In this document: positions 1 through 64,000 of the stretch, piece by piece
How the letters are laid out: every line of letters begins with the position of its first letter
Numbering within the stretch: the stretch's first letter is position 1
Sequence record: MN882542
Direction: 5' to 3' (one strand)
Length of the DNA stretch: 64,000 bases
Source: Escherichia phage JN01
The notes under the pieces: model-generated
The model's input: only the letters and a program-made list of their open reading frames with translations
What the model was told of the DNA's origin: nothing
The model's database searches: none
Made by a program: the position numbers and the translations under genes

Positions 1-1134
1 TTCCCTAAACTGGTTTATATTCATGACCAGAAGAGACACGATGAGAATATCTGTCAAGGCCAACTGTACAGTAAAGCTATTGAGTGTTGCTCTAAAGCAA
101 TGTATCCAGATTTCTTAAGCGTATCTGGTCATGGTGCTGTAGCAGAGGCTTTTGAGCGTTCTGGCAAGGTAATTTCACCGATGGGTTGCAGAGCTTTCTT
201 ATCCCCATATCTTAACGAGAATGGAGAAGAGTTCTACGTTGGTCGTGCTAATATTGGTGCTGTATCTTTGAACTTACCAATGATTTACCAGTATTCTAAA
301 GAGAATGGTTTAGATTTCTGGAAAGAGCTTGATAAGTACCTAGAGATGATTCGCAGCTTCCACAAGAAACGCTACGAAATGATTGCTAACATGCCAGCAA
401 GTTCTAACCCTCTGGCATTCACACAAGGTGGTCTGTACAAAGGGACTAAGAAACCTACTGACAAGGTTGGTTGGGATATCGTGAAATCCTTCACAGCTTC
501 TTTTGGGGTTACTGCGCTTGATGAACTATCTGTTCTTGCTGAAGGTAAACGACTTCATGAAGTTGGAAGTTCTAGTTTTGCATACGATGTTCTGGCATAC
601 ATTAACATGAAAACTGAAGAGTTTAAGAATGAAGATGGCTTCCTGTATGCAGTATATGGCACTCCAGCAGAGTCATTGTGTGGAACTCAGCTAAAACAGT
701 TCAGAGATATGTTTGGCGTTATCAAAGGCGTTTCTGATAAGGAATATTTTACAAACAGTTTCCATATGAATGTTGCAGCAGATATCTCACCATTTGAGAA
801 GCAGGACTTAGAAGAGCCATTCTTCCATATCTGTAGAGGCGGCAGAATCCAGTATGTGAGGGTAGCTAACCCAGAAAACTTACCAGCACTTAAAAGTTGT
901 ATTACAAGAGGGATGTTGAAAGGTTTTTATCAGGGACTTAACTTTGACTTAGCAATCTGCGAACATTGTGGCAACAGACCAAAGGCTGATGTTGAAGAAT
1001 GTGAGGTTTGCCATTCACATGACATCTCTGTGATTAACAGAGTGTGTGGGTATCTTGGGTGGACTAAGATTAAAGGCGAATCCCGAATGAACGATGCAAA
1101 AATTGCTGAGATTCGTGACAGGGTTTCTATGTAA
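1..1134 (+). CDS. nrdD: anaerobic ribonucleoside-triphosphate reductase NrdD, C-terminal part (5' end lies upstream of window)
   Basis: Frame 1 is open from position 1; C-terminal glycyl-radical motif RVCGYLG and CxxC...CxxC zinc ribbon (CEHCG...CEVCH) typical of class III RNR. Confidence 0.85.
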   Translation, partial: FPKLVYIHDQKRHDENICQGQLYSKAIECCSKAMYPDFLSVSGHGAVAEAFERSGKVISPMGCRAFLSPYLNENGEEFYVGRANIGAVSLNLPMIYQYSKENGLDFWKELDKYLEMIRSFHKKRYEMIANMPASSNPLAFTQGGLYKGTKKPTDKVGWDIVKSFTASFGVTALDELSVLAEGKRLHEVGSSSFAYDVLAYINMKTEEFKNEDGFLYAVYGTPAESLCGTQLKQFRDMFGVIKGVSDKEYFTNSFHMNVAADISPFEKQDLEEPFFHICRGGRIQYVRVANPENLPALKSCITRGMLKGFYQGLNFDLAICEHCGNRPKADVEECEVCHSHDISVINRVCGYLGWTKIKGESRMNDAKIAEIRDRVSM

Positions 1135-1143
1135 AACTTGACA

Positions 1144-1190
1144 AGGTGGTGTGAGTCTTGATAGGCTTACATCACCTTTTTTATTGGATG
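1144..1190 (+). terminator. candidate intrinsic terminator after nrdD
   Basis: Inverted repeat AAGGTG...CACCTT followed by TTTTTTAT. Confidence 0.35.
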
Positions 1191-1288
1191 TTAGATATGG
1201 CAGAGAGCATCATGGGCCTGTTCATAGGTTCTGTCTTACTGGGGTTCTTTTTAGGACTCTCTTATTGTGAGTTGAGAGATAAGTTAAA

Positions 1289-1489
1289 ATGTTTAAAATA
1301 TCAAAAACGTTGATATACATACTTCACATTCTAATCTTCTTTTTTGGAGTTAGTGTTATGGTATGGGGTTTTTCAGACCCACAATGGAGTTTCGCATATC
1401 ATGGTCAGATGGATTTATGGTCATGCTTCAAACCATTTTTAGGGTTAGCTATAGCATTCAGTGCATTACCAACTAGGGTGAAATTATGA
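1289..1489 (+). CDS. small hydrophobic protein
   Basis: 66 aa ORF with strongly hydrophobic N-terminal segment (ILHILIFFFGVSVMVWGF). Confidence 0.4.
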   Translation: MFKISKTLIYILHILIFFFGVSVMVWGFSDPQWSFAYHGQMDLWSCFKPFLGLAIAFSALPTRVKL

Positions 1490-1881
1490 TTAAGTTGAAC
1501 CAAAAACAGTTAGAGTGGGTTAAAGACTACGCCTCAGAGTGTGGCTCTTGCGAAAAGAATCACGTAAGATACTCAACATTCCATACAGTCTTCACATTGT
1601 ACATCAGCGACAATGTTCTAAGTGATTCCGTGGAAGACGGTGTAGCGTTACCTAATGAGTTACTTGATAAACTAGCTGTAGTCACTGGAACTTGGTCTGA
1701 AGAAGACGGTCATGAATTATCTGATGATATTGTCTTCTACACTCTTGAAAACATCATGAATCCAGAGTACATTATGCTAATGACTTGTGCACAAGACTGT
1801 GTGCCATTACAAAACTTCATTAAAGAACACTGTGAAGAATTTATTACTAAACAGGTTCCTTGTCAGGTTGTGTTTGAATAA
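1486..1881 (+). CDS. hypothetical protein
   Basis: 131 aa ORF, start overlaps previous stop (ATGA), no recognisable motif. Confidence 0.5.
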   Translation: MIKLNQKQLEWVKDYASECGSCEKNHVRYSTFHTVFTLYISDNVLSDSVEDGVALPNELLDKLAVVTGTWSEEDGHELSDDIVFYTLENIMNPEYIMLMTCAQDCVPLQNFIKEHCEEFITKQVPCQVVFE

Positions 1882-1916
1882 GTAAAACAATTAAATAATA
1901 TTGGTGAGGTAACTAG

Positions 1917-2402
1917 ATGAATTACATGGAGATTCGACCATTCGACACAGCTAATGGTGAAGGGGTTCGTGTAAGCCTCTTCGTAGCTGGCTGCAAACAT
2001 CACTGTGAAGGCTGCTTTAACAGGGAGTCTTGGAAGTTTAATGCTGGTAAAGAGTTTACTTATGCAAACCTCTACGGCATCATTAAATTAATGGATGATG
2101 AGGCCATCAGTGGGTTGTCAATACTTGGTGGAGAACCTCTTGATGACAGAAACATTCAAGAAGTCACCAACATATGTAAACGTATTAAAACTGTTTACCC
2201 AGAAAAGTCTATCTGGCTCTGGACAGGTTTTCAGTTACACGAAAAAATTCATCTAGATGTGATGAAATATGTTGACGTGGTGATTGATGGTAAGTATGAT
2301 TCTTCTAAACCAACAGTTAAACCATATCGTGGTTCTGATAACCAAAACCTCTGGAGAAAAGAGTATGGATGGCAAGGCGATTGTCAATGGCGAGCAGAGT
2401 AA
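1917..2402 (+). CDS. nrdG: anaerobic ribonucleotide reductase activating protein NrdG (radical SAM)
   Basis: CxxxCxxC cluster (CKHHCEGC) near N-terminus, about 160 aa, immediately downstream of nrdD; RBS GGTGAGG upstream. Confidence 0.85.
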   Translation: MNYMEIRPFDTANGEGVRVSLFVAGCKHHCEGCFNRESWKFNAGKEFTYANLYGIIKLMDDEAISGLSILGGEPLDDRNIQEVTNICKRIKTVYPEKSIWLWTGFQLHEKIHLDVMKYVDVVIDGKYDSSKPTVKPYRGSDNQNLWRKEYGWQGDCQWRAE

Positions 2403-2441
2403 ATCTCGTCGTAAAATTGGCTACGGAAAAGGTGAGATAAT

Positions 2442-2742
2442 GATTATCTCTTTTAATAGTGCTTTATTAGGCACTTATAAGGTTAAGACTGAACTCCTTG
2501 ATGAGTGGAAAAAGTATACAAACTCACTTTTTGGTAATGTTGGAATGGAAGCCTTAGCAGAGATTGAGAAGGCTGGAACATTCGAAGTTGTTGGTAAAGG
2601 CCACTTTACAATGTTCTACAAAACAAATTTAAACGTTGGTGACAGTGTTGTTGGTGTCACTGAAGAAGAACTTAAAACATTTTGTGAAAAGATTGAGAGA
2701 GATATCAAATGGGAATCTGGAACAGTTTTAAATCAAAAGTAA
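2442..2742 (+). CDS. hypothetical protein
   Basis: ORF-track start at 2284 is TTG inside nrdG; ATG at 2442 has AAGGTGAG RBS. Alternative ATG at 2365 not excluded. Confidence 0.35.
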
Positions 2743-2966
2743 AAGCAGCATTGGCATCACTAGGTATGCTCACTGGTGTTGACGTTACTCATCTCATGCA
2801 GAATTTCAAGATGGATGAGAGGCTGGCTAATGAGATTATGAAAAGCATCTATGTAGGTCGTGGAAAAGGTGGTAAAAAACAAGCACACCGACCAACTGGT
2901 GCAGCAGCAATTAAACGTGCAGCTAAAAAAGCTCGTAACCGTAAACGTAACAAGAAGGCTAAATAA
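2709..2966 (+). CDS. hypothetical small basic protein
   Basis: 85 aa ORF with Lys/Arg-rich C-terminus (KKARNRKRNKKAK). Confidence 0.35.
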   Translation: MGIWNSFKSKVKAALASLGMLTGVDVTHLMQNFKMDERLANEIMKSIYVGRGKGGKKQAHRPTGAAAIKRAAKKARNRKRNKKAK

Positions 2967-2968
2967 TC

Positions 2969-3289
2969 ATGAGCAAAGTTTATAACACTCGTAAATTACA
3001 GATTTTCGTACTGTGCCAGTTTATGGCTAAAGAGTATAACTGCTACTATTGTGGTACAGGGTTCATCAGTGACAATGACGGTTCATATCTACCATTCAAA
3101 GAGGCTGTAAAACTCTTCAATGAAGAGAAAAGCTCTAAGAAAGATATTGAAAAGGTTAAGCTAACCTACAGCAAGAAAGATAAGAAGATTATCTGCCTAG
3201 ATAACTTTGTGAAAGTTACTGGAGAAGCAAAAGAGTTTATGGATGAGAGTGAAATCTCATTCACAAGCATCTTGAAAGTAGCTCAGTAA
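2969..3289 (+). CDS. hypothetical protein
   Basis: 106 aa ORF directly after previous stop. Confidence 0.5.
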   Translation: MSKVYNTRKLQIFVLCQFMAKEYNCYYCGTGFISDNDGSYLPFKEAVKLFNEEKSSKKDIEKVKLTYSKKDKKIICLDNFVKVTGEAKEFMDESEISFTSILKVAQ

Positions 3290-3301
3290 ACAGATACTAT
3301 A

Positions 3302-3330
3302 AGGGGACTGTAAAGGTTCCCTTTTTTATT
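3302..3330 (+). terminator. intrinsic terminator
   Basis: GGGGAC-tgtaaa-GGTTCCC hairpin followed by TTTTTTATTTT. Confidence 0.55.
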
Positions 3331-3341
3331 TTGGAGATAAT

Positions 3342-3857
3342 ATGTATCTGTCAAATCTGAAACGTTCTGCTGCAATGTCAGTTCTAAGACTCAGCTTCGA
3401 GGAACGTCAAGAGTTCATTGACTCCCACCAATACGACCCTTCTAACTCAAATCACATGATTCTCTGGAATCGTGATAGTACCCGTGAAAGAGCACTATTC
3501 CGATATTACCCACACTACACCATAGATAACCTGTATGAATGTTTTGTTGTGAAGAACACTATCACAGTGCTCAATAAACTTTGCAGATACACAGGTAATC
3601 AAGCATTCACATTAGGTCACCACAAACCTGTTACAAAAGGTGGTGAACATCACTGTGCAAACTGGTTTATCCAAACTAAACTTGATAACCAGAAGCAAGG
3701 AGATAGTCTTTTAAGCACCTCTAAGATGACCTATGAAGAGCAAGAGAAATATATCAAAAATAATATGCCAGATGTGCTTGACAACAACTATACAGATTTG
3801 GCAATATCTCTCCTGTTGAAGTTCGAGACAGTTTATAGGGCAACTTACAATGGCTAA
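3342..3857 (+). CDS. hypothetical protein, possible HNH-like nuclease
   Basis: 171 aa; segment GHHKPVTKGGEHHCANWFIQTKLDNQKQ loosely resembles an HNH core; RBS GGAG before ATG. Confidence 0.4.
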   Translation: MYLSNLKRSAAMSVLRLSFEERQEFIDSHQYDPSNSNHMILWNRDSTRERALFRYYPHYTIDNLYECFVVKNTITVLNKLCRYTGNQAFTLGHHKPVTKGGEHHCANWFIQTKLDNQKQGDSLLSTSKMTYEEQEKYIKNNMPDVLDNNYTDLAISLLLKFETVYRATYNG

Positions 3858-4128
3858 AGAGAAGTGGGAAATTTTACCATTAGTGAGTGAAGGTGGTAAC
3901 GGTTGTGAGATGTACATGATACGTGGTCATGTCCCAGAACCGATTGCACTTGAGATGGTAAACAACTTTACAGATGGCTCTTACAAAGACTTAGGAGAAC
4001 CAACTGTCAAGCAACAATGGGTTAAACCTGTACCAGACAGCACAGGTAACTGTAGTGTACTTTATCACGTTGTAGACCCTACAAAATGCAAATCTGCAAT
4101 GGCAGTAACAAACGTAACTTTTGATTGA
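3850..4128 (+). CDS. hypothetical protein
   Basis: 92 aa ORF overlapping previous stop. Confidence 0.45.
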   Translation: MAKEKWEILPLVSEGGNGCEMYMIRGHVPEPIALEMVNNFTDGSYKDLGEPTVKQQWVKPVPDSTGNCSVLYHVVDPTKCKSAMAVTNVTFD

Positions 4129-4137
4129 GAGAGAATT

Positions 4138-4593
4138 ATGATTTTTTGCAGCTTCCAAAAAAGAATTATTGAGATTCTATACAATAAGTTTGGGACAGAT
4201 AACACATTTGACTCAAATGAAGCTATTGAAGCTCTACAAGAAGGAAGTGATTACATCAAAAAACAGCCAATAGCAAACATCAGGTACTACTTGACTCAGA
4301 TGAGAAAGTGGGGTGTACTCATCGTGGTAGGACAGATTAAGCAACAAGGGAGGATGCTCATCAACCAATTAAATAGAGGTTTTATTGAGAAGCACATTCA
4401 GCTAGACTATTTACTTAAAGAGCCACGAAACCAACGTGAAGAGCAGCAAAAAGACTTAAGTGGTGGTGTAGATGTGTCTCCAGACATAAAATTCTTTATT
4501 GGTGAGTTGATGTTTGATACACTCCAAGATGCTGTTGAACACTGCAAAAAGTATATTATCAAAGTAAAACGTGCAAAAATTATTTGGGAGTAA
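4138..4593 (+). CDS. hypothetical protein, paralog family type A (copy 1)
   Basis: 151 aa; N-terminus MIFCSFQKRIIEILYNKFGTDNTFDSNEAIEAL and C-terminus AVEHCKKYIIKVKRAKIIWE shared with 5015..5479. Confidence 0.6.
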   Translation: MIFCSFQKRIIEILYNKFGTDNTFDSNEAIEALQEGSDYIKKQPIANIRYYLTQMRKWGVLIVVGQIKQQGRMLINQLNRGFIEKHIQLDYLLKEPRNQREEQQKDLSGGVDVSPDIKFFIGELMFDTLQDAVEHCKKYIIKVKRAKIIWE

Positions 4594-4597
4594 TAAC

Positions 4598-4993
4598 ATG
4601 TTTGAGCTTCTGAAGGTTCTGTATATAAATTTTGGCTATGATAAAACATTTTCTGGCTCACAACTAACTAAGGTTTTTAATAAATATCTACCACATGCTT
4701 CAATCAGGGATAAAGCTAATTGGTCTCACAGATTACGTAAAAGTGGGTATATTAGCGTTGTTGGAGCGACAGGCTTTAATAATGAGTATCTTATGAGAAT
4801 CAATGAAAGCAAAGCTAAAAATGTGCTTTTAAGTTGTAATGGCCATCAACAAAAGGATGAAGAGGTTAGTGTAGGTGAAGTAGGGTACTTCATAGGTGAC
4901 ATACACTTTACCAGTATGGAGGCAGCAGTTGAGCATTGTAAGAGAACGGTTATCCAAACAAAAAGAAAGCGTATTGTTTGGGAAGAAGTTTAA
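4598..4993 (+). CDS. hypothetical protein, paralog family type B (copy 1)
   Basis: ORF-track start 4571 is GTG; ATG at 4598 gives MFELLKVLYINFGYDKTF; C-terminus AVEHCKRTVIQTKRKRIVWE shares the family tail. Confidence 0.55.
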   Translation: MFELLKVLYINFGYDKTFSGSQLTKVFNKYLPHASIRDKANWSHRLRKSGYISVVGATGFNNEYLMRINESKAKNVLLSCNGHQQKDEEVSVGEVGYFIGDIHFTSMEAAVEHCKRTVIQTKRKRIVWEEV

Positions 4994-5014
4994 ACATTTG
5001 ATTAGGAATACACT

Positions 5015-5479
5015 ATGATTTTTTGCAATTTACAGAAGCACGTAATAGAGATTTTATACAAAACCTTCGGGACAGAAAACACTTTTGACTCTAACGAAGC
5101 AATTGACGCATTAAGAGAGAATAGCCTTTTTATACGAGGCCAGTCAATCAGTAATACCCGTGGGTATCTAACAATGTTAAGACAGTCTGGTGTACTGCTG
5201 ACTGTAGGGCAGGTAAAAAGCAAAGGTAGGCTAAGTATTAATCAATTAAATCGAGCCTTTATGGAGAAGCACATACAACTGTCAAGGATGCTAGATAATA
5301 CGCGTGAAGAGTTGGGGAGTTCACAAAAAGCAAGTTCATCTGATGTTAAAGATGTGGATGTACAACCTGACGTAAGATACTTTATTGCTGATGTTATGTT
5401 TAAAACACTCGATGAAGCTATTGAGCACTGCAAAAAGCATCTTATTAAAGTTAAACATGCAAAAGTTATTTGGGAGTGA
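5015..5479 (+). CDS. hypothetical protein, paralog family type A (copy 2)
   Basis: 154 aa; MIFCNLQKHVIEILYKTFGTENTFDSNEAIDAL ... AIEHCKKHLIKVKHAKVIWE. Confidence 0.6.
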   Translation: MIFCNLQKHVIEILYKTFGTENTFDSNEAIDALRENSLFIRGQSISNTRGYLTMLRQSGVLLTVGQVKSKGRLSINQLNRAFMEKHIQLSRMLDNTREELGSSQKASSSDVKDVDVQPDVRYFIADVMFKTLDEAIEHCKKHLIKVKHAKVIWE

Positions 5480-5483
5480 TGCT

Positions 5484-5864
5484 ATGATTGAACTGTTAAA
5501 AGTCCTGTATAATAAGTTTGGTTATGATAAAACTTTTACTTGTTCACAGATACGTAGTATCCATGACAAGGAATTTCCAAATGTATCCAAGACAAACAAG
5601 TCAACTCGGTTCAATCGTCTTCGCCAGAGGGGTTACATTAAAATAGTTGGATATAAGAATAACTCTTTCGAGTATGTAATGCAGATTAACAGAGAAGTAT
5701 CAAGTAAAATACTTGAAGAGCCAACAGCCGAAGAACAAAAGATACAAGATGGTGAAGTTCGCTTCTTTGTGGAGAAGGAAAGTTTTGGGTCAATAGATGA
5801 AGCTATCGAGTATTGTAAAAAGAACATTATCCAGATAAAGCGTAGAAAGGTTATTTGGGAATAA
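5484..5864 (+). CDS. hypothetical protein, paralog family type B (copy 2)
   Basis: ATG at 5484 gives MIELLKVLYNKFGYDKTF; C-terminus AIEYCKKNIIQIKRRKVIWE. Confidence 0.55.
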   Translation: MIELLKVLYNKFGYDKTFTCSQIRSIHDKEFPNVSKTNKSTRFNRLRQRGYIKIVGYKNNSFEYVMQINREVSSKILEEPTAEEQKIQDGEVRFFVEKESFGSIDEAIEYCKKNIIQIKRRKVIWE

Positions 5865-5883
5865 AGAGAGAGAGAGAGAAACT

Positions 5884-6765
5884 ATGAAAACATCTATCCG
5901 TGTTACAGTTCATTCACCAACTAAAGGGACTCATGAAGAAGAGTTTAACATCATCCAATTCCCTTCTGGTGAGATTGGTGGAAACTTTTCACCAGAGTTT
6001 GTTGATTTTACTGCTTATGCAGCATCATCTATCAACAATGTGATTATGATTGTAAAAGGTTATGATAAAGATACATTGTTTGCTGTGGCACTTGCTAAAG
6101 AGGCGGTGGACAACTTAGTACCTCATAAGTTTGCTATGAAGACCATTATCTTTTACTATTTGCCAAATGCACGTTATGACCGTCACATGTTTAAAGGTGA
6201 TGCAGCAGCTTTGAAAGTGTTTGCACAACAGGTTAATGCAATGGGTTTTGATGCAGTCTGTGCAGTTGACCCTCACAGCTATGTACCAGATAACCTGTTT
6301 AACTGCTTCCAGAGTATTCCTCAAAAGGAAATTGCAGTCCACTATGCAAATGACCCACTGGTTGATTACTTAGTAGCCCCAGATGCAGGTGCTTCTAAGA
6401 AGATTGCAGAGACTGCTAAAGAGGTGGATAAACCATACATCACAATGGCTAAGGTACGTGACCTTAAGACTGGTGAAATTACTGGTATGCGAATCCTTGA
6501 TGATGTTGATTTGACCGACAAAACTGTTATGATTCTCGACGATATCTGTGATGGTGGTCGAACCTTCATAGAAGCAGCTAAACATCTTCGTGAAGCAGGT
6601 GCAAAACGTGTGGAACTCTATGTAACACATGGTATCTTCTCTAAAGGCGTTGAAAACCTTCTTGACAATGGTATTGACCATATTTACACTACAAACTCTT
6701 TAGGGGAAGCTAAAGACCGTGGCTTAACACATTATGGTCAAGTTACTGTAGCAAACCTTGATTGA
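5884..6765 (+). CDS. prs: ribose-phosphate pyrophosphokinase (PRPP synthetase)-like protein; possibly ADP-ribose pyrophosphokinase of a NAD reconstitution pair
   Basis: PRTase-type motifs VAPDAGA and ILDDICDGGRTF, 293 aa; RBS GAGAGAGA before ATG. Confidence 0.75.
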   Translation: MKTSIRVTVHSPTKGTHEEEFNIIQFPSGEIGGNFSPEFVDFTAYAASSINNVIMIVKGYDKDTLFAVALAKEAVDNLVPHKFAMKTIIFYYLPNARYDRHMFKGDAAALKVFAQQVNAMGFDAVCAVDPHSYVPDNLFNCFQSIPQKEIAVHYANDPLVDYLVAPDAGASKKIAETAKEVDKPYITMAKVRDLKTGEITGMRILDDVDLTDKTVMILDDICDGGRTFIEAAKHLREAGAKRVELYVTHGIFSKGVENLLDNGIDHIYTTNSLGEAKDRGLTHYGQVTVANLD

Positions 6766-6769
6766 AACT

Positions 6770-6796
6770 TTATAGGGGCTTCAAAGCCCCATTTTG
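6770..6796 (+). terminator. hairpin with weak T-tract between prs-like and NAMPT-like genes
   Basis: GGGGCTT-caa-AGCCCC followed by ATTTTG; may act as attenuator. Confidence 0.35.
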
Positions 6797-6811
6797 AGAG
6801 AGATTAAAAAG

Positions 6812-8593
6812 ATGACTAAATCACTTTATGCAGTACCAGCAGGTTTAAACGCAGATGCTTACAAATCTGGTCATGTTTACCAGTACCCTAGTGCAACAGA
6901 GTACTTGATGTTTAACCTGACACCACGTAGCAATAAATGGTTTAACAGCCCTTTAGCAATTGACGGTGTAGTGGCTTTTGGTATTCAACGTTTTGTTAAA
7001 GATTACTTGATAGACCACTGGAATGCCACCTTCTTTGAACGTGACAAAAAAGAAGCAATTGATGAAATCTTAGAAGTCATGAACGGTGTTCTGGGTAAAG
7101 ATGCTATTGGTCGAGAGCATTGGGAAGCACTTCATGACTTGGGTTATCTACCAGTTGAAGTATACGCTGTAGAAGAAGGCACAGTTGTCCCTATGCGTGT
7201 CCCAATGATTGTCTTCCAGAACACTATTTCAGGTTTCCATTGGGTAGCTGGGTATCTGGAAGATGCTTTCTCTGCTGAGATTTGGAAGGCTTGTACCATT
7301 GCAACTATTGCATTGCACTACAAACGTATCTGTAAGAAGTGGGCTGACCTTACTTGTGACAACGACTTGCATTTACCTTACCAGTGCCATGACTTTGCTA
7401 TGCGTGGTATGTCCGGCTTCACTGATGACGCATTTAATGCTGTAGGACACTTAACCAGCTTCAAAGGAACTGATAGCTTCCCTGCTGTATATACAGCTAA
7501 ACGCATCTATGGACAGTCCTACCCAATCTCTGATATTGGTAGCTCTGTACCAGCCACTGAACACTCTGTAATGTGTGCAAACATTGCTTGGGAAGGTGGT
7601 AATGAGTTGATTGAAGAAGAAAGACGCTTTAAAGGTGAGTTACAAACCTTCCGTCGTTTCTTAACAGAAACTTATCCAACTGGTATTGCAAGTGTTGTTT
7701 CAGACACTTATAATTTCTGGAGAACTGTATCAGAAATCTTACCAGCACTTCGTAAAGAGATTATGGAACGTGATGGCAAACTGGTAATTCGTCCTGACTC
7801 TGGCGACCCTGTACATATTGTCACAGGTTATAAAGCAATCCACTTAGAGTGTGCTAAAAAGGCTTATTACGAACACCTAAGCAAGCTGGAAGCCAGTGAC
7901 ACAATGTTGAATGCTGTTCTGAACATGAAGCTTGAAAACATCAACTATGGTATTGCTGGATGGCTACTGTCAGAAGGCTACGAAATGGTTGTTGACAGAG
8001 AAGACTTTGAAGTTGCTGATACAGTGCTGTTGAAAAATGCTTATATGGTTGGTTCTGCAAACGTTGTAACGCGTCCTGTAGCAGAGATTGATGGGGCCAT
8101 TAAGACACTGTATAACATCTTCGGAGGAACTATCAACTCTAAAGGCTTCAAGGTACTGGATGAGCACATCGGCCTTATCTATGGTGACTCTATCACGTTG
8201 GAACGTGCAAACGAAATCCTGAAGCGTTTGTATGAAATGGGTTTTGCAAGCTCTAACGTAGTGTTTGGTGTAGGTTCTTACACTTACCAGTACATTACTC
8301 GTGACACCTTTGCATTTGCTGTCAAAGCAACTCTTGCAAGCATTGGTGGTAAAGAGATTATGCTTGCAAAAGACCCTAAAACAGATAGTGGTGTTAAGAA
8401 GTCTGCTTTTGGTGGTGTAGCACCCATGTGGGATGGTGAGAATCTGAAAGCTGTAGATGGCTATGGGTTCCAGAGCTTTGCAGATGCACTTGAACATCCA
8501 GCTTGTGCTTTACGTTTAGTCTTTAGCGACTCTGAGCAGTTCGGCTACACAACTCTTGGCGATATTCGAAATAATATTGACAAGCAGCTTTAA
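6812..8593 (+). CDS. nadV: nicotinamide phosphoribosyltransferase (NAMPT/NadV) family protein
   Basis: N-terminal NADAYKSGHVYQYP resembles the NAMPT substrate motif (DSYKVTHYKQYP); about 593 aa; ORF-track start 6794 is TTG, ATG at 6812. Confidence 0.75.
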   Translation: MTKSLYAVPAGLNADAYKSGHVYQYPSATEYLMFNLTPRSNKWFNSPLAIDGVVAFGIQRFVKDYLIDHWNATFFERDKKEAIDEILEVMNGVLGKDAIGREHWEALHDLGYLPVEVYAVEEGTVVPMRVPMIVFQNTISGFHWVAGYLEDAFSAEIWKACTIATIALHYKRICKKWADLTCDNDLHLPYQCHDFAMRGMSGFTDDAFNAVGHLTSFKGTDSFPAVYTAKRIYGQSYPISDIGSSVPATEHSVMCANIAWEGGNELIEEERRFKGELQTFRRFLTETYPTGIASVVSDTYNFWRTVSEILPALRKEIMERDGKLVIRPDSGDPVHIVTGYKAIHLECAKKAYYEHLSKLEASDTMLNAVLNMKLENINYGIAGWLLSEGYEMVVDREDFEVADTVLLKNAYMVGSANVVTRPVAEIDGAIKTLYNIFGGTINSKGFKVLDEHIGLIYGDSITLERANEILKRLYEMGFASSNVVFGVGSYTYQYITRDTFAFAVKATLASIGGKEIMLAKDPKTDSGVKKSAFGGVAPMWDGENLKAVDGYGFQSFADALEHPACALRLVFSDSEQFGYTTLGDIRNNIDKQL

Positions 8594-8607
8594 AAGTATA
8601 TGATAAG

Positions 8608-8632
8608 AGGCTCCTACGGGAGCCTTTTTAAT
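8608..8632 (+). terminator. intrinsic terminator
   Basis: GGCTCC-tacg-GGAGCC hairpin followed by TTTTTAATTT. Confidence 0.65.
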
Positions 8633-8646
8633 TTCTGGAGAAGATT

Positions 8647-8982
8647 ATGAAAATCAAAGAAATGAACATCAACATTGTCTTAGAAGAACGTTGGGAGAAC
8701 ATCAAGAAGCCTGAAAATGGTCATAAGTTCCTCAACAAAATCTTAGTGGCAGCTAAAGAAGAACTGACTGGCAAGGTTGCAGCAGCAATCACAATAAAGG
8801 TGTGTGTAAAAGGTCTTCCAGACAATCACCAATTTGCACTTGACGAGTTTAAAGAAAGCTTCTACAATCCAAACAAACAGATGCTTGAAAGTAACTTTGC
8901 AGTATCTACAAGTATCGTCCATGACAGAAGCTTTATCCTTTACAAGAATATGAGAGGTGAGTCATGCAAGCATATTGGATAG
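8647..8982 (+). CDS. hypothetical protein
   Basis: 111 aa ORF with GGAG RBS. Confidence 0.5.
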   Translation: MKIKEMNINIVLEERWENIKKPENGHKFLNKILVAAKEELTGKVAAAITIKVCVKGLPDNHQFALDEFKESFYNPNKQMLESNFAVSTSIVHDRSFILYKNMRGESCKHIG

Positions 8983-9140
8983 AAATTTTACTGTCACTTG
9001 GTAGTGTAGCAGTTCTTGTTTATCTTCTTTGTAAGTACTTTGCAGAGCATAAAAAATGTGACTACTGTGATGGAGAAGGTTATACAAGAGCAGGTTGTTG
9101 CCCTATGTGTGGCGGTTCTGGTAAAATGTTTAATAAGTAA
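8964..9140 (+). CDS. small membrane-anchored protein with DnaJ-type zinc finger (not in ORF track, below 60 aa)
   Basis: ATG 8964 after GAGAGGTGAG; hydrophobic N-terminus then CDYCDGEG and CPMCGGSG (two CxxCxGxG repeats); overlaps 3' end of previous ORF. Confidence 0.35.
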   Translation: MQAYWIEILLSLGSVAVLVYLLCKYFAEHKKCDYCDGEGYTRAGCCPMCGGSGKMFNK

Positions 9141-9168
9141 TTCAACAGTAAACTAAGAGGAAAGTATT

Positions 9169-11535
9169 ATGCGCATGGTAAACGACCACGCAGAAGTGAT
9201 TAAGAGTTCAACTTCTTTAGAGACATCTCAAGCACAGATTACAATGACACCTGAAATGTTCAGCCTTCTGAGTTCTGGTGTATATACCTTTAAAGAGCGA
9301 GCAGTAATTCGTGAACTGTCATGTAACGCAGTAGATGCTCAGAAAGAAGCTGGAAAAGAGAACATCCCGTTCCATGTGCATTTACCTACTCGTTTTGAGC
9401 CTTACTTTGAAGTTCGTGATTTTGGAACTGGATTGACTCATGATAAAGTTATGAGTTTGTATCTAAATTACGGGGCTTCTACGAAGAATGACTCTAATGA
9501 CTACATTGGTGCAATGGGTATCGGCTCAAAATCTCCATTTGCAATCGCTCAGTCATTCACAGTATCTAGCTATGTTGACGGTGTTGTTAATAAGTACTCT
9601 GTTTATCTTGAGAATGGTATCCCTCAAGTAACTAAACTTACCACTAACCCAACAAAAGAACCTAATGGATTAGCTGTACGTGTAGCAGTTGCTGACCATC
9701 GTATTTCAAAGTTCTTTGAAGAGGCTGGTAATGTATACTCATACTTTGCTGTAAAACCAGAAAGTAATATCGAGTATGACGATGTGTTAGCAGATATGAA
9801 TGTTATTGCCCGTGAAGAAGGTGTTTATGATGCCATGATTCATAAGCAAAGCTGGCGTTCTAGTGGTAATAGGACAGAATTTAATGTGGTGATGGGTAAT
9901 ATTGCCTATCCAGTGAATATGGAAGCATTACTTGGTGATGATTTCTTCAAAGTATTGCCAGAATTTTTCCGTAGGAGCGTAGACCTTGTAAACATCTACA
10001 TGCCTATTGGTTCAGTTGCTATTGCAGCTTCTCGTGAAGCATTGCAGATGAATGACACGACAAAAAATGTTATCATCGAGGCTACTAAAAAGATAACTGA
10101 AGCAATTACAAAGGATGTTATCAAGAAAGTTAATAGCCAACCTACACTCATGGATGCTGCACAGGCTTATGCTGAGTTACGCTTGAACTCACGAGAGATG
10201 TTTAATGCTGTGTGTCCAAAGCTAGAGTGGGGTGGTGTTAAGCTTGATTCTCTGGAAGAAGAATTACTAAACATTCGTCGTGGAATTATCTACGCAGAAG
10301 ACGGCTCAGTCATTTATGAACGTGACGGTAAAGGTAATATTAAGGTTGATAGGAACGGAAACAACATCCCTAAAGTAGATTATCTTTATAATCCAGTTGC
10401 TTATGTCAAGTTCAACTCTTTAGAGAGTAAGATTCGTGCAACATCGCTTTCCTACACTCAAGAGGCAAGTATGTTCAATATCTTTGGCGCAATGCGTAAA
10501 AGCCAAATTGAACAGTTTTTGTTTGTTATCAATGACCGTCGCAATAAAAACGGTACTGAGAAAACTGTAGGACGCAACCAGATTCTGCGTGGTGCATGTC
10601 GAGACTATGCCAGCGAGTCAAGTCTGTTTCACAGATACAATGGCATTGTCTTTGTATTCTCTACTGAGAAAGAGCTAGATGATTTAATCAATCTGCACAA
10701 ACTTGATAAAAGCTTGTTAAAGATTGTGAAGATGTCTGATAAGGAACACCATTATCAGCGTAAAGAAGCTGTAAGAGGTGTTGTAAAACTCTGGAAAGCT
10801 GTTCCAGCAGAAGGTGTAGCTTCATACAAAGAGGTGTCAGAAGACTTAGATACGATTGAAGAGCCTCAGCTTTATATTAAGGCAGTAGGTGACACAGTTG
10901 ATGGCGAATGTTTTTGCTCATCTCCAGAAGATGTAGCTAAGTCAGTTGCCAATGTCATTGAAAAGACAGTCTATGTTTTCCGAAAAGCAAATTGGAAAAA
11001 GATACCAGAAGACTGGATTGAAGTAGATGAGAAGCTCTTGAACGACAGCTTAACTGATGTTCACTGGATTAATCATAACAGGTATATGACACGTATCTAT
11101 ATGAATGGTGTCCTTGACCTTACAAGCAGTTGGATTATTGCCAGAAACTTTACGTTCAATAACAGGAAGATTTCTCGTGGTTATTGCTATTCACGAGACA
11201 CAAACAAAACTATCTTCTTAGAAGGTAATGAAGATGCTGTTGAGGCAATGTTTGGCAAAATCCAATACGTTGCTGCACCGTTTGCATACACTTATACTGT
11301 TAGTCGGTTGCAAACTTTGAAAGAGTGCCTTGACAACGATACAAAGCTGTACAAGAAAATTAAGAAAGCTGGTGACCGTATGGTCATTAAGGTGACAAAC
11401 TACCTTTCAAAAAGAAAACAAGAAAACTTCTTGCTTTCTCATTTAGATTGGAATAAAGTGTCACCCATAGAAGTGAGTAAGTTCTTAGGTTTTGATGTGA
11501 AGTGTGTTCCAGAAGGAACTACAATTTACGATTAA
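9169..11535 (+). CDS. rIIA: rIIA-like protein with GHKL/HATPase-type N-terminal domain
   Basis: 788 aa; Bergerat-fold motifs ELSCNAVDA, RDFGTGL, GIGSKSPF near N-terminus; size and fold as in T4 rIIA; followed by an rIIB-sized gene. Confidence 0.55.
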   Translation: MRMVNDHAEVIKSSTSLETSQAQITMTPEMFSLLSSGVYTFKERAVIRELSCNAVDAQKEAGKENIPFHVHLPTRFEPYFEVRDFGTGLTHDKVMSLYLNYGASTKNDSNDYIGAMGIGSKSPFAIAQSFTVSSYVDGVVNKYSVYLENGIPQVTKLTTNPTKEPNGLAVRVAVADHRISKFFEEAGNVYSYFAVKPESNIEYDDVLADMNVIAREEGVYDAMIHKQSWRSSGNRTEFNVVMGNIAYPVNMEALLGDDFFKVLPEFFRRSVDLVNIYMPIGSVAIAASREALQMNDTTKNVIIEATKKITEAITKDVIKKVNSQPTLMDAAQAYAELRLNSREMFNAVCPKLEWGGVKLDSLEEELLNIRRGIIYAEDGSVIYERDGKGNIKVDRNGNNIPKVDYLYNPVAYVKFNSLESKIRATSLSYTQEASMFNIFGAMRKSQIEQFLFVINDRRNKNGTEKTVGRNQILRGACRDYASESSLFHRYNGIVFVFSTEKELDDLINLHKLDKSLLKIVKMSDKEHHYQRKEAVRGVVKLWKAVPAEGVASYKEVSEDLDTIEEPQLYIKAVGDTVDGECFCSSPEDVAKSVANVIEKTVYVFRKANWKKIPEDWIEVDEKLLNDSLTDVHWINHNRYMTRIYMNGVLDLTSSWIIARNFTFNNRKISRGYCYSRDTNKTIFLEGNEDAVEAMFGKIQYVAAPFAYTYTVSRLQTLKECLDNDTKLYKKIKKAGDRMVIKVTNYLSKRKQENFLLSHLDWNKVSPIEVSKFLGFDVKCVPEGTTIYD

Positions 11536-11616
11536 AGTGTTTGACAAGGGGCTTCAAAGCCCCTTAGAATAACCTCACAAAATGATTTATTAACTAACAA
11601 GAGAGAGAGTAATAAG

Positions 11617-12726
11617 ATGACTACTAAAACTAAAGCACAGATTGACGCAGAAATCTACAAACTGGTTAAAGAAGGTAAGCTGACTAAAACAGCTATTGCA
11701 CAGAAGTTCAATACCTCAACCCGTTCAGTTGGTCGTGCTGTAGAGCGTCATGAAGCAACTTTAAAAGGTAAGAAAAAGGTAGCTTCGACACCAGCTAAGA
11801 AGACTTTGAAGCAAGTTGCTAAGTCAGTTAAAAAGAAAGCTGGAAAACCAGTTGAAAAGGTTGTTAAAGACACTGTACAGAAAGTTCCAGTAAATAAACT
11901 GCACGAAGCTATGCAGAAAGATGACAAGATTGAGTACATGATTACTGGCGACTCTGTAATTATGACTTACGGTTCAGAATCTGAAATTGTTGAGTCTACT
12001 CATCCGAACTATCAAGAGATTGTAGTTCACGTTGTGAAAGGTGAGTTCAAGAAAGCATTTGAACTGATGAACATTCGTAAGTCTATCGAAAACTTCACTC
12101 AGGGTGCTATCACAATCAAAGGTGACAAGTTATTCTACGGTGCTGTTGAGATGCGTTCTACTCTGGTTGACCGTATTCTTCACATGATGAAGACTGGTGA
12201 TAAAGGTTTTGAACGACTTGTAATGTTCTTCGAAAAACTGATGGAAAACCCATCTAAAGACTCCGTAGAACAGCTTTGGGGATTTGTATCTCACCTTGAT
12301 GTTGAAATTGATGAAGAAGGCTACATCATTGGTTGGAAGAAAGTTTCTACTCGTGAAGGCAAGCTGGTTGACTCCCACACCTACAAAGTGCCTAATGATT
12401 TGGGTAACATTGTAGAAATGCCACGTTGGATGGTTGATAACAACCGTAACGTAACTTGCTCTCAGGGTCTTCATGTTGGTGCTTGGGATTATGTTCGTTA
12501 CTTCTCAGGTGATACAATCCTGAAGGTTCGTGTCCATCCACGAGATGTTGTATCTGTTCCGACTGATTACAACGATATGAAGATGCGTTCATCCCGTTAT
12601 GAAGTTGCAGCAATCGTTGATAATCAACGTAAAGTTCTGAAAGCATGGGATGGTAAGACTGAAGCTTTGCATGTCATCGTTGGTACTGCTGGGGAACTCA
12701 TCTCTCAACGCAAACGTGAAATCTAA
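11617..12726 (+). CDS. rIIB-like protein (by position and size), Lys-rich N-terminal region
   Basis: 369 aa ORF immediately downstream of rIIA-like gene; no independent motif. Confidence 0.4.
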   Translation: MTTKTKAQIDAEIYKLVKEGKLTKTAIAQKFNTSTRSVGRAVERHEATLKGKKKVASTPAKKTLKQVAKSVKKKAGKPVEKVVKDTVQKVPVNKLHEAMQKDDKIEYMITGDSVIMTYGSESEIVESTHPNYQEIVVHVVKGEFKKAFELMNIRKSIENFTQGAITIKGDKLFYGAVEMRSTLVDRILHMMKTGDKGFERLVMFFEKLMENPSKDSVEQLWGFVSHLDVEIDEEGYIIGWKKVSTREGKLVDSHTYKVPNDLGNIVEMPRWMVDNNRNVTCSQGLHVGAWDYVRYFSGDTILKVRVHPRDVVSVPTDYNDMKMRSSRYEVAAIVDNQRKVLKAWDGKTEALHVIVGTAGELISQRKREI

Positions 12727-12741
12727 TAAGTAATTTCTTAA

Positions 12742-12770
12742 AAGGCTGCTTCGGCGGCCTTTTTTATTTG
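12742..12770 (+). terminator. intrinsic terminator
   Basis: GGCTGC-ttcg-GCGGCC hairpin followed by TTTTTTATTT. Confidence 0.6.
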
Positions 12771-12800
12771 TATTTTGTGCAGAGTGCTGTATAATTGTGG
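12768..12800 (+). promoter_or_regulatory. candidate sigma70-type promoter
   Basis: TTTGTA, 17 bp spacer, TATAAT upstream of 12827 ORF. Confidence 0.4.
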
Positions 12801-12826
12801 TCACGATAAACTAAACAGGAGAACCA

Positions 12827-13375
12827 ATGAAGAAGTTGATTCTAGGTTTGTGCTTAATGTTTACAGCACAATTATCTTATGCAGTTGACTGCCCAGAGCT
12901 ATCAATTAGCCAAAAAGTAAACATGTTAAAAGCTTACCAGTATGGTGAGAATAATATGGGTAAAGGTTGGGGTATCACTCTAGCTGCTATAGCCTTACAA
13001 GAGTCAGAGTTAGGTCTGAATATGGAGAATAAAAAGACCCATGACTATGGTATCTTCCAGAATCACTTGAAGACTGTTGTAAAGCGTAACAAAATCAGTC
13101 CTAATGTGGCTAAAAAGAAACTCTTAAAAGACTTTGACTATGCTGCAAAGGAAACACACAAAGAGCTTGAGTTTTGGACGAAGGTGCATGGTCAACCAAA
13201 GTCAAAGAAGACTTTACAAAAAGTTTTAGCGTCATATAATGCTGGGTATTCGTACAAAATCCCTAAAGCTAAGAAATACTCTCAAGATGTCTACAACAAT
13301 ATGAAAGTTATTGCTCAATGTGAATTTGCAACAAACATTTCTAAGGTAAACCATGAAAAAATTAAGAAAGTCTGA
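12827..13375 (+). CDS. secreted protein, possible lytic transglycosylase (SLT)-like
   Basis: N-terminal signal peptide (MKKLILGLCLMFTAQLSYA); LQESEL and DYGIFQ loosely resemble SLT catalytic E-S and GLMQ motifs. Confidence 0.4.
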   Translation: MKKLILGLCLMFTAQLSYAVDCPELSISQKVNMLKAYQYGENNMGKGWGITLAAIALQESELGLNMENKKTHDYGIFQNHLKTVVKRNKISPNVAKKKLLKDFDYAAKETHKELEFWTKVHGQPKSKKTLQKVLASYNAGYSYKIPKAKKYSQDVYNNMKVIAQCEFATNISKVNHEKIKKV

Positions 13376-14048
13376 TGAAGTCCTGTGTCATGCTTATGAC
13401 TTACATCCTCATGAGTTAGGTCTTGATTCCTGTGTATGGACGTCAGAACAGTGCAGGGATTTTGAAGACACTGCAAGAGAAGTTGTATGTTCACTTGAAG
13501 AGTTCCACACATCAGAACCAATTGTGAACGTTGTGGACAAAGAAACTGGACAATCTATAGGTGTAAGACGTGACAGTTTAGTTATAGTCAATAAAGACCT
13601 TGTAGAAAAAGGTAACCTCATCTTAGCAGATATTGATGGTGTTCTTACAAATTTTAATCACGAAGACTGCTCAACGGAACTGATTGATGGGTCATTTTCA
13701 CAGTACACTAATTTGCTTGACTCTGTAAGTGCAAAACCAACGTATGTTTTCAATATTATTGATGCAATTGCTAACCATGCTGCCATTGGACTCTTGACAG
13801 CGAGGGGTGAATCTCAGAGAATACCTACTGAGATGTTTTTAAGGCATTACATAGAACATGATTACATGCTTTTCATGCGTGGTTTTGGAACTAACTCTAT
13901 AAGTGCAGAAAGTTTAAAAGTTAGGATGATTCAGTCTTGCATTCTTCCTTACTTTAATATAGTATGCTTTATAGAAGATACAGAGAAGAATGTTCAGAAG
14001 GTAAACAGAATCCTTCCACACATTAAAACCATGTTAGTCAAACATTGA
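13353..14048 (+). CDS. hypothetical protein with HAD-like phosphatase motif
   Basis: 231 aa; LILADIDGVLTNF matches HAD motif I (hhhDxDG[TV]). Confidence 0.4.
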   Translation: MKKLRKSDEVLCHAYDLHPHELGLDSCVWTSEQCRDFEDTAREVVCSLEEFHTSEPIVNVVDKETGQSIGVRRDSLVIVNKDLVEKGNLILADIDGVLTNFNHEDCSTELIDGSFSQYTNLLDSVSAKPTYVFNIIDAIANHAAIGLLTARGESQRIPTEMFLRHYIEHDYMLFMRGFGTNSISAESLKVRMIQSCILPYFNIVCFIEDTEKNVQKVNRILPHIKTMLVKH

Positions 14049-14058
14049 GAGAAAACTT

Positions 14059-14523
14059 ATGAACAATATCATTACGGTAGCACTGGACGATACGACAAAC
14101 AAATCTGTAGTAGTTCGTAAATTGATTCAAGGTAACTTTGAAGGTAAAATTTTTCGTGCTGTTAATGTAAAAGCTGATGGCAGCATTCGTGAATATCGTG
14201 CATTGTTGAATGTTAAAAAGCACGTAAAAGGTGCTGGTTCAACGACTGCACACAAAGAAAACCTGATGACTATCTATGATATGGGTAAGGCTTCAGAGTT
14301 AGGTGCTGAAGGTATCGTTAAAGAAGGTGCTCCGTATCGCTCTTTCAATCTGGAAACTACTCTTATGCTTTCCTTTACAAGTGGTTCTAAAACAATCACT
14401 TACCTCTTTACTGATGCTGCAACGGTATCTGCTATCAAGGATAGCACCGTCAAAGCTGGGGTAGCTGCTGCTGCAAAAGCTTCTTCGATGGCTGCAAATG
14501 TCCTTGCTAAAGTCCTCGGTTAA
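14059..14523 (+). CDS. hypothetical protein
   Basis: 154 aa ORF with Ala-rich C-terminus. Confidence 0.5.
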   Translation: MNNIITVALDDTTNKSVVVRKLIQGNFEGKIFRAVNVKADGSIREYRALLNVKKHVKGAGSTTAHKENLMTIYDMGKASELGAEGIVKEGAPYRSFNLETTLMLSFTSGSKTITYLFTDAATVSAIKDSTVKAGVAAAAKASSMAANVLAKVLG

Positions 14524-14535
14524 GGTTAAGATACA

Positions 14536-14562
14536 GGCTCCTTCGGGAGCCTTTTTCATTTC
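14536..14562 (+). terminator. intrinsic terminator
   Basis: GGCTCC-ttcg-GGAGCC hairpin followed by TTTTTCATTT. Confidence 0.65.
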
Positions 14563-14575
14563 AGGAGATTGTTAA

Positions 14576-14923
14576 ATGACATTTAAAGAGTTCTGCCAAG
14601 CTACTTTCATAATTGTTTTCTTAGTTGGGGCAGGTGTCTGGGGAGGATACTCTTACAGAGACTACCAAGTTGCTGAAACTGAGCTAAATAATGAGAAACT
14701 AATAAGTGTTGCTAAAGACGCTTATCAGGAAGGTTTAGCCACACTCAGCACCAATTACAAAAATGATTTGAAAGATGTGCTTGCTAAGAATAAGCACACA
14801 AAAGAGGTACTAACGTATGAAAAGACTAAGCCAGAGTTTTATAATGTTTGTGTTACTGATAATTATGTCAGGGTGTTCAACGAACAAAGTGAACAGTACA
14901 TTCAAAAACTCCCAAGTAAGTGA
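14576..14923 (+). CDS. candidate i-spanin (inner-membrane spanin)
   Basis: 115 aa; N-terminal TM helix (FIIVFLVGAGVWGG) then charged helical periplasmic region; overlaps a lipoprotein ORF in another frame as in Rz/Rz1. Confidence 0.45.
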   Translation: MTFKEFCQATFIIVFLVGAGVWGGYSYRDYQVAETELNNEKLISVAKDAYQEGLATLSTNYKNDLKDVLAKNKHTKEVLTYEKTKPEFYNVCVTDNYVRVFNEQSEQYIQKLPSK

Positions 14924-15086
14924 GAGTGACAAGTACACTCAAGAAGAATCAAGATTCACTGTCAAAGGTAATACTGGCAGCGATGTGGCAGCAGCCCTTG
15001 AGTTTTATCGTGATGGTTTTTACCAGTGCACAATCAAAGCTAATAACCTTATTGATATGATTTTATTAGGAAACAAACAGCAATGA
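14817..15086 (+). CDS. candidate o-spanin (outer-membrane lipoprotein)
   Basis: Signal peptide with lipobox (LLIIMSGC); start embedded in 3' third of the i-spanin candidate in a different frame. Confidence 0.45.
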   Translation: MKRLSQSFIMFVLLIIMSGCSTNKVNSTFKNSQVSESDKYTQEESRFTVKGNTGSDVAAALEFYRDGFYQCTIKANNLIDMILLGNKQQ

Positions 15087-15352
15087 CAGAGAATGAAGAT
15101 ACTTTCTATGTAGAAGGGTACTTACTACTACCACGACCAAAAGAAACTTATATGCGGGTTGATTTCTCACCAACCATTATGGATAACGTGATGTGCCATA
15201 TCTTTATGCAAGGTGTCACAGCACAGCTTAAGCATGTTGGTAAAGAGTGCAAAATAAAGGTTGACACTCATCCAGAAATCAAAGAGAATCACTACACATG
15301 GTTCTTACCAGACTCTAAAGAAATCTTAGCAGTTCTTAAAACGAGGAAATGA
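15083..15352 (+). CDS. hypothetical protein
   Basis: 89 aa ORF, start overlaps previous stop. Confidence 0.45.
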   Translation: MTENEDTFYVEGYLLLPRPKETYMRVDFSPTIMDNVMCHIFMQGVTAQLKHVGKECKIKVDTHPEIKENHYTWFLPDSKEILAVLKTRK

Positions 15353-15663
15353 TTATGCAATTCCAGCCAACAAATCGTGGATTTTCTTATGCAGAATTTA
15401 AAGATGCTAAAGGAGAGATTTGTACTTTACAAGAAAGTTCATCATATGAACCATGTATCTGGTTAGGTGCTAAAGAGGTCTCTGTTCAGTACCTAGATGG
15501 TGGCTGGAAAACACTTGATATCCCAGCATTAGTAGGCAAAGATTTTGTAGGTAACCAAAGAATGAAACTCAACCAAGAACAGGTGAAAGAGTTGTTACCA
15601 TACCTTCAGTACTTTGCTGAAAATGGTGAATTACCAACAGAGGAACTTACAAATGCAGATTAA
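15349..15663 (+). CDS. hypothetical protein
   Basis: 104 aa ORF, ATGA overlap with previous. Confidence 0.45.
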   Translation: MIMQFQPTNRGFSYAEFKDAKGEICTLQESSSYEPCIWLGAKEVSVQYLDGGWKTLDIPALVGKDFVGNQRMKLNQEQVKELLPYLQYFAENGELPTEELTNAD

Positions 15664-15979
15664 TGGAAGAGACTTTGTAGCCGTTTACTACGAGAAAGAT
15701 AAAGAAGTTGGCGTAGCACAAGTATCTTATGGTAATGGTAAGTGGTTGTATGGGACAATCGCAGTAGTCGGAACAAGAAGTGATACAAAAACTTTTAAAG
15801 ATTGTGTTGACCTTCTTGAAGAATCCATCCACAATCATTGGTGTCTGATATGGATGACTGACAACGAAGTGATAGAACGCTTCAAAAAGATTGGTATCAA
15901 CATTGATAGCATTGAGCATGTTGATTTGTATGAGCTAACTGAGAAGGTAAACTATGAAAGTAATACTAGCCAGAGATAA
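15652..15979 (+). CDS. hypothetical protein
   Basis: ORF-track start 15614 is TTG; ATG at 15652 preceded by GAGGA. Confidence 0.4.
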
Positions 15980-16187
15980 AAAGACACGTAAGATTGTAAG
16001 TTCAGCAGTATTCAAAGGGAGACATGAAGTCGTCCCGTTTGCAGGAGAAGATGTGTTAACTTACAAGAAGGTGATGAAACGTGAGTTCAGTAACCATTTC
16101 CGTGACTTCTTCTCTGAACCATTAGAAGATTTTAAAAGTCGTTGTGGTAAAGGTATCATCACTCAAGAGGTAATTATTCATGGCTGA
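15954..16187 (+). CDS. hypothetical protein
   Basis: 77 aa ORF. Confidence 0.4.
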   Translation: MKVILARDKKTRKIVSSAVFKGRHEVVPFAGEDVLTYKKVMKREFSNHFRDFFSEPLEDFKSRCGKGIITQEVIIHG

Positions 16188-16380
16188 CTTCTGCAAAGAC
16201 TGCTCTATCGAAATGTTCGGACGTGATACAGGTGACTTAAAAGGTCTTATCACTGAAGATGACTTTAAAGCTGGCTATGCAATGCCAGTAATCTGTGAAG
16301 GTTGTGGATGTATCTGGGTAGACCACGAAGGGCAACGTGTAAAACCTTCAGAAGATAAAGAATCTTGGGAGAGATGCTAA
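16180..16380 (+). CDS. small zinc-ribbon protein
   Basis: 66 aa with CKDC ... CEGCGC cysteine pairs. Confidence 0.45.
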   Translation: MADFCKDCSIEMFGRDTGDLKGLITEDDFKAGYAMPVICEGCGCIWVDHEGQRVKPSEDKESWERC

Positions 16381-17166
16381 ATGGGTATTGTAAAAATCAT
16401 CAATGGGGACATCTTCTCCGCATTTGATAAAGGTAAGTTTGATATCATTGGTCACGGTTGCAACTGTATGAATTTAATGGGTGCAGGTATCGCTGACAAG
16501 GTTTCTAAACTTTACCCAAAAGCATATGAGACCGATACAGAAGTTTATCTGTATGCAGGTGGTATAGGCCACAAACCCTGTGAAAATTTACTAGGCAATT
16601 TCTCTGTAGCACGTTTAGAACAAGGCCGTATAGCTAACCTTTACACTCAGCTTAAGACTGGTAACGATGCCCGATACAGTGCTTTAGAATCATCTTTGAA
16701 ACAACTTAACAGATACTGTGAAGTTAATCAGTTGAAGAAAGTTGGGTTACCTATGATTGGTGCAGGTATCGGTGGACTAGACCCTCAAGCCGTCACAGTT
16801 ATCATTAATCAGGTGATGAAGAGTGTAGATGTGTATCTGTATGTCTACGAAGGAGAGATGTACCACAAGTTACGCTCAGGTTGGAAGAACTACTGTGAAC
16901 CAGAATACTTTGCAGGTGTAGTAGTGTTCACTGATGATGCAGTTACCCTCTTCAGACGAAGAAAAGGTAAGATACATCAAAGTAACCCTCCGGTTGAAAA
17001 GATGTCTCTAAGTAACGCTCTAGTTACCCACCTGTCGAAGAGCAATCACAGAATTGCAGTAACATTTGGCAGTGATGCAGATACATATATCTATGCAAGA
17101 ACTGATGAGGATGTTGAGGAAATTTTCTCTTCACCGGAAGTTACCTTCTTAGACGCAAAAAACTAA
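16381..17166 (+). CDS. macro-domain-like protein (ADP-ribose binding/processing), tentative
   Basis: N-terminal INGDIFSAF...DIIGHGCNCMNLMGAGIA resembles macro-domain GDIT...D-IVNAAN...GGGV-AI pattern; 261 aa. Confidence 0.45.
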   Translation: MGIVKIINGDIFSAFDKGKFDIIGHGCNCMNLMGAGIADKVSKLYPKAYETDTEVYLYAGGIGHKPCENLLGNFSVARLEQGRIANLYTQLKTGNDARYSALESSLKQLNRYCEVNQLKKVGLPMIGAGIGGLDPQAVTVIINQVMKSVDVYLYVYEGEMYHKLRSGWKNYCEPEYFAGVVVFTDDAVTLFRRRKGKIHQSNPPVEKMSLSNALVTHLSKSNHRIAVTFGSDADTYIYARTDEDVEEIFSSPEVTFLDAKN

Positions 17167-17204
17167 GAAACTCTGTAGAATATTCACAATAGACTAAGCC
17201 TTTC

Positions 17205-17250
17205 TTATCTGGTAAATTTTTCAGGTAAGGAGGGCTTTTTTATTTCAGGA
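17205..17250 (+). terminator. candidate terminator after macro-domain gene
   Basis: Imperfect inverted repeat ending GGAGGGC followed by TTTTTTATTT. Confidence 0.35.
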
Positions 17251-17420
17251 TTGTGCAGGTAGTGTTCTGGACAGAAATCTGTAGAGAGAATTTTGAACTC
17301 CAAAGAGAAAATTCATTTTCAAACTGTGCAGGTAATCTCCAAAGAGCTTTTTCATTTTCAAAACGTGCAGACCCCGCTCAGGTCGGGCAAGAAAAATCAT
17401 TTTAGAATTGTGCAGGTAGG
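17240..17420. repeat. four direct repeats, consensus about TTTCATTTTCAAANTGTGCAGGTA
   Basis: Copies near 17240, 17311, 17351, 17396 in an ORF-poor stretch upstream of the early-region promoter. Confidence 0.6.
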
Positions 17421-17594
17421 TGGGTGTAGGTGGGGATGTCGCCATTTCTCACAAGGCTACCACATCTGAAAAGAGAAGTCAACAGAAAAATTTGTAGCGG
17501 ATTGAAAAATAATTCTTGATTGTAGTTCTGTTTTGTGGTAGTCGCGTGCGCCCGTTTCATTACATTTTTGCCAAAAATATTTTTAAAATTTTTA

Positions 17595-17623
17595 TTGACT
17601 CCTCGAACGGGTTTTTATAGTAT
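17595..17623 (+). promoter_or_regulatory. candidate sigma70-type early promoter
   Basis: TTGACT, 17 bp spacer, TAGTAT; then conserved leader with TAGGAGA RBS before 17677. Confidence 0.5.
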
Positions 17624-17676
17624 TTGCATCAGACGGGGCGACAAGCCCGATAGCCTTAAACTAGGAGAATCTAAAA

Positions 17677-17883
17677 ATGCTATACGGTCGTGAATTGATG
17701 GTTACAACTAACGTTAACACAAATGTAAAACGTTTTTACATGCAAATTTGTGGCGTATGGTCTAGAATATCAGAAGCTGATTATTGCAACTATGTAGAAA
17801 CGGCAATCAACTCTGATTGTTATCTTACAAGGAATACTAAAAAATTTACGAGACAGACAGCAGTTTATTACTACGATATCTAA
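17677..17883 (+). CDS. hypothetical early protein
   Basis: 68 aa ORF behind conserved leader/RBS. Confidence 0.5.
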   Translation: MLYGRELMVTTNVNTNVKRFYMQICGVWSRISEADYCNYVETAINSDCYLTRNTKKFTRQTAVYYYDI

Positions 17884-17971
17884 TAAAGTACTTTACAAGG
17901 GGTTTAAAAGTTGATATCTTAAGCCCCAGATAAAGAGCTTTATCAACAACCTTAAACTAGGAGATTCAAAA
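17884..17971 (+). promoter_or_regulatory. intergenic cassette type 1 (promoter overlapping stem-loop, conserved leader and RBS)
   Basis: TTTACA, 17 bp, TATCTT; stem GGGGTTTAA...TTAAGCCCC; then AGATAAAGAGCTTTA...CCTTAAACTAGGAGATTCAAAAATG. Confidence 0.55.
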
Positions 17972-18352
17972 ATGGCATATCGTGCACCTAAATTCATCAA
18001 TAAAGACAACTTCCGCAACGCACTGGAAAAATCACTTGACGAGAATTTTACAGGTCAGATTATTGTTGTTCACGCATTCAATTTTAAGTATGACATTAAC
18101 GGGAACAGAATCAACCATTACACGGCAACCATGTTAGATGGTGCGCTTTCAAGTGAAAAAGCCGTACTGAATGCGCTTGCTGGACGTGGTAAAAACCTGA
18201 TAAGATGCGATAAGAGACGTTATCAAGGTGGCGCATATGGTTATGATGATGCTGTTTACCATCTTGAAAATATGGGCTATTCAGTGGAGAAAGCTGGAGC
18301 GTCTCAAATAATCGGTAGTGATGGTTATGTGACAATTTTCAAAATTAACTGA
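17972..18352 (+). CDS. hypothetical early protein
   Basis: 126 aa ORF with conserved start context aaaATGGC. Confidence 0.55.
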   Translation: MAYRAPKFINKDNFRNALEKSLDENFTGQIIVVHAFNFKYDINGNRINHYTATMLDGALSSEKAVLNALAGRGKNLIRCDKRRYQGGAYGYDDAVYHLENMGYSVEKAGASQIIGSDGYVTIFKIN

Positions 18353-18440
18353 TAAAGTACTTTACAAGGGGCTTATAGTTCGATAAAGTAAGCCCCAGAT
18401 AAAGAGCTTTACCACTCAATCCTAAATTGGAGATTCTAAA
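18353..18440 (+). promoter_or_regulatory. intergenic cassette type 1
   Basis: TTTACA-17-TAAAGT with stem GGGGCTTAT...AAGCCCC; conserved leader and AGGAG/TGGAG RBS. Confidence 0.55.
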
Positions 18441-18698
18441 ATGGCTATTATCAAAAACGTTGTAATTACTGCAAAAACTCGCGATGACGCTCGCATCATG
18501 GCGAAAAAGTTAGGCGGGAAAGTTGTTGACAACGGAAAACAATCTGCTGTAAGATGGGGCGTGAAGGCTGATAAACAACTAACCTTAAAACGCAGTTCAA
18601 ACAATCTTTTTAAAGGTGTAAAATCACTCGGTAAAGTGAACGTGTTTACCAAAAAAGGCTATAAAATGCACTTATCATTAACTGGCAATTTAATCTGA
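18441..18698 (+). CDS. hypothetical early protein
   Basis: 85 aa basic ORF. Confidence 0.55.
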   Translation: MAIIKNVVITAKTRDDARIMAKKLGGKVVDNGKQSAVRWGVKADKQLTLKRSSNNLFKGVKSLGKVNVFTKKGYKMHLSLTGNLI

Positions 18699-18788
18699 TA
18701 AAGTACTTTACATGGGGCTTAAAAGCTGATATCTTAAGCCCCAGATAAAGAGCTTTACCACTCAATCCTTAAACTAGGAGATTCAAAA
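18699..18788 (+). promoter_or_regulatory. intergenic cassette type 1
   Basis: Near-identical copy of 17884..17971 (TTTACA-17-TATCTT, GGGGCTTAA stem). Confidence 0.55.
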
Positions 18789-19301
18789 ATGAAAACTGTA
18801 GACGCTACCTTTGAAGTTGTAAAAGAAAAATTCACCATTATTTATGAAGCTATTAATTGCTTTGAAGCAAGCCATAATCTTGATAATTGGAAGTTTACAG
18901 ATGACCATCAAGGCGGCGTGACTGTTAAAAATCCCAACTGTCAGCGTAATGATTTTAAATATGCAATCCCTTTACATTACAGCCTTAAACAGCTTTCAAG
19001 TGACTATGCAAAACAAGGCCGGGAAAATCCATCAAAAGAGGCTTACATCAGCTTACAGAAAGAACTAGAAAGAGATTTGGATGCTTCAGAGTATAACATT
19101 GCCGCTAAAGTTGTGGATGCCAACGGTAAAACGATTTTAGACAGTTTTTATATTGGTTACGCTTTCGATTGGTGCTACAGTGACGGCGATGATTTAGATG
19201 ACAGGCTAAAAGAGGAAGTGAACAACGCAGACGCAGAATCTGAAGTATTAGAACGCTTGGAAGCATTAAAAGATTCAGTGATGAATATCTTTAAGGACTA
19301 A
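18789..19301 (+). CDS. hypothetical early protein
   Basis: 170 aa acidic ORF. Confidence 0.55.
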   Translation: MKTVDATFEVVKEKFTIIYEAINCFEASHNLDNWKFTDDHQGGVTVKNPNCQRNDFKYAIPLHYSLKQLSSDYAKQGRENPSKEAYISLQKELERDLDASEYNIAAKVVDANGKTILDSFYIGYAFDWCYSDGDDLDDRLKEEVNNADAESEVLERLEALKDSVMNIFKD

Positions 19302-19392
19302 ATAGACCTCTTTACACGGGGCTAACAAGCTGATATGATAGCCCCAGATAAAGAGATTTATCAAATTAACCCTTAAACTAGGAGATTCTAAA
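19302..19392 (+). promoter_or_regulatory. intergenic cassette type 1 variant
   Basis: TTTACA-17-TATGAT with stem GGGGCTAAC...AGCCCC; conserved RBS. Confidence 0.5.
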
Positions 19393-19689
19393 ATGAAATT
19401 ATCAAATAAAGTTAGGGAAAACCTTAGCAAATTACTCAATAAAATTGATTTTATCGAGACATCAAGAAATAGTCATGATGTTATGGAATGGTTACACGGC
19501 AAAATAAAAGGCCGTCGTGTAGTGATTTGCTTATGGAACAGTTGCAGGGAGTATAAAAAACCTGTATTGCAAGTTAATATATACGATAATACTTTTAAAA
19601 GTCCTGTTAAATCTAAAAGTGATTTATTAGAATCTTATGAGATAACTGTAAATGGCAAGGTATCACGTAAAGAGGTAACACCATGTTAA
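19393..19689 (+). CDS. hypothetical early protein
   Basis: 98 aa ORF. Confidence 0.55.
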   Translation: MKLSNKVRENLSKLLNKIDFIETSRNSHDVMEWLHGKIKGRRVVICLWNSCREYKKPVLQVNIYDNTFKSPVKSKSDLLESYEITVNGKVSRKEVTPC

Positions 19690-20015
19690 TGATGGGTATC
19701 ACTGCAATCATTGCCATTATAGCACTTTATAAGGCTTACAGCGCATATAATTTGGCAAGTAAGGCAATCACGCAGCAGGTCAATAATAACCTTGTAATGA
19801 GCTTTCTGGAGCGTTTAAGCGATGAACAAATAAAACGGTTAGAAATGAGCTTCAGATTTCAATCAAAAACTTATCAAATCAGCGACATTTTCAAAGATGA
19901 TTTTCAGCTTGTCGATGATTATAACTCTCTGATAAATGCTTTAAATATCAGTGATTTAAAAGATTATCATGCTGTAATAGTTCAAGAATTGAGCAAACGA
20001 AAAAATTCCTCTTGA
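19683..20015 (+). CDS. hypothetical membrane protein
   Basis: 110 aa; hydrophobic N-terminus (MGITAIIAIIALY). Confidence 0.5.
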   Translation: MLMMGITAIIAIIALYKAYSAYNLASKAITQQVNNNLVMSFLERLSDEQIKRLEMSFRFQSKTYQISDIFKDDFQLVDDYNSLINALNISDLKDYHAVIVQELSKRKNSS

Positions 20016-20105
20016 TTTTGGTTTTTAAAACAAGTAAATTACTAATCAACGGGGAGGGAATGACCTTCCCCACTAAGTAAAGTCCTTAAACTAGGAGATT
20101 CGAAA
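20016..20105 (+). promoter_or_regulatory. intergenic cassette type 2 (promoter, then leader stem-loop GGGGAGGG/CCTTCCCC, then RBS)
   Basis: TTGATT, 17 bp, TAAATT; leader ACTAATCAACGGGGAGGGAATGACCTTCCCCACTAAGTAAAGTCCTTAAACTAGGAGATTC. Confidence 0.55.
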
Positions 20106-20378
20106 ATGTATACTACTAACAATGGTCGCACTTTGAACGTAACCCTGCGCCACTATGTGAACGGTGTAATGCACTTCGAGGATTTACAAGCTGAACAACA
20201 TATATTGGATTGGCAACTTGCAGGACTCCAAAAAACTGCTACCGGATACGGGAAAAAGATTCCAACTAGCTGGAAAGTATACTACGAAGGACGTTTGCGC
20301 AGAATTTATCAAGATGTATGCAGCAATAGCGCATCAAGTTACATCATGGTAAAAGGTAAAAAATTACACTTAGTATAA
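20106..20378 (+). CDS. hypothetical early protein
   Basis: 90 aa ORF. Confidence 0.55.
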   Translation: MYTTNNGRTLNVTLRHYVNGVMHFEDLQAEQHILDWQLAGLQKTATGYGKKIPTSWKVYYEGRLRRIYQDVCSNSASSYIMVKGKKLHLV

Positions 20379-20463
20379 AGTACTTTACAAGGGGCTTATA
20401 GTTCGATAAAGTAAGCCCCAGATAAAGAGCTTTATCACTCAATCCTAAATTGGAGATTCTAAA
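20379..20463 (+). promoter_or_regulatory. intergenic cassette type 1
   Basis: Copy of 18353..18440. Confidence 0.55.
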
Positions 20464-20868
20464 ATGGCTATTAATAATCGTGAGTTATCAATCTTAAAAG
20501 CACGTTTGACCGTTAACCGGATTAATGTTATTACGTCATCAGCACCTGATGAGACATTGCACAACATTATCGGGAAGATTCAAAGTGTTATCTTAGACGT
20601 TGAAAGCGTAAAAAACTCACTGGCTGACGTTGCAGCAGGTATCACGCTAGACGGTGCACAATATGAAATGGCTGACATGTTAGGCAAATCTAAGGTAATG
20701 AATAAAGAGCTTGATTTAAAAATGTTTCGTTTTGCTGTTAAAGTGTGGCTATCTGTCGAGTATGACGCAAATTTTGCAATCGCTGACTTTTTTGCAACAT
20801 GGTTGCAACGTAATTTAACAAATCATGATTTTCGTGATATCTGCGATGTAATTTACGCAGAACTATAA
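20464..20868 (+). CDS. hypothetical early protein
   Basis: 134 aa ORF. Confidence 0.55.
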   Translation: MAINNRELSILKARLTVNRINVITSSAPDETLHNIIGKIQSVILDVESVKNSLADVAAGITLDGAQYEMADMLGKSKVMNKELDLKMFRFAVKVWLSVEYDANFAIADFFATWLQRNLTNHDFRDICDVIYAEL

Positions 20869-20971
20869 AAATTTTTCTTGATTTTGGTTTTTAAAACAAG
20901 TAAATTACTAATCAACGGGGAGGGAAGGACCTTCCCCACTAAGTAAAGTCCTTAAACTAGGAGATTCAAAA
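20869..20971 (+). promoter_or_regulatory. intergenic cassette type 2
   Basis: Copy of 20016..20105 with one base change in the stem-loop. Confidence 0.55.
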
Positions 20972-21172
20972 ATGGCTATTATTAACGGCTTAAACATTGA
21001 AACTACTCACATCAAAGACATTAAAGTCGGTGATGTAGTCCTTTCCCACGGCGTAGAAAAAACTGTCACTGCAAAGGATATCAAAGAGGATTCTTTCATG
21101 GGTAGAACTCTCTTCGGTGATTCTTATTGCTTAGGTTATCTTGCAGTTTTAAAAGTTGTCAAAAATAACTGA
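20972..21172 (+). CDS. hypothetical early protein
   Basis: 66 aa ORF. Confidence 0.5.
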   Translation: MAIINGLNIETTHIKDIKVGDVVLSHGVEKTVTAKDIKEDSFMGRTLFGDSYCLGYLAVLKVVKNN

Positions 21173-21267
21173 TAAAGTACTTTACAAGGGGCTTAAAAGC
21201 TGATATCTTAAGCCCCAGATAAAGAGCTTTACCACTAAATCAAGTCCTTAAACTAGGAGATTCAAAA
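21173..21267 (+). promoter_or_regulatory. intergenic cassette type 1
   Basis: TTTACA-17-TATCTT with GGGGCTTAA stem; conserved leader and RBS. Confidence 0.55.
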
Positions 21268-21810
21268 ATGAAATGCTTTCACGGTACTACTCAAGAAAAC
21301 TTCATCAACTTAATTAATAACGGTGATAAACCATCAGGCGCATGGAATTGTTCGGATATGGATGGCAATTTTTACGTTTATCCAGAAAATAAAATCTATG
21401 GCGACGATGAGGAAGAAATAATCTCTGAAGGCATTCAACAAGCTTTAGGCAATGCCACTATAACGGCAGCTTTTCAGATGAAAACTCAAAATATTGTTAT
21501 CTTAGAACTTGATATCCCAGAGGATGAGTTGAATGATGATTATTCTTGTGATAATATGTCGAGCGTAGCAAGTTTTACAGAATACTTCGATTTAAATTGG
21601 ATTAAAAAGGTTTACGTAACCGAGTTTAATGCAATGTTTTCACCTTTTTGTCTTCCTTCACTGGATAACCCAAATTTAAACTATCTTGAGGAGACATTAG
21701 AACTACTTGCTAAAAGTGTTCAACAGTCGGACAGTATTCAGGTTTTTTGTGACATCATGGATACACTGACAGGAAACATTACAGAAGAGGATTTAAAGAG
21801 CTTTTTATAA
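21268..21810 (+). CDS. hypothetical early protein
   Basis: 180 aa acidic ORF. Confidence 0.55.
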   Translation: MKCFHGTTQENFINLINNGDKPSGAWNCSDMDGNFYVYPENKIYGDDEEEIISEGIQQALGNATITAAFQMKTQNIVILELDIPEDELNDDYSCDNMSSVASFTEYFDLNWIKKVYVTEFNAMFSPFCLPSLDNPNLNYLEETLELLAKSVQQSDSIQVFCDIMDTLTGNITEEDLKSFL

Positions 21811-21876
21811 TAACCTATACAATCACCTTATAAATACTGATTATCCCCTCATAGGGGCTTTTAGGAGGCTTAAATC

Positions 21877-22119
21877 ATGCTTACAACCATTTACCTCATC
21901 CTTTCTATTTGTAATGGTCATTCATGCGATTTTAAAGGGCTTGAGGAGTTTACAGGGAGTAAAGAAAATGCCGTTCAAGTGTGCCAGATAGCAAGGCAAG
22001 ACTATCCCGCCAGTGATGATATACAATGTTACTTTAAGACAGAAGATGAAGACGGTATCTATTTTGACAGCGTAGATGGTCAATATGAAATTATCATTGA
22101 AAAGACTAGACAAGCCTGA
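21877..22119 (+). CDS. hypothetical protein
   Basis: 80 aa ORF, hydrophobic N-terminus, TAGGAGG RBS. Confidence 0.5.
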   Translation: MLTTIYLILSICNGHSCDFKGLEEFTGSKENAVQVCQIARQDYPASDDIQCYFKTEDEDGIYFDSVDGQYEIIIEKTRQA

Positions 22120-22198
22120 TAAAAGTCTGTAAATTGTCAATCAACGGGAGGTAATAACCTCCCCACTAAGTAAAGTCCTTAAACTAGGAGATTCTAAA
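22120..22198 (+). promoter_or_regulatory. intergenic cassette type 2 variant
   Basis: TAGACA-17-TAAATT; stem GGGAGGTAATAACCTCCCC; conserved RBS. Confidence 0.5.
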
Positions 22199-22540
22199 AT
22201 GGCTTATGTAACCGTAATTACCGATAAAGCTGGCTCATCTTGGTCAACTCAAGTAAGTGATAAGATGTCACCTATGCAGTGCCTAAAATACTTTGAGCAA
22301 TGGAACAAAGGCGAGAATGTCAGCCCCTTTCAAGTCATGCAGATTATCCATACAGATAACGAAGGGAATAAAACTGTTTTGAATAGTGAGTACTACGCAA
22401 CCCGATTTGAAACGAGATGTAAAGCAATGAAGCTTTTGCGTGAGTCTGGTTATTCTCATATCGCCTCACTAATCTGGGATGACCTGCTAAAAAATCAGCG
22501 TATCAGCTATGTAAAACCTGAAAAAATATTCATCAGTTAA
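22199..22540 (+). CDS. hypothetical early protein
   Basis: 113 aa ORF. Confidence 0.55.
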   Translation: MAYVTVITDKAGSSWSTQVSDKMSPMQCLKYFEQWNKGENVSPFQVMQIIHTDNEGNKTVLNSEYYATRFETRCKAMKLLRESGYSHIASLIWDDLLKNQRISYVKPEKIFIS

Positions 22541-22760
22541 TCAATAACTTACAAAAAACTTTTTAAAAAGTATTGACAATACCCCTTGACATTGGTAAAT
22601 TTGTTCGAGGGGGTTTATCTAAAAGGGATTAACTTAAAAGATTCTTTATAGATAAGCTTAAAAAATTGCTTGCAATCAGATATCAAAACAAGTAAATTAC
22701 TAATCAACGGGAGGGATAACCTCCCTACTAAGTAAAGTCCTTAAACTAGGAGATTCAAAA
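22541..22760 (+). promoter_or_regulatory. extended intergenic region ending in a type 2 cassette
   Basis: Tandem TTGACA boxes near 22572 and 22586, then TTGCAA-17-TAAATT, stem GGGAGGGATAACCTCCC and RBS. Confidence 0.45.
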
Positions 22761-23291
22761 ATGAACAAGTTCAAAGCTATCAACTTCATTCGTTCAAATA
22801 GTGTTATGTCAAAGCCTGTTAAAGATACCTATGAATTTCGTTGCAATGGGGTGCATTTTGCAACCATCACCAAATCAGAAAACGGAGCTTATTACATCCA
22901 TCGCCGTAATGTTGCAACCGTTGTTGTCTCTCACTTTATGCAAGCTGTCGCGGAACTTCTCCCGATGTTTTTAGGGCTTTACTTGGATGAGTGTAAAAAC
23001 GTTCACAATCACGTTAAAAACCTTTTAAACAGCTATAAAATGGCTTATGAACGTTCTATCAAGTCATTGAACAAGTTTTACAACGCACCTGAAAACACTG
23101 TGTCAATAGCCTATGGTGTAAGCGGTGAAATGGTAAACTTATCCAATGTGGAAGAAATCAAGCTGCATGATTTACGCCCTAACGGTTACGCTAAAACCAT
23201 CGGTGAAGGTTTAACTTTCAATATCAAGAACTTAGAAAAAACTTTAAAAGATATTGAAAAAGATATTGACGAGACAATCAAAAGTCTGTAA
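22761..23291 (+). CDS. hypothetical early protein
   Basis: 176 aa ORF. Confidence 0.55.
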   Translation: MNKFKAINFIRSNSVMSKPVKDTYEFRCNGVHFATITKSENGAYYIHRRNVATVVVSHFMQAVAELLPMFLGLYLDECKNVHNHVKNLLNSYKMAYERSIKSLNKFYNAPENTVSIAYGVSGEMVNLSNVEEIKLHDLRPNGYAKTIGEGLTFNIKNLEKTLKDIEKDIDETIKSL

Positions 23292-23357
23292 ATTGTCAAT
23301 CAACGGGGAGGGAATGACCTTCCCCACTAAGTAAAGTCCTAAACTGGAGTTATCAAG
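23292..23357 (+). promoter_or_regulatory. intergenic cassette type 2 variant
   Basis: TAAATT box and GGGGAGGGAATGACCTTCCCC stem; divergent RBS GGAG. Confidence 0.45.
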
Positions 23358-23621
23358 ATGGAAAACGTCGAACTGACCACACTTTTACAAATTGCAACCG
23401 ACAAAGAGGATGTAGCATTATTCCACCGTATCGAAAGTGATTTGTTCAATGGTGAAATCATTAAAGAATCTTACGAAGTGGTCGGATTCAAAGATGGTAA
23501 ATCATTTGGATTCTTTGACCTCGACAAAGGCAACGCTATTACAAAGTATGATGTTTTATCTTGTGAGATTCTGACAAAATACAACGAAAAAAGACTTGCA
23601 ACATACGCCAACATGCAGTAA
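23358..23621 (+). CDS. hypothetical early protein
   Basis: 87 aa ORF. Confidence 0.5.
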   Translation: MENVELTTLLQIATDKEDVALFHRIESDLFNGEIIKESYEVVGFKDGKSFGFFDLDKGNAITKYDVLSCEILTKYNEKRLATYANMQ

Positions 23622-23686
23622 ATTACTAATCAACGGGAGGGATGACCTCCCTACTAAATAAAGTCCTTAAACTAGGAGATTCTAAA
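23622..23686 (+). promoter_or_regulatory. intergenic cassette type 2
   Basis: TTGCAA-17-TAAATT overlapping the end of the previous ORF; stem GGGAGGGATGACCTCCC; conserved RBS. Confidence 0.5.
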
Positions 23687-23935
23687 ATGGCAACTATCCG
23701 CGCAATTGTAAATTCTTATGGCTGCTACACTCTGGACGCTAAATTTGATATTGGTGGGACTGATGAGTGTTTCGAACTGGTGAAGACAGTCATTAAACAA
23801 GTTATCCCAGACTATAACCCTACTGATGACTTCTGGAAAGATGCAGTAAAAGAGGCGTTGAACGATGAATATCATTACCATTATTGGGGTGACTTGATTG
23901 TCTCACTGTACTACAATAAACAAGGTTGCAACTAA
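23687..23935 (+). CDS. hypothetical early protein
   Basis: ORF-track start 23642 lies inside the cassette; conserved cassette ATG at 23687 gives MATIRAIV. Confidence 0.5.
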   Translation: MATIRAIVNSYGCYTLDAKFDIGGTDECFELVKTVIKQVIPDYNPTDDFWKDAVKEALNDEYHYHYWGDLIVSLYYNKQGCN

Positions 23936-23961
23936 TCGACGCAACGGGGCAAATAGCCCCA

Positions 23962-23996
23962 GATACCTTTACAGCCCCTTAAATGGGGCTTTTTTA
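23962..23996 (+). terminator. intrinsic terminator closing the rightward early block
   Basis: AGCCCC-ttaaat-GGGGCT hairpin followed by TTTTTTAC. Confidence 0.6.
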
Positions 23997-25534
23997 CGTC
24001 TTATCAAATCCTATACAACCCTTTTCCTTTCCTTTCCAGAATCTTACTAGACCTTAAAAAGCAATAACTTTATAGCCTTTTACTAAGTCAATTAATTGGC
24101 CTTGTTAATAATCCCTTAAATAAAAGACAATAACCCCAGAAAGGGGGTAACCCATTTAAACGCCCTATAAAGCCCTATAACGGCCTTTTTAACCTAACTT
24201 AAGGGATTGCATTAACTAACCTTAAAAAGCCCTTTATAAAGCTTCTCAGAGCCTTAAAAGAATCTTATAAGGGTGTAAGCTTTATTATCTCGTTAGCTAT
24301 CTTGTGAACTACTAAAAAGGGCTTGTTAGTGTCTTAAAAGTATGTTATAGGGGCTATAAAGTTGCTTAAAAGTAGCTTAAAAGTTACGTAAATGCTAGCC
24401 CCCTTAACATTTTCTTAACAATTTCTTAACAAACCCTACATAGTTATGCTTTTAAGACACTTGTTAGCAACTTGTTAGCCCCTTGTTAAATCTCTGTTAA
24501 AACCACGTAAAAGCCTTGTAAGAGCCTTTGACATAGCCTTTAAAGCTCCTGTAAAGCCCTATAAAGAGCTTTCTACATAGTTGGTGTGTAATTACTAGAA
24601 AGAGACTAAAAAGAGCTTATAAGGAGCTATAAAGGGCTTTTAAGAGGGCTATTTAAAGGGTCACTAAGAGGGAAAGGGAACGATAAGAAAAGAGATAGTG
24701 ACCATGTTAATAGCTTGTTAAAAAGATTAAACACTTGTTAGGAACTTGTTAATTATCTTAACAAAATAACTCTTTAAAATTAACTTGTTAGCTCTTGTTA
24801 GTCATCTGTTAAGACTCTGTAAAGACCATGTATCAACTGTTAAGAAACTGTTAAGTTCTTGTTAGTTCTGTTAAGAATCTGTTAAGACCTCTGAAGAGAT
24901 GTTAAGAGGATGTAGTAGCTGTTAAGAGATTGTTAAGGATATTTTAAAATTCTGCAAAGGGATGGTAAGGGAGCTGTTAAGGGCTACCAAGCAGATATAC
25001 ATCCTAATCAGATATTTTTCAGTTCCTTCAAAGACCCTAAAAAATGACTTGATAGTCCTATTTTATAAAAATTTTAAAATTCTGAATAATTACCTAGACA
25101 GTCTTCTAAAAATACAGGCATAAACAGGCTTATAAGATACCTTGTTAGTACCGTGTTAGACCTTGTGAGATAAGGTCTGTAAAGATATTCCTGTTAAGTT
25201 TGTTAAAACAGTCTATATAGAGGCTTAGTATTTCCTAGTGAACACCTATAGAGGGTATCATAGCTGACATAGAGATTAAGAGGTGTATAGGAGCTTCTAA
25301 GAGGGTGTAGAGGTATGGTTAAGGTGATTGTATAGGTTGTTAAGAAGGCTTGTTAGAAGAGTGTTTAGAAGGGCTATACAGAGGGGCTATTAAGACCACT
25401 AGATAGATACTAAGATACTATATAGTACTATATAACTATATAGAGAGTAAGATTAAGAAGGATGTTAAGAAGGGTAGATATTTTATTCACATATGATGGT
25501 GACCCAGAGGTTGGGACAACCGATAAAATTTTAT
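23997..25534. repeat. ORF-free island densely packed with short motifs (C/T)TGTTA(A/G), CTTAAAAG, CTATAAAG
   Basis: No ORF of 60 aa or more on either strand; 30 or more TGTTA-type motifs, about 11 bp apart between 24735 and 24990. Confidence 0.7.
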
Positions 25535-25565
25535 AAAAATTAAAAAGCCCCCAATTAAGGAGGCT
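25535..25565 (-). terminator. intrinsic terminator closing the leftward block
   Basis: Minus-strand RNA reads GCCUCC-UUAAUU-GGGGGC then UUUUUAAUUUUU. Confidence 0.55.
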
Positions 25566-25576
25566 CTTAAGATATT

Positions 25577-26170
25577 TTAAACCAGTGTTTCCAGAACTGT
25601 TTTCAATGATGACTTGGTTGTCTGATAAAAATGAGTAAATCCATTGTTATTATCGAATACCTGCATCATGATATCATCTCCCTTGATTGGGTACACTCGG
25701 ATATCATAGTGAAAACCATTAAAGACACAAGAACCACTACAGAATCCTCTAAAGTCATCCACTGAGATGTACTCTTCATGACCTGTGATTTTTATACAAA
25801 CACCTTTACTCGGTCTCTTAGGGTTGATATCTTCCATCACAGACATACTCTGACCACCAAGAGACACTATAGTGACCACTTTACGGTTCTTCTGTCTAAA
25901 GTACATCTTAACTTTCTGTAAAGTGTCTTCATAGAACGGATAAGACTTCTCTACAAAGATTCCTTCTAATGGCTCTTTACCGTTTACAATACCTCTGGTA
26001 TGACGTACTGCAAAGATAATTTGTTGGAGCCAATCAAAATTTTCTTCGGATAGTGCTTCTCGAATATCATTCCAATCAAGGACTAGATAGTTACCTTCAA
26101 CATCTTTTAAGTTATCTTTTTCCATATCTATCACACCATTATCGTAAAACTTGGTAATCTGGTACTGCAA
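25577..26170 (-). CDS. hypothetical protein
   Basis: 197 aa ORF. Confidence 0.5.
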   Translation of the reverse strand: MQYQITKFYDNGVIDMEKDNLKDVEGNYLVLDWNDIREALSEENFDWLQQIIFAVRHTRGIVNGKEPLEGIFVEKSYPFYEDTLQKVKMYFRQKNRKVVTIVSLGGQSMSVMEDINPKRPSKGVCIKITGHEEYISVDDFRGFCSGSCVFNGFHYDIRVYPIKGDDIMMQVFDNNNGFTHFYQTTKSSLKTVLETLV

Positions 26171-26603
26171 ACTTGTTGTTGTTGTTTTTAATGAGGTCTT
26201 CTTTTGTTACAAAGAATGTAAGCCCACATAAGTGTGTATAGTGGCTACCATACTCAAATACTTTAAGTAAGTATTCGCCATCATCATAAACATGCTCTAC
26301 TACACCTTTTGCAACAATCTTTCCAGTCTTGAAATCTTTAAGAGGGTATACATTACCAACTTTAGGAACTGTTTTCATCTCAGGTTCTTTTAGCTTCTCA
26401 CCAGCTTCTACATCACCTAGTAAGTGAGAACTATCAAAAGCTACATGTTGCATATAAGCTTCTGAGCATTCCCAGATAAAGCAACTTACAAGAACCTTAG
26501 CAGCATGTCTTGAACAATTCAGCTTATCACAAATCTCTTTGTACATTTCATCTTTAGTTGAGTTGTCAAGCATTGCTTTTTGGACTACTTCTTTAATTTT
26601 CAT
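26139..26603 (-). CDS. hypothetical protein
   Basis: 154 aa ORF. Confidence 0.5.
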   Translation of the reverse strand: MKIKEVVQKAMLDNSTKDEMYKEICDKLNCSRHAAKVLVSCFIWECSEAYMQHVAFDSSHLLGDVEAGEKLKEPEMKTVPKVGNVYPLKDFKTGKIVAKGVVEHVYDDGEYLLKVFEYGSHYTHLCGLTFFVTKEDLIKNNNNKFAVPDYQVLR

Positions 26604-27021
26604 AAGCTCTCCGAATAACCCTATTAAGCATCTCTAAAGTCAGCTTTCCAGATTCTAAATGTGGCATGATGAGTTTTAAAGCTTTTTCAACATCATGCAC
26701 AACATCTATTATACCTTCTGCATAGGCTTCTACAAGGATATCTTTTACATTTTGTGATTTACCTTTTTGTGGTATCACTAGACGCATATCAAACTCATTT
26801 GCTTGAGGATGGTTCTTACCTTGCCAATAACCATCTTTGTTAAAGCTGATGTAGTCACCGTGGTAAAAGTGTACACCATTAGCTTTAAACTTCTCCAGCA
26901 CAAGGCATTGAATTGGGTATTCAGTATTCCACTCCCTGACTCCTATAACCTTCACTGTTGCGATGTACTCCTGTGTTTTTGCATCTATGATGTCAAGTTC
27001 TTGACCAGCTATGATTTGCAT
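26593..27021 (-). CDS. hypothetical protein
   Basis: 142 aa ORF. Confidence 0.5.
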   Translation of the reverse strand: MQIIAGQELDIIDAKTQEYIATVKVIGVREWNTEYPIQCLVLEKFKANGVHFYHGDYISFNKDGYWQGKNHPQANEFDMRLVIPQKGKSQNVKDILVEAYAEGIIDVVHDVEKALKLIMPHLESGKLTLEMLNRVIRRAYEN

Positions 27022-27075
27022 ATTCGCTACCTTCTAAGTTCCTACAAAGGGGCTATCAAGTAACCCCTCAAGTGA

Positions 27076-27300
27076 CTACTCAGACTTTTCAGTCTTCTTA
27101 TCGGATTTCTTACTAGTCTTCTTCTCAGCTTTCTGCTCAGGTTCCTTCTCAGAAGTTACCTTGATAACCATATCAAGAAGCTCTGATAAGTCACTCTTCA
27201 GCAGAGTAACAGGCTGCTCATTGTAGAAGTTTTTGTCAAGATAAACTTTAAACTCTTCTATAGAAGGAAATCCAAAAATTGGTACAGGTGTCTTAATCAT
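27076..27300 (-). CDS. hypothetical protein with Lys/Glu-rich C-terminus
   Basis: 74 aa ORF. Confidence 0.45.
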   Translation of the reverse strand: MIKTPVPIFGFPSIEEFKVYLDKNFYNEQPVTLLKSDLSELLDMVIKVTSEKEPEQKAEKKTSKKSDKKTEKSE

Positions 27301-27376
27301 TACTTAGTTTCTCCATAAGCATCTTTCAAGATTGCCTTGTTAATCATTTCAGCGATTGCAAAACGAACACATACAG

Positions 27377-27910
27377 CTATAATTGTAGGTTGCATTCTTT
27401 ACTTACCTCTTCAAGTTTAACCTCAGAGTCCTTAAGACGTTTCTTATGAACTCTAAACCTCATTAGTGCGATGATGATACCAACTAAAGGAACAGCATAC
27501 AAGTACCAAACATCATATACCTTTGCAGTAATCTGTGTAATGGTCAAGTCTTGAGCTATGGAACTGATTGCTGATACTGCCAGTAATGTTGCTAGGAAAA
27601 ACGCTAGTATCATTACCGTGCTTAAACAACCTCTGGCATGGTGTTCATGCTTAATGCACTTATTCTTTTCGTCAACAACTCTGTTGTAGTCATTTGTAAA
27701 GTCTCTGTAGAAAGCTTTCAAGTATTCTTTATTGTAGCCTTCAAAGCAACCTGTACCGTACCAATAATCACCACCAAAATGTGCTATGATACCAGTATCC
27801 CCATTTGGTTTAGTTACTCTCAAAGATGTGTGATGACGAGTATCTTGATAGTCTATTTTGTATCTTTCTTCGTAAATCATTTTCCAATCCCTCTCAATCG
27901 TTTGTTCCAC
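27377..27910 (-). CDS. hypothetical membrane protein
   Basis: 177 aa; two predicted TM helices in C-terminal half. Confidence 0.5.
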   Translation of the reverse strand: MEQTIERDWKMIYEERYKIDYQDTRHHTSLRVTKPNGDTGIIAHFGGDYWYGTGCFEGYNKEYLKAFYRDFTNDYNRVVDEKNKCIKHEHHARGCLSTVMILAFFLATLLAVSAISSIAQDLTITQITAKVYDVWYLYAVPLVGIIIALMRFRVHKKRLKDSEVKLEEVSKECNLQL

Positions 27911-28095
27911 TCAAGGTCAACAAGTCTTTGTAGGACTTTCCCTCTAGGTGTTACACCTTTTAAATCTGCATCATAACAATGGTAAAAGTCACCTTCAGCG
28001 TGTTTACCATAGCATTTTCTGATGTTCTGACTCCTACGATACTGCTCTAATAGGGATAGTCTGTAGTAATCTTCAACTGTAGTTAATTTTTTCAT
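27877..28095 (-). CDS. hypothetical protein
   Basis: 72 aa ORF. Confidence 0.4.
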   Translation of the reverse strand: MKKLTTVEDYYRLSLLEQYRRSQNIRKCYGKHAEGDFYHCYDADLKGVTPRGKVLQRLVDLEWNKRLRGIGK

Positions 28096-28178
28096 TCTTT
28101 CACCACGTATCTTCTCAAGAAACTAAAAAGGGAACTACCTCTCGATAGCTCCCATCATAGTTAATATTGTATACTCGG

Positions 28179-28760
28179 TCAAGAGTATTTTTTAGGCAGT
28201 AATGCACTACGCTTGTTACTCTCTTCACTCAATAGTGCGATAAATTCATCACCTTTCCCTTTCCACGGACTGAATGTAGGGATGTGCTCTCTGATAGCCT
28301 CAATCACTGTTTTCAGGGCATTGTTCTTTAACCACCAATCAGACACTGCCGAAGCTACAATGTAGTAAGCACCATCATCTGTGAAGATTGGCTCAGAGAT
28401 ACATGGTGAAATCATAGTGGTAATGATAGAACCATTATTCATGTAGTATGTTCTTTTTTCAACCTTATCAAGAAGCTTATGAAGGTCTGCAAAGAGACTT
28501 ACCACCTCTTTATGGTCAATATCTTTTTCAAGGTTTGCCCTGTATTTCAATAGTGCAGCATCAACCTCTTTATCATTGAATTTGAAGTATTGGACTTCTT
28601 CATTCACACATACACTGATATTGTTGGTGTTTATCGTCAATTTGCACAGTTTGACTGGAGAGTTGATGTTGGTCTGGAAAAGTGCTACACAGCCTTCTAC
28701 ATTCCCGAAATGCTTGACTAGTGTAACTTCTGGTTGGATGTGCTCATGCTCTTCTGACAT
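28179..28760 (-). CDS. hypothetical protein
   Basis: 193 aa ORF. Confidence 0.5.
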   Translation of the reverse strand: MSEEHEHIQPEVTLVKHFGNVEGCVALFQTNINSPVKLCKLTINTNNISVCVNEEVQYFKFNDKEVDAALLKYRANLEKDIDHKEVVSLFADLHKLLDKVEKRTYYMNNGSIITTMISPCISEPIFTDDGAYYIVASAVSDWWLKNNALKTVIEAIREHIPTFSPWKGKGDEFIALLSEESNKRSALLPKKYS

Positions 28761-29104
28761 TACAGTTTCCTCATTAAATACTTTTTAAGTTGTGTGTTAG
28801 GTTTCTCAAAAACTTCTATAGAAGATATCTTGACAGATTCACCACGCATACCAGTGTGTTTGAAAATATAGTACTCCAACATACCTATGTATTTTGCTGG
28901 TAAGTCATACTTGACGTACACTGTTACAGAATCTTCAAATTCAACAACCTTTGTACCATCTTTGTAGTTAAACTCTTTAGGATGGTTGTAATTGTCGATG
29001 TCGTACATTAAAAAGAGTCTTTTCCGTTGCATGTCAAGCTTATTGGTTAAAGACTCTTTGATATCTGAGAAGTTTTTATAGACTATGACATGGAGCTTAC
29101 TCAT
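28760..29104 (-). CDS. hypothetical protein
   Basis: 114 aa ORF. Confidence 0.5.
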   Translation of the reverse strand: MSKLHVIVYKNFSDIKESLTNKLDMQRKRLFLMYDIDNYNHPKEFNYKDGTKVVEFEDSVTVYVKYDLPAKYIGMLEYYIFKHTGMRGESVKISSIEVFEKPNTQLKKYLMRKL

Positions 29105-29390
29105 CGTTAAACTCTCTGACGAAGAAATAGTTGACTTTGTTATTACCTACCATAAGGTCAAAGCAGGTGTTCTCAAAAGGTTTGTTGTAGGCATCATATG
29201 AAGTGTACGTATCAGCTACTTGTTTAGTATTGAGCTTTTTACTTGATGGATTTAAGAGGCCACCATACAGTTTCTTGATAGCCTCTTCTACAACAGACCA
29301 GATGATTTCGTCAGTAATTTCTTCGTACAGGTCAAGTTCACGCTCTAGTGAGAAGTCACAAATAGGGAAAATAACCTGTACTTTACTCAT
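29097..29390 (-). CDS. hypothetical protein
   Basis: 97 aa ORF. Confidence 0.45.
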   Translation of the reverse strand: MSKVQVIFPICDFSLERELDLYEEITDEIIWSVVEEAIKKLYGGLLNPSSKKLNTKQVADTYTSYDAYNKPFENTCFDLMVGNNKVNYFFVREFNDE

Positions 29391-29785
29391 TAACGGATAA
29401 CCTGTGTGACTTGAATTGCTTCAGTTACGGACAATTCACCTACTTTCTCTTCTTTGATAAAAGTGAAGGTGAGTTCAACAGGTTCTTCTTCTTCTTGCTC
29501 AACTGGAATGCCGTTAAGCTCATCAAAGATTGATTGAGTTGTCCAATCTTCTCCACCATCTGGGTAGTGGATTGCGTAAAGTGGAAACTCTAAATTATAC
29601 CAAGCAAAAACAGGGCAACCATCTGCATCATCTCGACATCTGTGGAGATATGTGTTTGTGCCTTCAAAATGCAAATGGAGATTACCATTCTTCTCAAAGA
29701 GAAGAGCATCTTGCAGGTCTAGTTCCTCATTTTTGCTGTAACGGCTGACATCAACTTTAACGTGAATATGACTGTTATTATTCAT
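29390..29785 (-). CDS. hypothetical protein
   Basis: 131 aa acidic ORF. Confidence 0.5.
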   Translation of the reverse strand: MNNNSHIHVKVDVSRYSKNEELDLQDALLFEKNGNLHLHFEGTNTYLHRCRDDADGCPVFAWYNLEFPLYAIHYPDGGEDWTTQSIFDELNGIPVEQEEEEPVELTFTFIKEEKVGELSVTEAIQVTQVIR

Positions 29786-30176
29786 AAAAACCTCTCTCTG
29801 CTTGTTCGATTTTTGCTCTTAAAATTTCGCAATGTTGTAAATGGTAGTTAGCTTCTTGTTCATGTGTTGCTAACTGCCTTTCAAGAACAGTTTTATAATA
29901 ACCTGCAAGTTGCTCTCTTGTCAATGGGTTCTCCGAAATAATATCGAGACCACTTTCACCTAGAGTATTAAACTGCCCATTTTCATTTACATGGTAAGTT
30001 TCAAACTTGAATAAACCGTTATTAGCAGCCTCAATAGGTGAGAGTTCAACCAACTCAACGGTGAACATTGTATGCACTCTATCACCAACTGTAACAACGT
30101 TACTTCCAATGATGCGTACAAGCGAACCATTACGTGTGTACTTAAAAGTTCCAAAGTCACTGGCCCAAAGCTTCAT
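29778..30176 (-). CDS. hypothetical protein
   Basis: 132 aa ORF. Confidence 0.5.
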   Translation of the reverse strand: MKLWASDFGTFKYTRNGSLVRIIGSNVVTVGDRVHTMFTVELVELSPIEAANNGLFKFETYHVNENGQFNTLGESGLDIISENPLTREQLAGYYKTVLERQLATHEQEANYHLQHCEILRAKIEQAERGFYE

Positions 30177-30187
30177 AATTTTCTCCT

Positions 30188-30218
30188 TAGAAAATAAAAA
30201 AGGCTCCCGAAGGAGCCT
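30188..30218 (-). terminator. intrinsic terminator downstream of endolysin
   Basis: Minus-strand RNA: GGCUCC-UUCG-GGAGCC then UUUUUUUAUUUU. Confidence 0.55.
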
Positions 30219-30227
30219 ATGAAGATA

Positions 30228-30692
30228 TTACTTTGGATATACACTGTCAAGATAAATGTCAGCTTCCATTCTACGTCTGTTTTTCAGGCCGTTTGAAGTG
30301 ACCTTCTTACCCTTGACTGTAACCTTGTTCCACCACTGCATAGCTTCTGCACAACCTACCTTATTACCAGCATTGTGGCGCTTGATAAATGTAGAATCCT
30401 GCATAGCTGTGATACCGATGTTGTATGTTTCACTTACAAGTGCATCGAACTCATTCTGAGAGGTTGGAACCTTGATAGCTTTATTCACTGCTGCAACGAA
30501 CTTCTCAACATCTGCAAGAAGATACTGTTCAGCCTGTTCAGCAGTAATTTTCATACCCAGCTTAACAGGTTTTCCGTCAATACGGATTGTACCATACCCG
30601 ATTGTTGGGATTCCGGCAGAGTCTTCGTAAGCCTCTAACTTCAGACCTTCAAAGAACTTGATAGCTTCTAAACCTTTTCTTGAGAGTTGCAT
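30228..30692 (-). CDS. endolysin, GH24 T4-lysozyme-like muramidase
   Basis: N-terminal LEAIKFFEGLKLEAYEDSAGIPTIGYGT matches the phage lysozyme catalytic E...D...T motif; 154 aa. Confidence 0.8.
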   Translation of the reverse strand: MQLSRKGLEAIKFFEGLKLEAYEDSAGIPTIGYGTIRIDGKPVKLGMKITAEQAEQYLLADVEKFVAAVNKAIKVPTSQNEFDALVSETYNIGITAMQDSTFIKRHNAGNKVGCAEAMQWWNKVTVKGKKVTSNGLKNRRRMEADIYLDSVYPK

Positions 30693-31576
30693 TATGCCTC
30701 CCCTGTTGGGTTAACTGTAACTGTTGCTGCATTAGATGTTACAGAGCCACCTGCGCCAGTCACTACACAGGTATAGCTTCCTGCATCAGCAGTAGTTGCA
30801 CCTTCTTTGGTGTAAGTTGCAGCAGTTGCGTCTGGGATGACTTCCTCACCTTTCTTCCACTGGTAACCTGTTGCACCGGTTGCCACAACATTCAGCGTTA
30901 AGGTTTCACCTTCAGTGATTTCTTGATTTGCTGGCTGTTGAGTGATAACTGGCAAAGCATTCACAGTTACTGTTGCTGCATCTGAGGTGACACTTGTTCC
31001 ACCATCTCCAGAGACAACACAAGTGTATGAACCAGCATCAGAAGGTGCTACGGATGGTTTTGTGTAAGTTGCAGAAGTGGCACTAGGAATGTCCTCACCA
31101 TCTTTCTTCCACTGATAACCAGTGGCATTAGACGCAACAACACTCAGAGTAAGTGTCCCACCTTCATTGACTGTTTGGTTTGTTGGTTGCTGAGTGATTG
31201 ATGGTGGTGTGATGGCATCTTTCAACTTAGCATTCAGCATTGAGAAAGGTTTAACTCTTGCCAGCCATTCACAGTAAATTGTGTCAACATCTTTACCGTT
31301 GATGATTGCATACTGTAAATCCATGAAGAAATCAGCAGTTCTCATCTGTGCACCAACACTGTAAAGGAGTTCATCACTAAAAGGAACTTTGTAGTCTGGT
31401 TTGTAGTCAAACTTCTTAACTTCTGCGATGTCAGCTTCAGGCCAATATGAGCTATAGGTGAGTGGTAAAATAGCTTCTTGATATGTTCTAAAATCATATC
31501 TCTTACCAGCCTTTACATTTGCGATGAAACCCTTCACAAATTCTTTGAAGTCTGGGTAAGTCTTTGCTTTAATCAT
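30692..31576 (-). CDS. protein with N-terminal paralogous domain and two C-terminal Ig-like domains
   Basis: Two about 85 aa repeats with YQWKK...SYTCVV, typical of Ig I-set-like domains; N-terminal 120 aa paralogous to 31573..31944. Confidence 0.6.
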   Translation of the reverse strand: MIKAKTYPDFKEFVKGFIANVKAGKRYDFRTYQEAILPLTYSSYWPEADIAEVKKFDYKPDYKVPFSDELLYSVGAQMRTADFFMDLQYAIINGKDVDTIYCEWLARVKPFSMLNAKLKDAITPPSITQQPTNQTVNEGGTLTLSVVASNATGYQWKKDGEDIPSATSATYTKPSVAPSDAGSYTCVVSGDGGTSVTSDAATVTVNALPVITQQPANQEITEGETLTLNVVATGATGYQWKKGEEVIPDATAATYTKEGATTADAGSYTCVVTGAGGSVTSNAATVTVNPTGEA

Positions 31577-31944
31577 TTCTTTTTAGCCTCTAAACGTGCG
31601 TTTAATCTAAAATAGCCTTTATGTTGTGGAGACACATCACCAACAACGATACCTTCAACTTTATAACCTTTACCGATTACATACTGGATATCCATAAGAA
31701 ATGTACCAAGTCCTACAATGTGGAACATTGGGTATAATAACTTATCTGAATCTGGGAGATTAATATCTGGGTTGTAGGTAGGCTGTTTACTAGTAGGTGT
31801 AATATCTTCTTCAGGCCATTTACTTAGTCTCCATGTCAAAGGTGTTGGGATAACATCATTAAGATTGTACCTCCCACCATTCTCCACGGAATGGATATAG
31901 GATTGTAGGAAGCAATAAAAGTCTTTTGCACTCTTAGCTTTCAT
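31573..31944 (-). CDS. hypothetical protein, paralog of N-terminal domain of 30692..31576
   Basis: Shared motifs YNPDINLPDSDKLLY / YKPDYKVPFSDELLY and FLMDIQYVI / FFMDLQYAI. Confidence 0.55.
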   Translation of the reverse strand: MKAKSAKDFYCFLQSYIHSVENGGRYNLNDVIPTPLTWRLSKWPEEDITPTSKQPTYNPDINLPDSDKLLYPMFHIVGLGTFLMDIQYVIGKGYKVEGIVVGDVSPQHKGYFRLNARLEAKKK

Positions 31945-31991
31945 TAAATATCCTTATAAATAGATAAAGGGGCATTAGCCCCTGTTTATAC

Positions 31992-32582
31992 TTAAGCTTT
32001 GGTCTTAAGTAGGTTCTTAAGTTTTTTGAGATTCATGCTCTCGTCAAACTTAAAACCAAATCCATTGACATAATCAATGAACTCGGATTTCTTACTAAGT
32101 GATAGCGCGTAACTCATATCAAAGTTATTACTGGTTTCTGCGTCTGGACTAGAGTTCACATCAAATGAAATTTCTGTAGGCTCTTGCTTGCTACTTCTCA
32201 TATTATCAATTAATAGGCATGTATAGTTCGCTGGATAGAAGTTTGCACTGCCATCAACATACCCATACTTATTGTTGTGAATAAGGTTTGAAAATACCTT
32301 AAGAAATGTTTCTGAGTCGTGGCATACAAGTTTGAATTGACTGCACTCTCCAAGAGCCACTAAAGAGTAAGGGCTTTCACTATCAATGTCGTAGTTTGGA
32401 TTTGATGTTGTAACCGTCACACGCATCAAGTTATTAGCGATGGTCTTCTGTTTAAAAGAATTTGGGACATAGTGAAGACCTCTATCACACTGATTAACTA
32501 ACTCTTTAAGTAGGTCATTTGCATAAGGTGAATTAATTGATACAGAGCCATCACTATTGTAATTAAAACTTACTGTTAACAT
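31992..32582 (-). CDS. hypothetical protein
   Basis: 196 aa ORF. Confidence 0.5.
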   Translation of the reverse strand: MLTVSFNYNSDGSVSINSPYANDLLKELVNQCDRGLHYVPNSFKQKTIANNLMRVTVTTSNPNYDIDSESPYSLVALGECSQFKLVCHDSETFLKVFSNLIHNNKYGYVDGSANFYPANYTCLLIDNMRSSKQEPTEISFDVNSSPDAETSNNFDMSYALSLSKKSEFIDYVNGFGFKFDESMNLKKLKNLLKTKA

Positions 32583-32809
32583 TTTTCAGTTCTCCTGCGG
32601 TTTATAATTTTGCTGCAATAGAGAAACGAAGTAAACTCACTGGAAGAAACCATTAAGTGTTGTTCACTAGACTGAGCCATTGCCCTGAAATACATTCCAG
32701 TCAAAGCATCGTAGTGACTATTCTTTCCAATTGAGGTTATATAGCCATGACTCTTTGCAGTTTTATATAAATCTATAATATCTGCGATTTCTAATTGGGA
32801 ACTACACAT
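32576..32809 (-). CDS. hypothetical protein
   Basis: 77 aa ORF. Confidence 0.4.
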   Translation of the reverse strand: MCSSQLEIADIIDLYKTAKSHGYITSIGKNSHYDALTGMYFRAMAQSSEQHLMVSSSEFTSFLYCSKIINRRRTEKC

Positions 32810-32973
32810 AGATAATCCTCTTGTCTTCTGTAATTTTGAAAGAACAGGTACAGACCAATTTCAGAGGATGAATAGTAGAGCAACTCTACCCTTTTTGATT
32901 CCTTACAGTGATTGGTATTTTTACCTTTCTTCGGGTTGTTTGATTTTCTCATTAAGTCTCCTTTGTAGAACAA
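32791..32973 (-). CDS. hypothetical protein
   Basis: 60 aa ORF, first gene of leftward block. Confidence 0.35.
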   Translation of the reverse strand: MFYKGDLMRKSNNPKKGKNTNHCKESKRVELLYYSSSEIGLYLFFQNYRRQEDYLCVVPN

Positions 32974-33201
32974 GGCAGACCTACAGCTTTAAGTAAGATG
33001 GTACAGTAATCCATACAACAAGTCAAGAACTATTGCAAGTTAAAAAAGTTGTTGACAAAGGACTTGACAAGGTGTAGGCTTATAAATACTTAGAAGATAA
33101 CTTAAAAGGTTCCTCTAAAAAGGCTATTTAAACAGATATCTTTCTGGATATCTATCTTTTATCTTAAAAGCCTTTTAAGAGGTCTTATAAGAGGCATACC
33201 A
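32974..33201. promoter_or_regulatory. divergent promoter region
   Basis: Strand switch; TTGACA boxes at 33052 and 33066, TATAAATA at 33078, CTTAAAAG/CTTATAAGAGG words shared with the 24-25.5 kb island. Confidence 0.45.
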
Positions 33202-33573
33202 ATGAAAAACAGAACAAACAAAGGCCAGTTTAAAAAAGGCCAGTCTGGAAACCCATCTGGAAGACCAAAAGGCTCTCGTAACAAAAGCTCACTCGTAAAA
33301 GCTCAACTGACCATTGATAATTCTGCTGAGTTCGCTGCAAAGCTGTTTGAGGCGATTGTTACAAGGGACGCTGCTAAGCTTGCAGAGTTCGGTTTGACGA
33401 CTGACGATGTAAACCTGAAGTCGATGATGGAAGCTGGTAAAACTATCATGACCCACTCAGCAGGTGAGATGAAAGCAATTGCAGCAGACACTAAGAAGAC
33501 CCCTGATAACGGTGGTCAACCTCAGACAGATAACAAACCAACGTTCTCTGCTGTAGCGACTCTCAAAAAATAA
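33202..33573 (+). CDS. hypothetical protein with N-terminal KKGQSGNPSGRPKG motif
   Basis: 123 aa; basic Gly/Pro-rich N-terminus. Confidence 0.5.
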   Translation: MKNRTNKGQFKKGQSGNPSGRPKGSRNKSSLVKAQLTIDNSAEFAAKLFEAIVTRDAAKLAEFGLTTDDVNLKSMMEAGKTIMTHSAGEMKAIAADTKKTPDNGGQPQTDNKPTFSAVATLKK

Positions 33574-33653
33574 TTTTAAAAGGTGTTGACAGACTCTACA
33601 AAGTTGCTCTAAAGTCTGTCACATCAAACAACAATGAGAGAAGAGAGTAAAAT

Positions 33654-35069
33654 ATGAGCGAGTTATTTAAACATGCGCACCTTCATGCAGGTCGAACTGA
33701 AAATGGTGCTGTAAACCATACTTCATCAATGTCTGCTCTGGTAGACTTCTACAAATCCGCTGGCTCAAGCCGTAGCAATGTAGAAATCTTACCAGACCTG
33801 TTCTACAAAGCTTTGCGTGAGGATGTTGATGTTGCAGTTCGTATTTTACTGCATATGCGAGATGTACGAGAAGGTATGGGTGAGCGTAAAGCCTTCCGAA
33901 CTGTTTTATTTCAAGCGATTGAAGATAAAGTTTTAGAACCTACACAGGTTCTTCGCATTATGGATAAGATTGCAGAACTTGGTCGTTTTGATGACTTCAA
34001 AATCTTCGTAGGTACTCGTTTTGAGACAGATGCCTTCAAACATTTAGAAGCAGCATTACTAGACCCTGCAACAGCAGGTTTAGCAGCTAAGTGGTTACCA
34101 CGAGTAAAACCACGCCACAAACAGTTTGTAAAACGTTTCTGCAAGTTTGCAAACTTAAGTGAGAAGGAGTATCGCACACTGTTGTCTGCACTGTCTGATA
34201 CGGTTGAGCAAAAAATCTCTGCGAATGAGTTTGGCAAGATTGACTATAGTAAGATTCCTTCACTCGCTGCTGCACGTTACCAAAAGCTCTTTAACCGTAA
34301 AGATGGGGAACGTTACAAAGCTTACATCGAGTCACTCTCAAAAGGTGAGGCTAAGATTAACGCTGGTGCTGTTTACCCATACGATGTGATTAAATCTATC
34401 AAGTATGGTAATGCAGATGTAGCTAATGAGCAGTGGAAAGCACTACCAAACTGGATGGCAGAAGGTGAGAACATCTTGTGTATGACTGATGTTTCAAGCT
34501 CAATGTCTTGGGTGAATCTTGGTTCAATCACTGCCCTTGATATTGGTGTATCCCTTGCCTTGTATGTAGCAGAACGCAACACAGGTTGCTTTAAGAATGA
34601 GTTGATGGTTTATTCAACAAACCCTCATTTCATTGAACTGAGTGGTGATTTACAAAACCGTCATCGTCAAGTAATGCGTCATGTTGAATATGGTTCAACT
34701 AACTTACAAGCAGCTTTTGACCGTATTCTTGAAATAGGTAAGAGAAACAACTTGACTCAGAAAGATATGCCAAGTAAGCTTATTATCTTCTCTGATATGG
34801 AGTTTAATCAGGTTGATGGTGCAAATGGTCGTACAAACTTTGAAGCAATTCAGAGTAAGTACAAAAAAGCTGGATACGAAATGCCACAACTAGTATTCTG
34901 GTACTTAGCAAACCGTAATGGTACTTGCGAAGTATCTGTTAAGGATAATGGTGTAGCAATGGTATCAGGGTTCTCTCCAGCCACTTTAAAAGCTCTGCTT
35001 GGTGGTGAGAAGTTTGACCCAATCAGCGTAATGCTCAAAGCAGTAATGATTGACCGTTACATCTGGTAA
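33654..35069 (+). CDS. vWA-domain protein, candidate Ro60/Rsr-like (TROVE-vWA) RNA-binding protein
   Basis: 471 aa; C-terminal vWA with MIDAS DxSxS (LCMTDVSSSM) and downstream Thr/Asp positions; N-terminal 270 aa helical domain; sits just upstream of stem-closed Y-RNA-like elements. Confidence 0.5.
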   Translation: MSELFKHAHLHAGRTENGAVNHTSSMSALVDFYKSAGSSRSNVEILPDLFYKALREDVDVAVRILLHMRDVREGMGERKAFRTVLFQAIEDKVLEPTQVLRIMDKIAELGRFDDFKIFVGTRFETDAFKHLEAALLDPATAGLAAKWLPRVKPRHKQFVKRFCKFANLSEKEYRTLLSALSDTVEQKISANEFGKIDYSKIPSLAAARYQKLFNRKDGERYKAYIESLSKGEAKINAGAVYPYDVIKSIKYGNADVANEQWKALPNWMAEGENILCMTDVSSSMSWVNLGSITALDIGVSLALYVAERNTGCFKNELMVYSTNPHFIELSGDLQNRHRQVMRHVEYGSTNLQAAFDRILEIGKRNNLTQKDMPSKLIIFSDMEFNQVDGANGRTNFEAIQSKYKKAGYEMPQLVFWYLANRNGTCEVSVKDNGVAMVSGFSPATLKALLGGEKFDPISVMLKAVMIDRYIW

Positions 35070-35087
35070 AAAGTTTTAAAAAGGGTA

Positions 35088-35116
35088 TTGACAATGTGTT
35101 TGATACCCTTTAATAT
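35088..35116 (+). promoter_or_regulatory. candidate sigma70-type promoter for the tRNA cluster
   Basis: TTGACA, 17 bp spacer, TAATAT; second candidate TTGACA-18-TAAAGT at 35179..35208. Confidence 0.5.
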
Positions 35117-35234
35117 GTTCTACATAGAAACGAAATGAGAGCTTTTCTAAGATACTGAAAAATATTTTAAAAAAGTTCTTGACAACCACTAAAAAATAAT
35201 GTTAAAGTGGTTACATAGAGTTTGAAAAGTTTAT

Positions 35235-35308
35235 CTCTGTTTAGCTCAGCTTGGTAGAGCGTTCCGTTTGGGGCGGTAAGGCCGGAGGTTCAAGTCCTCC
35301 AACAGAGA
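35235..35308 (+). tRNA. tRNA-Pro(TGG)
   Basis: Hand-folded cloverleaf, anticodon loop TTTGGGG, T-arm GGAGGTTCAAGTCCTCC, CCA encoded. Confidence 0.7.
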
Positions 35309-35318
35309 CCAAATTAAT

Positions 35319-35392
35319 GTTCCAGTAGACAAAATGGTAAAGTCACCACTCTTTCAAAGTGGATATTTGAGGGTTCAAATCCCTTCTGGAAT
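35319..35392 (+). tRNA. tRNA-Glu(TTC)
   Basis: Acceptor GTTCCAG/CTGGAAT, anticodon stem-loop CCACT-CTTTCAA-AGTGG, T-loop TTCAAAT, CCA encoded. Confidence 0.7.
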
Positions 35393-35403
35393 GCCAGTTT
35401 TGA

Positions 35404-35476
35404 CAGAAGACCAATTACAGCAAGTTTAATCTTATTCATCTGACACGAAATCGGACAAAGAAGAGATTTGGTCTGG
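35404..35476 (+). ncRNA. stem-closed structured element A (Y-RNA-like candidate)
   Basis: 5' arm CAGAAGACCAA pairs with 3' arm TTGGTCTGG; conserved ACAGCAA box after 5' arm. Confidence 0.35.
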
Positions 35477-35487
35477 TCATTAAGAAT

Positions 35488-35561
35488 TGCGGGTATAGAG
35501 AAAGGGCGTCTCACATGTCTCATTAGCATGGTATCGGCAGGTTCGACTCCTGCACCCGCCT
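35488..35561 (+). tRNA. tRNA-Met or Ile2 (CAT), slightly atypical acceptor/D junction
   Basis: Anticodon stem-loop CATGT-CTCATTA-GCATG, T-arm GCAGGTTCGACTCCTGC, CCA encoded; 1-72 pair mismatched. Confidence 0.55.
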
Positions 35562-35570
35562 CCAATTTTG

Positions 35571-35630
35571 CAGAAGACCGTATTCAGCAACAAACTACTT
35601 TTTGCGGATAAAAGAAAAAACACGGTCTGG
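35571..35630 (+). ncRNA. stem-closed structured element B (Y-RNA-like candidate)
   Basis: 5' arm CAGAAGACCGT pairs with 3' arm ACGGTCTGG; the two bases beside GACC covary relative to element A (AA/TT vs GT/AC). Confidence 0.35.
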
Positions 35631-35641
35631 CAATGTATTAA

Positions 35642-35715
35642 GGTTAGGAAGCACATAAGGTATGTGCGGTCGCCTGTTAAGCGAATGGCACAGGGTTCGA
35701 ATCCCTGACTAACCG
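35642..35715 (+). tRNA. tRNA-Asn(GTT)
   Basis: Acceptor GGTTAGG/ACTAACC, anticodon loop CTGTTAA, T-arm CAGGGTTCGAATCCCTG, CCA encoded. Confidence 0.65.
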
Positions 35716-35727
35716 CCAAATTTAAAT

Positions 35728-35812
35728 GTGTCGTTATCCCGTAGATGGTAGCGGTGGGGACTGTAAATCCCTTGTCATTGAGACTCGGTAGGTTCGACTC
35801 CTACACGGCACA
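35728..35812 (+). tRNA. tRNA-Tyr(GTA), class II
   Basis: Anticodon stem-loop GGGGA-CTGTAAA-TCCCT, long variable arm, T-arm GTAGGTTCGACTCCTAC, CCA encoded. Confidence 0.7.
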
Positions 35813-35821
35813 CCAAATAAA

Positions 35822-35895
35822 GGTTATGTAGTTTAACTGGTTAAAATACTCCCCTGTCACGGGAGATGATGAGGGTTCAAATCCCTTCGTAACCG
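35822..35895 (+). tRNA. tRNA-Asp(GTC)
   Basis: Acceptor GGTTATG/CGTAACC, anticodon stem-loop CTCCC-CTGTCAC-GGGAG, T-loop TTCAAAT, CCA encoded. Confidence 0.7.
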
Positions 35896-35984
35896 CCAAA
35901 TTATAATAAGTATTTCAAAATGCTGTTTGAGAGGGCTATTTAGCCTCTCCCTTAAAGAGTTCTTACGAGTATTCTTTAAAGGAG

Positions 35985-36061
35985 CAGAAGACCAAATTCA
36001 GCAAGTACGTATGATATTTTCAAGCCAATTTAATTTTGAAAAAATTTAAAACTTGGTCTGG
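35985..36061 (+). ncRNA. stem-closed structured element C (Y-RNA-like candidate)
   Basis: 5' arm CAGAAGACCAA, ATTCAGCAA box, 3' arm TTGGTCTGG. Confidence 0.35.
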
Positions 36062-36074
36062 CTCAACAAATTTA

Positions 36075-36206
36075 CAGAAGACCGTTTACAGCAAAACTTA
36101 AACAATCTATTTCTCCGGTAAAGAAAAGGCGAAGGTTCGATTCCTTCACTCGGCAGGTGTCGAGTTGGTGTAATGGTAGCACTTAAGATGATAAACAACG
36201 GTCTGG
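36075..36206 (+). ncRNA. stem-closed element D with embedded tRNA-like module (YrlA-like Y RNA candidate)
   Basis: Arms CAGAAGACCGTT / AACGGTCTGG enclose hairpin TTTCT-CCGGTAA-AGAAA, T-arm GAAGGTTCGATTCCTTC, capped helix ACTCGGC-AGGT-GTCGAGT and D-arm GTGTAATGGTAGCAC. Confidence 0.45.
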
Positions 36207-36216
36207 TAATTATCTT

Positions 36217-36354
36217 TGTAGATAAGTTATTAAGCTTACCTGTGAGTATGCGACCACAAAGGGTGAAAGGGTAAATTCTAGATTTAAACCCAACAATGCA
36301 CATCGCTACAGACCTTAAGCAAGTCTGGGTAGCTTATCTACAAAGATAATTTAA
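36217..36354 (+). ncRNA. structured element E: 21 bp inverted repeat pair around a CAGACC...GGTCTG hairpin
   Basis: TTATCTTTGTAGATAA at 36221 and its reverse complement TTATCTACAAAGATAA at 36335; inner hairpin CAGACCTTAAGCAAGTCTGG. Confidence 0.3.
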
Positions 36355-36355
36355 T

Positions 36356-36428
36356 GGAAGTGTAGCAGAATGGTGATGCGGCAGACTTTTAATCTGACAG
36401 GCGATGGGTTCGAATCCCTCCACTTCTA
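36356..36428 (+). tRNA. tRNA-Lys(TTT)
   Basis: Acceptor GGAAGTG/CACTTCT, anticodon stem-loop CAGA-CTTTTAA-TCTG, T-loop TTCGAAT, CCA encoded; paralog of 38064..38135 with compensatory stem changes. Confidence 0.6.
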
Positions 36429-36435
36429 CCAATAT

Positions 36436-36509
36436 GGTTCAGTCGCAGATAAGGTAATGCAGGGGTTTCATAAGCCCTATGAATGTGGGTTCGATTCCCA
36501 TCTGAACCT
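36436..36509 (+). tRNA. tRNA-Met(CAT)
   Basis: Acceptor GGTTCAG/CTGAACC, anticodon stem-loop GGGGT-TTCATAA-GCCCT with three G-C pairs, T-arm GTGGGTTCGATTCCCAT, CCA encoded. Confidence 0.65.
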
Positions 36510-36513
36510 CCAA

Positions 36514-36586
36514 GCTGGTATAGTTAAGAAGGTTATAACACTCCCCTGATAAGGGAATATCGGTGGTTCGATTCCACCTACCAGTA
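36514..36586 (+). tRNA. tRNA-Ile(GAT)
   Basis: Acceptor GCTGGTA/TACCAGT, anticodon loop CTGATAA, T-arm GGTGGTTCGATTCCACC, CCA encoded. Confidence 0.7.
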
Positions 36587-36604
36587 CCAATTTCAATAAA
36601 GTTG

Positions 36605-36633
36605 TTGACATTGAGATGTGACTACTTTATAGT
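36605..36633 (+). promoter_or_regulatory. candidate sigma70-type promoter inside tRNA cluster
   Basis: TTGACA, 17 bp spacer, TATAGT. Confidence 0.5.
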
Positions 36634-36956
36634 AACTGAAAATAATTCAGCATATGTATAATTCAAACACCAATACATGAGCGTTAGACGTAACACAATG
36701 TGGGGAAATTTGTTGTACATATTCTGAATAGTTTTCGTTGCGTAGCGTCTATTTTGCAAATTTAAAATAAATGCAAACGACAATGTTTTTCTGGCAGTAG
36801 CTTGATAGGCTAAACACCAGTGAGGTCTTCCAATCCCTCATCAAAGAATTTGGCGTACTCGCCCACGGTATGATTAATAAGGTGGGCAACATTCTAAAGG
36901 GTATCCCTTATGGGGCTTGGCTTAAATGCAATGAGTACCCTTTAAAATGTTAATTA

Positions 36957-37035
36957 CGGGGCGTATCTCAGCGGTCTTCTAAACCGCCGTTAACCGAGTA
37001 AGTGGAGTATGCGGGTTCGAGTCCTGCCGCCTCGA
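36957..37035 (+). tRNA. atypical tRNA-like gene, Arg(TCT)-type anticodon loop, no recognisable D-arm
   Basis: Acceptor CGGGGCG/CGCCTCG, anticodon stem-loop GCGGT-CTTCTAA-ACCGC, T-arm GCGGGTTCGAGTCCTGC, CCA encoded; only 7 nt between acceptor and anticodon stem, 23 nt variable region. Confidence 0.4.
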
Positions 37036-37053
37036 CCAATTTTGGATGAAATC

Positions 37054-37401
37054 ATGAAAACTTGTATTAGGTGCAAACTTAGCAAGGATGAAAGTGATTT
37101 CTACATGAAAGATGGTAGGAGAACTCATTCATACTGTAAAAAGTGTGTTAATGAGCAAACCATAGAAAGACAAAGAGCACTTAAACTTTCAGCTATTGAG
37201 TACAAAGGTGGAGTTTGTCATGATTGTGGTAAAAGGTATCATCCAGCAGTGTATGACTTCCATCATTTGAATCCTTCAGAGAAAGATTTTAACATTGGTC
37301 ATAGAAAAAGTCTTAAGTTCTCTCAGGAGCTAAAGGACGAACTTGACAAATGTGTTTTGCTATGTTCAAATTGCCATAGGGTAAGACATGCAAAGTATTA
37401 G
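37054..37401 (+). CDS. HNH endonuclease (homing-endonuclease-like) inside the tRNA cluster
   Basis: CxxC...CxxC zinc pairs with HNH core DFHHLNPSEKDFNIGH...CSNCHRVRH; ORF-track start 37009 falls in the tRNA-like T-arm, ATG at 37054 preferred. Confidence 0.75.
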   Translation: MKTCIRCKLSKDESDFYMKDGRRTHSYCKKCVNEQTIERQRALKLSAIEYKGGVCHDCGKRYHPAVYDFHHLNPSEKDFNIGHRKSLKFSQELKDELDKCVLLCSNCHRVRHAKY

Positions 37402-37538
37402 TTAGCAGATTGCTTAGACGACCTTATCGGGTCTCCGTGTAAGGAGGTGGTCTGTATCTCATGTTTTCCAGAACATGTAAATAATCTGAGAAGGGGCTTT
37501 ACAGTGTTGTGAGAATACGGTAAGCTTCGAATTATAGT

Positions 37539-37618
37539 GTGGGACGATGTTAAGACTCTAAGGCATGAGCAACGGCCTCCAAAACCGTTTCAAAGTGGTT
37601 CAACTCCTCCGTCCCATG
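37539..37618 (+). tRNA. atypical tRNA-like gene, Trp(CCA)-type anticodon loop, oversized D region and weak T-stem
   Basis: Acceptor GTGGGAC/GTCCCAT, anticodon loop CTCCAAA in stem ACGG/CCGT, T-loop TTCAACT, CCA encoded; may be degenerate. Confidence 0.35.
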
Positions 37619-37633
37619 CCAAAGTCTTATTAG

Positions 37634-37721
37634 GGGTAGGTAGCGGCTAATGGTAGCCAAACTGTCTTGAAAACAGTTGCCACTGTAGAGATACGGTGAG
37701 GGTTCGACTCCTTTACTTACC
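37634..37721 (+). tRNA. tRNA-Ser(TGA), class II
   Basis: Anticodon stem-loop ACTGT-CTTGAAA-ACAGT, long variable arm, T-arm GAGGGTTCGACTCCTTT. Confidence 0.7.
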
Positions 37722-37879
37722 GCCTAATAAGATTTAAAGCCAAGCTTCATTCGGATGTTGCTTTGGTATCCCTCGTGTATTGTCGTACACACTGATAAAG
37801 CACCTAGTAGGTGTCACGGAGAAGAGATAATATCAAGCTCTCCAAAGGTTCTAGTCACCGGATTAAACAAGACTATGCA

Positions 37880-37908
37880 AAGACCTATTTAGGTCTTTTT
37901 AGAGGGCT
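37880..37908 (+). terminator. hairpin with T-tract inside tRNA cluster
   Basis: AAGACCTA-ttt-AGGTCTT followed by TTTAGAG; repeats the AGACC/GGTCT arm motif. Confidence 0.4.
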
Positions 37909-37979
37909 TCTAAGGTTATTACAGCTTGTTGTGGAACCTTGTTGCTTAGGTTCTTAGAAGTTCTCTAAAAAGATTTAAT

Positions 37980-38053
37980 GCACCTATAGCCCAACTGGTA
38001 GAGGCAGCAGACTTAGAATCTGCTCAGTGTGAGTTCGAATCTCTCTAGGTGTA
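37980..38053 (+). tRNA. tRNA with anticodon TAG (Leu by anticodon), short variable arm
   Basis: Anticodon stem-loop GCAGA-CTTAGAA-TCTGC, 3 bp D-stem, 5 nt variable loop, discriminator A, CCA encoded. Confidence 0.5.
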
Positions 38054-38063
38054 CCAAATTAAT

Positions 38064-38135
38064 GCAGGTGTAGCAAAATGGTTATGCGGCTGACTCTTAA
38101 TCAGTAAGACGATGGGTTCAATTCCCTCCACCTGT
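38064..38135 (+). tRNA. tRNA-Lys(CTT)
   Basis: Anticodon stem-loop CTGA-CTCTTAA-TCAG, T-loop TTCAATT, CCA encoded. Confidence 0.6.
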
Positions 38136-38144
38136 ACCAAACAT

Positions 38145-38218
38145 TGGGGATGTAGTTTACATGGTTAAAACATAAGTTTTGCAAACTTAAGTACAGGGTT
38201 CAATTCCCTGCTTCTCCA
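38145..38218 (+). tRNA. tRNA-Ala(TGC)
   Basis: D-arm GTTT...AAAC, anticodon stem-loop TAAGT-TTTGCAA-ACTTA, T-arm CAGGGTTCAATTCCCTG, CCA encoded. Confidence 0.7.
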
Positions 38219-38226
38219 CCAATTAG

Positions 38227-38298
38227 TGCATCCATAGTTTAAACGGGAAAATTACAGTCTTCCAAACTGAGGTTGAGGGTTCGATTCCCTCTGGATGC
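38227..38298 (+). tRNA. tRNA-Gly(TCC)
   Basis: Acceptor GCATCCA/TGGATGC, anticodon loop CTTCCAA, T-arm GAGGGTTCGATTCCCTC, CCA encoded. Confidence 0.7.
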
Positions 38299-38308
38299 TC
38301 CAAATTAA

Positions 38309-38382
38309 TGCTCCTATCGTATAATTGGCTATTACGGTTGCCTTGTAAGCAACTTATCAGGGTTCGAATCCTTGTGGGAGCA
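38309..38382 (+). tRNA. tRNA-Thr(TGT)
   Basis: Anticodon stem-loop GTTGC-CTTGTAA-GCAAC, T-arm CAGGGTTCGAATCCTTG, CCA encoded. Confidence 0.7.
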
Positions 38383-38388
38383 CCAATT

Positions 38389-38476
38389 CAGAGGTCAAGT
38401 GAAAGACCGCTGGTGTCAACTGAAGACCGTAACAAATTCCACGGAGTTGAGTTAGCGGCACAACTTCAGACCTCTT
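38389..38476 (+). ncRNA. structured element F (multi-stem, GAAGACCGT motif)
   Basis: Outer stem CAGAGGTC/GACCTCT; nested pairs CCGCT/AGCGG, CAACT/AGTTG, CCGT/ACGG; contains CTGAAGACCGTAAC related to elements A-D. Confidence 0.35.
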
Positions 38477-38480
38477 TCAT

Positions 38481-38552
38481 ACTCGCTTAGTTTATATGGT
38501 AAAACATCACCCTTACAAGATGGAGAAAAAGGTTCAAGTCCTTTAGTGAGTA
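38481..38552 (+). tRNA. tRNA-Val(TAC)
   Basis: Acceptor ACTCGCT/AGTGAGT, D-arm GTTT...AAAC, anticodon loop CTTACAA (one stem mismatch), T-arm AAAGGTTCAAGTCCTTT, CCA encoded. Confidence 0.55.
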
Positions 38553-38556
38553 CCAT

Positions 38557-38631
38557 GTTCCAGTATCCCAATTGGCAGAGGATGCAAGCTCAAACCTTGT
38601 ACTAGTGACGGTTCGAATCCGTCTTGGAACA
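38557..38631 (+). tRNA. tRNA with anticodon CAA (Leu by anticodon), short variable arm
   Basis: Anticodon stem-loop GCAAG-CTCAAAC-CTTGT, T-arm GACGGTTCGAATCCGTC, discriminator A, CCA encoded. Confidence 0.5.
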
Positions 38632-38639
38632 CCAATTTT

Positions 38640-38712
38640 GCAGGATTAGTTCAAATGGATAGAGCAACAGTCTACGAAGCTGTTAATAGGGGTTCGAATC
38701 CCTTATCCTGCG
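38640..38712 (+). tRNA. tRNA-Arg(ACG)
   Basis: Acceptor GCAGGAT/ATCCTGC, anticodon stem-loop ACAGT-CTACGAA-GCTGT, T-loop TTCGAAT, CCA encoded. Confidence 0.7.
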
Positions 38713-38733
38713 CCAGATAAGTAAGAGTGATTT

Positions 38734-38976
38734 ATGCAAACATTAATCGTCGTTGAACATGAAAATTCCAATAGCATTGAGTTTGTAAGGGTTCCCACTA
38801 TAGATACCCACATTTTCTTGAAAGTAGGCTGGGAATGTGACCCAATAAGAGTAGAAAAATTTATTGGTCATTACTTTGGTGGAAGACAACTTAAAAGTGT
38901 TAATTTTGAGACAATGTTACCAGAAAACTCAGAAACAAATAATAATGTTTACCTCCTTACAAGGATTAGACAATGA
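38734..38976 (+). CDS. hypothetical protein
   Basis: 80 aa ORF within tRNA cluster, weak RBS. Confidence 0.35.
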   Translation: MQTLIVVEHENSNSIEFVRVPTIDTHIFLKVGWECDPIRVEKFIGHYFGGRQLKSVNFETMLPENSETNNNVYLLTRIRQ

Positions 38977-39530
38977 GATATTTGAAGTATGTTTCATGGA
39001 TTTTCTTAGCTTTGCTAGAGCCATTTGCAGCAATCTTAGCAGTCATCTTAGCACCTTTTGTAGTTCTATTCTACAGTGAGAAGAGAGGACACTTACCTTT
39101 CGGCTTCAGATGGATGGAAACATATGACAACCCAATTGATGGTGATAAAGGTCATGTCGAACGATGGGCTAAGATTAGAAAGATTGGTAAGCTTGGTATC
39201 TATATGCAGAGAGTTGGTTGGCTCTGGAGAAACAAAGCTTATAACTTCTCTTACCATGTGTTAGGAAGAGATGTAAAAGATGTTACTAAGTGGAAAGGTA
39301 ATATCAATGTAAGTTCTAACCCTGAAGATAATCAGACAGGTTATCTCCTAATGTGGAACAGTAATGCTTGGGGATTATTCGCTTTTATCCCATCAATTAA
39401 ACTCTTTGGTAAGCAATTCTACTGGAGAATTTATGTTGGATGGAAACTTAAAAGTGTTGTTCCAAAAGAAAGAGCATTCTCAAGGGAAAGAGTTATGTTG
39501 GCATTCTTTATTCATCCACTGAGAAAGTAA
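38973..39530 (+). CDS. hypothetical membrane protein
   Basis: 185 aa; hydrophobic N-terminus (WIFLALLEPFAAILAVILAPFVVLF), Trp-rich. Confidence 0.45.
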   Translation: MRYLKYVSWIFLALLEPFAAILAVILAPFVVLFYSEKRGHLPFGFRWMETYDNPIDGDKGHVERWAKIRKIGKLGIYMQRVGWLWRNKAYNFSYHVLGRDVKDVTKWKGNINVSSNPEDNQTGYLLMWNSNAWGLFAFIPSIKLFGKQFYWRIYVGWKLKSVVPKERAFSRERVMLAFFIHPLRK

Positions 39531-39538
39531 AGATTTAA

Positions 39539-39611
39539 AGGGGATTAGTTTACAAGGTTAAAACCTCGGTCTTTGAAATCGAAGAAGTTGGTTCAATTCC
39601 AACATCCCCCG
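39539..39611 (+). tRNA. tRNA-Gln(TTG)
   Basis: Anticodon stem-loop TCGGT-CTTTGAA-ATCGA, T-arm GTTGGTTCAATTCCAAC, CCA encoded; 1-72 pair mismatched. Confidence 0.6.
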
Positions 39612-39616
39612 CCAAT

Positions 39617-39692
39617 GCTCCATTACTCCAATTGGCAGAGAGGCCAGACTTAAAATCTGTGTTATGTATCGGTTCGAATCCGATATGGAGTA
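39617..39692 (+). tRNA. tRNA with anticodon TAA (Leu by anticodon), short variable arm
   Basis: Anticodon loop CTTAAAA, T-arm ATCGGTTCGAATCCGAT, discriminator A, CCA encoded. Confidence 0.5.
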
Positions 39693-39700
39693 CCAAATTT

Positions 39701-39773
39701 AGCGGTATAGCATAACTGGTAATGCAGCAGTCTCTGAAGCTGTCTTATTAAGGTTCAAATCCTTATGCCGCTG
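39701..39773 (+). tRNA. tRNA-Gln(CTG)
   Basis: D-arm GCAT...ATGC, anticodon stem-loop GCAGT-CTCTGAA-GCTGT, T-arm TAAGGTTCAAATCCTTA, CCA encoded. Confidence 0.55.
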
Positions 39774-39807
39774 CCACTTCTAAGGATTCTTACGAGAGCC
39801 CTTAAAT

Positions 39808-39880
39808 GTGGCCTTATCATAAATGGTAATGACCCATGCTGTGAACATGGTCTATACGGGTTCAAATCCCGTAGGTCACC
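39808..39880 (+). tRNA. tRNA-His(GTG)
   Basis: Anticodon stem-loop CCATG-CTGTGAA-CATGG, T-arm ACGGGTTCAAATCCCGT, CCA encoded. Confidence 0.7.
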
Positions 39881-39888
39881 CCAATTTA

Positions 39889-39963
39889 TAGTCCAAGTAG
39901 CTTATATGGTTAAAGCGCGTGTCTGAAAAACATGAGAAGAGGGTTCAAATCCCACTGGACTAC
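39889..39963 (+). tRNA. tRNA-Phe(GAA), irregular acceptor/D junction
   Basis: D-arm GCTT...AAGC, anticodon stem-loop CGTGT-CTGAAAA-ACATG, T-loop TTCAAAT; acceptor register ambiguous. Confidence 0.5.
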
Positions 39964-39981
39964 CAATTTCAAAGGTGCTTA

Positions 39982-40716
39982 ATGAAAGAGATGACAGAAC
40001 AAGGTAAGGAGATTTTTAGTCTCTTAAAAACCGGTAGAGGGTTTTCTAATCCCCTTATTACTGGTGCAGCAGTTCTCGGTGGAACCGTAGCTGCCTCTAC
40101 ATCACTTGTAAGCTCTATTAGCTCTGTAGCAGACCCTACAATAAAGGATAAACTTGTTGCTGCTGGACTTACAACAGTTCTGCTTAATAGCTTTACAACG
40201 AGTCTGACAAGCACTACATCAACTACTAAGACACTGACAGATTACGGTCAAAAGTCCATTGATGAGTTTTCATCACGTATGCAGGTAGCAAAAGGGTATT
40301 CCAATGTTATGGGTGCAGCAGGAGAGCAAGTTGGTTGTACACCATTTAGTGGTATTATGGGTGTTGCTACAGAGTACGGTCAAAAAGCTATTGACACAAT
40401 TAACAGTACACTAGACGGTGTTAATGATGTATTAAGTGACTTACAAGATGCTATTGATAAAGGTCTTGATACTGTTTCTGATTTAGCTAACCAAGCTGTT
40501 AGCAAGATTAATGAAGGTATCTCGAAGATTACAGCTTATGCAGATGAAGTTGTGCAGATGATTGAAGAAGAAGCTGCCCTTATTGCAGAGTACCTTAAAA
40601 CGAATATCAATGGGTTCTTAGCAGGTATCTTACCAGACTGGTTTGATGATGCTTGTAAAACTGGTGTAATTGATACTATTGCAACACCAGAAATGAAGAA
40701 CGCATTACAGAAATAA
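39982..40716 (+). CDS. hypothetical protein (Ser/Thr-rich central region)
   Basis: ORF-track start 39919 is GTG inside the tRNA; ATG 39982 preceded by AAAGGTGCTTA. Confidence 0.5.
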   Translation: MKEMTEQGKEIFSLLKTGRGFSNPLITGAAVLGGTVAASTSLVSSISSVADPTIKDKLVAAGLTTVLLNSFTTSLTSTTSTTKTLTDYGQKSIDEFSSRMQVAKGYSNVMGAAGEQVGCTPFSGIMGVATEYGQKAIDTINSTLDGVNDVLSDLQDAIDKGLDTVSDLANQAVSKINEGISKITAYADEVVQMIEEEAALIAEYLKTNINGFLAGILPDWFDDACKTGVIDTIATPEMKNALQK

Positions 40717-40717
40717 T

Positions 40718-40807
40718 GGAAGATTAACCCTAAAAGGTAAGGGAGCAGTTTGCTAAACTGCCAGTAGCTGAGAAATCGGTGTACCAGTTCAAGTCTGGTA
40801 TCTTCCT
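40718..40807 (+). tRNA. tRNA-Ser(GCT), class II
   Basis: Acceptor GGAAGAT/ATCTTCC, anticodon stem-loop GCAGT-TTGCTAA-ACTGC, long variable arm, T-arm ACCAGTTCAAGTCTGGT, CCA encoded. Confidence 0.7.
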
Positions 40808-40814
40808 CCAATTT

Positions 40815-40887
40815 GAATCCGTGACAGAAATGGCTATGTACCTGTCTGCAAAACAGGTTTATAAGGGTTCGAGTCCCTTCGGATTCT
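40815..40887 (+). tRNA. tRNA-Cys(GCA)
   Basis: Acceptor GAATCCG/CGGATTC, anticodon stem-loop CCTGT-CTGCAAA-ACAGG, T-arm AAGGGTTCGAGTCCCTT, CCA encoded. Confidence 0.7.
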
Positions 40888-40924
40888 CCAAGTTATTTTA
40901 CTCTCTCTCTCAATTAAAATAATA

Positions 40925-40995
40925 ATAATGCCCTGCTATAAGTATTCTTCCTTTCGCTACCGAAGAGTATTTTTAGACAGGGCTTTTTTACAGAG
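40925..40995 (+). terminator. terminator closing the tRNA cluster
   Basis: GCCCTG...CAGGGC stem with structured loop, followed by TTTTTTAC. Confidence 0.5.
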
Positions 40996-41051
40996 TTATA
41001 CTTTATAAGAAGACTTATACAGTATGTCTCTGACGTACATTGTGGTTTCTC

Positions 41052-41082
41052 CTTGACGGTCTCTGTACCGTCTTTTTTAAGG
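41052..41082 (+). terminator. intrinsic terminator
   Basis: GACGGT-ctctgt-ACCGTC hairpin followed by TTTTTTAAGG. Confidence 0.55.
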
Positions 41083-41114
41083 AGAAACATGGTTAATTAT
41101 TTGGAGAAAACATA

Positions 41115-41315
41115 ATGAGCGAGACCGTTTATAAAGAACTTTATGAAGCTAATAAGAAGCTAGAATTTATGCAGAACACTATCATGGCAATTGCAGACAG
41201 ATTGTCTGTAGCAACAGGTATTGATATCAAAGAAGCCTCTATGGATGCACTTCTTGATGCTGTTGATGCAAAGTTCGAAGTTAAGAAAGAAGAGACTGCT
41301 ACAGACTCTGAATAA
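41115..41315 (+). CDS. hypothetical small acidic protein
   Basis: 66 aa ORF immediately upstream of large terminase. Confidence 0.5.
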   Translation: MSETVYKELYEANKKLEFMQNTIMAIADRLSVATGIDIKEASMDALLDAVDAKFEVKKEETATDSE

Positions 41316-41336
41316 TTCTATTTGCGGAGGTGCTTA

Positions 41337-42938
41337 ATGGACTTAAATGCTGTTAAGCAGAAGCGAGTGGAAGATGTTAGGAAAGTCCTAGCTGGAGAGT
41401 TGGGGCTTTCTGATGAAGTAAAAGAAATTATCAAATCATTCGGTAAAGACCCCTCTAAATTCCTTCCAACTCAAATTCTGACTTTATTAAGATACACACC
41501 AGACCAAGTTAGACTTATCTTCAAATTGATGACTGATAAGAACTATGTAGCCCCTCAGCCGGGTTCTCAAGAGGTGTTTTTAAATACTAATGCTGACTTG
41601 GTTTTATATGGTGGTGCTGCTGGTGCTGGTAAAACTGCTGCATTGTTAATGGACTCTTTAAGGTTTATTGAAGACCCTAACTATAATGCTGTATATTTCC
41701 GTCGAAATACAACACAGTTACAAGGTGGTTTATGGCCTGCTGCAAAGAAACTATTTGGTAAGTTTGGTGGGGTTCCTCACGAGCAGAAGATGACTATCAC
41801 ATTCCCCTCTGGGGCAACTATCAAGTTCACCTACCTAGAACTTGAAAAGCACGCTGAAGGTCATCAGGGTATTGAATACTCAGCTATCTACTTTGACGAA
41901 GGTACACACTTCTCTGCTTCACAGATTTCATACCTACAGACCCGTCTACGTTCTGGTGCTGAAGGTGACTCATACATGAAGATTTCTATGAACCCAGATA
42001 GAGACCACTTCATTTATGATTGGGTAGAACCATTCTTAGATGAAGAAGGTTACCCAGACCCTGAGAAGTGCGGTCGTATTCGTTGGTATGTTATGAATGA
42101 TGGTGTGATGGTTTCTGATTGGGAAAGAGACAAGATTCTTGAAATGTTCCCTCTTGAGATTCCTCAGACATACACCTTCATCTCTGGTACGATTGATGAT
42201 AACCCAATCCTTGACTTCTTAGAACCTAAATATCGTGGTAAGTTGGAAAACAACACACCTGTAAACGTTGCAAGACTTCGTTTCGGTAACTGGAAGGCTC
42301 GTGCAGAAGGTTCAAACTATTGGCAAAGACAGTGGTGTGAGATTGTTGATTCACTCCCAGAAGATGTGTTTGATGTCAGAGCATGGGACTTAGCAGCAAC
42401 TTTACCATCTGAGATTAACCCTAATCCAGACTGGACAGCGGGTGTTAAGATGGGTAAATCTAAAAAAGACGGTTGCTATTATATCATTGATGTAGTAAGA
42501 TTTAGAGATAGACCCTCTGGAGTCGAAACACAAATTAATTTGACTGCTGAAAGTGACGGTAAGCGAACTGGTATTTTTATCCCTCAAGACCCAGGCGCTG
42601 CTGGTAAATCCTATGCAACATCCCTCATCAGGAAACTTGCCGAGAAAGGTTATCGCGCAAGAGCTAAACCAACAAATAAAGATAAAGTTACCCGCTTTGC
42701 GGGATTTTCTGCTGCTTCTGAAGCTGGACTTGTAAAAGTCTTGAGAGGTAGCTGGAACGAAGCTTACTTCCAAGAACTTGAAGGTTTTTGTGGTGATGGC
42801 AAAACTAAAGATGACCAAGTGGATGCTACCAGTGATGCTTTCAACAGTCTTAACGAAGTTAAATTATTCAAGCCACCATCAATGGGTGCTCATACAGACT
42901 TAGTGAGAGGAAACCCATATGAGGGGCTTAGACGTTGA
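41337..42938 (+). CDS. terL: terminase large subunit
   Basis: Walker A VLYGGAAGAGKT; about 530 aa; ORF-track start 41322 is TTG, ATG at 41337 preceded by GGAGGTG. Confidence 0.8.
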   Translation: MDLNAVKQKRVEDVRKVLAGELGLSDEVKEIIKSFGKDPSKFLPTQILTLLRYTPDQVRLIFKLMTDKNYVAPQPGSQEVFLNTNADLVLYGGAAGAGKTAALLMDSLRFIEDPNYNAVYFRRNTTQLQGGLWPAAKKLFGKFGGVPHEQKMTITFPSGATIKFTYLELEKHAEGHQGIEYSAIYFDEGTHFSASQISYLQTRLRSGAEGDSYMKISMNPDRDHFIYDWVEPFLDEEGYPDPEKCGRIRWYVMNDGVMVSDWERDKILEMFPLEIPQTYTFISGTIDDNPILDFLEPKYRGKLENNTPVNVARLRFGNWKARAEGSNYWQRQWCEIVDSLPEDVFDVRAWDLAATLPSEINPNPDWTAGVKMGKSKKDGCYYIIDVVRFRDRPSGVETQINLTAESDGKRTGIFIPQDPGAAGKSYATSLIRKLAEKGYRARAKPTNKDKVTRFAGFSAASEAGLVKVLRGSWNEAYFQELEGFCGDGKTKDDQVDATSDAFNSLNEVKLFKPPSMGAHTDLVRGNPYEGLRR

Positions 42939-42954
42939 TAGCTAGGTGAGAAGA

Positions 42955-44421
42955 ATGGCAGATATTACAGAAACACAAGAAAGCTTACCACCATTTAGAA
43001 TGGGTGAAGTAGGTTCTTTGGGTCTGAAGGTTAAGAATGGTAGAATCTATGAAGAACCTCGTCAGGCACTAAGGTTCCCTGAAAGTATTAAAACTTTCCA
43101 ATTAATGATGCGTGACCCTGCTGTAGCAGCATCTGTAAATATTATTAAGATGTTTGTCAGAAAAGTCAACTGGAGATTCGTACCTCCAAAGGGAAAAGAG
43201 CAAGACCCTAAAATGCTTGAAAGAGCAGACTTCTTTAATTCTTTAATGGATGACATGGAGCATGATTGGGCAGATTTTATTAACTCTGTAATGTCATTCT
43301 GCACTTATGGGTTCTGTGTTAACGAAAAGGTTTATAAGAAACGTCAGGGTAAAAAAGGAAAGTATCAGTCAAAATTTGATGATGGTCTAATTGGGTGGGC
43401 TAAATTACCAATCAGAAATCAATCAACGCTTGATAAGTGGTATTTTGACGAAGACTTTAGAAAAGTTACTGGTGTCAGACAAAATCTAAGAAATGTTTCA
43501 CATATTGCTGGAGCAATTAATCTTGGAGAAAGACCACTAACAAGAAAACTCCCACGAGCTAAATTCATGCTGTTTAAGTATGATGATGAGTATGGTAACC
43601 CAGAAGGTCGTTCACCATTACTTAATGCTTATGTACCGTGGAAGTATAAAGTACAGATTGAAGAGTATGAAGCTGTTGGTGTTTCAAGAGACTTAGTAGG
43701 TATGCCAAAAATTGGTTTACCACCAGACTATCTAGATGAAAATGCAGAACCTGAAAAGAAAGCTTTCGTACAATACTGCAAAACTGTTGTTAATGATATG
43801 ATTGCTAATGACAGAGCAGGTTTAATCTGGCCTAGATATATCGACCCAGAAACTAAAGAGGATATCTTTGAGTTCTCATTAGTTTCTAGACAGGGTGCTA
43901 AAGCATATGATACAGGTTCTATTATTGACAGATATTCTAAGCAGATTATGATGGCATTTATGTCAGATGTTCTTGCTATGGGTCAGTCAAAATATGGTTC
44001 ATTCTCTCTTGCAGATTCTAAGACAAGCTTATTAGCAATGTCAGTAGATATTCTGCTGAAGCAAATTAAGAACGTAATTAACCGTGATTTAGTTGCACAG
44101 ACTTATGCTCTTAATATGTGGGATGATGAAGAACATGTACAAATCACATATGATGATATCGAAACTCCAGACCTTGAAGCAATTGGTTCTTATATTCAGA
44201 AGACTGTTGCAGTAGGTGCTTTGGAAGTTGACAAAGAACTATCTAACAAACTTAGAGAGCATATTGGTCTTCCTCCTGCTGATGAGTCTCAGCCAGTATC
44301 TGAAAAGCTTTCTCCGAATAGCCAAAGCCGTTCAGGAGATGGTTATAAGACCGCTGGAGAAGGTACTGCAAAGACACCTTCAGCGAAAGACCCAAGCACA
44401 GCAAATAAGGCAAATAAATAA
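42955..44421 (+). CDS. portal protein
   Basis: About 490 aa directly downstream of terL, upstream of prohead protease; ORF-track start 42946 is GTG, ATG at 42955 after AGGTGAG. Confidence 0.65.
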   Translation: MADITETQESLPPFRMGEVGSLGLKVKNGRIYEEPRQALRFPESIKTFQLMMRDPAVAASVNIIKMFVRKVNWRFVPPKGKEQDPKMLERADFFNSLMDDMEHDWADFINSVMSFCTYGFCVNEKVYKKRQGKKGKYQSKFDDGLIGWAKLPIRNQSTLDKWYFDEDFRKVTGVRQNLRNVSHIAGAINLGERPLTRKLPRAKFMLFKYDDEYGNPEGRSPLLNAYVPWKYKVQIEEYEAVGVSRDLVGMPKIGLPPDYLDENAEPEKKAFVQYCKTVVNDMIANDRAGLIWPRYIDPETKEDIFEFSLVSRQGAKAYDTGSIIDRYSKQIMMAFMSDVLAMGQSKYGSFSLADSKTSLLAMSVDILLKQIKNVINRDLVAQTYALNMWDDEEHVQITYDDIETPDLEAIGSYIQKTVAVGALEVDKELSNKLREHIGLPPADESQPVSEKLSPNSQSRSGDGYKTAGEGTAKTPSAKDPSTANKANK

Positions 44422-44921
44422 TGGCTGAAGTTATCTCTATTTCAAATGCTACACGAGTGCATTCGTATAGAGGTGTCCTTGTCATTACTGATAAGTTATC
44501 TGTAGAGGCTGGCTCAAGGGTCAGCCTTTCAGGTTATGTTAGTGATGGTGGAATCTCTGACGTTTTCACTATTTGTAGGTTACTTGATGCACCAATGAGT
44601 GGAAAATCGTTTATTTCAGGAAATTGTAGTGAAATTGTTAAAATTCCATTTGACAGTTCATGCCTTTTGGGTGTAAAGTTATATAACTGCGAGAATAAAC
44701 GTGTCAATGTTAATAGCATTGAAGCCGCTTTCATTACCCTTGACACTGCATTTCAATCTCCAATGACAGTTAACAAAGAAACAAATAGACTTGAATACAT
44801 TTTTTCACAAAATGATTACAAAGTACTTGTCAAAGGTAAAGTATATGATATGATTGTAAATGTGGTAGATGAATCTGGTAACCATTCAACAGTCCTTAAA
44901 CAAAAAGTAAGGTTTAATTAA
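44421..44921 (+). CDS. hypothetical protein (head module)
   Basis: 166 aa ORF, ATGA overlap with portal. Confidence 0.5.
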   Translation: MAEVISISNATRVHSYRGVLVITDKLSVEAGSRVSLSGYVSDGGISDVFTICRLLDAPMSGKSFISGNCSEIVKIPFDSSCLLGVKLYNCENKRVNVNSIEAAFITLDTAFQSPMTVNKETNRLEYIFSQNDYKVLVKGKVYDMIVNVVDESGNHSTVLKQKVRFN

Positions 44922-45253
44922 TGGGAACATTAACTATTGATGGTAAGAATAAAATCCTCGCCACGCTAACCCCAACGACTATTATTTTACACAATGTAGA
45001 CCCAACGGCAGACCCTACAGCAAATAAGGTTACTCAGCCAGTGGCTATTTATTTTTCTGAACCGGATAATGGCTTAATTGCCTCAGAAGACACAGTTAAT
45101 ATTACTGTCCCAGCTTCTGCAACGGTCTCACACTATAGCTTGTGGGATGCTAACGATAAATGCGTGGCAACTGGTGCTCTTAGCAAACCTCAATTCTTTG
45201 CTGAAGAAGGTATCTATGTTATCTCTTCAGTCTCTGTAGATTTAAACAAATAG
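44921..45253 (+). CDS. hypothetical protein (head module)
   Basis: 110 aa ORF. Confidence 0.5.
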   Translation: MGTLTIDGKNKILATLTPTTIILHNVDPTADPTANKVTQPVAIYFSEPDNGLIASEDTVNITVPASATVSHYSLWDANDKCVATGALSKPQFFAEEGIYVISSVSVDLNK

Positions 45254-45264
45254 GGTGAGTAAAA

Positions 45265-46611
45265 ATGAGTTCGAATATCTTCAGACTTGCTGATAGATTA
45301 TTCAACCAACCTTTACTAGCCACTGAATCATTAGCTCACTCAGCAGCAACTTATGTGAATAACAGATTGCTGGGTGATGTCCAAGCAGCAGTAAACTTTG
45401 ATAAACCCAAAGGTGAAGCAAGAAGTCTTTTAAAAGTAAAAGATGACATTGCTATTATTCCTATTATGGGTGGTTTAACTCATCGTATGACATTCATTGA
45501 TGCAATGTGTACAGGTGGTTTAAGCTCTTATGAAGGTTTACGTAGAGGCTTTGACGAAGCTTTAGCAGATGAGTCAATCAAGACTATTGTTCTGCATATT
45601 GATTCTGGTGGTGGTGAAGCTTCAGGTTGCTTTGAATTAGCACGTCACATTATGGCTTCAAGAGGCCAAAAGAAAATTATTGCTTATGTAGATGAGTTCG
45701 CTTGTTCCGCTGCATATGCTCTTGCATCTTCTGCTGAAGAAATTATTGCATCACCAGACGCAGATGTTGGTTCTATTGGTGTAATCATGGTTCATCAGGA
45801 ATTGACTAAGGCATTTGAAAAGAATGGCGTAACAATTAACGTCATTAAAGCTGGTGAGTTTAAAGGTATGGGTTCACCATTCCAAGCACTTTCAGAAGAA
45901 AGCAAAGAAAGACTTCAAAAGAGAATTAATGATACCTACGCAACCTTTACAGGTTTTGTAGCTGAATCACGTAATCTCTCTGAAGAAGCTGTAAAGAATA
46001 CTGAGGCGAATGTTTATTCTGCTCAGGAAGCTCTTGAACTTGGTTTAATTAACTCAATCATGTCTCAAGATGATTTCTTAAATTACTTACAAGGTTCTGA
46101 AGAGGCTCCTGTAAGTTTAAACGTTAACAATTCAGGTGAAGAAATGACTGAACAAGAAAAGCAAGAACTAGAAGCTTTGCGTCTTCAGGTTGCTCAAATG
46201 AAAGCTAAAGAACAGGAAGCTGCTTTGTCAGATTTGACTAATAAGATTTCTGCTTCTGCTGAAGCTTTTGGATTTGATGCAAAAGAAGCTGCAACGACTA
46301 TTTTAGGTGCTGGTCTTGATAACCCTCTGAGTGTTCTGTTTATGAATGCTATGGAAGGTGCTAACCAGAAACTTAATGAAACTATCGCATCCCATGCTTC
46401 TGCAATGGAAGAAAAAGAATCAGAAATTACCAAGCTGAAAGAAACTGCTGGTGCTGTTCTTGAACATTCCAACGCTATGGAAGAAGTGGGTAATGACGGC
46501 GAAGCTGATTTGGTTGAAGAAGAAAAAGAACCAGCTAAGAATGCTTCCGAAGACACCGCTGAACAACGCAAACTGGCTCTCCAGAATGCTCTAAAATCTC
46601 TTATCAAATAA
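45265..46611 (+). CDS. prohead protease, S49 (SppA/ClpP-like) family, with C-terminal scaffold-like domain
   Basis: N-terminal S49-like fold (IDSGGGEASG, GSIGVIMVHQ); C-terminal Ala/Glu/Lys-rich helical region; position as lambda gpC. Confidence 0.65.
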   Translation: MSSNIFRLADRLFNQPLLATESLAHSAATYVNNRLLGDVQAAVNFDKPKGEARSLLKVKDDIAIIPIMGGLTHRMTFIDAMCTGGLSSYEGLRRGFDEALADESIKTIVLHIDSGGGEASGCFELARHIMASRGQKKIIAYVDEFACSAAYALASSAEEIIASPDADVGSIGVIMVHQELTKAFEKNGVTINVIKAGEFKGMGSPFQALSEESKERLQKRINDTYATFTGFVAESRNLSEEAVKNTEANVYSAQEALELGLINSIMSQDDFLNYLQGSEEAPVSLNVNNSGEEMTEQEKQELEALRLQVAQMKAKEQEAALSDLTNKISASAEAFGFDAKEAATTILGAGLDNPLSVLFMNAMEGANQKLNETIASHASAMEEKESEITKLKETAGAVLEHSNAMEEVGNDGEADLVEEEKEPAKNASEDTAEQRKLALQNALKSLIK

Positions 46612-46622
46612 GGAACACAATA

Positions 46623-47000
46623 ATGGCATATCAAGGTTTTACTAAGTTAGGTAAAAGAGAACCTCTGAATGATATCATTCTTTGGGAACAGGTTACCCCA
46701 ACAGGCCACTCTCGTAAAGAGTACACCCCACAGGCATCTACAGAATATCGTGTAGGTGAAGTTCTGAAAGCAGACGGTACTAAGGTTACAGCAGGGCAAG
46801 AAGCTCAGGCTGATTCAGTATGTATCGTTAACTTTTATGCAGACCTGCAACTGTCTTATCATGGTCAGTTGAAAGTTGTTGGTATTTACCGCGACGCAGA
46901 ACTGAAAGACATGCTTACTCTTGAAGCAAGCGTTGACGCTGCCGCAGTCAAGAAAGCTCTGGCTGCCAAAGGTATTGATTTCGTACCAACTGGCCTGTAA
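46623..47000 (+). CDS. head decoration protein (gpD-like), tentative
   Basis: 125 aa ORF between protease and major capsid gene. Confidence 0.45.
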   Translation: MAYQGFTKLGKREPLNDIILWEQVTPTGHSRKEYTPQASTEYRVGEVLKADGTKVTAGQEAQADSVCIVNFYADLQLSYHGQLKVVGIYRDAELKDMLTLEASVDAAAVKKALAAKGIDFVPTGL

Positions 47001-47033
47001 TAACAATAATAAGACATTCTGGAGAATTTTACA

Positions 47034-48140
47034 ATGTTGACTAATTCTGAAAAAAGCAGATTTTTCCTTGCTGACCTGACTGGTGAAGTCCAGTCTATCC
47101 CAAATACTTATGGGTATATTTCCAACTTAGGTCTGTTCCGTTCAGCACCAATCACCCAAACTACTTTCCTTATGGACTTGACTGATTGGGATGTTAGCTT
47201 GCTTGATGCGGTAGACCGTGATAGCCGTAAAGCAGAGACTAGCGCACCTGAGCGTGTTCGTCAAATCAGCTTCCCAATGATGTACTTCAAAGAAGTTGAA
47301 AGCATTACTCCTGATGAGATTCAGGGTGTACGTCAGCCAGGCACTGCAAACGAACTGACTACTGAAGCTGTAGTACGTGCTAAGAAGCTGATGAAGATTC
47401 GTACCAAGTTCGATATTACTCGTGAGTTCCTGTTTATGCAAGCTCTGAAGGGTAAAGTTGTTGATGCTCGTGGTACTCTGTACGCTGACCTGTACAAGCA
47501 GTTCGACGTTGAGAAGAAGACTGTTTACTTCGACCTTGCCAACCCTAATGCTGACATCGACGCTTCTATCGAAGAACTGCGTATGCACATGGAAGACGAA
47601 GCTAAGACTGGCACTGTAATCAACGGCGAAGAAATTCACGTAGTTGTTGACCGTGTATTCTTCAGCAAACTGGTTAAGCATCCTAAGATTCGTGACGCTT
47701 ATCTTGCACAGCAGACTCCGCTGGCTTGGCAACAGATTACTGGTTCTCTGAGAACTGGTGGTACTGACGGCGTTCAGGCTCATATGAACACCTTCTACTA
47801 CGGTGGTGTTAAGTTTGTCCAGTACAACGGTAAGTTCAAAGACAAGCGTGGTAAGGTTCACACTCTGGTGGGCATTGATGGTGTAGCAGCAACTGTTGGT
47901 GTTGGTCATGCTTTCCCTAACGTATCTATGCTGGGTGAAGCAAACAACATCTTCGAAGTTGCATATGGTCCATGTCCTAAGATGGGTTATGCAAATACAC
48001 TTGGTCAGGAACTGTACGTATTCGAATACGAAAAAGACCGTGACGAAGGTATTGACTTCGAAGCTCACTCTTACATGCTGCCATACTGTACTCGTCCTCA
48101 GTTGCTGGTAGATGTTCGCGCTGACGCTCAAGGTGGCTGA
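47034..48140 (+). CDS. major capsid protein (lambda gpE-like), tentative family
   Basis: 368 aa ORF after protease and decoration genes; biased codon usage. Confidence 0.6.
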   Translation: MLTNSEKSRFFLADLTGEVQSIPNTYGYISNLGLFRSAPITQTTFLMDLTDWDVSLLDAVDRDSRKAETSAPERVRQISFPMMYFKEVESITPDEIQGVRQPGTANELTTEAVVRAKKLMKIRTKFDITREFLFMQALKGKVVDARGTLYADLYKQFDVEKKTVYFDLANPNADIDASIEELRMHMEDEAKTGTVINGEEIHVVVDRVFFSKLVKHPKIRDAYLAQQTPLAWQQITGSLRTGGTDGVQAHMNTFYYGGVKFVQYNGKFKDKRGKVHTLVGIDGVAATVGVGHAFPNVSMLGEANNIFEVAYGPCPKMGYANTLGQELYVFEYEKDRDEGIDFEAHSYMLPYCTRPQLLVDVRADAQGG

Positions 48141-48160
48141 TAAACTTAGGAGGGTTATGA

Positions 48161-48610
48161 ATGTGCTATACAGGCGACCCAGCCAATAACCCTCTTGATA
48201 GAGTAAGAATCCTCTGCACAGACACCAATAATGATGAAATTCTTATTGAGCAGTCTGTGCTAGAGTGGTTCTATCTAGAATCTGGAAAGGATGAAAAGAA
48301 AGCAGCCATCAAAGCTCTTAAATATTTACTCTTTCAAGTAGCCAAGATGGGAGATGAGAAGGTTGGTGGTGTTTATTTACGTAACTCTTCCAGATTCAAA
48401 TCTCTGAAAGCTGTTTATGATGACCTTGTTAAAAGCTCTGTTTCAGGACTGCCCTATGCAGGTGGTATTAATCAGTGCGATATTGACATGCGTCGTCAAA
48501 ATCCTTGCTCTGTCAAGAAATACACAGAATATGGTGATGCTGCCAGATACGAAGGCAGAGATTACTGCAACCGTGTTAATGGCGTATTTATTATCGAGCG
48601 AGATGAATAA
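48161..48610 (+). CDS. hypothetical protein (head-tail connector region)
   Basis: 149 aa ORF. Confidence 0.5.
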   Translation: MCYTGDPANNPLDRVRILCTDTNNDEILIEQSVLEWFYLESGKDEKKAAIKALKYLLFQVAKMGDEKVGGVYLRNSSRFKSLKAVYDDLVKSSVSGLPYAGGINQCDIDMRRQNPCSVKKYTEYGDAARYEGRDYCNRVNGVFIIERDE

Positions 48611-49092
48611 TGGTTAAAAGGGTTATTCACCCCGCTAGAGCAAAATTAGTCGGGGCTATGAAGAACTTGCAAACGGCTAATGCTCAAGTTGGGTATTTTC
48701 AAGAACAAGGTCAACATAGCTCTGGTTTTTCTTATCCTGCTTTAATGTATTTACAAGAAGTTATTGGGGTTCCTTCAGCTTCTGGTAAAGTATATCGTAG
48801 GTTGTTTGAAATCACTATGATGCTAAACAGACAGACCTTGTTAGAGCAGACTAAGAAGAATCTATATAAGCAACTTAGCAGTCTCAACACAGACCCTTCA
48901 AATACCTTAGAAGCATTTGCAAAGAATGCTCAGAAGGCAATTAAAAGAGGTTTTGGTAATTCTGCTATCCTCCCTCCTAACGCACCTTCCACAGTCAAGA
49001 AAAAAGGCTTTAATGCACCTCTTGTTGAGACAGGTGACTTAAGAGATAACCTTGCTTATAAAATTTCTACTAAGAAGGGTATTAAAAAATGA
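48610..49092 (+). CDS. hypothetical protein (head-tail connector region)
   Basis: 160 aa ORF, ATGA overlap. Confidence 0.5.
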   Translation: MVKRVIHPARAKLVGAMKNLQTANAQVGYFQEQGQHSSGFSYPALMYLQEVIGVPSASGKVYRRLFEITMMLNRQTLLEQTKKNLYKQLSSLNTDPSNTLEAFAKNAQKAIKRGFGNSAILPPNAPSTVKKKGFNAPLVETGDLRDNLAYKISTKKGIKK

Positions 49093-49490
49093 GGCTCTTA
49101 AACAGACACAGCTTTGTAGTAAAGCGTAAAGTCTCTGAAGACGGTTATTATAATGATGATGGTGATTGGGTAGCTTCACAAGATATTGTAGAGGTTAACT
49201 GTAAAGGTAATATCCAGCCGTATATCAAAGGTTCTGTAAAGAATGGTACACAGATTGCTTTACCGGAAGGTATTAGGCTTACCGATACAAGAATCCTGTA
49301 TACCACATATAAACTTAGAACTTCAGATGATGTAGAGTGGAATGAGTCTGATATTGTTATGATTGATGGTCATGAGTATGAAGTATTTATGACTATGGAT
49401 TGGTCACAGCAATTAGCCCATACGTCCCATTATGAATATATCATTATTAGAAGGGATAAAATGAATGCAGTTAGAAACAGCAGAACTTGA
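49089..49490 (+). CDS. hypothetical protein (head-tail connector region)
   Basis: 133 aa ORF. Confidence 0.5.
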   Translation: MRLLNRHSFVVKRKVSEDGYYNDDGDWVASQDIVEVNCKGNIQPYIKGSVKNGTQIALPEGIRLTDTRILYTTYKLRTSDDVEWNESDIVMIDGHEYEVFMTMDWSQQLAHTSHYEYIIIRRDKMNAVRNSRT

Positions 49491-50064
49491 AAAAGGTCTA
49501 GTTAGAACCTTAGTGGATGTTATTGGTCACAGACTAGCTCGTGATAAAAATAATAGACCAAATGTAATTAGAGCTTACCCTTCTGATAACTCAAATGACA
49601 AAGGTTTAAAACCTGACCAGCCATTTATTACCGTATATTGTCAAGATGCTGCAACACCTTATGGTTGGGTTCTTGATAAGTTTGTTGAGGATGATGTAGT
49701 TTGCTACAGAATTGCTTTTCAGATTCCAGTATTAATTACGGTAAATGGTAAAGGTGCTCACAGTATTATGCTTGAGCTTAAACAACGATTAGAGATGAGT
49801 TCAGTCAGAGATTTAATTCTTGAAGAGACAGGAGCTACAGTTCTAGATACTGGAGCTATCCCAAATGACTACACTTATCTTAATACAGATTTCGAAAATT
49901 CTGCACCTCTTGTTGTAACTCTTGTAAAAAATTCAGTCCTGAAAGATGAACGTGGAGGTATTATTGAACGTGTCATTGTTGATGGTGAATTGGTTTACGA
50001 AGAAGGACAAGAGCCACCAGAATATACTATCCATCTAGATGTAGACTCCAAAGGGGTAAAATAA
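49465..50064 (+). CDS. hypothetical protein (tail completion region)
   Basis: 199 aa ORF. Confidence 0.5.
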   Translation: MQLETAELEKGLVRTLVDVIGHRLARDKNNRPNVIRAYPSDNSNDKGLKPDQPFITVYCQDAATPYGWVLDKFVEDDVVCYRIAFQIPVLITVNGKGAHSIMLELKQRLEMSSVRDLILEETGATVLDTGAIPNDYTYLNTDFENSAPLVVTLVKNSVLKDERGGIIERVIVDGELVYEEGQEPPEYTIHLDVDSKGVK

Positions 50065-51417
50065 ATGTGGAATCCAATTGTTAATGTAGATATTACATTG
50101 AACACCGCAGGAACTACAAGAGAAGGTTTTGGGCTACCACTATTTTTAGCTTCAACAGATAACTTTGAAGAAAGAGTCCGTGGTTACACTTCCTTAACTG
50201 AAGTTGCTGAAGATTTCGATGAAAACTCTGCTGCATATAAGGCTGCTAAACAACTTTGGAGTCAGACTCCTAAAGTAACCCAGCTTTATATTGGTAGACG
50301 TGCTATGCAGTACACTGTATCAATTCCTGACTCTGTTACTGAAAGTACCGATTATTCTTTAACTGTAGCTGTTAGAGGTGGAGTTTCTCAACCATTCCAG
50401 TACACTTCACAGTCAGAAGATACTGCTGAGAAGGTGTTACAGCAGCTTAAAACACAGATTGAAGCAGAACCTTCTGTAAAAGACCTTGTTACTGTCAATG
50501 TAACTGGTGCTGGCGGTTCAGCAACAATGGTAATCACCAAAGCTGGCGATAATGACTTCGTGAAGGTTACTACTACAGCACAAACAGTGTCAATTGCAAG
50601 CACAACTGCTGACACAGCATCGACTGCTCTGGCAGCTATTGAAGCTTATTCAACTGACTGGTATTTCATTGCAGCAGAAGACAGAACTCAACAGTTTGTC
50701 TTAGCAATGGCTTCTGAGATTCAAGCTCGTAAGAAGATTTTCTTTACAGCTAACTCTGATGTAGCAGCACTGCAAGGTACAGAATTAGCCAGTGCAAATG
50801 ACGTTCCAGCACAACTTGCTAAGAATAAGTACACTCGTACAGTTTGCTTGTGGCATCACACAGCAGCAGAAGATTATCCAGAAATGGCATACATTGCTTA
50901 TGGTGCTCCATATGATGCAGGTTCAATTGCTTGGGGTAACGCACAGTTAACTGGTGTAGCTGCTTCTCTACAGCCATCTAATCAGAGACCTCTGACAAGT
51001 ATTCAGAAGTCAGCTTTAGATGCACGTCACTGTAACTTTATTGACCTTGATGGTGGTGTTCCAGTGGTTCGTAGAGGGATTACTTCTGGTGGGGAATGGA
51101 TTGATATCATCCGTGGTGTTGACTGGTTAGAATCAGACCTGAAAACTTCTCTGAGAGACTTGCTAATTAACCAGAAGGGTGGTAAGATTACTTATGATGA
51201 TACTGGTATTACCCGTATTCGTCAAGTCATTGAAACCTCTCTGCAAAGAGCAGTCAACAGAAACTTCCTGTCATCTTACACAGTTAATGTTCCTAAAGCC
51301 TCTCAAGTTGCTTTAGCAGACAAGAAAGCTCGTATCCTGAAAGATGTTACCTTCGCAGGTATCTTAGCAGGGGCTATCTTGGATGTTGACTTGAAAGGTA
51401 CAGTGGCTTACGAATAA
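50065..51417 (+). CDS. tail sheath protein (contractile tail), by size and synteny
   Basis: 450 aa ORF followed by a 148 aa tube-sized ORF, chaperone pair and tape measure. Confidence 0.5.
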   Translation: MWNPIVNVDITLNTAGTTREGFGLPLFLASTDNFEERVRGYTSLTEVAEDFDENSAAYKAAKQLWSQTPKVTQLYIGRRAMQYTVSIPDSVTESTDYSLTVAVRGGVSQPFQYTSQSEDTAEKVLQQLKTQIEAEPSVKDLVTVNVTGAGGSATMVITKAGDNDFVKVTTTAQTVSIASTTADTASTALAAIEAYSTDWYFIAAEDRTQQFVLAMASEIQARKKIFFTANSDVAALQGTELASANDVPAQLAKNKYTRTVCLWHHTAAEDYPEMAYIAYGAPYDAGSIAWGNAQLTGVAASLQPSNQRPLTSIQKSALDARHCNFIDLDGGVPVVRRGITSGGEWIDIIRGVDWLESDLKTSLRDLLINQKGGKITYDDTGITRIRQVIETSLQRAVNRNFLSSYTVNVPKASQVALADKKARILKDVTFAGILAGAILDVDLKGTVAYE

Positions 51418-51432
51418 TAGAGGTAAATTGGA

Positions 51433-51879
51433 ATGGCTATGTATCAGCAATATTCCCCTAAAGACGTTGTGTGTAGCTGGAATGGTATTGCCATTGAAGG
51501 CTTTGCCCCAGACTCATTCTTACGTCTACAGAGAACATCACCACTTGTGACACCAGTTGTAGGTGCAGGTGGTCAAGTTGCTCTGACAAGAAATGCAGAC
51601 AAGACAGGTACTATTGAGATTGAGCTAATGCAGACTTCTCTCTCTAATCAGATGCTTTCTGCAATTCAAGCTAAACAAGACAATATGGAACTTGAAGAAG
51701 ATATCTCTTCTAACTTCGTAATCTACGACCCATCAGGCTCTGTTCTGGCAACTGGTATTAATGCTTGGTTGCAGGAACTACCACAGATTGAACTTGGTCG
51801 TGACCAGAACTCTAAGACTTGGATTTTTGGTTGTGAGAAGCTAGACTACACTTCTACAATTCCAGCGTCAAGTGTTTAA
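51433..51879 (+). CDS. tail tube protein, by size and synteny
   Basis: 148 aa ORF between sheath-sized ORF and chaperones. Confidence 0.5.
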   Translation: MAMYQQYSPKDVVCSWNGIAIEGFAPDSFLRLQRTSPLVTPVVGAGGQVALTRNADKTGTIEIELMQTSLSNQMLSAIQAKQDNMELEEDISSNFVIYDPSGSVLATGINAWLQELPQIELGRDQNSKTWIFGCEKLDYTSTIPASSV

Positions 51880-51889
51880 TAAATCCTAT

Positions 51890-51925
51890 AAGGGGGAGAC
51901 TTTAAAAGGTCTTCCCCTTTTTTGT
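51890..51925 (+). terminator. intrinsic terminator after tube gene
   Basis: GGGGGAGAC-tttaaaa-GGTCTTCCCC followed by TTTTTTG. Confidence 0.6.
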
Positions 51926-51952
51926 TTCTTTTAAAAGTATTAAGGAATCACA

Positions 51953-52351
51953 ATGAAAACAGAATCTAGAGTAATTAATGGTAAGAAAGTAAATATCGTT
52001 CTGCTTGGGGCAAGAGATGGTATTAAGATGTCTATGAAGTTGGGTAAAATTGTTGTTCCAACCTTTGCACAGATGCTGTCAAGTTTGACTGATAAAGATA
52101 AGAAAGAAGCTCCGATGGTTCCGTTTAAAGAACTTGTTGAAGCTTGTTTTGACAGAATTGAAGAAATTAACCTTGAAGAAATGGCTACCCTGTTATTTCA
52201 AGGGGCAACTGTTGATGACTTCCCACTTAATATTGATACATACTTCCAAGCAAACTATGGTGAATTTATTGATTACTTAGCATTTGCGCTGGAGGCAAAC
52301 TTCGGAAGTTTTTTCGAAGCAAGCATTTTCAAAAGCCTAACTTCTCAGTAA
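51953..52351 (+). CDS. tail assembly chaperone
   Basis: 132 aa ORF immediately upstream of tape measure. Confidence 0.5.
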   Translation: MKTESRVINGKKVNIVLLGARDGIKMSMKLGKIVVPTFAQMLSSLTDKDKKEAPMVPFKELVEACFDRIEEINLEEMATLLFQGATVDDFPLNIDTYFQANYGEFIDYLAFALEANFGSFFEASIFKSLTSQ

Positions 52352-52353
52352 AC

Positions 52354-52592
52354 ATGGGTAACACTCTACAGACACCACTAACTGATGCTGCTGTAGAGGC
52401 AACCTATGAAGAAGCAGACGAGATGAAATTTGTGCTTGCTATTTATGGTATGGAAGGGTGTAAAGAAACACTTGACCAACTCTTTGCTATGACATTCTCT
52501 GATTTATTATCATTGAGACAATTTCTTGAAATTCAGAGGTCGTATAAAGAGGAAATTGCTTACAACGAACTTAGAAGAGCAGGAAAAATGTA

Positions 52593-52593
<1 letters not shown>
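52354..52593 (+). CDS. tail assembly chaperone, second ORF
   Basis: 79 aa ORF between chaperone and tape measure. Confidence 0.45.
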
Positions 52594-57977
<5,384 letters not shown>

Positions 57978-57978
<1 letters not shown>

Positions 57979-59447
57979 TGGCAGGACTAACTACAACAGG
58001 ATTACAAACTCTAAGATATCAGGAGATTTTTGATAATATCAAATCAAGACTTCTTAGAGATATTTCACCAAACCTTGACGTTTCTGAAGATAGTCAATTA
58101 GGACTCTTCCTAGCTTCAATTGCAAGGTCTTTAGCAGATACCCATGAGATTCTATCAGAAGTCTATGACGGTGGAACAATTGACAAGGCCGAAGGCTTTA
58201 ACCTTGATGATATTACAGCTTTAAATGCTGTATATAGATATGTTGCTCAGGCAACAAGAGGTCAGGTAGAGTTTACTGGAACGACTGGTGCTACCATTCC
58301 TTCAACAACAAGATTAAGAAGTACTGCCGGAAATATCTTTTATCCAGTTAACAACATTACCCTAACCCCATCATATTGTGTTGAAGCTGTCCTTGAAGTT
58401 AACTCTTTACGAACTGATGCAGATTATGTTATTATTATTGATAACGTCATTTTCTCATATAAACCAACCTCATCAGACACAATCACCACACTTCTAACAA
58501 AATTAGCAGAAGCTATTAATGGTGGTATTGTAGCAAAGGCAGAAGTCATTAATGATGGAGCATCATTGAGAGTCTATAAAGATGAGGGTGATATCATTGC
58601 CAGAACAAACCCTATGGTTGTCACTGCGACAACATTTCTGACCTTTACAAAAATTACAACTATTTCAGATGTAGTAGCTGAAGAGGTGGGTGCTACCCCT
58701 GCTTTGGCTGGTACACTTATTGAGATTGAGACAACTGTTGATGGTCTTGACAGTATTTATAACAGGTATGACTTAACAACTGGTAGAAATGAAGAAACTG
58801 ACACAGAACTGAGACAGAGATATTTAGAATCCTTAGCAGTTACTGGTGTGGGGACTTTAGATGCAATTGTAGCTGCTGTTAAAAGAGTTCAAGGTGTCTC
58901 AGATGCTTCAGGTGTTGAAAATGATACTGAAGAGACAAACTCAGAAGGTCTTCCACCAAAATCTTTTAAGATTGTCGTAGTTGGTGGTCAAAATGATAAT
59001 GTAGCTCAGGCAATCTGGGATACAAAACCTGCTGGTATTAGGGCTTATGGTTCAATTTTTGGTACAGCCTATGATTTAGGTGGTTTGGCACATAATATCT
59101 ATTTTAGCAGACCAACACCAAAATACGCATTTGTTAAGGTGTCTTACTCACTATATGATGAAGAAAGCTTGACAATCCCTGAAGAGGATATCAGAGACAG
59201 TATTGTACAAGGTATTAATGCCTACGGAAGAACTCTTAAGGTTGGTAATGACGTTATCCCTAACAGAATCTATGGATATATCTATGACGTAATTAAAGGT
59301 ATTGAGATTAATGAAGTTAAAGTAGCATTATCAAACAGTCAATCAGTTCCACCTAGTGACGGACAGTATACTACAGCAAGAATTACTGTTGACGGTGACC
59401 AATATACTGTTTGGGAAAGCAGCCAGTATACCATCACTAAGGAGTAA
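57978..59447 (+). CDS. baseplate J-like protein (by size and position)
   Basis: 489 aa ORF after gp25-like ORF, as in Mu/P2-type baseplates. Confidence 0.45.
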
Positions 59448-59449
59448 TA

Positions 59450-60304
59450 ATGTTTGAAAAGATTGATAGTGTTTATTACAAAACACTTGATGAACGAACT
59501 GTAACACAGTTTAAAGATAAGTTTATCTACACAAGCATCTTGAAAGCAATCACTGATGAGTTACAAACACTAGAGGATGTTTGCTGGCAGATGCACACAG
59601 AGAGAAATATCAGGACATCAGTAGGTCAACAACTTGATAATATTGGCTCACTGATTAAAGTTCCTAGACCTTTAGGTGCTGATGATGAAACATATAGAGC
59701 TATGCTTTATATCCAAATCTTCCTAAGACGCTCTGACACTACTCCAACATTCTTGCAAAAAGCAATTATGACACTGTATGGTGCAACTTTCTCTCAGATT
59801 TTTGAGCATATTACTCCTAAGACTGGTGGTATCGTTATCCGTATCAACACTAGGAAAAGCGTTCTAGATGCTGCATATACACTGTCAAAGATTTCTGCAA
59901 CAACTACTGGTTCTGCTGTTATCTTAAGAGATGTTACTTTAAAAGGAACTGCTTGGACACCTGTAGAGGTTGCTGATTCAGCACTTGCTATTGTTGATGA
60001 TAAAGAGAACTGGTTCGTAACTGATGCTAACAGGGGTCTTGTTACAAATAACACTGGTGGCTCTCTGGAGTCCAACCTAGTAGGGAGTCTTGCAGATGCT
60101 GGTGTTATTGATGGTTACTTTAAGGTTGACAGAACAGCAAACTCACAGAGTGATGATTACATGACTGTAGATAGGTCTAATAATAGTGGATATTTCATCG
60201 TTGGTAAAGAAGCTGTTGCAGGTGGTGCATACGGAATCATGGCTGAGGTTGCACAAATTGTCAAAGGCAGAAAAGATAAATCACAACAAGAAGGAAATTC
60301 TTAA
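59450..60304 (+). CDS. baseplate/tail protein I-like (by position)
   Basis: 284 aa ORF. Confidence 0.4.
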
Positions 60305-60606
60305 TGGCAGTTTTAAATTGGTCTACAAATGAAGTGGATACTGATGGTAATCAGTTAAAAGTTTTACCACCACCGGAAATTCAAGAGACAGGTCTTTTAA
60401 AGGGTGAGCCTATGGGTAGACAGTGGTTCAACTATATTATCAACTACCTGCTGAATAAAGTAAACGGCACTGTTGGGGAAGTTCGCTCATATGCAACTGA
60501 GCAACCAGATTTAGTGGCTAATGGCTGGAATCTAATTAAGTCTGAGACAGGGACTGCATCAACAAGCACAAGAAACCTTTACACATATGAATATGTAGGA
60601 GCTTAA
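60304..60606 (+). CDS. hypothetical tail protein
   Basis: 100 aa ORF. Confidence 0.4.
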
Positions 60607-60608
60607 TA

Positions 60609-61784
60609 ATGGCAGTAGGTGAAATTCAAATTAGTGCCTTGCCACAAGCGGCCTTACCAATTGATTTGAGTGATATCTTCCATCTTAAGCAAGGTGTTGA
60701 GGATAAAAGATGTACGCTTGAACAGTTGTTAGCACCTCACACATCTTTGAGGAATAACCCTCATGGTGTAACTAAATCGCAAGTTGGTCTTGATAATGTT
60801 ATTAACTCACTCCAATTGGTCGCAGCTAATAACTTGTCAGACATTGTAGATGTTGCTGAGGCAAGAGCAAATCTACAGATTATGTCGTCAGATGAAGTGA
60901 GCAGTTTAATTCAGAGACATATCGACGACAAAAGTAACCCACACAACACAACGAAAGCACAGGTTGGTTTAAGTAATGTTCAGAACTGGACAACATCCAA
61001 CCTGTACAATGAAGATGCTGATAAATATGCTACCGCGAGAGCAGTGAATAATCTATACAAAGCTATCCAAGCATCATATCCAGTGGGGACTATTCATCTG
61101 TCTGTTAACTCTGCTAACCCATCCACTTACTTGCTTTGTGGAGGTACTTGGGAGTTGGTTTCTAAAGGTAGGGCGCTTGTTGGTTATGATACAGAAGCTA
61201 GACCTGTTGGTTCAACGTTCGGTTCTCAGACTGTAGCATTAACAAATAATAATTTACCAGCACACACCCACTCTATCTATTTAACAGGTGGTGGTCACAC
61301 ACACTCTGCAAGCGTATCTATCTCTAGTTTTGATTATGGTTCAAAAAGTACATCAACTTTTGATTACGGTACAAAAACGACTAATAGTGCTGGTGCTCAC
61401 ACTCACACGTTTAGCGGCACGACAAGTAATGATGGTAACCATAACCATAGAGTACCACTGAGAGGTAATGATAGAAGTGGGGGGGATGCTATTACTGCAT
61501 CTGCTTATGCTGGGGTTAATAATAATACGTATACTGATTTAGCAGGTGCTCACACCCATAGCTTCTCAGGCACAACTGCATCATCTGGTGCTCATAACCA
61601 TACTGTTGCAATTGGTGCTCATAGCCACACTGTTAATATTGGTTCACACAGTCATACGGGTACTGTTACTGTCTCTAGCTCTGAACATACACACTCAGGA
61701 ACATCTGGTTCTGTTGGTGGTGGTCAAGCTTTCAGTGTTGAACAGCCATCTTTTGTACTATATGTATGGCAGAGAACAGCTTAA
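60609..61784 (+). CDS. tail fiber protein with His-rich HxH repeats
   Basis: C-terminal half has repeated AHTHTFSGTTS, GAHTHSFSGTTASSGAHNHTVAIGAHSHTVNIGSHSHTGT motifs. Confidence 0.65.
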   Translation: MAVGEIQISALPQAALPIDLSDIFHLKQGVEDKRCTLEQLLAPHTSLRNNPHGVTKSQVGLDNVINSLQLVAANNLSDIVDVAEARANLQIMSSDEVSSLIQRHIDDKSNPHNTTKAQVGLSNVQNWTTSNLYNEDADKYATARAVNNLYKAIQASYPVGTIHLSVNSANPSTYLLCGGTWELVSKGRALVGYDTEARPVGSTFGSQTVALTNNNLPAHTHSIYLTGGGHTHSASVSISSFDYGSKSTSTFDYGTKTTNSAGAHTHTFSGTTSNDGNHNHRVPLRGNDRSGGDAITASAYAGVNNNTYTDLAGAHTHSFSGTTASSGAHNHTVAIGAHSHTVNIGSHSHTGTVTVSSSEHTHSGTSGSVGGGQAFSVEQPSFVLYVWQRTA

Positions 61785-61830
61785 TTTCTTTACAGGGGCT
61801 TTATAGCCCCTTTTAAGAGGAAAATTTATA

Positions 61831-64000
61831 ATGGCAGATTACAAATTGAGTCAATTAAACTCAATAGACACAATTCGTTCAGAAGACCTATTGCACATCA
61901 GAGTTAAGAAAAGACCTGAAATGTTGGGTGACGAAGACCGTAGAATGACCTATCAAGACTTCTTAGCTTCCTTCAAACTAGAAAGGTTTGTTCAGATTGC
62001 TGGGAGCACTATGATTGGGGATTTAGGTATTGTCAAGTTACTTTACGGTGGCAAGGCTGTATTTGACCCAACAGGCTCTTCTGAGATTACTATTGGGGAT
62101 GTTTTAAAGACTTTTAAACTTAACGCAAATGGTCTTAAACTCACTATTGCAGATGCTTCAAGGTCAGCAACTGTTTATCATACTTTGAATAAACCAAGCC
62201 CTAATGAACTTGGTATGAGAACTAATGAAGAGAATGATGCAAGATATGCAAGGCTTGCTGTTACAAACACATTCTCTGGAACTCAGAATATTCAAGGTGA
62301 TGCTAACTTACTTCGCCTTAGAAACCAAAATGCAAATAATGCACAATACATTGAAGGTGTAAACCTAGATGGTTCAGCTAGATGGTGGGTTGGTATTGGT
62401 AGTAATGGCTCTGACGAAGTAAAACTGTACAATAACAAATACAACTCAGTTTTGACTGTTGCAAGTAATATCTCTGTTAATAAGTCTTTAGCAATCACTG
62501 GACAAGTTCAACCTTCAGATTTCTCTAACTTAGATGCCAGATACTTTACTCAGACAGTTGCTAATCAGAGATTTGCACAGTTAGCTGCTAATAATAATTT
62601 TACTGGAACAAACACGTTTAGTAGAAACCTACTTATTATCAGTGATAGTGCTGCTTTAAGGTTGAAAAATGCAACATCTAGTTCCCTATTTATTCAGGGA
62701 GTTGACTCTCAGAATGCCAACAGATGGTATGTAGGGAATGGTGATAACACCGCCTCTGTGTTACTACACAACTATGTACATGGTTCAAATATTAGACTTG
62801 ATAATGGGTATATCTCAGTAAACCAAAATTTCAGAATCACTGGTCAAGTCCAACCTTCAGATTGGGCTAATATTGACTCTAGATATATTCCGGCAGCAAC
62901 TTTGAATACAATTGCAAGAACCAATGCAATGAATACTTTTAATGGTGTGCAGACAGTTGTTAGTGATAACGAAGGTCTAGTTATTAGAAACTCTACTCAG
63001 AGCAAGCCATTATATATTCGTGGTGTGGACACTGCTAATGTATCAAGATGGTGGATTGGTATTGGTGGTGCAGATAGTAATAACGTGACACTAAGTAACA
63101 GCTTTTCTGGGACTCAGATTTCTCTTGAGTCAACGTTAGTAAGTGTAAATAAGAATCTGTATATCAATGGTCAGGTTCAACCACAAGACTGGACTAATAT
63201 TGATGGGAGATACTATAACAAATCATCTGCTGATAGCAGATACCTGAGAATCAGAAGCACTGGATTTAACAATGTTAATGGGAATAAATGGGCTAAGATT
63301 GCTACTGTCACCATGCCACAAGGAACATCAACAGCAGTAATTGAACTATTTGGTGGTGCTGGTTTCAACTATGGTATATATAACCAAGCCTGTAAAACAG
63401 AAATTGTTCTTAGTACAGGGAATGGTAAACCAAAAGGCTTAAATGTTGTTGCATGGAAAAACGCACCGAATGATGTTGTAGGCCAAGTTGGTTATGTTAA
63501 TACCTCTGGTGATAATTATGACATTTATTGCTATGTTGGTGGTTATCAAAATGCTACGACAGCTAGGGTTCAGTCCTCAGATAATGCAACAGTACAACTG
63601 TTTGCATCCCCAGAGACATACGATAATGCTCCAGATGACTATGTTGCTGGGACAATTGCTTATTATTATACTAGTCTCTTGAAACCAACACCTACAGATA
63701 TTGGTGCATACACTAAAGCTGAAACTGACCAGAAAATTGCAGAAGCAATTAGTGACTCTACAGACCTGAATAAAATCTACCCAGTAGGTATTGTAACGTG
63801 GTTTAACAGTAATGTTAACCCTAATACAGCACTTCCTGGTCTAACTTGGACGTACCTGAATAATGGTGTTGGTAGAACTATTAGAATTGCAGCAGCAAAC
63901 GGTTCAGATGTTGCTACAACTGGTGGTTCAGATTCTGTAACGCTATCTGTTGGTAACTTACCTTCACACACACATAGTTTCTCTGCTACCACTTCATCAT
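61831..64000 (+). CDS. large tail fiber protein (3' end beyond window)
   Basis: Frame open from ATG 61831 to window end; three about 105 aa internal repeats (ITGQVQPSDxxNxDxRY); ends with LPSHTHSFSATTSS. Confidence 0.6.
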   Translation, partial: MADYKLSQLNSIDTIRSEDLLHIRVKKRPEMLGDEDRRMTYQDFLASFKLERFVQIAGSTMIGDLGIVKLLYGGKAVFDPTGSSEITIGDVLKTFKLNANGLKLTIADASRSATVYHTLNKPSPNELGMRTNEENDARYARLAVTNTFSGTQNIQGDANLLRLRNQNANNAQYIEGVNLDGSARWWVGIGSNGSDEVKLYNNKYNSVLTVASNISVNKSLAITGQVQPSDFSNLDARYFTQTVANQRFAQLAANNNFTGTNTFSRNLLIISDSAALRLKNATSSSLFIQGVDSQNANRWYVGNGDNTASVLLHNYVHGSNIRLDNGYISVNQNFRITGQVQPSDWANIDSRYIPAATLNTIARTNAMNTFNGVQTVVSDNEGLVIRNSTQSKPLYIRGVDTANVSRWWIGIGGADSNNVTLSNSFSGTQISLESTLVSVNKNLYINGQVQPQDWTNIDGRYYNKSSADSRYLRIRSTGFNNVNGNKWAKIATVTMPQGTSTAVIELFGGAGFNYGIYNQACKTEIVLSTGNGKPKGLNVVAWKNAPNDVVGQVGYVNTSGDNYDIYCYVGGYQNATTARVQSSDNATVQLFASPETYDNAPDDYVAGTIAYYYTSLLKPTPTDIGAYTKAETDQKIAEAISDSTDLNKIYPVGIVTWFNSNVNPNTALPGLTWTYLNNGVGRTIRIAAANGSDVATTGGSDSVTLSVGNLPSHTHSFSATTSS
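62270..63230 (+). repeat. intragenic tandem repeats (about 320 bp, 3 copies) in the large tail fiber gene
   Basis: Protein-level repeats around NGQVQP(S/Q)D(F/W)xNxDxRY recur about every 105 aa. Confidence 0.5.

Follow-up and report, generated by a model that had tools for sequence, protein, structure and literature searches.

Repeated promoter–hairpin–ribosome-site cassettes before small genes beside the genome end of a Felix O1-like phage

Why is the same short element found again and again in front of small genes that are themselves unrelated? This question is raised by a block in the genome of Escherichia phage JN01 (MN882542), of which a stretch of 64,000 nucleotides (the window) was analyzed. 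The source phage is a Felixounavirus (Felix O1-like myovirus, Ounavirinae), and 253 records of Felixounavirus-type phages match the window at 60–95%. The block comprises 15 unrelated small ORFs, all on the + strand like the other block features described below, and lies between two intrinsic terminators on the same strand. The left one (17196–17237; a 17-bp stem with a T run behind it) ends the upstream operon and corresponds to t13 in Table 2 of the Felix O1 paper, while the right one (23973–23990) corresponds to t23; a scan of the + strand inside the block yielded no terminator-like site. A first-pass annotation had let the block end at 23690, but it extends to 23935, shortly before the right terminator. 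It adjoins the direct terminal repeat, and thus the physical genome end, at 24398–24988 (unstranded; mapped from phage I14.1, based on an exact repeat of 581 bp that PP892526.1 carries at its two ends), a location also described for early or host-takeover regions of other phages (PMC6873191). No Pfam family, PHROG with known function or structural match was found for any ORF of the block, and the host-takeover or anti-defense roles suggested for them in the first-pass annotation are candidate roles.

Thirteen of the 15 ORFs are preceded by a cassette of about 90 bases combining promoter, hairpin and ribosome site, namely six of type 1, six of type 2 and one with the lead promoter. The six plus six cassettes of two types already reported are all present at their places and on the + strand only. 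The 13th cassette, P0 (17569–17676), stands before the first ORF and had been missed in the earlier count of 12; it consists of an AT-rich stretch, the promoter TTGACT-17-TAGTAT (17595–17623), a small GGGC/GCCC hairpin (17636–17648) and the shared ribosome-binding site (RBS). Read as a unit, a cassette would provide a host sigma-70 promoter, a hairpin rich in G and C, a leader that is conserved and unpaired, and, 8 nt before the ATG, a strong Shine–Dalgarno sequence. The 25-nt leader/RBS CCTTAAACTAGGAGATTCwAAAATG gave 10 matches at up to three mismatches (none in 100 shuffles), and three further copies follow the variant CCTAAAyTGGAG. Conservation into the first codons, also noted before, is narrower than described, since ATGGCTATTA is common to three genes only and ATGGC(T/A) is found in six of 13.

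Behind P0 lies an ORF of 68 aa (17677–17883, phrog_5293; missing in six of 15 related loci), followed by a type-1 cassette of subtype a (17884–17971; TTTACA-17-TATCTT within the extended hairpin, shared RBS) with a 126-aa ORF (17972–18352, phrog_4495), one of subtype b (18353–18440; TTTACA-17-TAAAGT, RBS variant CCTAAATTGGAG) with an 85-aa ORF (18441–18698, phrog_5089), and a second copy of subtype a (18699–18788; −35 at 18707–18712, −10 at 18730–18735, predicted start at about 18743; full hairpin −28.1 kcal/mol, z −4.6) with a 170-aa ORF (18789–19301, phrog_4190). The subtype c cassette (19302–19392; TTTACA-17-TATGAT plus TG extension, inner stem 7 bp, outer stems 7 + 5 bp) precedes a two-gene module without internal cassette (19393–20015), in which ORFs of 98 aa (19393–19689) and 110 aa (19683–20015) overlap. 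The first type-2 cassette (20012–20105, promoter variant A), with TTGATT (20012–20017), a 17-bp spacer, TAAATT (20035–20040), a hairpin at 20051–20071 and the shared RBS, leads a 90-aa ORF (20106–20378, phrog_3436); its −35 includes the stop codon of the upstream ORF. A subtype b type-1 cassette (20379–20463; matching the copy at 18352–18450 with 99% identity across 99 nt) and another type-2 cassette of variant A (20878–20971; matching the copy at 20001–20120 with 93% identity across 120 nt) stand before ORFs of 134 aa (20464–20868, phrog_4327) and 66 aa (20972–21172, phrog_3623), respectively. A subtype a type-1 cassette (21173–21267) opens the second two-gene module (21268–22119), composed of a 180-aa ORF (21268–21810), a CCCCT/AGGGG hairpin with AGGAGG, and an 80-aa ORF (21877–22119). 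The two cassette-less ORFs are hence those at 19683, overlapping the ORF at 19393, and at 21877, which has the short hairpin and AGGAGG only. The remaining cassettes are of type 2: variant C (22107–22198; TAGACA-17-TAAATT, −35 within the upstream ORF, hairpin GGGAGG/CCTCCC) before a 113-aa ORF (22199–22540, phrog_4318), variant Q (22670–22760; TTGCAA-17-TAAATT, hairpin GGGAGG/CCTCCC) before a 176-aa ORF (22761–23291, phrog_4725; missing in two of 15 loci), again variant C (23266–23357; TTGACG-17-TAAATT, RBS variant CCTAAACTGGAG) before an 87-aa ORF (23358–23621, phrog_7022; missing in six of 15 loci), and variant G (23596–23686; TTGCAA-17-TAAATT) before an 82-aa ORF (23687–23935, phrog_4559), whose start was corrected to 23687 from the 23642 of the ORF finder. 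In the last two cassettes the stop codon of the upstream ORF lies within the −10. A strong orphan consensus promoter, TTGACA-17-TAAATT (22573–22601), has no ORF behind it and is kept in all related loci.

The type-1 cores (CTTTACAnGGGG ... CCCCAGATAAAGAG) start at 17891, 18360, 18706, 19310, 20383 and 21180, and in each of them a TTTACA-17-TAnnnT promoter is enclosed by a covarying three-helix hairpin of about 60 nt. All six sites scored 9–10 of 12 in a promoter scan with a spacer of 17 bp, and four carry a TG extension. The 9-bp stem initially ascribed to this type is found in three copies, the others having 7–9 bp, and all six extend to a three-helix hairpin of about 20 bp (folding energies −20.7 to −28.1 kcal/mol, z −3.2 to −4.6). 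Among 38 distinct inner-stem sequences, 97.6% of cells are paired, in alignments that were fitted to the model structure, and four of nine pairs are changed on both sides. The covariation score of 0.356 exceeds the 0.117 of shuffled alignments (0 of 500 reach it) and the values obtained with the partners slid (at most 0.061). At one pair, 15 of the 38 sequences have a U-G wobble, and since these wobbles fit the sense strand, this appears to be the strand that folds. Both hexamers and the 17-bp spacing are kept alongside the stem, even across differing stem sequences, which argues that the promoter is under selection as well. As the predicted start lies just past the inner right arm, only RNA reading through from upstream could form the hairpin. 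The cassette hairpins have no U tract and are therefore not canonical terminators. In read-through RNA, the type-1 hairpin would most likely attenuate transcription, offer a processing site or stabilize the 3′ end, and thereby insulate neighboring modules.

The type-2 cores start at 20034, 20900, 22129, 22692, 23288 and 23618. By direct reading, TTGnnn or TAGACA-17-TAAATT is present in all six, two of which reach the threshold of the promoter scan. The leader stem first assigned to the whole type, GGGGAGGG/CCTTCCCC, is confined to three copies, the other three having GGGAGG/CCTCCC. With alignments likewise fitted to the model, 96% of cells are paired; since the G runs find C-run partners in several registers, covariation is weak. 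The hairpin follows the predicted start at a distance of 2–3 nt and would thus form a 5′-terminal stem-loop, a layout that protects E. coli mRNAs against 5′-end-dependent decay.

The block may accordingly be described as a putative series of modules, in each of which a cassette is joined to a single gene or, in two cases, to a pair of genes. As every cassette contains a promoter and a Shine–Dalgarno sequence, we propose that each small gene is transcribed and translated separately upon DNA entry. There is no phage-encoded RNA polymerase (PMC3185647). The label "early" given to the region at first is in line with the promoter sequences, but timing in Felix O1 is mixed: in noisy end-point RT-PCR data, the maximum is reached at 5 min by ORFs 16, 20, 21 and 22 and at 25 min by ORFs 14, 17, 19 and 23. 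Mapped transcript ends were not found in the literature for any Felixounavirus.

A possible but clearly less probable explanation is that the type-1 hairpins are mainly RNase III-type processing sites, at which long read-through transcripts begun at the lead promoter would be cleaved to give monocistronic mRNAs with a protective 3′ hairpin, the embedded promoters being secondary. The interrupted helix of about 20 bp in three segments corresponds in size to RNase III substrates, and formation solely in read-through RNA, wobbles marking the sense strand and the missing U tract would all suit such a role. In phage T7, the RNase III processing hairpins between early genes at a genome end measure about 20 bp and contain internal loops; these sites are promoter-free and their cleavage is proven. 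The type-1 hairpins are similar in length and in their place within a run of putatively early genes, but they carry a promoter, and processing is a candidate function. The conservation of hexamers and spacing together with the stem argues against a merely secondary promoter, and the type-2 hairpins (6–8 bp) are below RNase III size.

If expression from each cassette is one part of our proposal, exchange of modules is the other. Over the window plus 17 related loci, covariance models detected 101 copies of type 1 and 97 of type 2, all on the + strand and all within the block; the remainder of the window and Shy from 45 to 88.7 kb contained none. Type 1 is present in 287 phage records at 1537 places. 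Comparison with 15 related genomes (indels of at least 40 nt) located gains and losses of genes at the cassettes: there are seven indel loci, and every outer endpoint lies within cassettes. Indel lengths are often exactly one cassette period (e.g., 327–332 nt for the ORF at 23358), deletion endpoints occupy equivalent positions in two cassettes, and the junction promoters are chimeric, the gene at 23687 receiving after deletions the 5′ part of the deleted gene's cassette. The crossover points are scattered over the −10, the hairpin and the leader/RBS. Across phages, the same gene family is found behind type 1 or type 2 (23/16 for 17972, 5/26 for 22199, 33/3 for 21268). In Shy and HMD-P10, a 52-aa ORF is inserted before the gene at 20106 and flanked by a duplicated cassette tail and RBS, and in an Erwinia phage homologous genes retain type-1 cassettes, with one module moved. 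Selection for intact genes would likewise favor intergenic endpoints.

Since they amount to 13 direct repeats of about 50–100 nt, the cassettes are proposed to be substrates for homologous recombination or template switching, which would delete, insert, duplicate and re-pair whole modules while leaving genes unbroken, as proposed for the PeSLs of T4. Orthologous cassettes are about as conserved as genes (89.7% vs. 88.8%), and 147 of 167 cassettes (88%) have their best match at their own position, 20 at a non-orthologous one, so exchange between cassettes seems to be occasional rather than frequent. With 20 gene families behind cassettes in about 42 genomes and a gene order mostly conserved in Felixounavirus, "hyperplastic", as the region had been called, is too strong a term. 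The same divergence at gene rate, together with the small repertoire and stable order, would also be expected if the repeats were merely strongly selected expression signals, with gene-cutting deletions lost and intergenic DNA consisting mostly of cassettes. In phage Michonne, the junction of one duplication (ATG|CTTTACA) resembles microhomology and not cassette homology, which points the same way. We nevertheless regard a lack of any recombination role as rather unlikely in view of the single-period deletions with equivalent endpoints, the chimeras of both parents at junctions, the changing cassette types behind one gene and the duplicated sequence around the 52-aa ORF.

Still less probable is that the type-1 palindrome is an operator, at which a dimeric phage protein on the inverted repeat spanning −35 and −10 would shut the early promoters after a few minutes. 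The inverted repeat coincides exactly with the promoter, and a putative transcriptional regulator is annotated elsewhere in related genomes. However, the arms differ among copies of one genome (subtypes a, b and c) and yet stay complementary, and on the opposite strand the U-G wobbles would correspond to A-C mismatches, leaving unequal half-sites; a folded strand is therefore favored over a sequence-specific protein site. Although gene-sized units between folded repeats resemble integron cassettes and the PeSL authors brought up this possibility for T4 (PMC2839356), dedicated integron-like capture by an own recombinase or a structure-specific nuclease acting on the hairpins is very improbable, as crossovers are not single-site and no integrase-like gene lies in or adjoining the block.

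The modular organization favored here has its closest counterpart in the T4-type PeSLs (Arbiol et al., 2010, PMC2839356; Comeau et al., 2014, PMC4122927), an analogy drawn in the first-pass annotation and supported by all features that sequence can address (composite anatomy; indel ends inside cassettes). PeSLs likewise combine a sigma-70-like promoter with a GGGG...CCCC stem-loop, carry a Shine–Dalgarno sequence and ATG at the 3′ end, cluster among small uncharacterized genes and bound indels. Their stem-loops lie between −35 and −10, cover the −10 or follow closely behind it (PMC2839356); those of JN01, across spacer and −10 (type 1) or just after −10 (type 2), match two of these positions. 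JN01 differs in that it belongs to the Ounavirinae and not to the T4 group, has only two well-defined types with one common 25-nt leader/RBS, encloses the entire promoter in the type-1 hairpin and confines its cassettes to a single block beside the genome end instead of several regions. Moreover, promoter activity, terminator activity and mini-circles are known from experiment in T4-type phages, and the JN01 elements from sequence. In PAK_P1-like Pseudomonas phages, distant relatives of Felix O1, five to six near-identical 41-nt sigma-70 promoter repeats (TTGACA-N17-TAgAAT) are interspersed with small genes in a putative early region (Henry et al., 2015, PMC4309531), but they differ in sequence, and no hairpin, shared RBS or role in gene turnover is described for them. 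The host-takeover module of Bacillus phage SPO1 (PMC6873191, citing Stewart et al., 1998) is likewise terminal, densely filled with small early genes that each have promoters and ribosome sites typical of high expression; it differs by its Gram-positive host, its position within a 12.4-kb terminal region and many proven host targets, and no repeated hairpin cassette is reported for it.

For Felix O1 itself, the 57-bp and 39-bp direct repeats (Whichard et al., 2010, PMC3185647) are the same elements, namely the type-1 core and the type-2 promoter variant B. Only two copies of each were given there, uninterpreted and absent from the promoter list, and the mode of transcription regulation was stated to be unknown (PMC3185647). 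Elements previously on record only as direct repeats (Felix O1, 2010) would thus, as we consider likely, mark a PeSL-like accessory early-gene region, in which modules of cassette and gene may allow both individual expression and the exchange of modules.

A megablast search with the region 17575-23690 matched 253 phage records at 60-95% identity, nearly all of them from Felix O1-type phages of E. coli, Salmonella, Shigella or Citrobacter; by classification, the records used for comparison are Ounavirinae, mostly Felixounavirus. The block of small genes is the counterpart of Felix O1 ORFs 14/15-23, which lie between the Felix O1 terminators t13 and t23. The corresponding sites at 17196-17237 and 23973-23990 are the sole plus-strand terminator-like sites found in the region by a terminator scan. 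The first-pass annotation had located the block correctly and ended it too early, at 23690, since it extends to 23935 and is followed by the terminator at 23973-23990. Its description of cassettes upstream of 15 unrelated small ORFs holds for the ORFs themselves (named here by their start): all 15 are on the plus strand, no pair matches at a blastp E-value of 1e-4, and a separate PHROG (15 in all) is assigned to each, the last gene starting at 23687. Two of them, ORFs 19683 and 21877, are not preceded by a cassette, each being paired with its upstream neighbor in a module of two genes.

Sequence reading, a repeat finder and motif searches over the 64 kb agreed on six type-1 cores, in which a TTTACA-17-TAnnnT promoter lies within a three-helix hairpin (17891, 18360, 18706, 19310, 20383, and 21180), and on six type-2 cores, in which a hairpin follows a TTGnnn-17-TAAATT promoter (20034, 20900, 22129, 22692, 23288, and 23618). 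These 12 cassettes, each 85-95 nt long, are at the sites previously reported, and the lead cassette before the first ORF (17595-17676) comes in addition as a thirteenth. Every copy is on the plus strand and none was found elsewhere in the 64-kb window. Fixed-spacing patterns for complete type-1 and type-2 cores recovered one and zero copies, respectively, because stem lengths vary, and were replaced by regular expressions and covariance models. The shared leader with its ribosome-binding site (RBS) precedes 13 start codons; its 25-nt block occurs ten times with at most three mismatches (zero times in shuffled sequences), and three further RBS copies are of the variant CCTAAAyTGGAG. All 13 cassettes have a 17-bp promoter spacer, and nine of them passed a 9-of-12 sigma-70 promoter scan, a test at the sequence level only. 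The scan was also passed by a consensus promoter (TTGACA-17-TAAATT) at 22573-22601 which is not followed by an ORF and is conserved throughout the 15 Felixounavirus loci. The stretch with this orphan promoter (22573-22700) could be what is left of a cassette or could give rise to a small RNA. In Citrobacter phage Michonne, a 46-aa ORF is situated between the homologs of ORFs 22199 and 22761.

In the type-1 cassettes, an AT-rich stretch with the upstream stop codon (TGATAAAGTACTTTACA) stands just before the -35 element of a promoter composed of TTTACA, the 17-bp spacer and TATCTT, TAAAGT or TATGAT, with a TG extension in four copies. The G/C stem over this promoter described in the first-pass annotation is present, and constitutes only the inner helix of a larger hairpin. 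From the upstream stop codon onward, the RNA folds into an outer helix of 5-7 bp, a middle helix of 5-7 bp and an inner helix of 7-10 bp, with folding energies of -20.7 to -28.1 kcal/mol (z-scores of -3.2 to -4.6). The hairpin covers the spacer and the -10 element, the -35 element being placed in its left arm and the -10 element in its loop and right arm. The predicted transcription start, 7 nt past the -10 element (near 18743 in the third copy), lies directly after the inner right arm. Since RNA started at a type-1 promoter would lack the left arms, these coordinates, as opposed to mapped ends, suggest that the hairpin is formed only by read-through RNA coming from upstream.

A covariance model of the type-1 hairpin found 101 copies in the window and 17 related loci, all of them within the block; none was found in the remainder of the window or at positions 45-88.7 kb of phage Shy, which jointly cover a whole genome. 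In an alignment of 38 distinct sequences fitted to the model, 97.6% of the cells were paired, and both sides change in four of nine pairs, for example from G-C to U-A in Erwinia phages. The covariation score of 0.356 compares to 0.117 for shuffled alignments, 0 of 500 of which reach the observed value, and to at most 0.061 when pairing partners were slid. The outer helices also vary in step, ATAGATTTCTTTA occurring together with TAAAGAGATTTAT. Such an inverted repeat over a promoter might be read as the operator of a protein. One of the pairs, though, is U-G in 15 of the 38 sequences, and wobbles of this kind can be accommodated only by a folded sense strand, which favors an RNA (or top-strand DNA) structure and argues against an operator. 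BLAST matches to the type-1 cassette were obtained at 1537 places in 287 phage records, ranging from coliphages to Erwinia phages. The enclosure of a promoter in a covarying 60-nt hairpin is what exceeds a routine case.

All six type-2 promoters consist of TTGATT, TTGCAA, TTGACG or TAGACA, a 17-bp spacer and TAAATT. In four copies, the -35 or the -10 element overlaps the end of the upstream ORF, and in two the stop codon is the TAA of TAAATT. The hairpin, built of GGGGAGGG/CCTTCCCC or GGGAGG/CCTCCC, begins about 10 nt after the -10 element, corresponding to 2-3 nt after the predicted start. In E. coli, a 5′-terminal stem-loop with few unpaired nucleotides protects mRNAs such as ompA from 5′-end-dependent decay. 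The type-2 hairpin has the same layout and might, by analogy, act similarly. The type-2 covariance model found 97 copies, likewise confined to the block, with 96% of the stem cells paired; covariation was weak, because runs of G and runs of C can pair in several registers. MAFFT alignment of the raw hairpins followed by RNAalifold yielded only 3-4 pairs, since indels in the stems put the copies out of register, and model-based alignments were used instead. Canonical intrinsic termination can be rejected for both types, as none of the 12 cassette hairpins qualified in the terminator scan, the stems not being followed by a U tract. Screening 17000-25200 with the Rfam 15 covariance models yielded nothing relevant at E-values up to 1.

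The window was compared with 15 Felixounavirus loci, with Michonne (Mooglevirus) and with one Erwinia phage (Kolesnikvirus). Gene order is mostly conserved, and the block comprises between 10 genes (Felix O1) and 19-20 (Michonne). Indels of at least 40 nt were listed from pairwise alignments, and gaps split by alignment noise were merged, resulting in seven loci among the 15 genomes. The cassette-associated gene turnover that the first-pass annotation had expected was borne out by this comparison of gene content, as every outer indel endpoint lies within a cassette. The events are the loss of ORF 17677 (three distinct junctions), the joint loss of ORFs 17972 and 18441, the insertion of a 52-aa ORF before ORF 20106, the loss of ORFs 20972 to 21877, the loss of ORF 23358, the joint loss of ORFs 22761 and 23358, and the insertion, behind the lead promoter, of a 62-aa ORF. 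In many cases the length of an indel matches a single cassette period, for example 327-332 nt for ORF 23358.

The cassettes at such junctions are chimeric. Where ORF 23358 is missing, gene 23687 has the promoter part normally found before 23358, and where both 22761 and 23358 are missing, it has that of 22761. A duplicated cassette tail with its RBS borders the 52-aa insertion, and in one of the deletions of 17677 the lead-cassette hairpin is joined to the type-1 leader of 17972. The cassette subtype at a given gene also differs among phages: the type-2 promoter variants A and B occur at ORFs 20106 and 20972 in all four combinations, and in about 42 genomes and fragments type 1 and type 2 precede the same family in 23 and 16 cases for 17972, 5 and 26 for 22199, and 33 and 3 for 21268. 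The Erwinia phage has seven homologous genes at 29-49% identity, three of which retain type-1 cassettes, and its 19393 module has been relocated to a position after 21268. In Michonne (locus L010, 7008-7835), a type-1 cassette and the ORF 18441 homolog are duplicated in tandem as an exact 430-bp repeat, leaving two cassettes back to back. The junction of this duplication, ATG|CTTTACA, is a cassette boundary and does not fall at cassette homology; it may represent a recent duplication or an assembly artifact.

The designation of the region as hyperplastic was an overstatement. In the whole sample of about 42 genomes, 20 families are found behind the shared RBS, 13 of them in the window, and a scan of IMG/VR retrieved fragments of genomes of this kind, with few additional gene families. 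Mean identity is 89.7% for orthologous cassettes and 88.8% for genes. Rampant gene conversion between cassettes can be rejected, since for 147 of 167 cassettes the best match is the copy at their own position. All these observations imply that exchange between cassettes is occasional and that the block is an accessory region of moderate variability rather than an open-ended one.

Phage I14.1 (PP892526.1, filed as Tequintavirus although it is a Felixounavirus) carries an exact direct terminal repeat of 581 bp at both ends, which maps to 24398-24988 of the window, and in several other records the sequence has been opened at one of its two edges. The physical end of the genome is therefore located at 24398-24988, and the window crosses the junction of the two genome ends. 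Some 460 bp separate the cassette block from the terminal repeat, and the block is the last coding region before the right-hand copy, a position reminiscent of the terminal early or host-takeover regions of other phages (PMC6873191). The non-coding segment 24000-24500, which immediately precedes the terminal repeat and extends over its start, contains many short repeats (CTTAAAAG and TTGTTAG; repeat family D10) and could hold packaging or replication signals. On the other side of the block, 3-4 copies of a repeat of about 40 nt (family D9, 17240-17420), each ending in (A/T)TGTGCAGGTA, lie in the 510-nt non-coding stretch from the upstream terminator to the lead promoter, where some records annotate tiny ORFs. 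The gene directly upstream of the block (16381-17166) is conserved in 2790 phage records and codes for a macro-domain phosphatase that is a relative of T4 tk.4, with 34.8% identity across the N-terminal 60% of the protein. Further along, 25 tRNA genes form several plus-strand clusters at 35235-40890, as is typical of Felix O1-like phages.

The evidence for an early timing of the block is weak and mixed. In end-point RT-PCR of Felix O1, transcripts of ORFs 16, 20, 21, and 22 were maximal at 5 min and those of ORFs 14, 17, 19, and 23 at 25 min, and a literature search retrieved no transcript mapping or transcript ends for Felixounavirus. Since the phage is reported to have no RNA polymerase of its own (PMC3185647), the consensus host promoters of the cassettes would be expected to be active upon entry of the DNA.

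The genes of the block are small and vary modestly in presence and absence among relatives. A Pfam search yielded no match for its ORFs, their PHROG matches are all of unknown function, and a PDB sequence search with the three largest ORFs gave nothing meaningful. Homologs of the 180-aa ORF (21268-21810) were found in Ounavirinae only; its AlphaFold model is poor (pLDDT 60.6) and gave no fold match at E-values up to 0.001. A preprint on gene essentiality in phage Bas63 (PMC11482910) scores gene 107 as conditionally essential when E. coli S17-1 is the host, and suggests for it a weak RNA 2′-phosphotransferase-like fold. If gene 107 is bas63_0107, it is the ortholog of ORF 21268, for which the poor model did not confirm this resemblance. 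In the description given by the Bas63 essentiality screen, this genome region is non-essential or mixed. In the ECP2307 and HMD-P10 records (L003, 3012-3308; L013, 2308-2930 and 4069-4269), homologs of 19393, 19683, and 20972 are labeled tail sheath, tail tube, and prohead scaffold, almost certainly annotation errors.

The first-pass annotation had likened the cassettes to the promoter-early stem-loops (PeSLs) of T4-type phages. PeSLs are composed of an upstream stop codon, an AT-rich stretch, a sigma-70 promoter, a GGGG...CCCC stem-loop in one of five positions, a Shine-Dalgarno sequence and the ATG; they are overrepresented among small variable genes and delimit indels, and experiments on them have revealed promoter activity, terminator activity, and mini-circles (PMC2839356, PMC4122927). 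The cassettes described here share the composite build ending in a Shine-Dalgarno sequence and ATG, the sigma-70-like hexamers with consensus spacing, the placement of the stem-loop (over the spacer and -10 element in type 1, downstream of the -10 element in type 2), the surrounding small variable genes of unknown function, and the insertions, deletions, and replacements in relatives that are bounded by cassettes with chimeric junctions. An analogous system is thus supported in silico. Since PeSLs belong to T4-type phages whereas the present genome is a Felixounavirus of the Ounavirinae, the cassettes are best filed as PeSL-like, probably working like PeSLs without being T4 PeSLs.

Elements of the cassettes have surfaced in earlier work. 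In the Felix O1 genome paper (PMC3185647), the type-1 core and a single type-2 promoter appear only as "direct repeats," two copies each, and are left out of the promoters given there. In the AYO145A record, the block carries two annotated promoters. In the distantly related PAK_P1-like phages, repeated early promoters of 41 nt have been described (PMC4309531). The paper on phage wV8 mentions neither promoters nor repeats, and our literature search found no publication on these cassettes, their hairpins or a link to gene turnover in Ounavirinae.

A more far-reaching reading, which we regard as rather improbable, is that type 1 serves two purposes throughout the subfamily Ounavirinae, being conserved from coliphages to Erwinia phages: one and the same stretch of 60 nt would be a promoter in DNA and a structured insulator or processing signal in read-through RNA. 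The 13 direct copies would give rise to gene-sized circles during infection and thereby move accessory early genes between co-infecting phages, a recombinase-free gene-cassette system independent of that of T4.

Felix O1-like phages are used for Salmonella typing, biocontrol, and therapy. The cassettes provide a map of 13 probable early promoters with their predicted transcript starts for a group in which the control of transcription was called unknown in the original genome paper (PMC3185647). The roughly 22 small genes constitute a candidate set to be screened for host-takeover or anti-defense activity, and as whole modules are gained and lost naturally, the cassette modules may offer safe sites for engineering. 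The cassettes would also show that the design of promoter, hairpin, and RBS, together with the cassette-guided shuffling of accessory early genes, is not peculiar to T4-type phages and is found again in another, unrelated myovirus group that is in wide use.

Follow-up and report, generated by a model that had tools for sequence, protein, structure and literature searches.

In the pac hexamers of phage P1, the pacL and pacR boxes of SPP1 and the R sites of lambda cosB, the cleavage position is flanked by a short word in several copies. In the known cases, these words are bound by the small terminase or serve to regulate cutting, and they bend the DNA. Each site, used in headful or cos packaging, comprises 3-7 elements over a span of 100-200 bp. 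The terminal repeat of T5, about 10 kb in length, encodes the pre-early genes and includes the repeat-rich non-coding region of the injection-stop signal. In T7, the 160-bp terminal repeat contains three copies of CCTAAAG, and 11 further copies of (C/A)TAAAG are found at 176-356, mostly 13 bp apart; to our knowledge, the role of these arrays is not firmly established. A passage of PMC13236587 that cites Chung & Hinkle (1990) maps the packaging signals of T7 to the concatemer junction.

Felix O1-like phages are classic phages for the typing of Salmonella, and therapeutic and biocontrol cocktails often contain them. Direct terminal repeats have been reported for Felix O1 and FO1a, and for UAB_Phi87, in which Bal31 digestion and run-off sequencing gave a repeat of 608 bp and two defined fragments were Bal31-sensitive (PMC4837284). 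The termini of I14.1 were determined with PhageTerm, according to its announcement (PMC11737134). This literature gives the existence and length of the repeats, not their internal anatomy; we found in it no description of TGTTAAG arrays, of boundary words or of a 1.6-kb non-coding setting, and a literature search for the motif itself returned primer sequences only. The cis-acting packaging signals of these phages were previously undescribed. In this paper, we report the analysis of a non-coding island (positions 23940-25576) in a 64,000-nucleotide stretch, hereafter the window, of Escherichia phage JN01 (MN882542), which is a Felixounavirus (Felix O1-like myovirus). The terminal repeat and the general design of such genomes were already known; the word array within them has apparently not been described before.

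The terminal repeat and its non-coding setting

The island is AT-rich (34% GC) and contains no ORF of at least 60 amino acids, the longest being of 53 aa (24962-25123), 50 aa (23898-24050) and 35 aa (24627-24734, minus strand). The preliminary description had reported an ORF-free, motif-dense stretch bracketed by convergent terminators, and each of these observations is confirmed here. The terminators face inward on both sides (Table 1), and homologues of both are annotated in AYO145A and Moogle, and of the leftward one also in wV8. Since the flanking genes run towards the island and stop at these terminators, the junction is expected to be free of transcription. The island is matched by 256 phage records, of which almost all belong to Felixounavirus or Mooglevirus. 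In several GenBank records, two to five 'hypothetical proteins' are annotated under it.

Table 1. Features of the island and the large terminase gene in window coordinates; a caret marks the position of a cut.
Feature	Position	Strand	Basis
Rho-independent terminator, end of rightward gene block (last ORF 23642-23935)	23973..23996	+	stem AGCCCCTTAAATGGGGCT (23973-23990), then T run
Left non-coding arm, 401 bp, unique, just inside right virion end	23997..24397		position by homology
Left boundary GCTA^GCCCCC	24394..24399		record starts of 3 relatives; boundary conserved in alignment
Direct terminal repeat (DTR), 591 bp	24398..24988		homology to exact end repeats of relatives
Inverted motif triplet (CTTAACA), exact 11-bp spacing, at left end of repeat	24404..24432	-	nearly invariant, 7 genomes
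4 direct motif copies, 11-bp spacing	24462..24500	+	pattern kept in Moogle, Sf19, pEC-M719, SUSP2
Main phased array, 16 direct + 1 inverted copies	24705..24981	+	last copy adjoins right boundary
Right boundary block TGTTAAGGGCTACC^AAGCAGATATACATC, cut after 24988	24975..25003		conservation and record ends of 3 relatives
Right non-coding arm, 547 bp, unique, just inside left virion end	24989..25535		position by homology
Rho-independent terminator, end of leftward gene block (last ORF 25577-26170, minus)	25533..25568	-	stem (25568-25543), then T run
Large terminase subunit gene (terL)	41322..42938	+	Pfam Terminase_6N 8.7e-43, Terminase_6C 4.4e-33; PHROG 979 'terminase large subunit'

The location of the chromosome ends was established from relatives. 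The GenBank records of SeKF_63, SPJ41 and I14.1, which come from different laboratories, have exact direct end repeats of 613, 613 and 581 bp, respectively, with identical first and last bases, and these repeats map to the interval given as the DTR in Table 1. Placed by this homology, at 86-94% identity, the interval is identified as the direct terminal repeat, and the physical ends of the phage chromosome are accordingly placed in the island, in a repeat of about 591 bp with its non-coding flanks. Read in this way, the repeat would be single in a concatemer or a collapsed assembly and present at both ends of packaged DNA. A Kolesnikvirus contig, from an Erwinia-phage relative, has an exact 444-bp end repeat in the homologous place with the same motif, and four related records in all thus have an exact end-to-end repeat of a few hundred bp.

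In SeKF_63, SPJ41 and I14.1, the repeat starts at GCTA^GCCCCCTTAACA, the first base being the G of GCCCCCTTAACA, and ends at TGTTAAGGGCTACC^AAGCAGATATACA, the records finishing with ...GGGCTACC. The left cut falls inside GCTAGC, a word that occurs once in the window. On the right, TGTTAAGGGCTACCAAGCAGATATACA is invariant in 7/7 aligned genomes and is also present in SUSP2, and AAGCAGATATACA is kept in phiEa21-4; the boundary words as a whole are nearly invariant in eight genomes. Together with the identical end bases of the three records, this describes ends that are fixed, non-permuted and sequence-specific. Each boundary is moreover flanked by a motif copy in inverted orientation, TGTTAAGGG(GG)C...WAGCA being read outward on both sides. 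With 24 copies in the interval that the boundaries enclose, repeated short elements adjoin the cleavage positions, as they would in a pac-like terminase site.

Other records agree with these positions to varying degrees. The GE_vB_7A record starts at 24404, 6 nt inside the consensus boundary, and ends at 24986; that of BPS15Q2 starts 14 nt outside the boundary, and several further records or contigs break at 24393-24404. NJ12 (127-bp end overlap) and RPN213 (no overlap) were considered as true ends and rejected as arbitrary assembly breaks. The UAB_Phi87 record (JN225449.1, 87603 bp) has its first base in the tRNA region, away from the physical ends, and was therefore compared through its boundary words and SpeI fragments. 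The boundary words are 614 bp apart, in approximate agreement only with the 608 bp measured, and the predicted terminal SpeI fragments of 2747 and 4435 bp are within about 3% of the reported 2819 and 4322 bp.

The two arms that flank the repeat differ in content. The left arm is rich in near-palindromic words, e.g. CCTTAAAAG, CCCTATAAAG and CTTATAAG, and its plus strand has ten matches to T[ATG][AT]AAAG; the word CCT[TA]+AAAG occurs eight times in the island and five times in the other 62 kb. A block at 24240-24290 in this arm is 93% identical across seven genomes, and the left arm of the Erwinia phage phiEa21-4 carries a different word, CTTCTAA(A/G). The right arm has seven further direct motif copies together with TATAG/ACTATATAG repeats, and its identity to other genera is 0.49-0.85.

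Number, phasing and conservation of the TGTTA(A/G) motif

TGTTA[AG] is found 29 times on the plus strand of the island, compared with 1.98 +/- 1.38 (maximum 8) in 2000 dinucleotide-preserving shuffles, and four more copies are inverted. The stricter form [CT]TGTTA[AG] has 25 copies where 1.14 are expected. The figure of 30 or more (C/T)TGTTA(A/G) copies that had been given earlier therefore holds only if both strands are searched for the 6-nt core (33 copies), not for the 7-nt form, while the excess over composition-matched sequence is clear. The island has 17.7 motif copies per kb and the rest of the window 1.15, and the three motif-richest 500-bp bins of the 64 kb are all within the island. 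The related words noticed in the preliminary description are likewise enriched, CTTAAAAG and CTATAAAG having four copies each for 0.26 and 0.18 expected, respectively.

The motif is phased with an interval close to one helical turn, again in line with the first reading of the sequence. Within the terminal repeat, 11 of the 19 adjacent spacings are of 10-11 bp, a number that reaches at most 7 in 10000 random placements, and the spectral power at 11-11.25 bp (7.7-8.2) exceeds that of all 104 background windows (maximum 4.2). Tandem Repeats Finder reports several short arrays of 10-11-bp period in the island. The repeat contains 24 of the 33 copies (20 direct and 4 inverted), with nine outside it; it opens with three inverted copies and closes with one direct copy. 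The opening triplet forms an imperfect inverted repeat with 24910-24947 (38 nt, 79%) and also with 24957-24983. Spacings in the main array are of 9-11, 20, 28, 31 and 44 bp.

Conservation of the motifs, of the intervals between them (including the series 9, 11, 20, 20, 11, 44 of the main array) and of the boundary words extends over four genera, and in a fifth genus, with similarity at the protein level only, the core word is kept at similar spacings. Syntenic islands that contain TGTTAAG arrays are found in SUSP2 and phiEa21-4, and phiEa21-4 shows a similar run of 11, 11, 9, 20, 20, 20, 11, 22. The motif is conserved among phages infecting Escherichia, Salmonella, Citrobacter and Erwinia. In alignments to other genera, motif columns are 85% identical and non-motif columns 69% (p = 1.4e-7). 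Indels of at least 4 nt within the repeat all have lengths of 11, 21-22 or 33 nt, a pattern that simple slippage of the repeats could produce in place of selection for helical phase. When IMG/VR was scanned for TGTTAAG-N4-TGTTAAG, the hits were mostly single chance matches and large arrays were present only in Ounavirinae contigs. Unrelated viral contigs also have small TGTTAAG arrays at 11-bp intervals in their non-coding DNA; these could serve as iterons or operators.

Candidate roles of the arrays

We consider it likely that the island is a T7-type concatemer junction in which the arrays are putative sites for the terminase or an accessory protein; the TGTTA(A/G) array probably guides DNA cutting and packaging. 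In the mechanism that we propose, each unit of the replicating concatemer would carry the repeat once, and packaged DNA would carry it at both ends. The TGTTA(A/G) words follow one another at about one helical turn, for the most part in the same orientation; the left edge carries the inverted triplet and the right edge a direct copy. These words would be bound by a sequence-specific protein, which may be the terminase holoenzyme, its small subunit or an accessory protein. Bound along one face of the helix, this protein would bend or wrap the DNA and position TerL to nick opposite strands at GCTA^GCC and CTACC^AAGCA, after which strand-displacement synthesis would duplicate the repeat, as in the T7 model. 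The preliminary description had proposed a protein-coated element, such as an origin with iterons, a partition or packaging site or a decoy or regulatory array, with a long structured RNA as the alternative; a cis-acting and probably protein-bound DNA element is still favoured, with packaging as its role, and the physical genome ends were what that reading had missed.

TerL is the enzyme expected to cut both boundaries, a link to the island that we infer. A small terminase was not recognisable by PHROGs or Pfam among the eight proteins encoded beside the island and the 66-aa ORF just upstream of terL, all of which gave families of unknown function only. This 66-aa ORF was considered as a small terminase and dropped: it is predicted to form a two-helix hairpin (pLDDT 83), has no PDB relative and is acidic (pI 4.4), and is therefore an unlikely DNA binder.

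The number of sites, about 30 over 1.2 kb, far exceeds the known need of a pac or cos signal, and nine copies lie outside the repeat; both are points against the packaging reading. The site number is one of the features that would suit control at the ends instead, in which the arrays bind a host protein or a co-injected phage protein, not terminase, on the DNA that enters first, such that the ends are shielded from RecBCD or other nucleases, or DNA entry is paused or regulated, in a manner comparable to the injection-stop region of T5. We regard this as unlikely. The arrays do lie at both physical ends, the first roughly 1 kb at either end is devoid of genes and of any promoter excess, and the motif is conserved in phages of all four host genera. 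However, there is no candidate protein, scans of the island for DnaA, IHF, Chi and GATC sites gave nothing beyond one DnaA near-match, which is not enrichment (IHF 0, Chi 0), and inverted motif copies sit exactly at both cut sites, which implicates the cutting machinery. A related proposal, rather unlikely in our estimate, is that the arrays are more than a terminase signal and serve to load a dedicated sequence-specific protein, which would polymerise on one face of about 600 bp per chromosome end, forming a nucleoprotein 'telomere cap' conserved throughout the Ounavirinae. Such a cap would protect or organise the ends in entry, replication or concatemer formation, with the inverted triplet setting its polarity. 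A replication origin, in which the repeats act as iterons for an initiator that melts nearby AT-rich DNA, was another option of the preliminary description, and many direct short words about 11 bp apart in AT-rich non-coding DNA, as well as the possible iterons in unrelated viral contigs, would fit it. Nevertheless, the cumulative GC skew peaks locally at the island and has a minimum near 32 kb, a terminus-like polarity that follows the convergent transcription; DnaA boxes are not in excess, the neighbouring proteins have no initiator or helicase-loader domains recognisable by Pfam or PHROGs, and the terminal-repeat location already accounts for the region. The island was rejected as an iteron-type origin despite its repeats, and we judge this reading very unlikely.

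Two explanations dispense with a bound protein. Amplification of an 11-bp unit by slippage in a junk-tolerant repeat would produce both the indels in units of 11, 22 and 33 bp between relatives and the short arrays detected by Tandem Repeats Finder; yet such a non-functional expansion is highly improbable, as word, order and spacing are kept across four genera and word and similar spacings in a fifth, motif columns are significantly better conserved than the spacers, and the orientation pattern, with its inverted triplet at the left edge, is conserved as well. It is extremely unlikely that the island encodes a long, structured non-coding RNA or clustered micro-ORFs that have escaped annotation, even with the 'hypothetical proteins' of several GenBank records and the long helices into which the region folds in silico. 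These helices arise because the island words are near-palindromic, and the folds, computed for two 1001-nt stretches without shuffle controls, have energies that carry no weight. The small-ORF array that had been named as the refuting alternative was rejected: the three longest ORFs are intact in none of the relatives, where they lose the start codon or gain stops or frameshifts, and 3-bp coding periodicity is absent (power 0.4-0.6, background mean 3.8). The option of a long structured RNA fared no better. Rfam at gathering thresholds matched only tRNAs in the whole window, all elsewhere than the island, and at E-value thresholds its best match in the island (E = 0.027, 25 bits against a gathering score of 90) was not above noise. 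A sigma-70 promoter scan of the island gave 9 promoter-like sites, the chance level (8.3 +/- 2.8 in shuffles), and the inward-facing terminators block the entry of transcription. The island thus showed neither a match to a known RNA family nor promoter-like sites above chance and was rejected as a structured non-coding RNA.

Uses of the locus and comparison with known systems

Tying the chromosome ends to GCTA^GCC, CTACC^AAGCA and the phased array provides a rule by which assemblies of Felixounavirus, Mooglevirus, Suspvirus and Kolesnikvirus can be oriented and checked, many GenBank records being broken arbitrarily inside the island or annotated with spurious genes there. The boundary words and the array also delimit the smallest DNA to be tested when packageable phagemids or engineered genomes are built, and the island offers a tractable second system beside T7 for the function of short-repeat arrays at terminal repeats.

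Compared with the pac and cos sites, the island has about 33 elements over 1.2 kb and two cut sites about 590 bp apart, and a small terminase was identified for none of the proteins examined in this phage. With T5, a tRNA-rich virulent coliphage, it shares non-coding DNA dense in repeats within a direct terminal repeat; the repeat itself differs from that of T5 in size and gene content, and we know of no two-step DNA transfer in Felix O1-like myoviruses. As in the T7 and T3 junction with its SRL/SRR heptamer arrays, a short, exact, non-permuted direct terminal repeat lies inside a non-coding junction, and a 7-nt word, mostly in one orientation and at a fixed short spacing, is found inside and beside the repeat. 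The word in T7 is CCTAAAG at 13 bp, whereas in the island it is TGTTAAG at 11 bp; most T7 copies lie beside the repeat and most island copies inside it, and the island repeat is about four times longer, in a non-coding junction of 1.6 kb. Close to the ends of T7 there are promoters and origins, and transcription runs inward from the left end, whereas in this phage the genes at both ends point outward and promoters are not in excess. This phage is moreover a myovirus with a T4-type (Terminase_6) large terminase, and the two junctions have no sequence homology. The terminal repeats of Felixounavirus are the same element, the island repeat being homologous to the end repeats of SeKF_63, SPJ41 and I14.1 and agreeing in size with that of UAB_Phi87 (PMC4837284).

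Motif array of the island

The island at 23940-25576 holds no ORF of at least 60 aa in either direction (the three longest reach 53, 50 and 35 aa) and, as the preliminary description had stated, is bracketed by two inward-facing terminators, which were recovered by our scan and are annotated in relatives. The motif TGTTA(A/G) occurs 29 times on the plus strand and four times inverted, and the total of 33 upholds the earlier figure of 30 or more copies for the six-nucleotide core on both strands; the figure does not hold for the seven-nucleotide form (C/T)TGTTA(A/G), of which 25 were found against 1.14 expected. In 2000 shuffles preserving dinucleotides the plus-strand core was counted 1.98 ± 1.38 times (maximum 8), and the three motif-richest 500-bp bins of the whole window all lie within the island. 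The related words CTTAAAAG and CTATAAAG were recovered in four copies each (expectation approximately 0.2). The recurrence every 11 bp or so was also borne out, with 11 of the 19 adjacent plus-strand spacings in 24398-24988 being 10 or 11 bp, a number attained by none of 10000 random placements, and with a Fourier power at the 11-11.25 bp period (7.7-8.2) exceeding that of all 104 background windows. Motif frequency and spacing are both far from chance, and the phased-motif island is confirmed as real, strongly non-random and conserved.

Physical genome ends and the terminal repeat

Matches to the island were found in 256 phage records (identity up to 93.6%), almost all of them Felixounavirus or Mooglevirus of the subfamily Ounavirinae; one matching record bears an organism name starting with 'Staphylococcus'. 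In annotated relatives no genes are placed in it, the gene blocks on its two sides converge, and some records mark both terminators. Many GenBank records start or stop inside it, the breakpoints clustering at approximately 24393-24404 and again some 600 bp rightward. Short direct terminal repeats were inferred for Felix O1 by Whichard et al. (PMC3185647), and for UAB_Phi87 Bardina et al. used Bal31 digestion and run-off sequencing to measure a terminal repeat of 608 bp (PMC4837284).

Both ends of candidate records were retrieved and checked for end-to-end repeats. An exact 613-bp repeat is present at both ends of SeKF_63 and of SPJ41 and maps to 24398-24988, and I14.1, whose termini were determined with PhageTerm according to its genome announcement (PMC11737134), has an exact 581-bp repeat running from GCCCCCTTAACA to TGTTAAGGGCTACC with terminal bases identical to those of the other two. 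The GE_vB_7A record has its first base at 24404 and its last at 24986, and the first base of BPS15Q2 lies 14 nt outside the boundary; the ends of NJ12 and RPN213 were rejected as arbitrary assembly breaks. In UAB_Phi87, 614 bp separate the conserved boundary words (GCTA/GCC on the left, CTACC/AAGCA on the right) against the 608 bp measured, and from these words its terminal SpeI fragments are predicted at 2747 and 4435 bp against the reported 2819 and 4322 bp, an agreement to within approximately 3% that locates the ends in the island but leaves the precise base unconfirmed. In a relative of Erwinia phage phiEa21-4, a Kolesnikvirus contig, the two ends share an exact 444-bp repeat; it lies at the homologous position and spans TTAGCCAC to GGCCACTAA, and in the genome GTAGATATACA comes next.

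Since the end repeats of these relatives map here, the terminal repeat of the window is assigned to 24398-24988 (591 bp), each edge being uncertain by a few bases. A Felix O1-like phage has its direct-terminal-repeat junction in this island, and known biology accounts for the island's identity; on comparative evidence the island is shown to be where concatemers would be cut, giving fixed ends with a repeat of approximately 590 bp.

The GenBank record of I14.1 (PP892526, vB_EcoM_I14.1) is classified as Demerecviridae; Tequintavirus, probably a mislabelling, as the 89-kb genome, the terminal repeat and the island all resemble those of Felixounavirus.

The repeat holds 24 of the 33 motif copies (41 per kb); the arms have approximately 9 per kb and the rest of the window approximately 1.8 per kb, both strands counted. 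Read outward, the left edge (reverse complement) is TGTTAAGGGGGC followed by TAGCA and resembles the right edge, TGTTAAGGGCTACC followed by AAGCA; both cuts fall one base ahead of AGCA, each beside a motif copy, in mirror orientation. The left cut lies in the sole GCTAGC of the 64 kb, and the left-edge triplet forms a 38-nt inverted repeat (79%) with 24910-24947. A second, near-palindromic word family occupies the left arm (e.g. CCTTAAAAG, CCCTATAAAG, CTTATAAG). A sequence similar to the hairpin ACCCCCTTTCTGGGGT of this arm was found in SUSP2.

Coordinates of features in the window and of motif clusters in viral contigs
Feature	Coordinates	Strand	Remarks
Left arm	23997-24397		401 bp, flanks repeat, non-coding
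Third terminator-like hairpin	24133-24148	minus	inside left arm; T-rich tail follows
Three inverted motif copies	24404-24432		exact 11-bp spacing; open the repeat
Four direct motif copies	24462-24500
Main array, 16 direct copies	24705-24981		final copy adjoins right boundary
Right arm	24989-25535		547 bp, flanks repeat, non-coding
25 tRNA genes	35235-40890	plus	end just 5' of 66-aa ORF
66-aa ORF	41115-41315		between tRNA array and terL
Large terminase (terL)	41322-42938		Terminase_6N/6C domains
491-aa ORF	42946-44421		putative portal-gene position, by analogy with phiEa21-4
TGTTAAG/CTTAACA cluster, contig L096	426-745
TGTTAAG/CTTAACA cluster, contig L045	5970-6080
TGTTAAG/CTTAACA cluster, contig L102	160-330
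TGTTAAG/CTTAACA cluster, contig L076	340-440

Conservation and rival readings

Seven islands were aligned (the window, three further Felixounavirus, two Mooglevirus and one unclassified phage). Identity to the distant genera is 85% in motif columns against 69% in other columns (p = 1.4e-7), and the spacing series (…11, 20, 11, …, 9, 11, 20, 20, 11, 44, 169, 11) is conserved and shared by Suspvirus SUSP2 too. The seven genomes do not vary at all in TGTTAAGGGCTACCAAGCAGATATACA and hardly vary in the left boundary block, and every indel of at least 4 nt within the repeat measures 11, 21-22 or 33 nt. Despite similarity at the protein level only, phiEa21-4 has a syntenic island of approximately 1.4 kb; TGTTA(A/G) occurs there 18 times directly and nine times inverted, comparable spacings of 11 and 20 bp recur, and the word AAGCAGATATACA is present, the left arm having another word, CTTCTAA(A/G). 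Therefore the TGTTAAG array and terminus position are ancestral to the subfamily and the arm words lineage-specific.

A neutral repeat expansion is contradicted by the fact that the genera share the word together with its order, orientation and spacing. An array of small ORFs is not supported either, as frames are disrupted in relatives and Fourier analysis gave no 3-bp coding signal in the island. The earlier suggestion of an origin with iterons found no support: the cumulative GC skew peaks at the island, has its minimum near 32 kb and tracks gene orientation, DnaA boxes are not enriched, and no neighbouring protein has a known function or an initiator domain. Nor is a long structured RNA supported, for Rfam gave no match in the island, promoter-like sites are at chance level and the terminators halt transcription from both sides ahead of it. 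The arrays may serve end-protection or entry-control, which could coexist with a packaging role.

Unrelated low-GC viral contigs (IMG/VR) carry clusters of three to six TGTTAAG/CTTAACA copies in non-coding DNA, mostly at 11-bp spacing; they show no similarity to the island, and having been found with a two-copy pattern may partly reflect ascertainment bias. Upstream, the intergenic regions of 17650-23700 contain repeated cassettes, namely ten copies of CCTTAAACTAGGAGATTCAAAAATG (an identical ribosome-binding site and start codon), five of a roughly 99-nt unit that includes the hairpin GGGGCTTA..TAAGCCCC, and four to six of another unit, whose hairpin is GGGGAGGG..CCTTCCCC and which in some cases follows a promoter-like TTGATT-N17-TAAATT. 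Repeats of 57 bp and 39 bp described in Felix O1 (PMC3185647) are probably equivalent to these cassettes. GATC is absent from 1-64000 against approximately 213 copies expected (3-mer Markov model), and many 6-bp palindromes are missing (CTGCAG, ATGCAT, CAGCTG and GAATTC, 0 each against 24, 16, 15 and 9 expected), a pattern suggesting that restriction or Dam sites are strongly avoided.

Proposed packaging model and comparison with T7

Among the functions proposed earlier, a packaging site came nearest; to it is now added the terminal-repeat junction. Terminase or an accessory protein would attach to the phased arrays along one helix face, and the large terminase would thereby be positioned at the two boundary words. 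In the T7 model, staggered nicks and strand-displacement synthesis duplicate the terminal repeat, and the same steps could operate here. No array-binding protein was identified; the ORF immediately 5' of terL was rejected as a candidate, its product being acidic and a predicted helical hairpin.

Earlier work had established the repeat itself in the genus (PMC4837284); the accessible papers on it give no description of the arrays inside it, of its boundary words or of its setting. The island is of practical use for assembly curation, phage engineering and asking what such arrays do. In design, its closest counterpart is the T7 concatemer junction. T7, with its ends read directly, has a 160-bp repeat containing three CCTAAAG copies; beyond it, at 176-356, lie 11 more (C/A)TAAAG copies, spaced mostly by 13 bp. 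The designs are alike, but the two junctions use different words and spacings, differ in placement and scale, and share no homology.

What the first reader, a model, noticed from the sequence alone, without database searches (positions are those of the whole stretch)
33654..36360. Candidate phage Ro60-like (vWA) protein with multiple Y-RNA-like elements embedded in the tRNA cluster
Seen in sequence: the 471 aa ORF at 33654..35069 has a C-terminal vWA MIDAS motif (DVSSSM). Within about 1 kb downstream, between tRNA genes, four elements (35404..35476, 35571..35630, 35985..36061, 36075..36206) share CAGAAGACC at the 5' end and GGTCTGG at the 3' end. The two bases beside GACC/GGTC covary (AA/TT or GT/AC), so the arms pair as a closing stem. 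Element D encloses a T-arm (GAAGGTTCGATTCCTTC), a capped 7 bp helix (ACTCGGC-AGGT-GTCGAGT) and a D-arm: tRNA-shaped, with the acceptor capped and the termini where the anticodon stem would be. Established knowledge: bacterial Y RNAs (YrlA) have this architecture and sit next to rsr, the Ro60 ortholog (TROVE plus vWA). Inference: this is a phage Rsr/Y-RNA module.
Basis: partly seen in the sequence, partly recalled or inferred. Interest (0 to 1): 0.85.

Follow-up and report, generated by a model that had tools for sequence, protein, structure and literature searches.

The report
Phage Ro60-like protein with Y-like RNAs
A Felix O1-type phage encodes a ring-shaped Ro60-like RNA-binding protein followed by four small RNA genes hidden between its tRNA genes, one shaped like a rearranged tRNA, and the same protein-plus-RNA pairing recurs in many unrelated phages.

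Summary

- **Source:** the window is a Felixounavirus (Felix O1-like phage).
- **RNA elements:** the four elements A-D are real. Each has a covarying outer stem, an asymmetric internal loop, a 7-bp inner stem and a conserved single-stranded WCAGCAA motif.
- **Element D:** it carries V, T, capped-acceptor and D arms in the YrlA order. When de-permuted, ARAGORN calls it a cloverleaf tRNA.
- **Wider family:** the same stem-plus-CAGCAA design sits beside homologous genes, on the same strand, in Klebsiella, Vibrio, Campylobacter, Listeria and Enterococcus phages, in mycobacteriophages and in many metagenomic phages. There it often has its own promoter and terminator. In mycobacteriophages the tRNA-like copy weakly hits Rfam YrlA.
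- **Database status:** no Rfam family matches the window copies.
- **Prior art:** a 2024 preprint noted that the orthologous Bas63 gp130 resembles Ro60 and counters the ppl defence. It only guessed that some annotated tRNAs might be Y RNAs.
- **Verdict:** a new variant of the Ro60/Y RNA kind. RNA binding and function are untested.

The parts
33586..33615 (+). sigma-70-like promoter upstream of the Ro60-like gene (TTGACA, 18 nt spacer, TAAAGT)
   Evidence: consensus scan, 10 of 12 matches. This is a consensus match only.
33654..35069 (+). Gene for a 471-aa Ro60-fold protein: an N-terminal helical-repeat ring (Pfam DUF2828) and a C-terminal vWA domain (DUF7788) with the MIDAS residues D279, S281, S283, T349 and D381
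35088..35208 (+). Two sigma-70-like promoters (35088-35116 and 35179-35208) ahead of tRNA-Pro. No + strand terminator follows before about 36600, so elements A-D and nine tRNAs appear to form one transcription unit.
   Evidence: tRNA coordinates. The single-unit reading is inferred, not shown.
35401..35479 (+). Element A, a short Y-like RNA: outer stem TGAC/GTCA, internal loop AGA versus G, inner stem AGACCAA/TTGGTCT, motif ACAGCAA at 35417-35423. It lies between tRNA-Glu and tRNA-Met.
   Evidence: Conserved in all Felix-like loci, L003-L016.
35568..35633 (+). Element B, a short Y-like RNA: outer stem TTGC/GCAA, inner stem AGACCGT/ACGGTCT, motif TCAGCAA at 35584-35590. It lies between tRNA-Met and tRNA-Asn.
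   Evidence: Covariance model R1 gives E 0.0018 over the whole window.
35982..36064 (+). Element C, a short Y-like RNA: outer stem GAGC/GCTC, inner stem AGACCAA/TTGGTCT, motif TCAGCAA at 35998-36004.
   Evidence: Model R1 gives E 0.016.
36072..36209 (+). Element D, a YrlA-like RNA: outer stem TTAC/GTAA, inner stem AGACCGT/ACGGTCT, motif ACAGCAA at 36088-36094, and an enclosed tRNA-like domain.
36110..36182 (+). tRNA-like domain of element D in permuted order: V or anticodon-like hairpin 36110-36126, T arm 36131-36147 (loop TTCGATT), capped acceptor-like helix 36148-36165, D arm 36168-36182 (loop AATGGTA).
   Evidence: MFE fold. Partial Rfam tRNA hit at 36098-36148, 22 bits. Three compensatory pairs in the acceptor-like helix among 10 orthologs. 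The de-permuted sequence is called by ARAGORN as a 74-nt cloverleaf.

Best explanation
The 471-aa ORF encodes a highly diverged Ro60-type protein: a helical-repeat ring plus a vWA/MIDAS domain. Pfam files it as DUF2828 + DUF7788.

Elements A-D are its cognate Y-like noncoding RNAs. They are transcribed together with the first nine tRNAs from the promoters at 35088-35208. They are then released by the tRNA-processing nucleases that cut the flanking tRNAs (inferred).

Each RNA presents the same protein-binding module. This is a terminal helix with an asymmetric internal loop, a conserved G-C pair near its base with a 3' G after it, and the single-stranded motif U-WCAGCAA at the top of the 5' strand. 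By analogy with Ro60 and Y RNA, the ring protein binds this module (inferred).

The interior of the RNA is cargo. In A-C it is a short A/U-rich loop. In D it is a tRNA-shaped domain with the acceptor capped and the entry at the anticodon-stem side, as in YrlA.

By analogy with Rsr-Y RNA-PNPase and with phage phiLo Ro60-Yrl-PNPase, the RNAs would gate the ring or tether it to tRNA-recognising or RNA-degrading host enzymes. That would bias RNA surveillance, repair or decay in the infected cell towards the phage. This is consistent with the orthologous Bas63 gp130 acting as a counter-defence factor against ppl.

Shown here: the protein fold, the RNA architecture, covariation, and the linkage of gene and RNA. 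Inferred only: binding, processing and the downstream effect.
For: **Protein**
- The Foldseek top 11 hits are all Ro60 or TROVE, with TM 0.68.
- The MIDAS residues are invariant.
- 11 of 62 homologs weakly hit Pfam vWA_Ro60.
- Homologs at 34% identity in mycobacteriophages are annotated 'Ro-like RNA binding protein'.

**RNA in the window**
- Four paralogous elements carry a covarying outer stem and covarying inner-stem bases.
- Element D's acceptor-like helix keeps pairing through three fully compensatory variants.
- De-permuted D is called as a cloverleaf tRNA.

**Linkage across phages**
- 135 of 456 same-strand NCAGCAA sites have the paired arm. Offset controls give 5-15, and the opposite strand gives 0 of 376.
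- 61 of 83 sources (80 IMG/VR loci, two fetched phage loci and the window) have at least one element by the strict rule. Under the relaxed rule, with the two mycobacteriophage loci added, 71 of 85 do.
- 51 of 68 elements in non-Felix loci lie within 600 nt of the gene.
- There are 52 distinct stem sequences.
- The same design occurs in Klebsiella phage FBKp34, mycobacteriophages Krypton555 and Enceladus, and Listeria, Campylobacter and Enterococcus phages.

**Evidence that they are RNA genes**
- Many copies are standalone units, with a -10 box upstream and an intrinsic terminator after the 3' arm.
- They occur with or without nearby tRNAs.

**Bridge to YrlA**
- The tRNA-like copies in the two mycobacteriophages hit Rfam YrlA at E 6e-6 and 1.8e-5.

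**Context and function**
- An RtcB ligase gene lies next to the Listeria phage homolog, echoing the bacterial rsr-yrlBA-rtcBA operon.
- Bas63 gp130 is Ro60-like, lies upstream of the tRNAs and counters ppl.
- phiLo Ro60 binds Yrl RNAs and host PNPase.
Against: - There is no expression, processing or binding data for A-D.
- Sequence methods do not link the protein to TROVE.
- The window RNAs do not hit Rfam Y_RNA or YrlA even at E<=10. They lack the YrlA motif GNCGAAN0-1G.
- Folding energies of A, C and D are not unusual against shuffles, with z of -0.7 to -1.4. Support therefore comes from covariation, not thermodynamics.
- Bas63 gp130 alone, expressed from a plasmid or from T7, restores plaquing on ppl. 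The phage RNAs are therefore not needed for that activity, or host RNAs can substitute.
- In some phages the only copy sits in the 5' UTR of the gene and covers the start codon (L018). That fits an autoregulatory operator as well as a Y RNA.
- The set of 52 stems was selected for pairing, so one search is circular. One search is the fair test.
Confidence: 0.75

Rival explanations
1. The elements do bind the protein, but they act mainly as regulatory operators or sponges rather than as Y-RNA-type adaptors. They would autoregulate translation of the protein's mRNA, or titrate the protein.
For: In several phages a minimal copy of 36-57 nt lies directly before the ribosome-binding site of the gene (L024, L038, L076, L020, L077). 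In KVP40-like L018/L019 the 3' arm AATGTC includes the ATG. gp130 works without the phage RNAs against ppl.
Against: The window has no copy in the 5' UTR of the gene. Its four copies lie downstream, in the tRNA operon. Many copies elsewhere are standalone promoter-terminator units. The conserved tRNA-like cargo of D has no role in an operator model.
Confidence: 0.12
2. The elements are processing or spacer signals of the tRNA operon, such as nuclease entry sites or folding insulators, and have no link to the upstream protein.
For: All four lie in tRNA spacers, with no promoter or terminator of their own. Elements interleaved with tRNAs also occur in L021 and L070.
Against: The same design occurs next to homologous genes in loci with no tRNA within 5 kb: 36 of 60 loci lack tRNAs, and most of those have elements. 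Elements cluster within 600 nt of the gene. They are often independent transcription units. The WCAGCAA motif is conserved down to about 30% protein identity.
Confidence: 0.06
3. The elements are independent small RNAs or tRNA decoys that act without the Ro60-like protein. An example would be bait for host anticodon nucleases. On this view they share only a regulatory neighbourhood with the gene.
For: tRNA-shaped cargo appears in several topologies. The elements are embedded in a 25-tRNA cluster. Phage tRNA clusters are known to offset tRNA-targeting defences (my own knowledge).
Against: Only some copies carry tRNA-like cargo. The invariant part is the stem plus CAGCAA, which is not tRNA-like. 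Linkage to the gene holds across phage families whose other neighbouring genes differ.
Confidence: 0.05
4. The repeats act at the DNA level, as miniature mobile elements, recombination sites or homing sites that have spread in the tRNA cluster.
For: Imperfect inverted termini and multiple copies within 800 bp. A putative homing-endonuclease-like ORF lies nearby at 37009-37401.
Against: Orientation is strictly strand-specific relative to the gene, with 0 of 376 on the other strand. Arms differ in sequence but keep pairing, including G-U pairs, which only matter in RNA. Positions are conserved among orthologous genomes.
Confidence: 0.02

Closest known systems
Salmonella Typhimurium Rsr with YrlA/YrlB (rsr-yrlBA-rtcBA operon) and the YrlA family of Chen et al. 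2014 (PMC4201824; Rfam RF02553)
   Same: A Ro60-fold protein with several Y-like RNAs encoded close by on the same strand. One RNA has a tRNA-like domain in the order V, T, capped acceptor stem, D, entered through the anticodon-stem side. A terminal helix is formed by the 5' and 3' ends, with a conserved single-stranded motif on the 5' strand. A shorter partner RNA lacks the tRNA-like part, like YrlB. An RtcB gene lies next to the Listeria phage homolog.
   Different: The protein has no TROVE sequence signature (DUF2828/DUF7788). The motif is WCAGCAA rather than GNCGAAN0-1G. There is no Rfam YrlA hit for the window copies. There are four copies, embedded between tRNA genes and probably released by tRNA processing. 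The setting is a lytic phage rather than a sigma-54 stress operon.
Thermus phage phiLo Ro60 with Yrl1/Yrl2 (NAR 2025, PMC12135203; PDB 9KOP, 9L5Y)
   Different: The phiLo protein is recognisable as TROVE. Its Yrl RNAs carry the CGAA motif and lie upstream of the gene. No tRNA-like domain or tRNA-cluster embedding is reported.
Bas63 gp130 (Felixounavirus; PhageMaP preprint 10.1101/2024.10.10.617714)
   Same: By the paper's description it is almost certainly the ortholog. It is a Felixounavirus gene directly upstream of the tRNA genes, with structural similarity to Ro60, and it is shown experimentally to counter the ppl defence system.
   Different: The preprint did not locate any Y RNA. It suggested that some annotated tRNA genes might be Y RNAs. 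Here the candidates lie in the unannotated spacers. I could not confirm orthology by sequence, because the Bas63 record was not retrieved.
Deinococcus radiodurans Rsr-Yrn1-PNPase (RYPER)
   Same: A Ro60 ring with a Y RNA that has a protein-binding stem and an effector-binding module containing a T-arm-like loop. It serves as the model for how a Y RNA tethers the ring to an exoribonuclease.
   Different: The Yrn1 modules are arranged differently. No PNPase link has been tested for the window system.
Phage T4 species 1 and species 2 stable RNAs (RNA C and RNA D) in the tRNA gene cluster (from my own knowledge, not checked here)
   Same: Small stable RNAs of unknown function, encoded among phage tRNA genes and matured with them.
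   Different: No known Ro60-like partner. No sequence comparison was made here.

Membership tests
Ro60 / Rsr (TROVE + vWA) | TROVE domain detectable by sequence profile (Pfam PF05731) | tested here: not met
   No TROVE hit at E<=1 for the window protein or for any of 62 homologs. phmmer and a family profile against PDB sequences find no Ro60.
Ro60 / Rsr (TROVE + vWA) | Ro60 fold: helical-repeat ring closed by a vWA domain | tested here: met
Ro60 / Rsr (TROVE + vWA) | vWA domain with MIDAS motif (DxSxS ... T ... D) | tested here: met
   D279, S281, S283, T349 and D381 are invariant in 62 homologs. VWA_2 hit at E 1.6e-4. 11 of 62 homologs hit vWA_Ro60 PF25045.
Ro60 / Rsr (TROVE + vWA) | Binds Y RNA through a conserved helix on the outer ring surface | not testable with these tools
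   Needs EMSA, RIP or a complex structure.
YrlA-type bacterial/phage Y RNA (Rfam RF02553) | Reaches the Rfam YrlA gathering score (69 bits) | tested here: not met
   No YrlA hit at E<=10 in the window. Equivalent RNAs next to homologous genes in two mycobacteriophages score 39.8 and 38.3 bits, E 6e-6 and 1.8e-5, below gathering.
YrlA-type bacterial/phage Y RNA (Rfam RF02553) | tRNA-like domain with T arm, capped acceptor-like stem and D arm in that order, optional V stem-loop before T | tested here: met
   Element D at 36110-36182. Compensatory changes in the acceptor-like helix. The de-permuted sequence is called as a cloverleaf by ARAGORN.
YrlA-type bacterial/phage Y RNA (Rfam RF02553) | GNCGAAN0-1G motif near the 5' end (Chen et al. 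2014) | tested here: not met
   All four elements carry (U)WCAGCAA at the equivalent place instead.
YrlA-type bacterial/phage Y RNA (Rfam RF02553) | Encoded within about 4 kb of the Ro60 ortholog on the same strand | tested here: met
   A-D start 332-1003 nt after the stop codon, on the same strand. The same linkage holds in other phages.
YrlA-type bacterial/phage Y RNA (Rfam RF02553) | Terminal helix formed by the 5' and 3' ends | tested here: met
   Inner and outer stems covary between paralogs and across 52 distinct stems. The unbiased control is.
YrlA-type bacterial/phage Y RNA (Rfam RF02553) | Carries tRNA modifications and is recognised by tRNA enzymes (TruB, DusA, RNase P) | not testable with these tools
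   Experimental feature.
Pfam DUF2828 + DUF7788 / PHROG 850 'RNA-binding protein' | Passes the family profiles | tested here: met
   DUF7788 at 148.8 bits and DUF2828 at 102.8 bits, both above cut-off. PHROG 850 at E 1e-182, full length.
tRNA genes | Standard cloverleaf detectable by ARAGORN or the Rfam tRNA model | tested here: not met
   None of A-D is called by ARAGORN. Only a partial 22-bit tRNA hit lies inside D. Native D is not called.

The most novel reading that the evidence does not exclude
DUF2828-type Ro60-like proteins and stem-plus-WCAGCAA RNAs form a previously unrecognised, very widespread phage ribonucleoprotein class. Homologs are in 709 of 50,697 phage records, across Gram-negative, Gram-positive and actinobacterial hosts.

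Its RNA partners are modular. One conserved protein-binding handle carries interchangeable cargo:
- nothing at all;
- a circularly permuted tRNA;
- a normal-order tRNA body (L072 7329-7428);
- or the handle is itself inserted into a real tRNA (Klebsiella phage FBKp34, L002 6003-6116).

The RNP would present tRNA shapes to host enzymes or immune nucleases as a general counter-defence device. The minimal 5' UTR copies would provide autoregulation.
Probability: 0.35. Interest if true: 0.8.

Novelty: new variant of a known kind. Interest (0 to 1): 0.65.

Why it matters
Ro60/Y RNA particles are known from animals, from about 5% of bacteria and from a few phages. Their RNA partners are hard to find, and their functions in bacteria and phages are still sketchy.

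This work gives concrete, coordinate-level candidates for the RNA partners of a protein already shown genetically to defeat a bacterial defence system (Bas63 gp130 against ppl). That question becomes directly testable by RIP-seq, EMSA and deletion of A-D.

It also suggests that the DUF2828 family, which sequence searches do not connect to Ro60, is a large hidden branch of Ro60-like proteins with its own RNA recognition motif. That would extend Y RNA biology to hundreds of phages, including well-used ones such as Felix O1, Listeria P100/A511-like phages and KVP40-like phages.

Finally, it points to tRNA mimicry as a recurring phage strategy.

Tried and rejected
- **Rfam scans.** Scans of the region at E<=10 found no Y_RNA or YrlA hit, so the window RNAs cannot be filed in an existing Rfam family.
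- **Sequence searches against PDB.** Searching with the single protein and with a 62-sequence profile found no Ro60. Only fold comparison worked.
- **NCBIfam.** Nothing useful.
- **Covariance model R1.** The 37-position model of the handle found only B and C with default filters. With filters off it lost all four among noise, because the loops are far longer than the model allows. I relied on an explicit arm-pairing scan with offset controls instead.
- **First pairing scan.** It allowed any number of G-U pairs and had too high a background: 300 hits against 176-231 in controls. It was replaced by the stricter scan.
- **First de-permutation of D.** It kept the long V region as a variable arm, and ARAGORN did not call it. 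The second version, with V as the anticodon arm, was called. The Klebsiella and mycobacteriophage de-permutations used a synthetic anticodon loop, so they carry little weight.
- **Folding energies.** For A, C and D they are not distinguishable from shuffles, so thermodynamic stability is not used as evidence.
- **Bas63 record.** A guessed accession returned a different phage, so orthology with gp130 rests on the paper's description.
- **Papers not available.** The Annual Review on bacterial Ro60 (PMC10870794) is not held. The supplementary tables of Chen et al. 2014 are not held either. I therefore cannot say which 22 phages they covered.

Full report
**What the window is.** The region is 95-98% identical to many Felix O1-like myoviruses (Felixounavirus), with 306 matching phage records. 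ARAGORN finds 25 tRNA genes between 35235 and 40890, all on the + strand. The finding covers the gene just upstream of this cluster and the first spacers within it.

**Checking the observation.**
- The ORF 33654..35069 (471 aa) and its DVSSSM motif are present.
- CAGAAGACC occurs exactly at 35404, 35571, 35985 and 36075, and GGTCTGG at 35470, 35624, 36055 and 36200.
- An alignment of the four elements shows a longer shared 5' block, CAGAAGACC-NN-WT-WCAGCAA.
- Reading the flanks shows a further 4-bp outer stem in each element. It differs between paralogs but always pairs: TGAC/GTCA, TTGC/GCAA, GAGC/GCTC and TTAC/GTAA.
- This outer stem is separated from the inner stem AGACCNN/NNGGTCT by an asymmetric internal loop, 5' AGA against 3' G.
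- The elements therefore span 35401-35479, 35568-35633, 35982-36064 and 36072-36209.
- Element D folds with the closing helix around four hairpins: V at 36110-36126, T arm at 36131-36147, capped acceptor-like helix at 36148-36165 and D arm at 36168-36182.

**The protein.**
- Sequence methods do not connect it to Ro60. Pfam gives DUF2828 and DUF7788, plus a sub-threshold VWA_2 hit and no TROVE hit.
- None of 62 homologs hits TROVE, though 11 weakly hit the Ro60-specific vWA model.
- phmmer and a family profile against PDB sequences find nothing relevant.
- PHROGs places it in family 850, 'RNA-binding protein'.
- An AlphaFold2 model built on 62 homologs is confident, with pLDDT 90 and pTM 0.89.
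- Foldseek against the PDB returns Ro60 structures as the top 11 hits, with TM 0.68 to Xenopus Ro60.
- The MIDAS residues D279, S281, S283, T349 and D381 are invariant.

I conclude that the protein is a Ro60-fold ring plus vWA domain, diverged beyond sequence recognition.

**Homologs elsewhere.** Homologs occur in 709 of 50,697 phage records. They include Vibrio, Aeromonas, Campylobacter, Listeria, Staphylococcus, Enterococcus and Bacillus phages. They also include mycobacteriophages, where the gene is annotated 'Ro-like RNA binding protein'.

**The RNAs travel with the gene.**
- In Klebsiella phage FBKp34 (52% protein identity) the gene is again followed by elements of the same design. One of them has a T arm, a capped acceptor and a D arm.
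- I fetched 80 metagenomic phage loci encoding homologs. In these I scanned for NCAGCAA preceded, 2 nt upstream, by a 7-nt arm whose Watson-Crick complement (at most one G-U) plus a G lies within 170 nt.
- On the gene's strand 135 of 456 motif sites qualify. Control arms taken 8-24 nt further upstream give 5-15. On the opposite strand 0 of 376 qualify.
- 61 of 83 sources (the 80 loci, two fetched phage loci and the window) have at least one element by this rigid rule. With slightly relaxed geometry, and the two mycobacteriophage loci added, 71 of 85 do.
- In non-Felix loci, 51 of 68 elements lie within 600 nt of the gene.
- The stems differ, with 52 distinct sequences, while CAGCAA, a G-C pair near the base of the stem and the trailing G stay fixed. 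One search is circular, because the set was selected for pairing. One search is the fair control.

**Evidence that they are RNA genes.** Many copies have a -10 box about 7 nt upstream and an intrinsic terminator straight after the 3' arm, so they are stand-alone small-RNA genes. Elements occur whether or not tRNAs are nearby: 36 of 60 loci have no tRNA within 5 kb. In L021 and L070 they are interleaved with tRNAs, as in the window.

**Other phage groups.** The same design is found upstream of the gene in Listeria phage List-36 (three copies, with an RtcB ligase gene nearby), Campylobacter phage CP30A (two copies) and Enterococcus phage Porthos (three copies, two of them tRNA-like).

**Bridge to YrlA.** Mycobacteriophages Krypton555 and Enceladus carry three elements after their 'Ro-like' gene, all with stem plus ACAGCAA. 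In each phage the middle, tRNA-like element hits Rfam YrlA at E 1.8e-5 and 6e-6, at 38-40 bits against a gathering score of 69. The window's D gets no YrlA hit even at E<=10. The elements also lack the YrlA motif GNCGAAN0-1G defined by Chen et al. 2014.

**tRNA-likeness of D.** Among ten distinct D orthologs, 96% of cells pair. The acceptor-like helix exists in three fully compensatory versions: ACTCGGC/GTCGAGT, ACACG/CGTGT and ACCCTTC/GAAGGGT. I opened the cap of that helix and joined the D arm to the V hairpin, using native segments only plus an appended ACCA tail. ARAGORN calls the result a 74-nt cloverleaf. Native D is not called.

**Other cargo topologies.** Elsewhere the tRNA-like cargo takes other forms. 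L072 7329-7428 has the D, anticodon and T arms in normal order inside the same handle. Klebsiella phage FBKp34 has a 114-nt tRNA-Asp-like gene with the handle hairpin plus UUACAGCA inserted between the D arm and the anticodon stem.

**Expression context in the window.** Consensus promoters lie at 33586-33615 (before the gene), at 35088-35116 and 35179-35208 (before tRNA-Pro) and at 36605-36633. No + strand terminator is predicted between 35210 and 36600. I infer that A-D are co-transcribed with nine tRNAs and are freed when RNase P and the 3' processing enzymes cut the neighbouring tRNAs. This is not shown.

**Mechanism.** The best-supported reading is a Ro60/Y RNA-type particle. The protein would bind the helix-plus-WCAGCAA handle. 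The RNA body would then gate the ring or tether it to other factors, with D offering a tRNA shape.

The analogies are:
- Rsr-Yrn1-PNPase;
- Salmonella Rsr-YrlA in the rsr-yrlBA-rtcBA operon;
- phiLo Ro60-Yrl-PNPase.

A functional lead comes from a 2024 preprint on the Felixounavirus Bas63. Its gp130 lies directly upstream of the tRNA genes and resembles Ro60. Deleting it sensitises the phage to the ppl defence system, and gp130 alone rescues T7 on ppl. That last result means the phage RNAs are not required for that activity. It weakens any claim that A-D are essential cofactors.

Minimal copies in the 5' UTR of the gene in other phages, covering the start codon in KVP40-like L018, suggest autoregulation as an additional or alternative role.

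**Novelty.**
- Phage Ro60 homologs with Y-like RNAs are known from Chen et al. 2014 (22 phages, in genomes with annotated TROVE proteins) and from phiLo in 2025.
- The Ro60-like nature of the Felixounavirus protein was noted in 2024. That preprint only speculated that some annotated tRNA genes might be Y RNAs.
- The Felix O1 GenBank record annotates the gene as unknown, with no RNA in these spacers.
- Full-text searches found no description of these RNAs or of a DUF2828-RNA link.

I rate this as a new variant of a known kind. It has a distinct recognition motif, a multi-copy arrangement inside a tRNA operon, and a protein branch invisible to TROVE profiles.

**Scores.** Confidence that this is a Ro60-like protein with cognate Y-like RNAs is 0.75. 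Confidence in the downstream function is much lower. Interest is 0.65.

Noticed in passing
window 36207-36355: A 150-nt segment between element D and tRNA-Lys folds into a 24-bp closing stem around a multiloop: -46.9 kcal/mol, z -6.5 against shuffles. In Mooglevirus relatives (L001, L014, L015) the long stem and an inner hairpin (CAGAC/GTCTG versus CAAACC/GGTTTG, loop CUUWAGCAA) change in a compensatory way. There is no Rfam hit and no CAGCAA handle. It may be a fifth, different structured RNA of the same operon.
   Followed up: partly
window 36638-36825: Downstream of a strong consensus promoter (36605-36633) lies GCAAACGACAATGTTTTTCTGGCAGTAGCTTGA, which reads ANDNVFLAVA-stop and resembles a tmRNA tag ORF. 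Rfam gives weak hits to tmRNA_permuted (23.6 bits, E 0.0065 in a 491-nt search) and to tmRNA (11.9 bits). ARAGORN calls no tmRNA. The segment is also conserved in Sf14 (L001, about 6080-6130).
   Followed up: partly
window 36957-37035 and 37009-37401: An Rfam tRNA hit (31.7 bits) that ARAGORN does not call. It has almost no D arm, a 20-nt variable region, a UCU anticodon and a G3:U70 pair. It overlaps the start of a 130-aa ORF with CxxC/HNH-like motifs. Sf14 has an ordinary tRNA-Arg(TCT) at the equivalent place (L001 6242-6318).
   Followed up: no
L002 6003-6116 (Klebsiella phage vB_KpM_FBKp34): A 114-nt gene annotated tRNA-Asp that ARAGORN does not call. It carries a 38-nt insertion between the D arm and the anticodon stem. 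The insertion is a hairpin AACTTC-TTAGA-GAAGTT followed by TTACAGCAT, which is the Y-RNA handle closed by a loop inside an otherwise normal tRNA.
   Followed up: partly
L018 4964-5007 (KVP40-like Vibrio phage) and L024, L038, L076, L020: A single minimal stem-plus-ACAGCAA element lies in the 5' UTR of the homologous gene. In L018 the Shine-Dalgarno sequence is in the loop and the 3' arm AATGTC contains the start codon. This suggests translational autoregulation.
   Followed up: partly
L085 5310-6455 (Listeria phage List-36): An RtcB-type 'tRNA splicing ligase' gene and a metal-dependent phosphohydrolase gene lie 0.6-1.3 kb downstream of the Ro60-like gene. This echoes the bacterial rsr-yrlBA-rtcBA RNA repair operon.
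   Followed up: no
L087 1790-2230 (Enterococcus phage Porthos): Each of the three Y-like elements is preceded by a second conserved hairpin, GGTTTTGACATATGTCATAGTTCCAACCT...GCCGGAACATAA. It is repeated three times and its role is unknown.
   Followed up: no
window 35314-35565, 35480-35719 and 36046-36303 (- strand ORFs): Mechanical ORFs of 79-85 aa run antisense across tRNAs and across elements A-D. The Felix O1 GenBank record annotates such ORFs (ORF91, ORF92, ORF94) as CDS. These are probably annotation artefacts that mask the RNA genes.
   Followed up: partly
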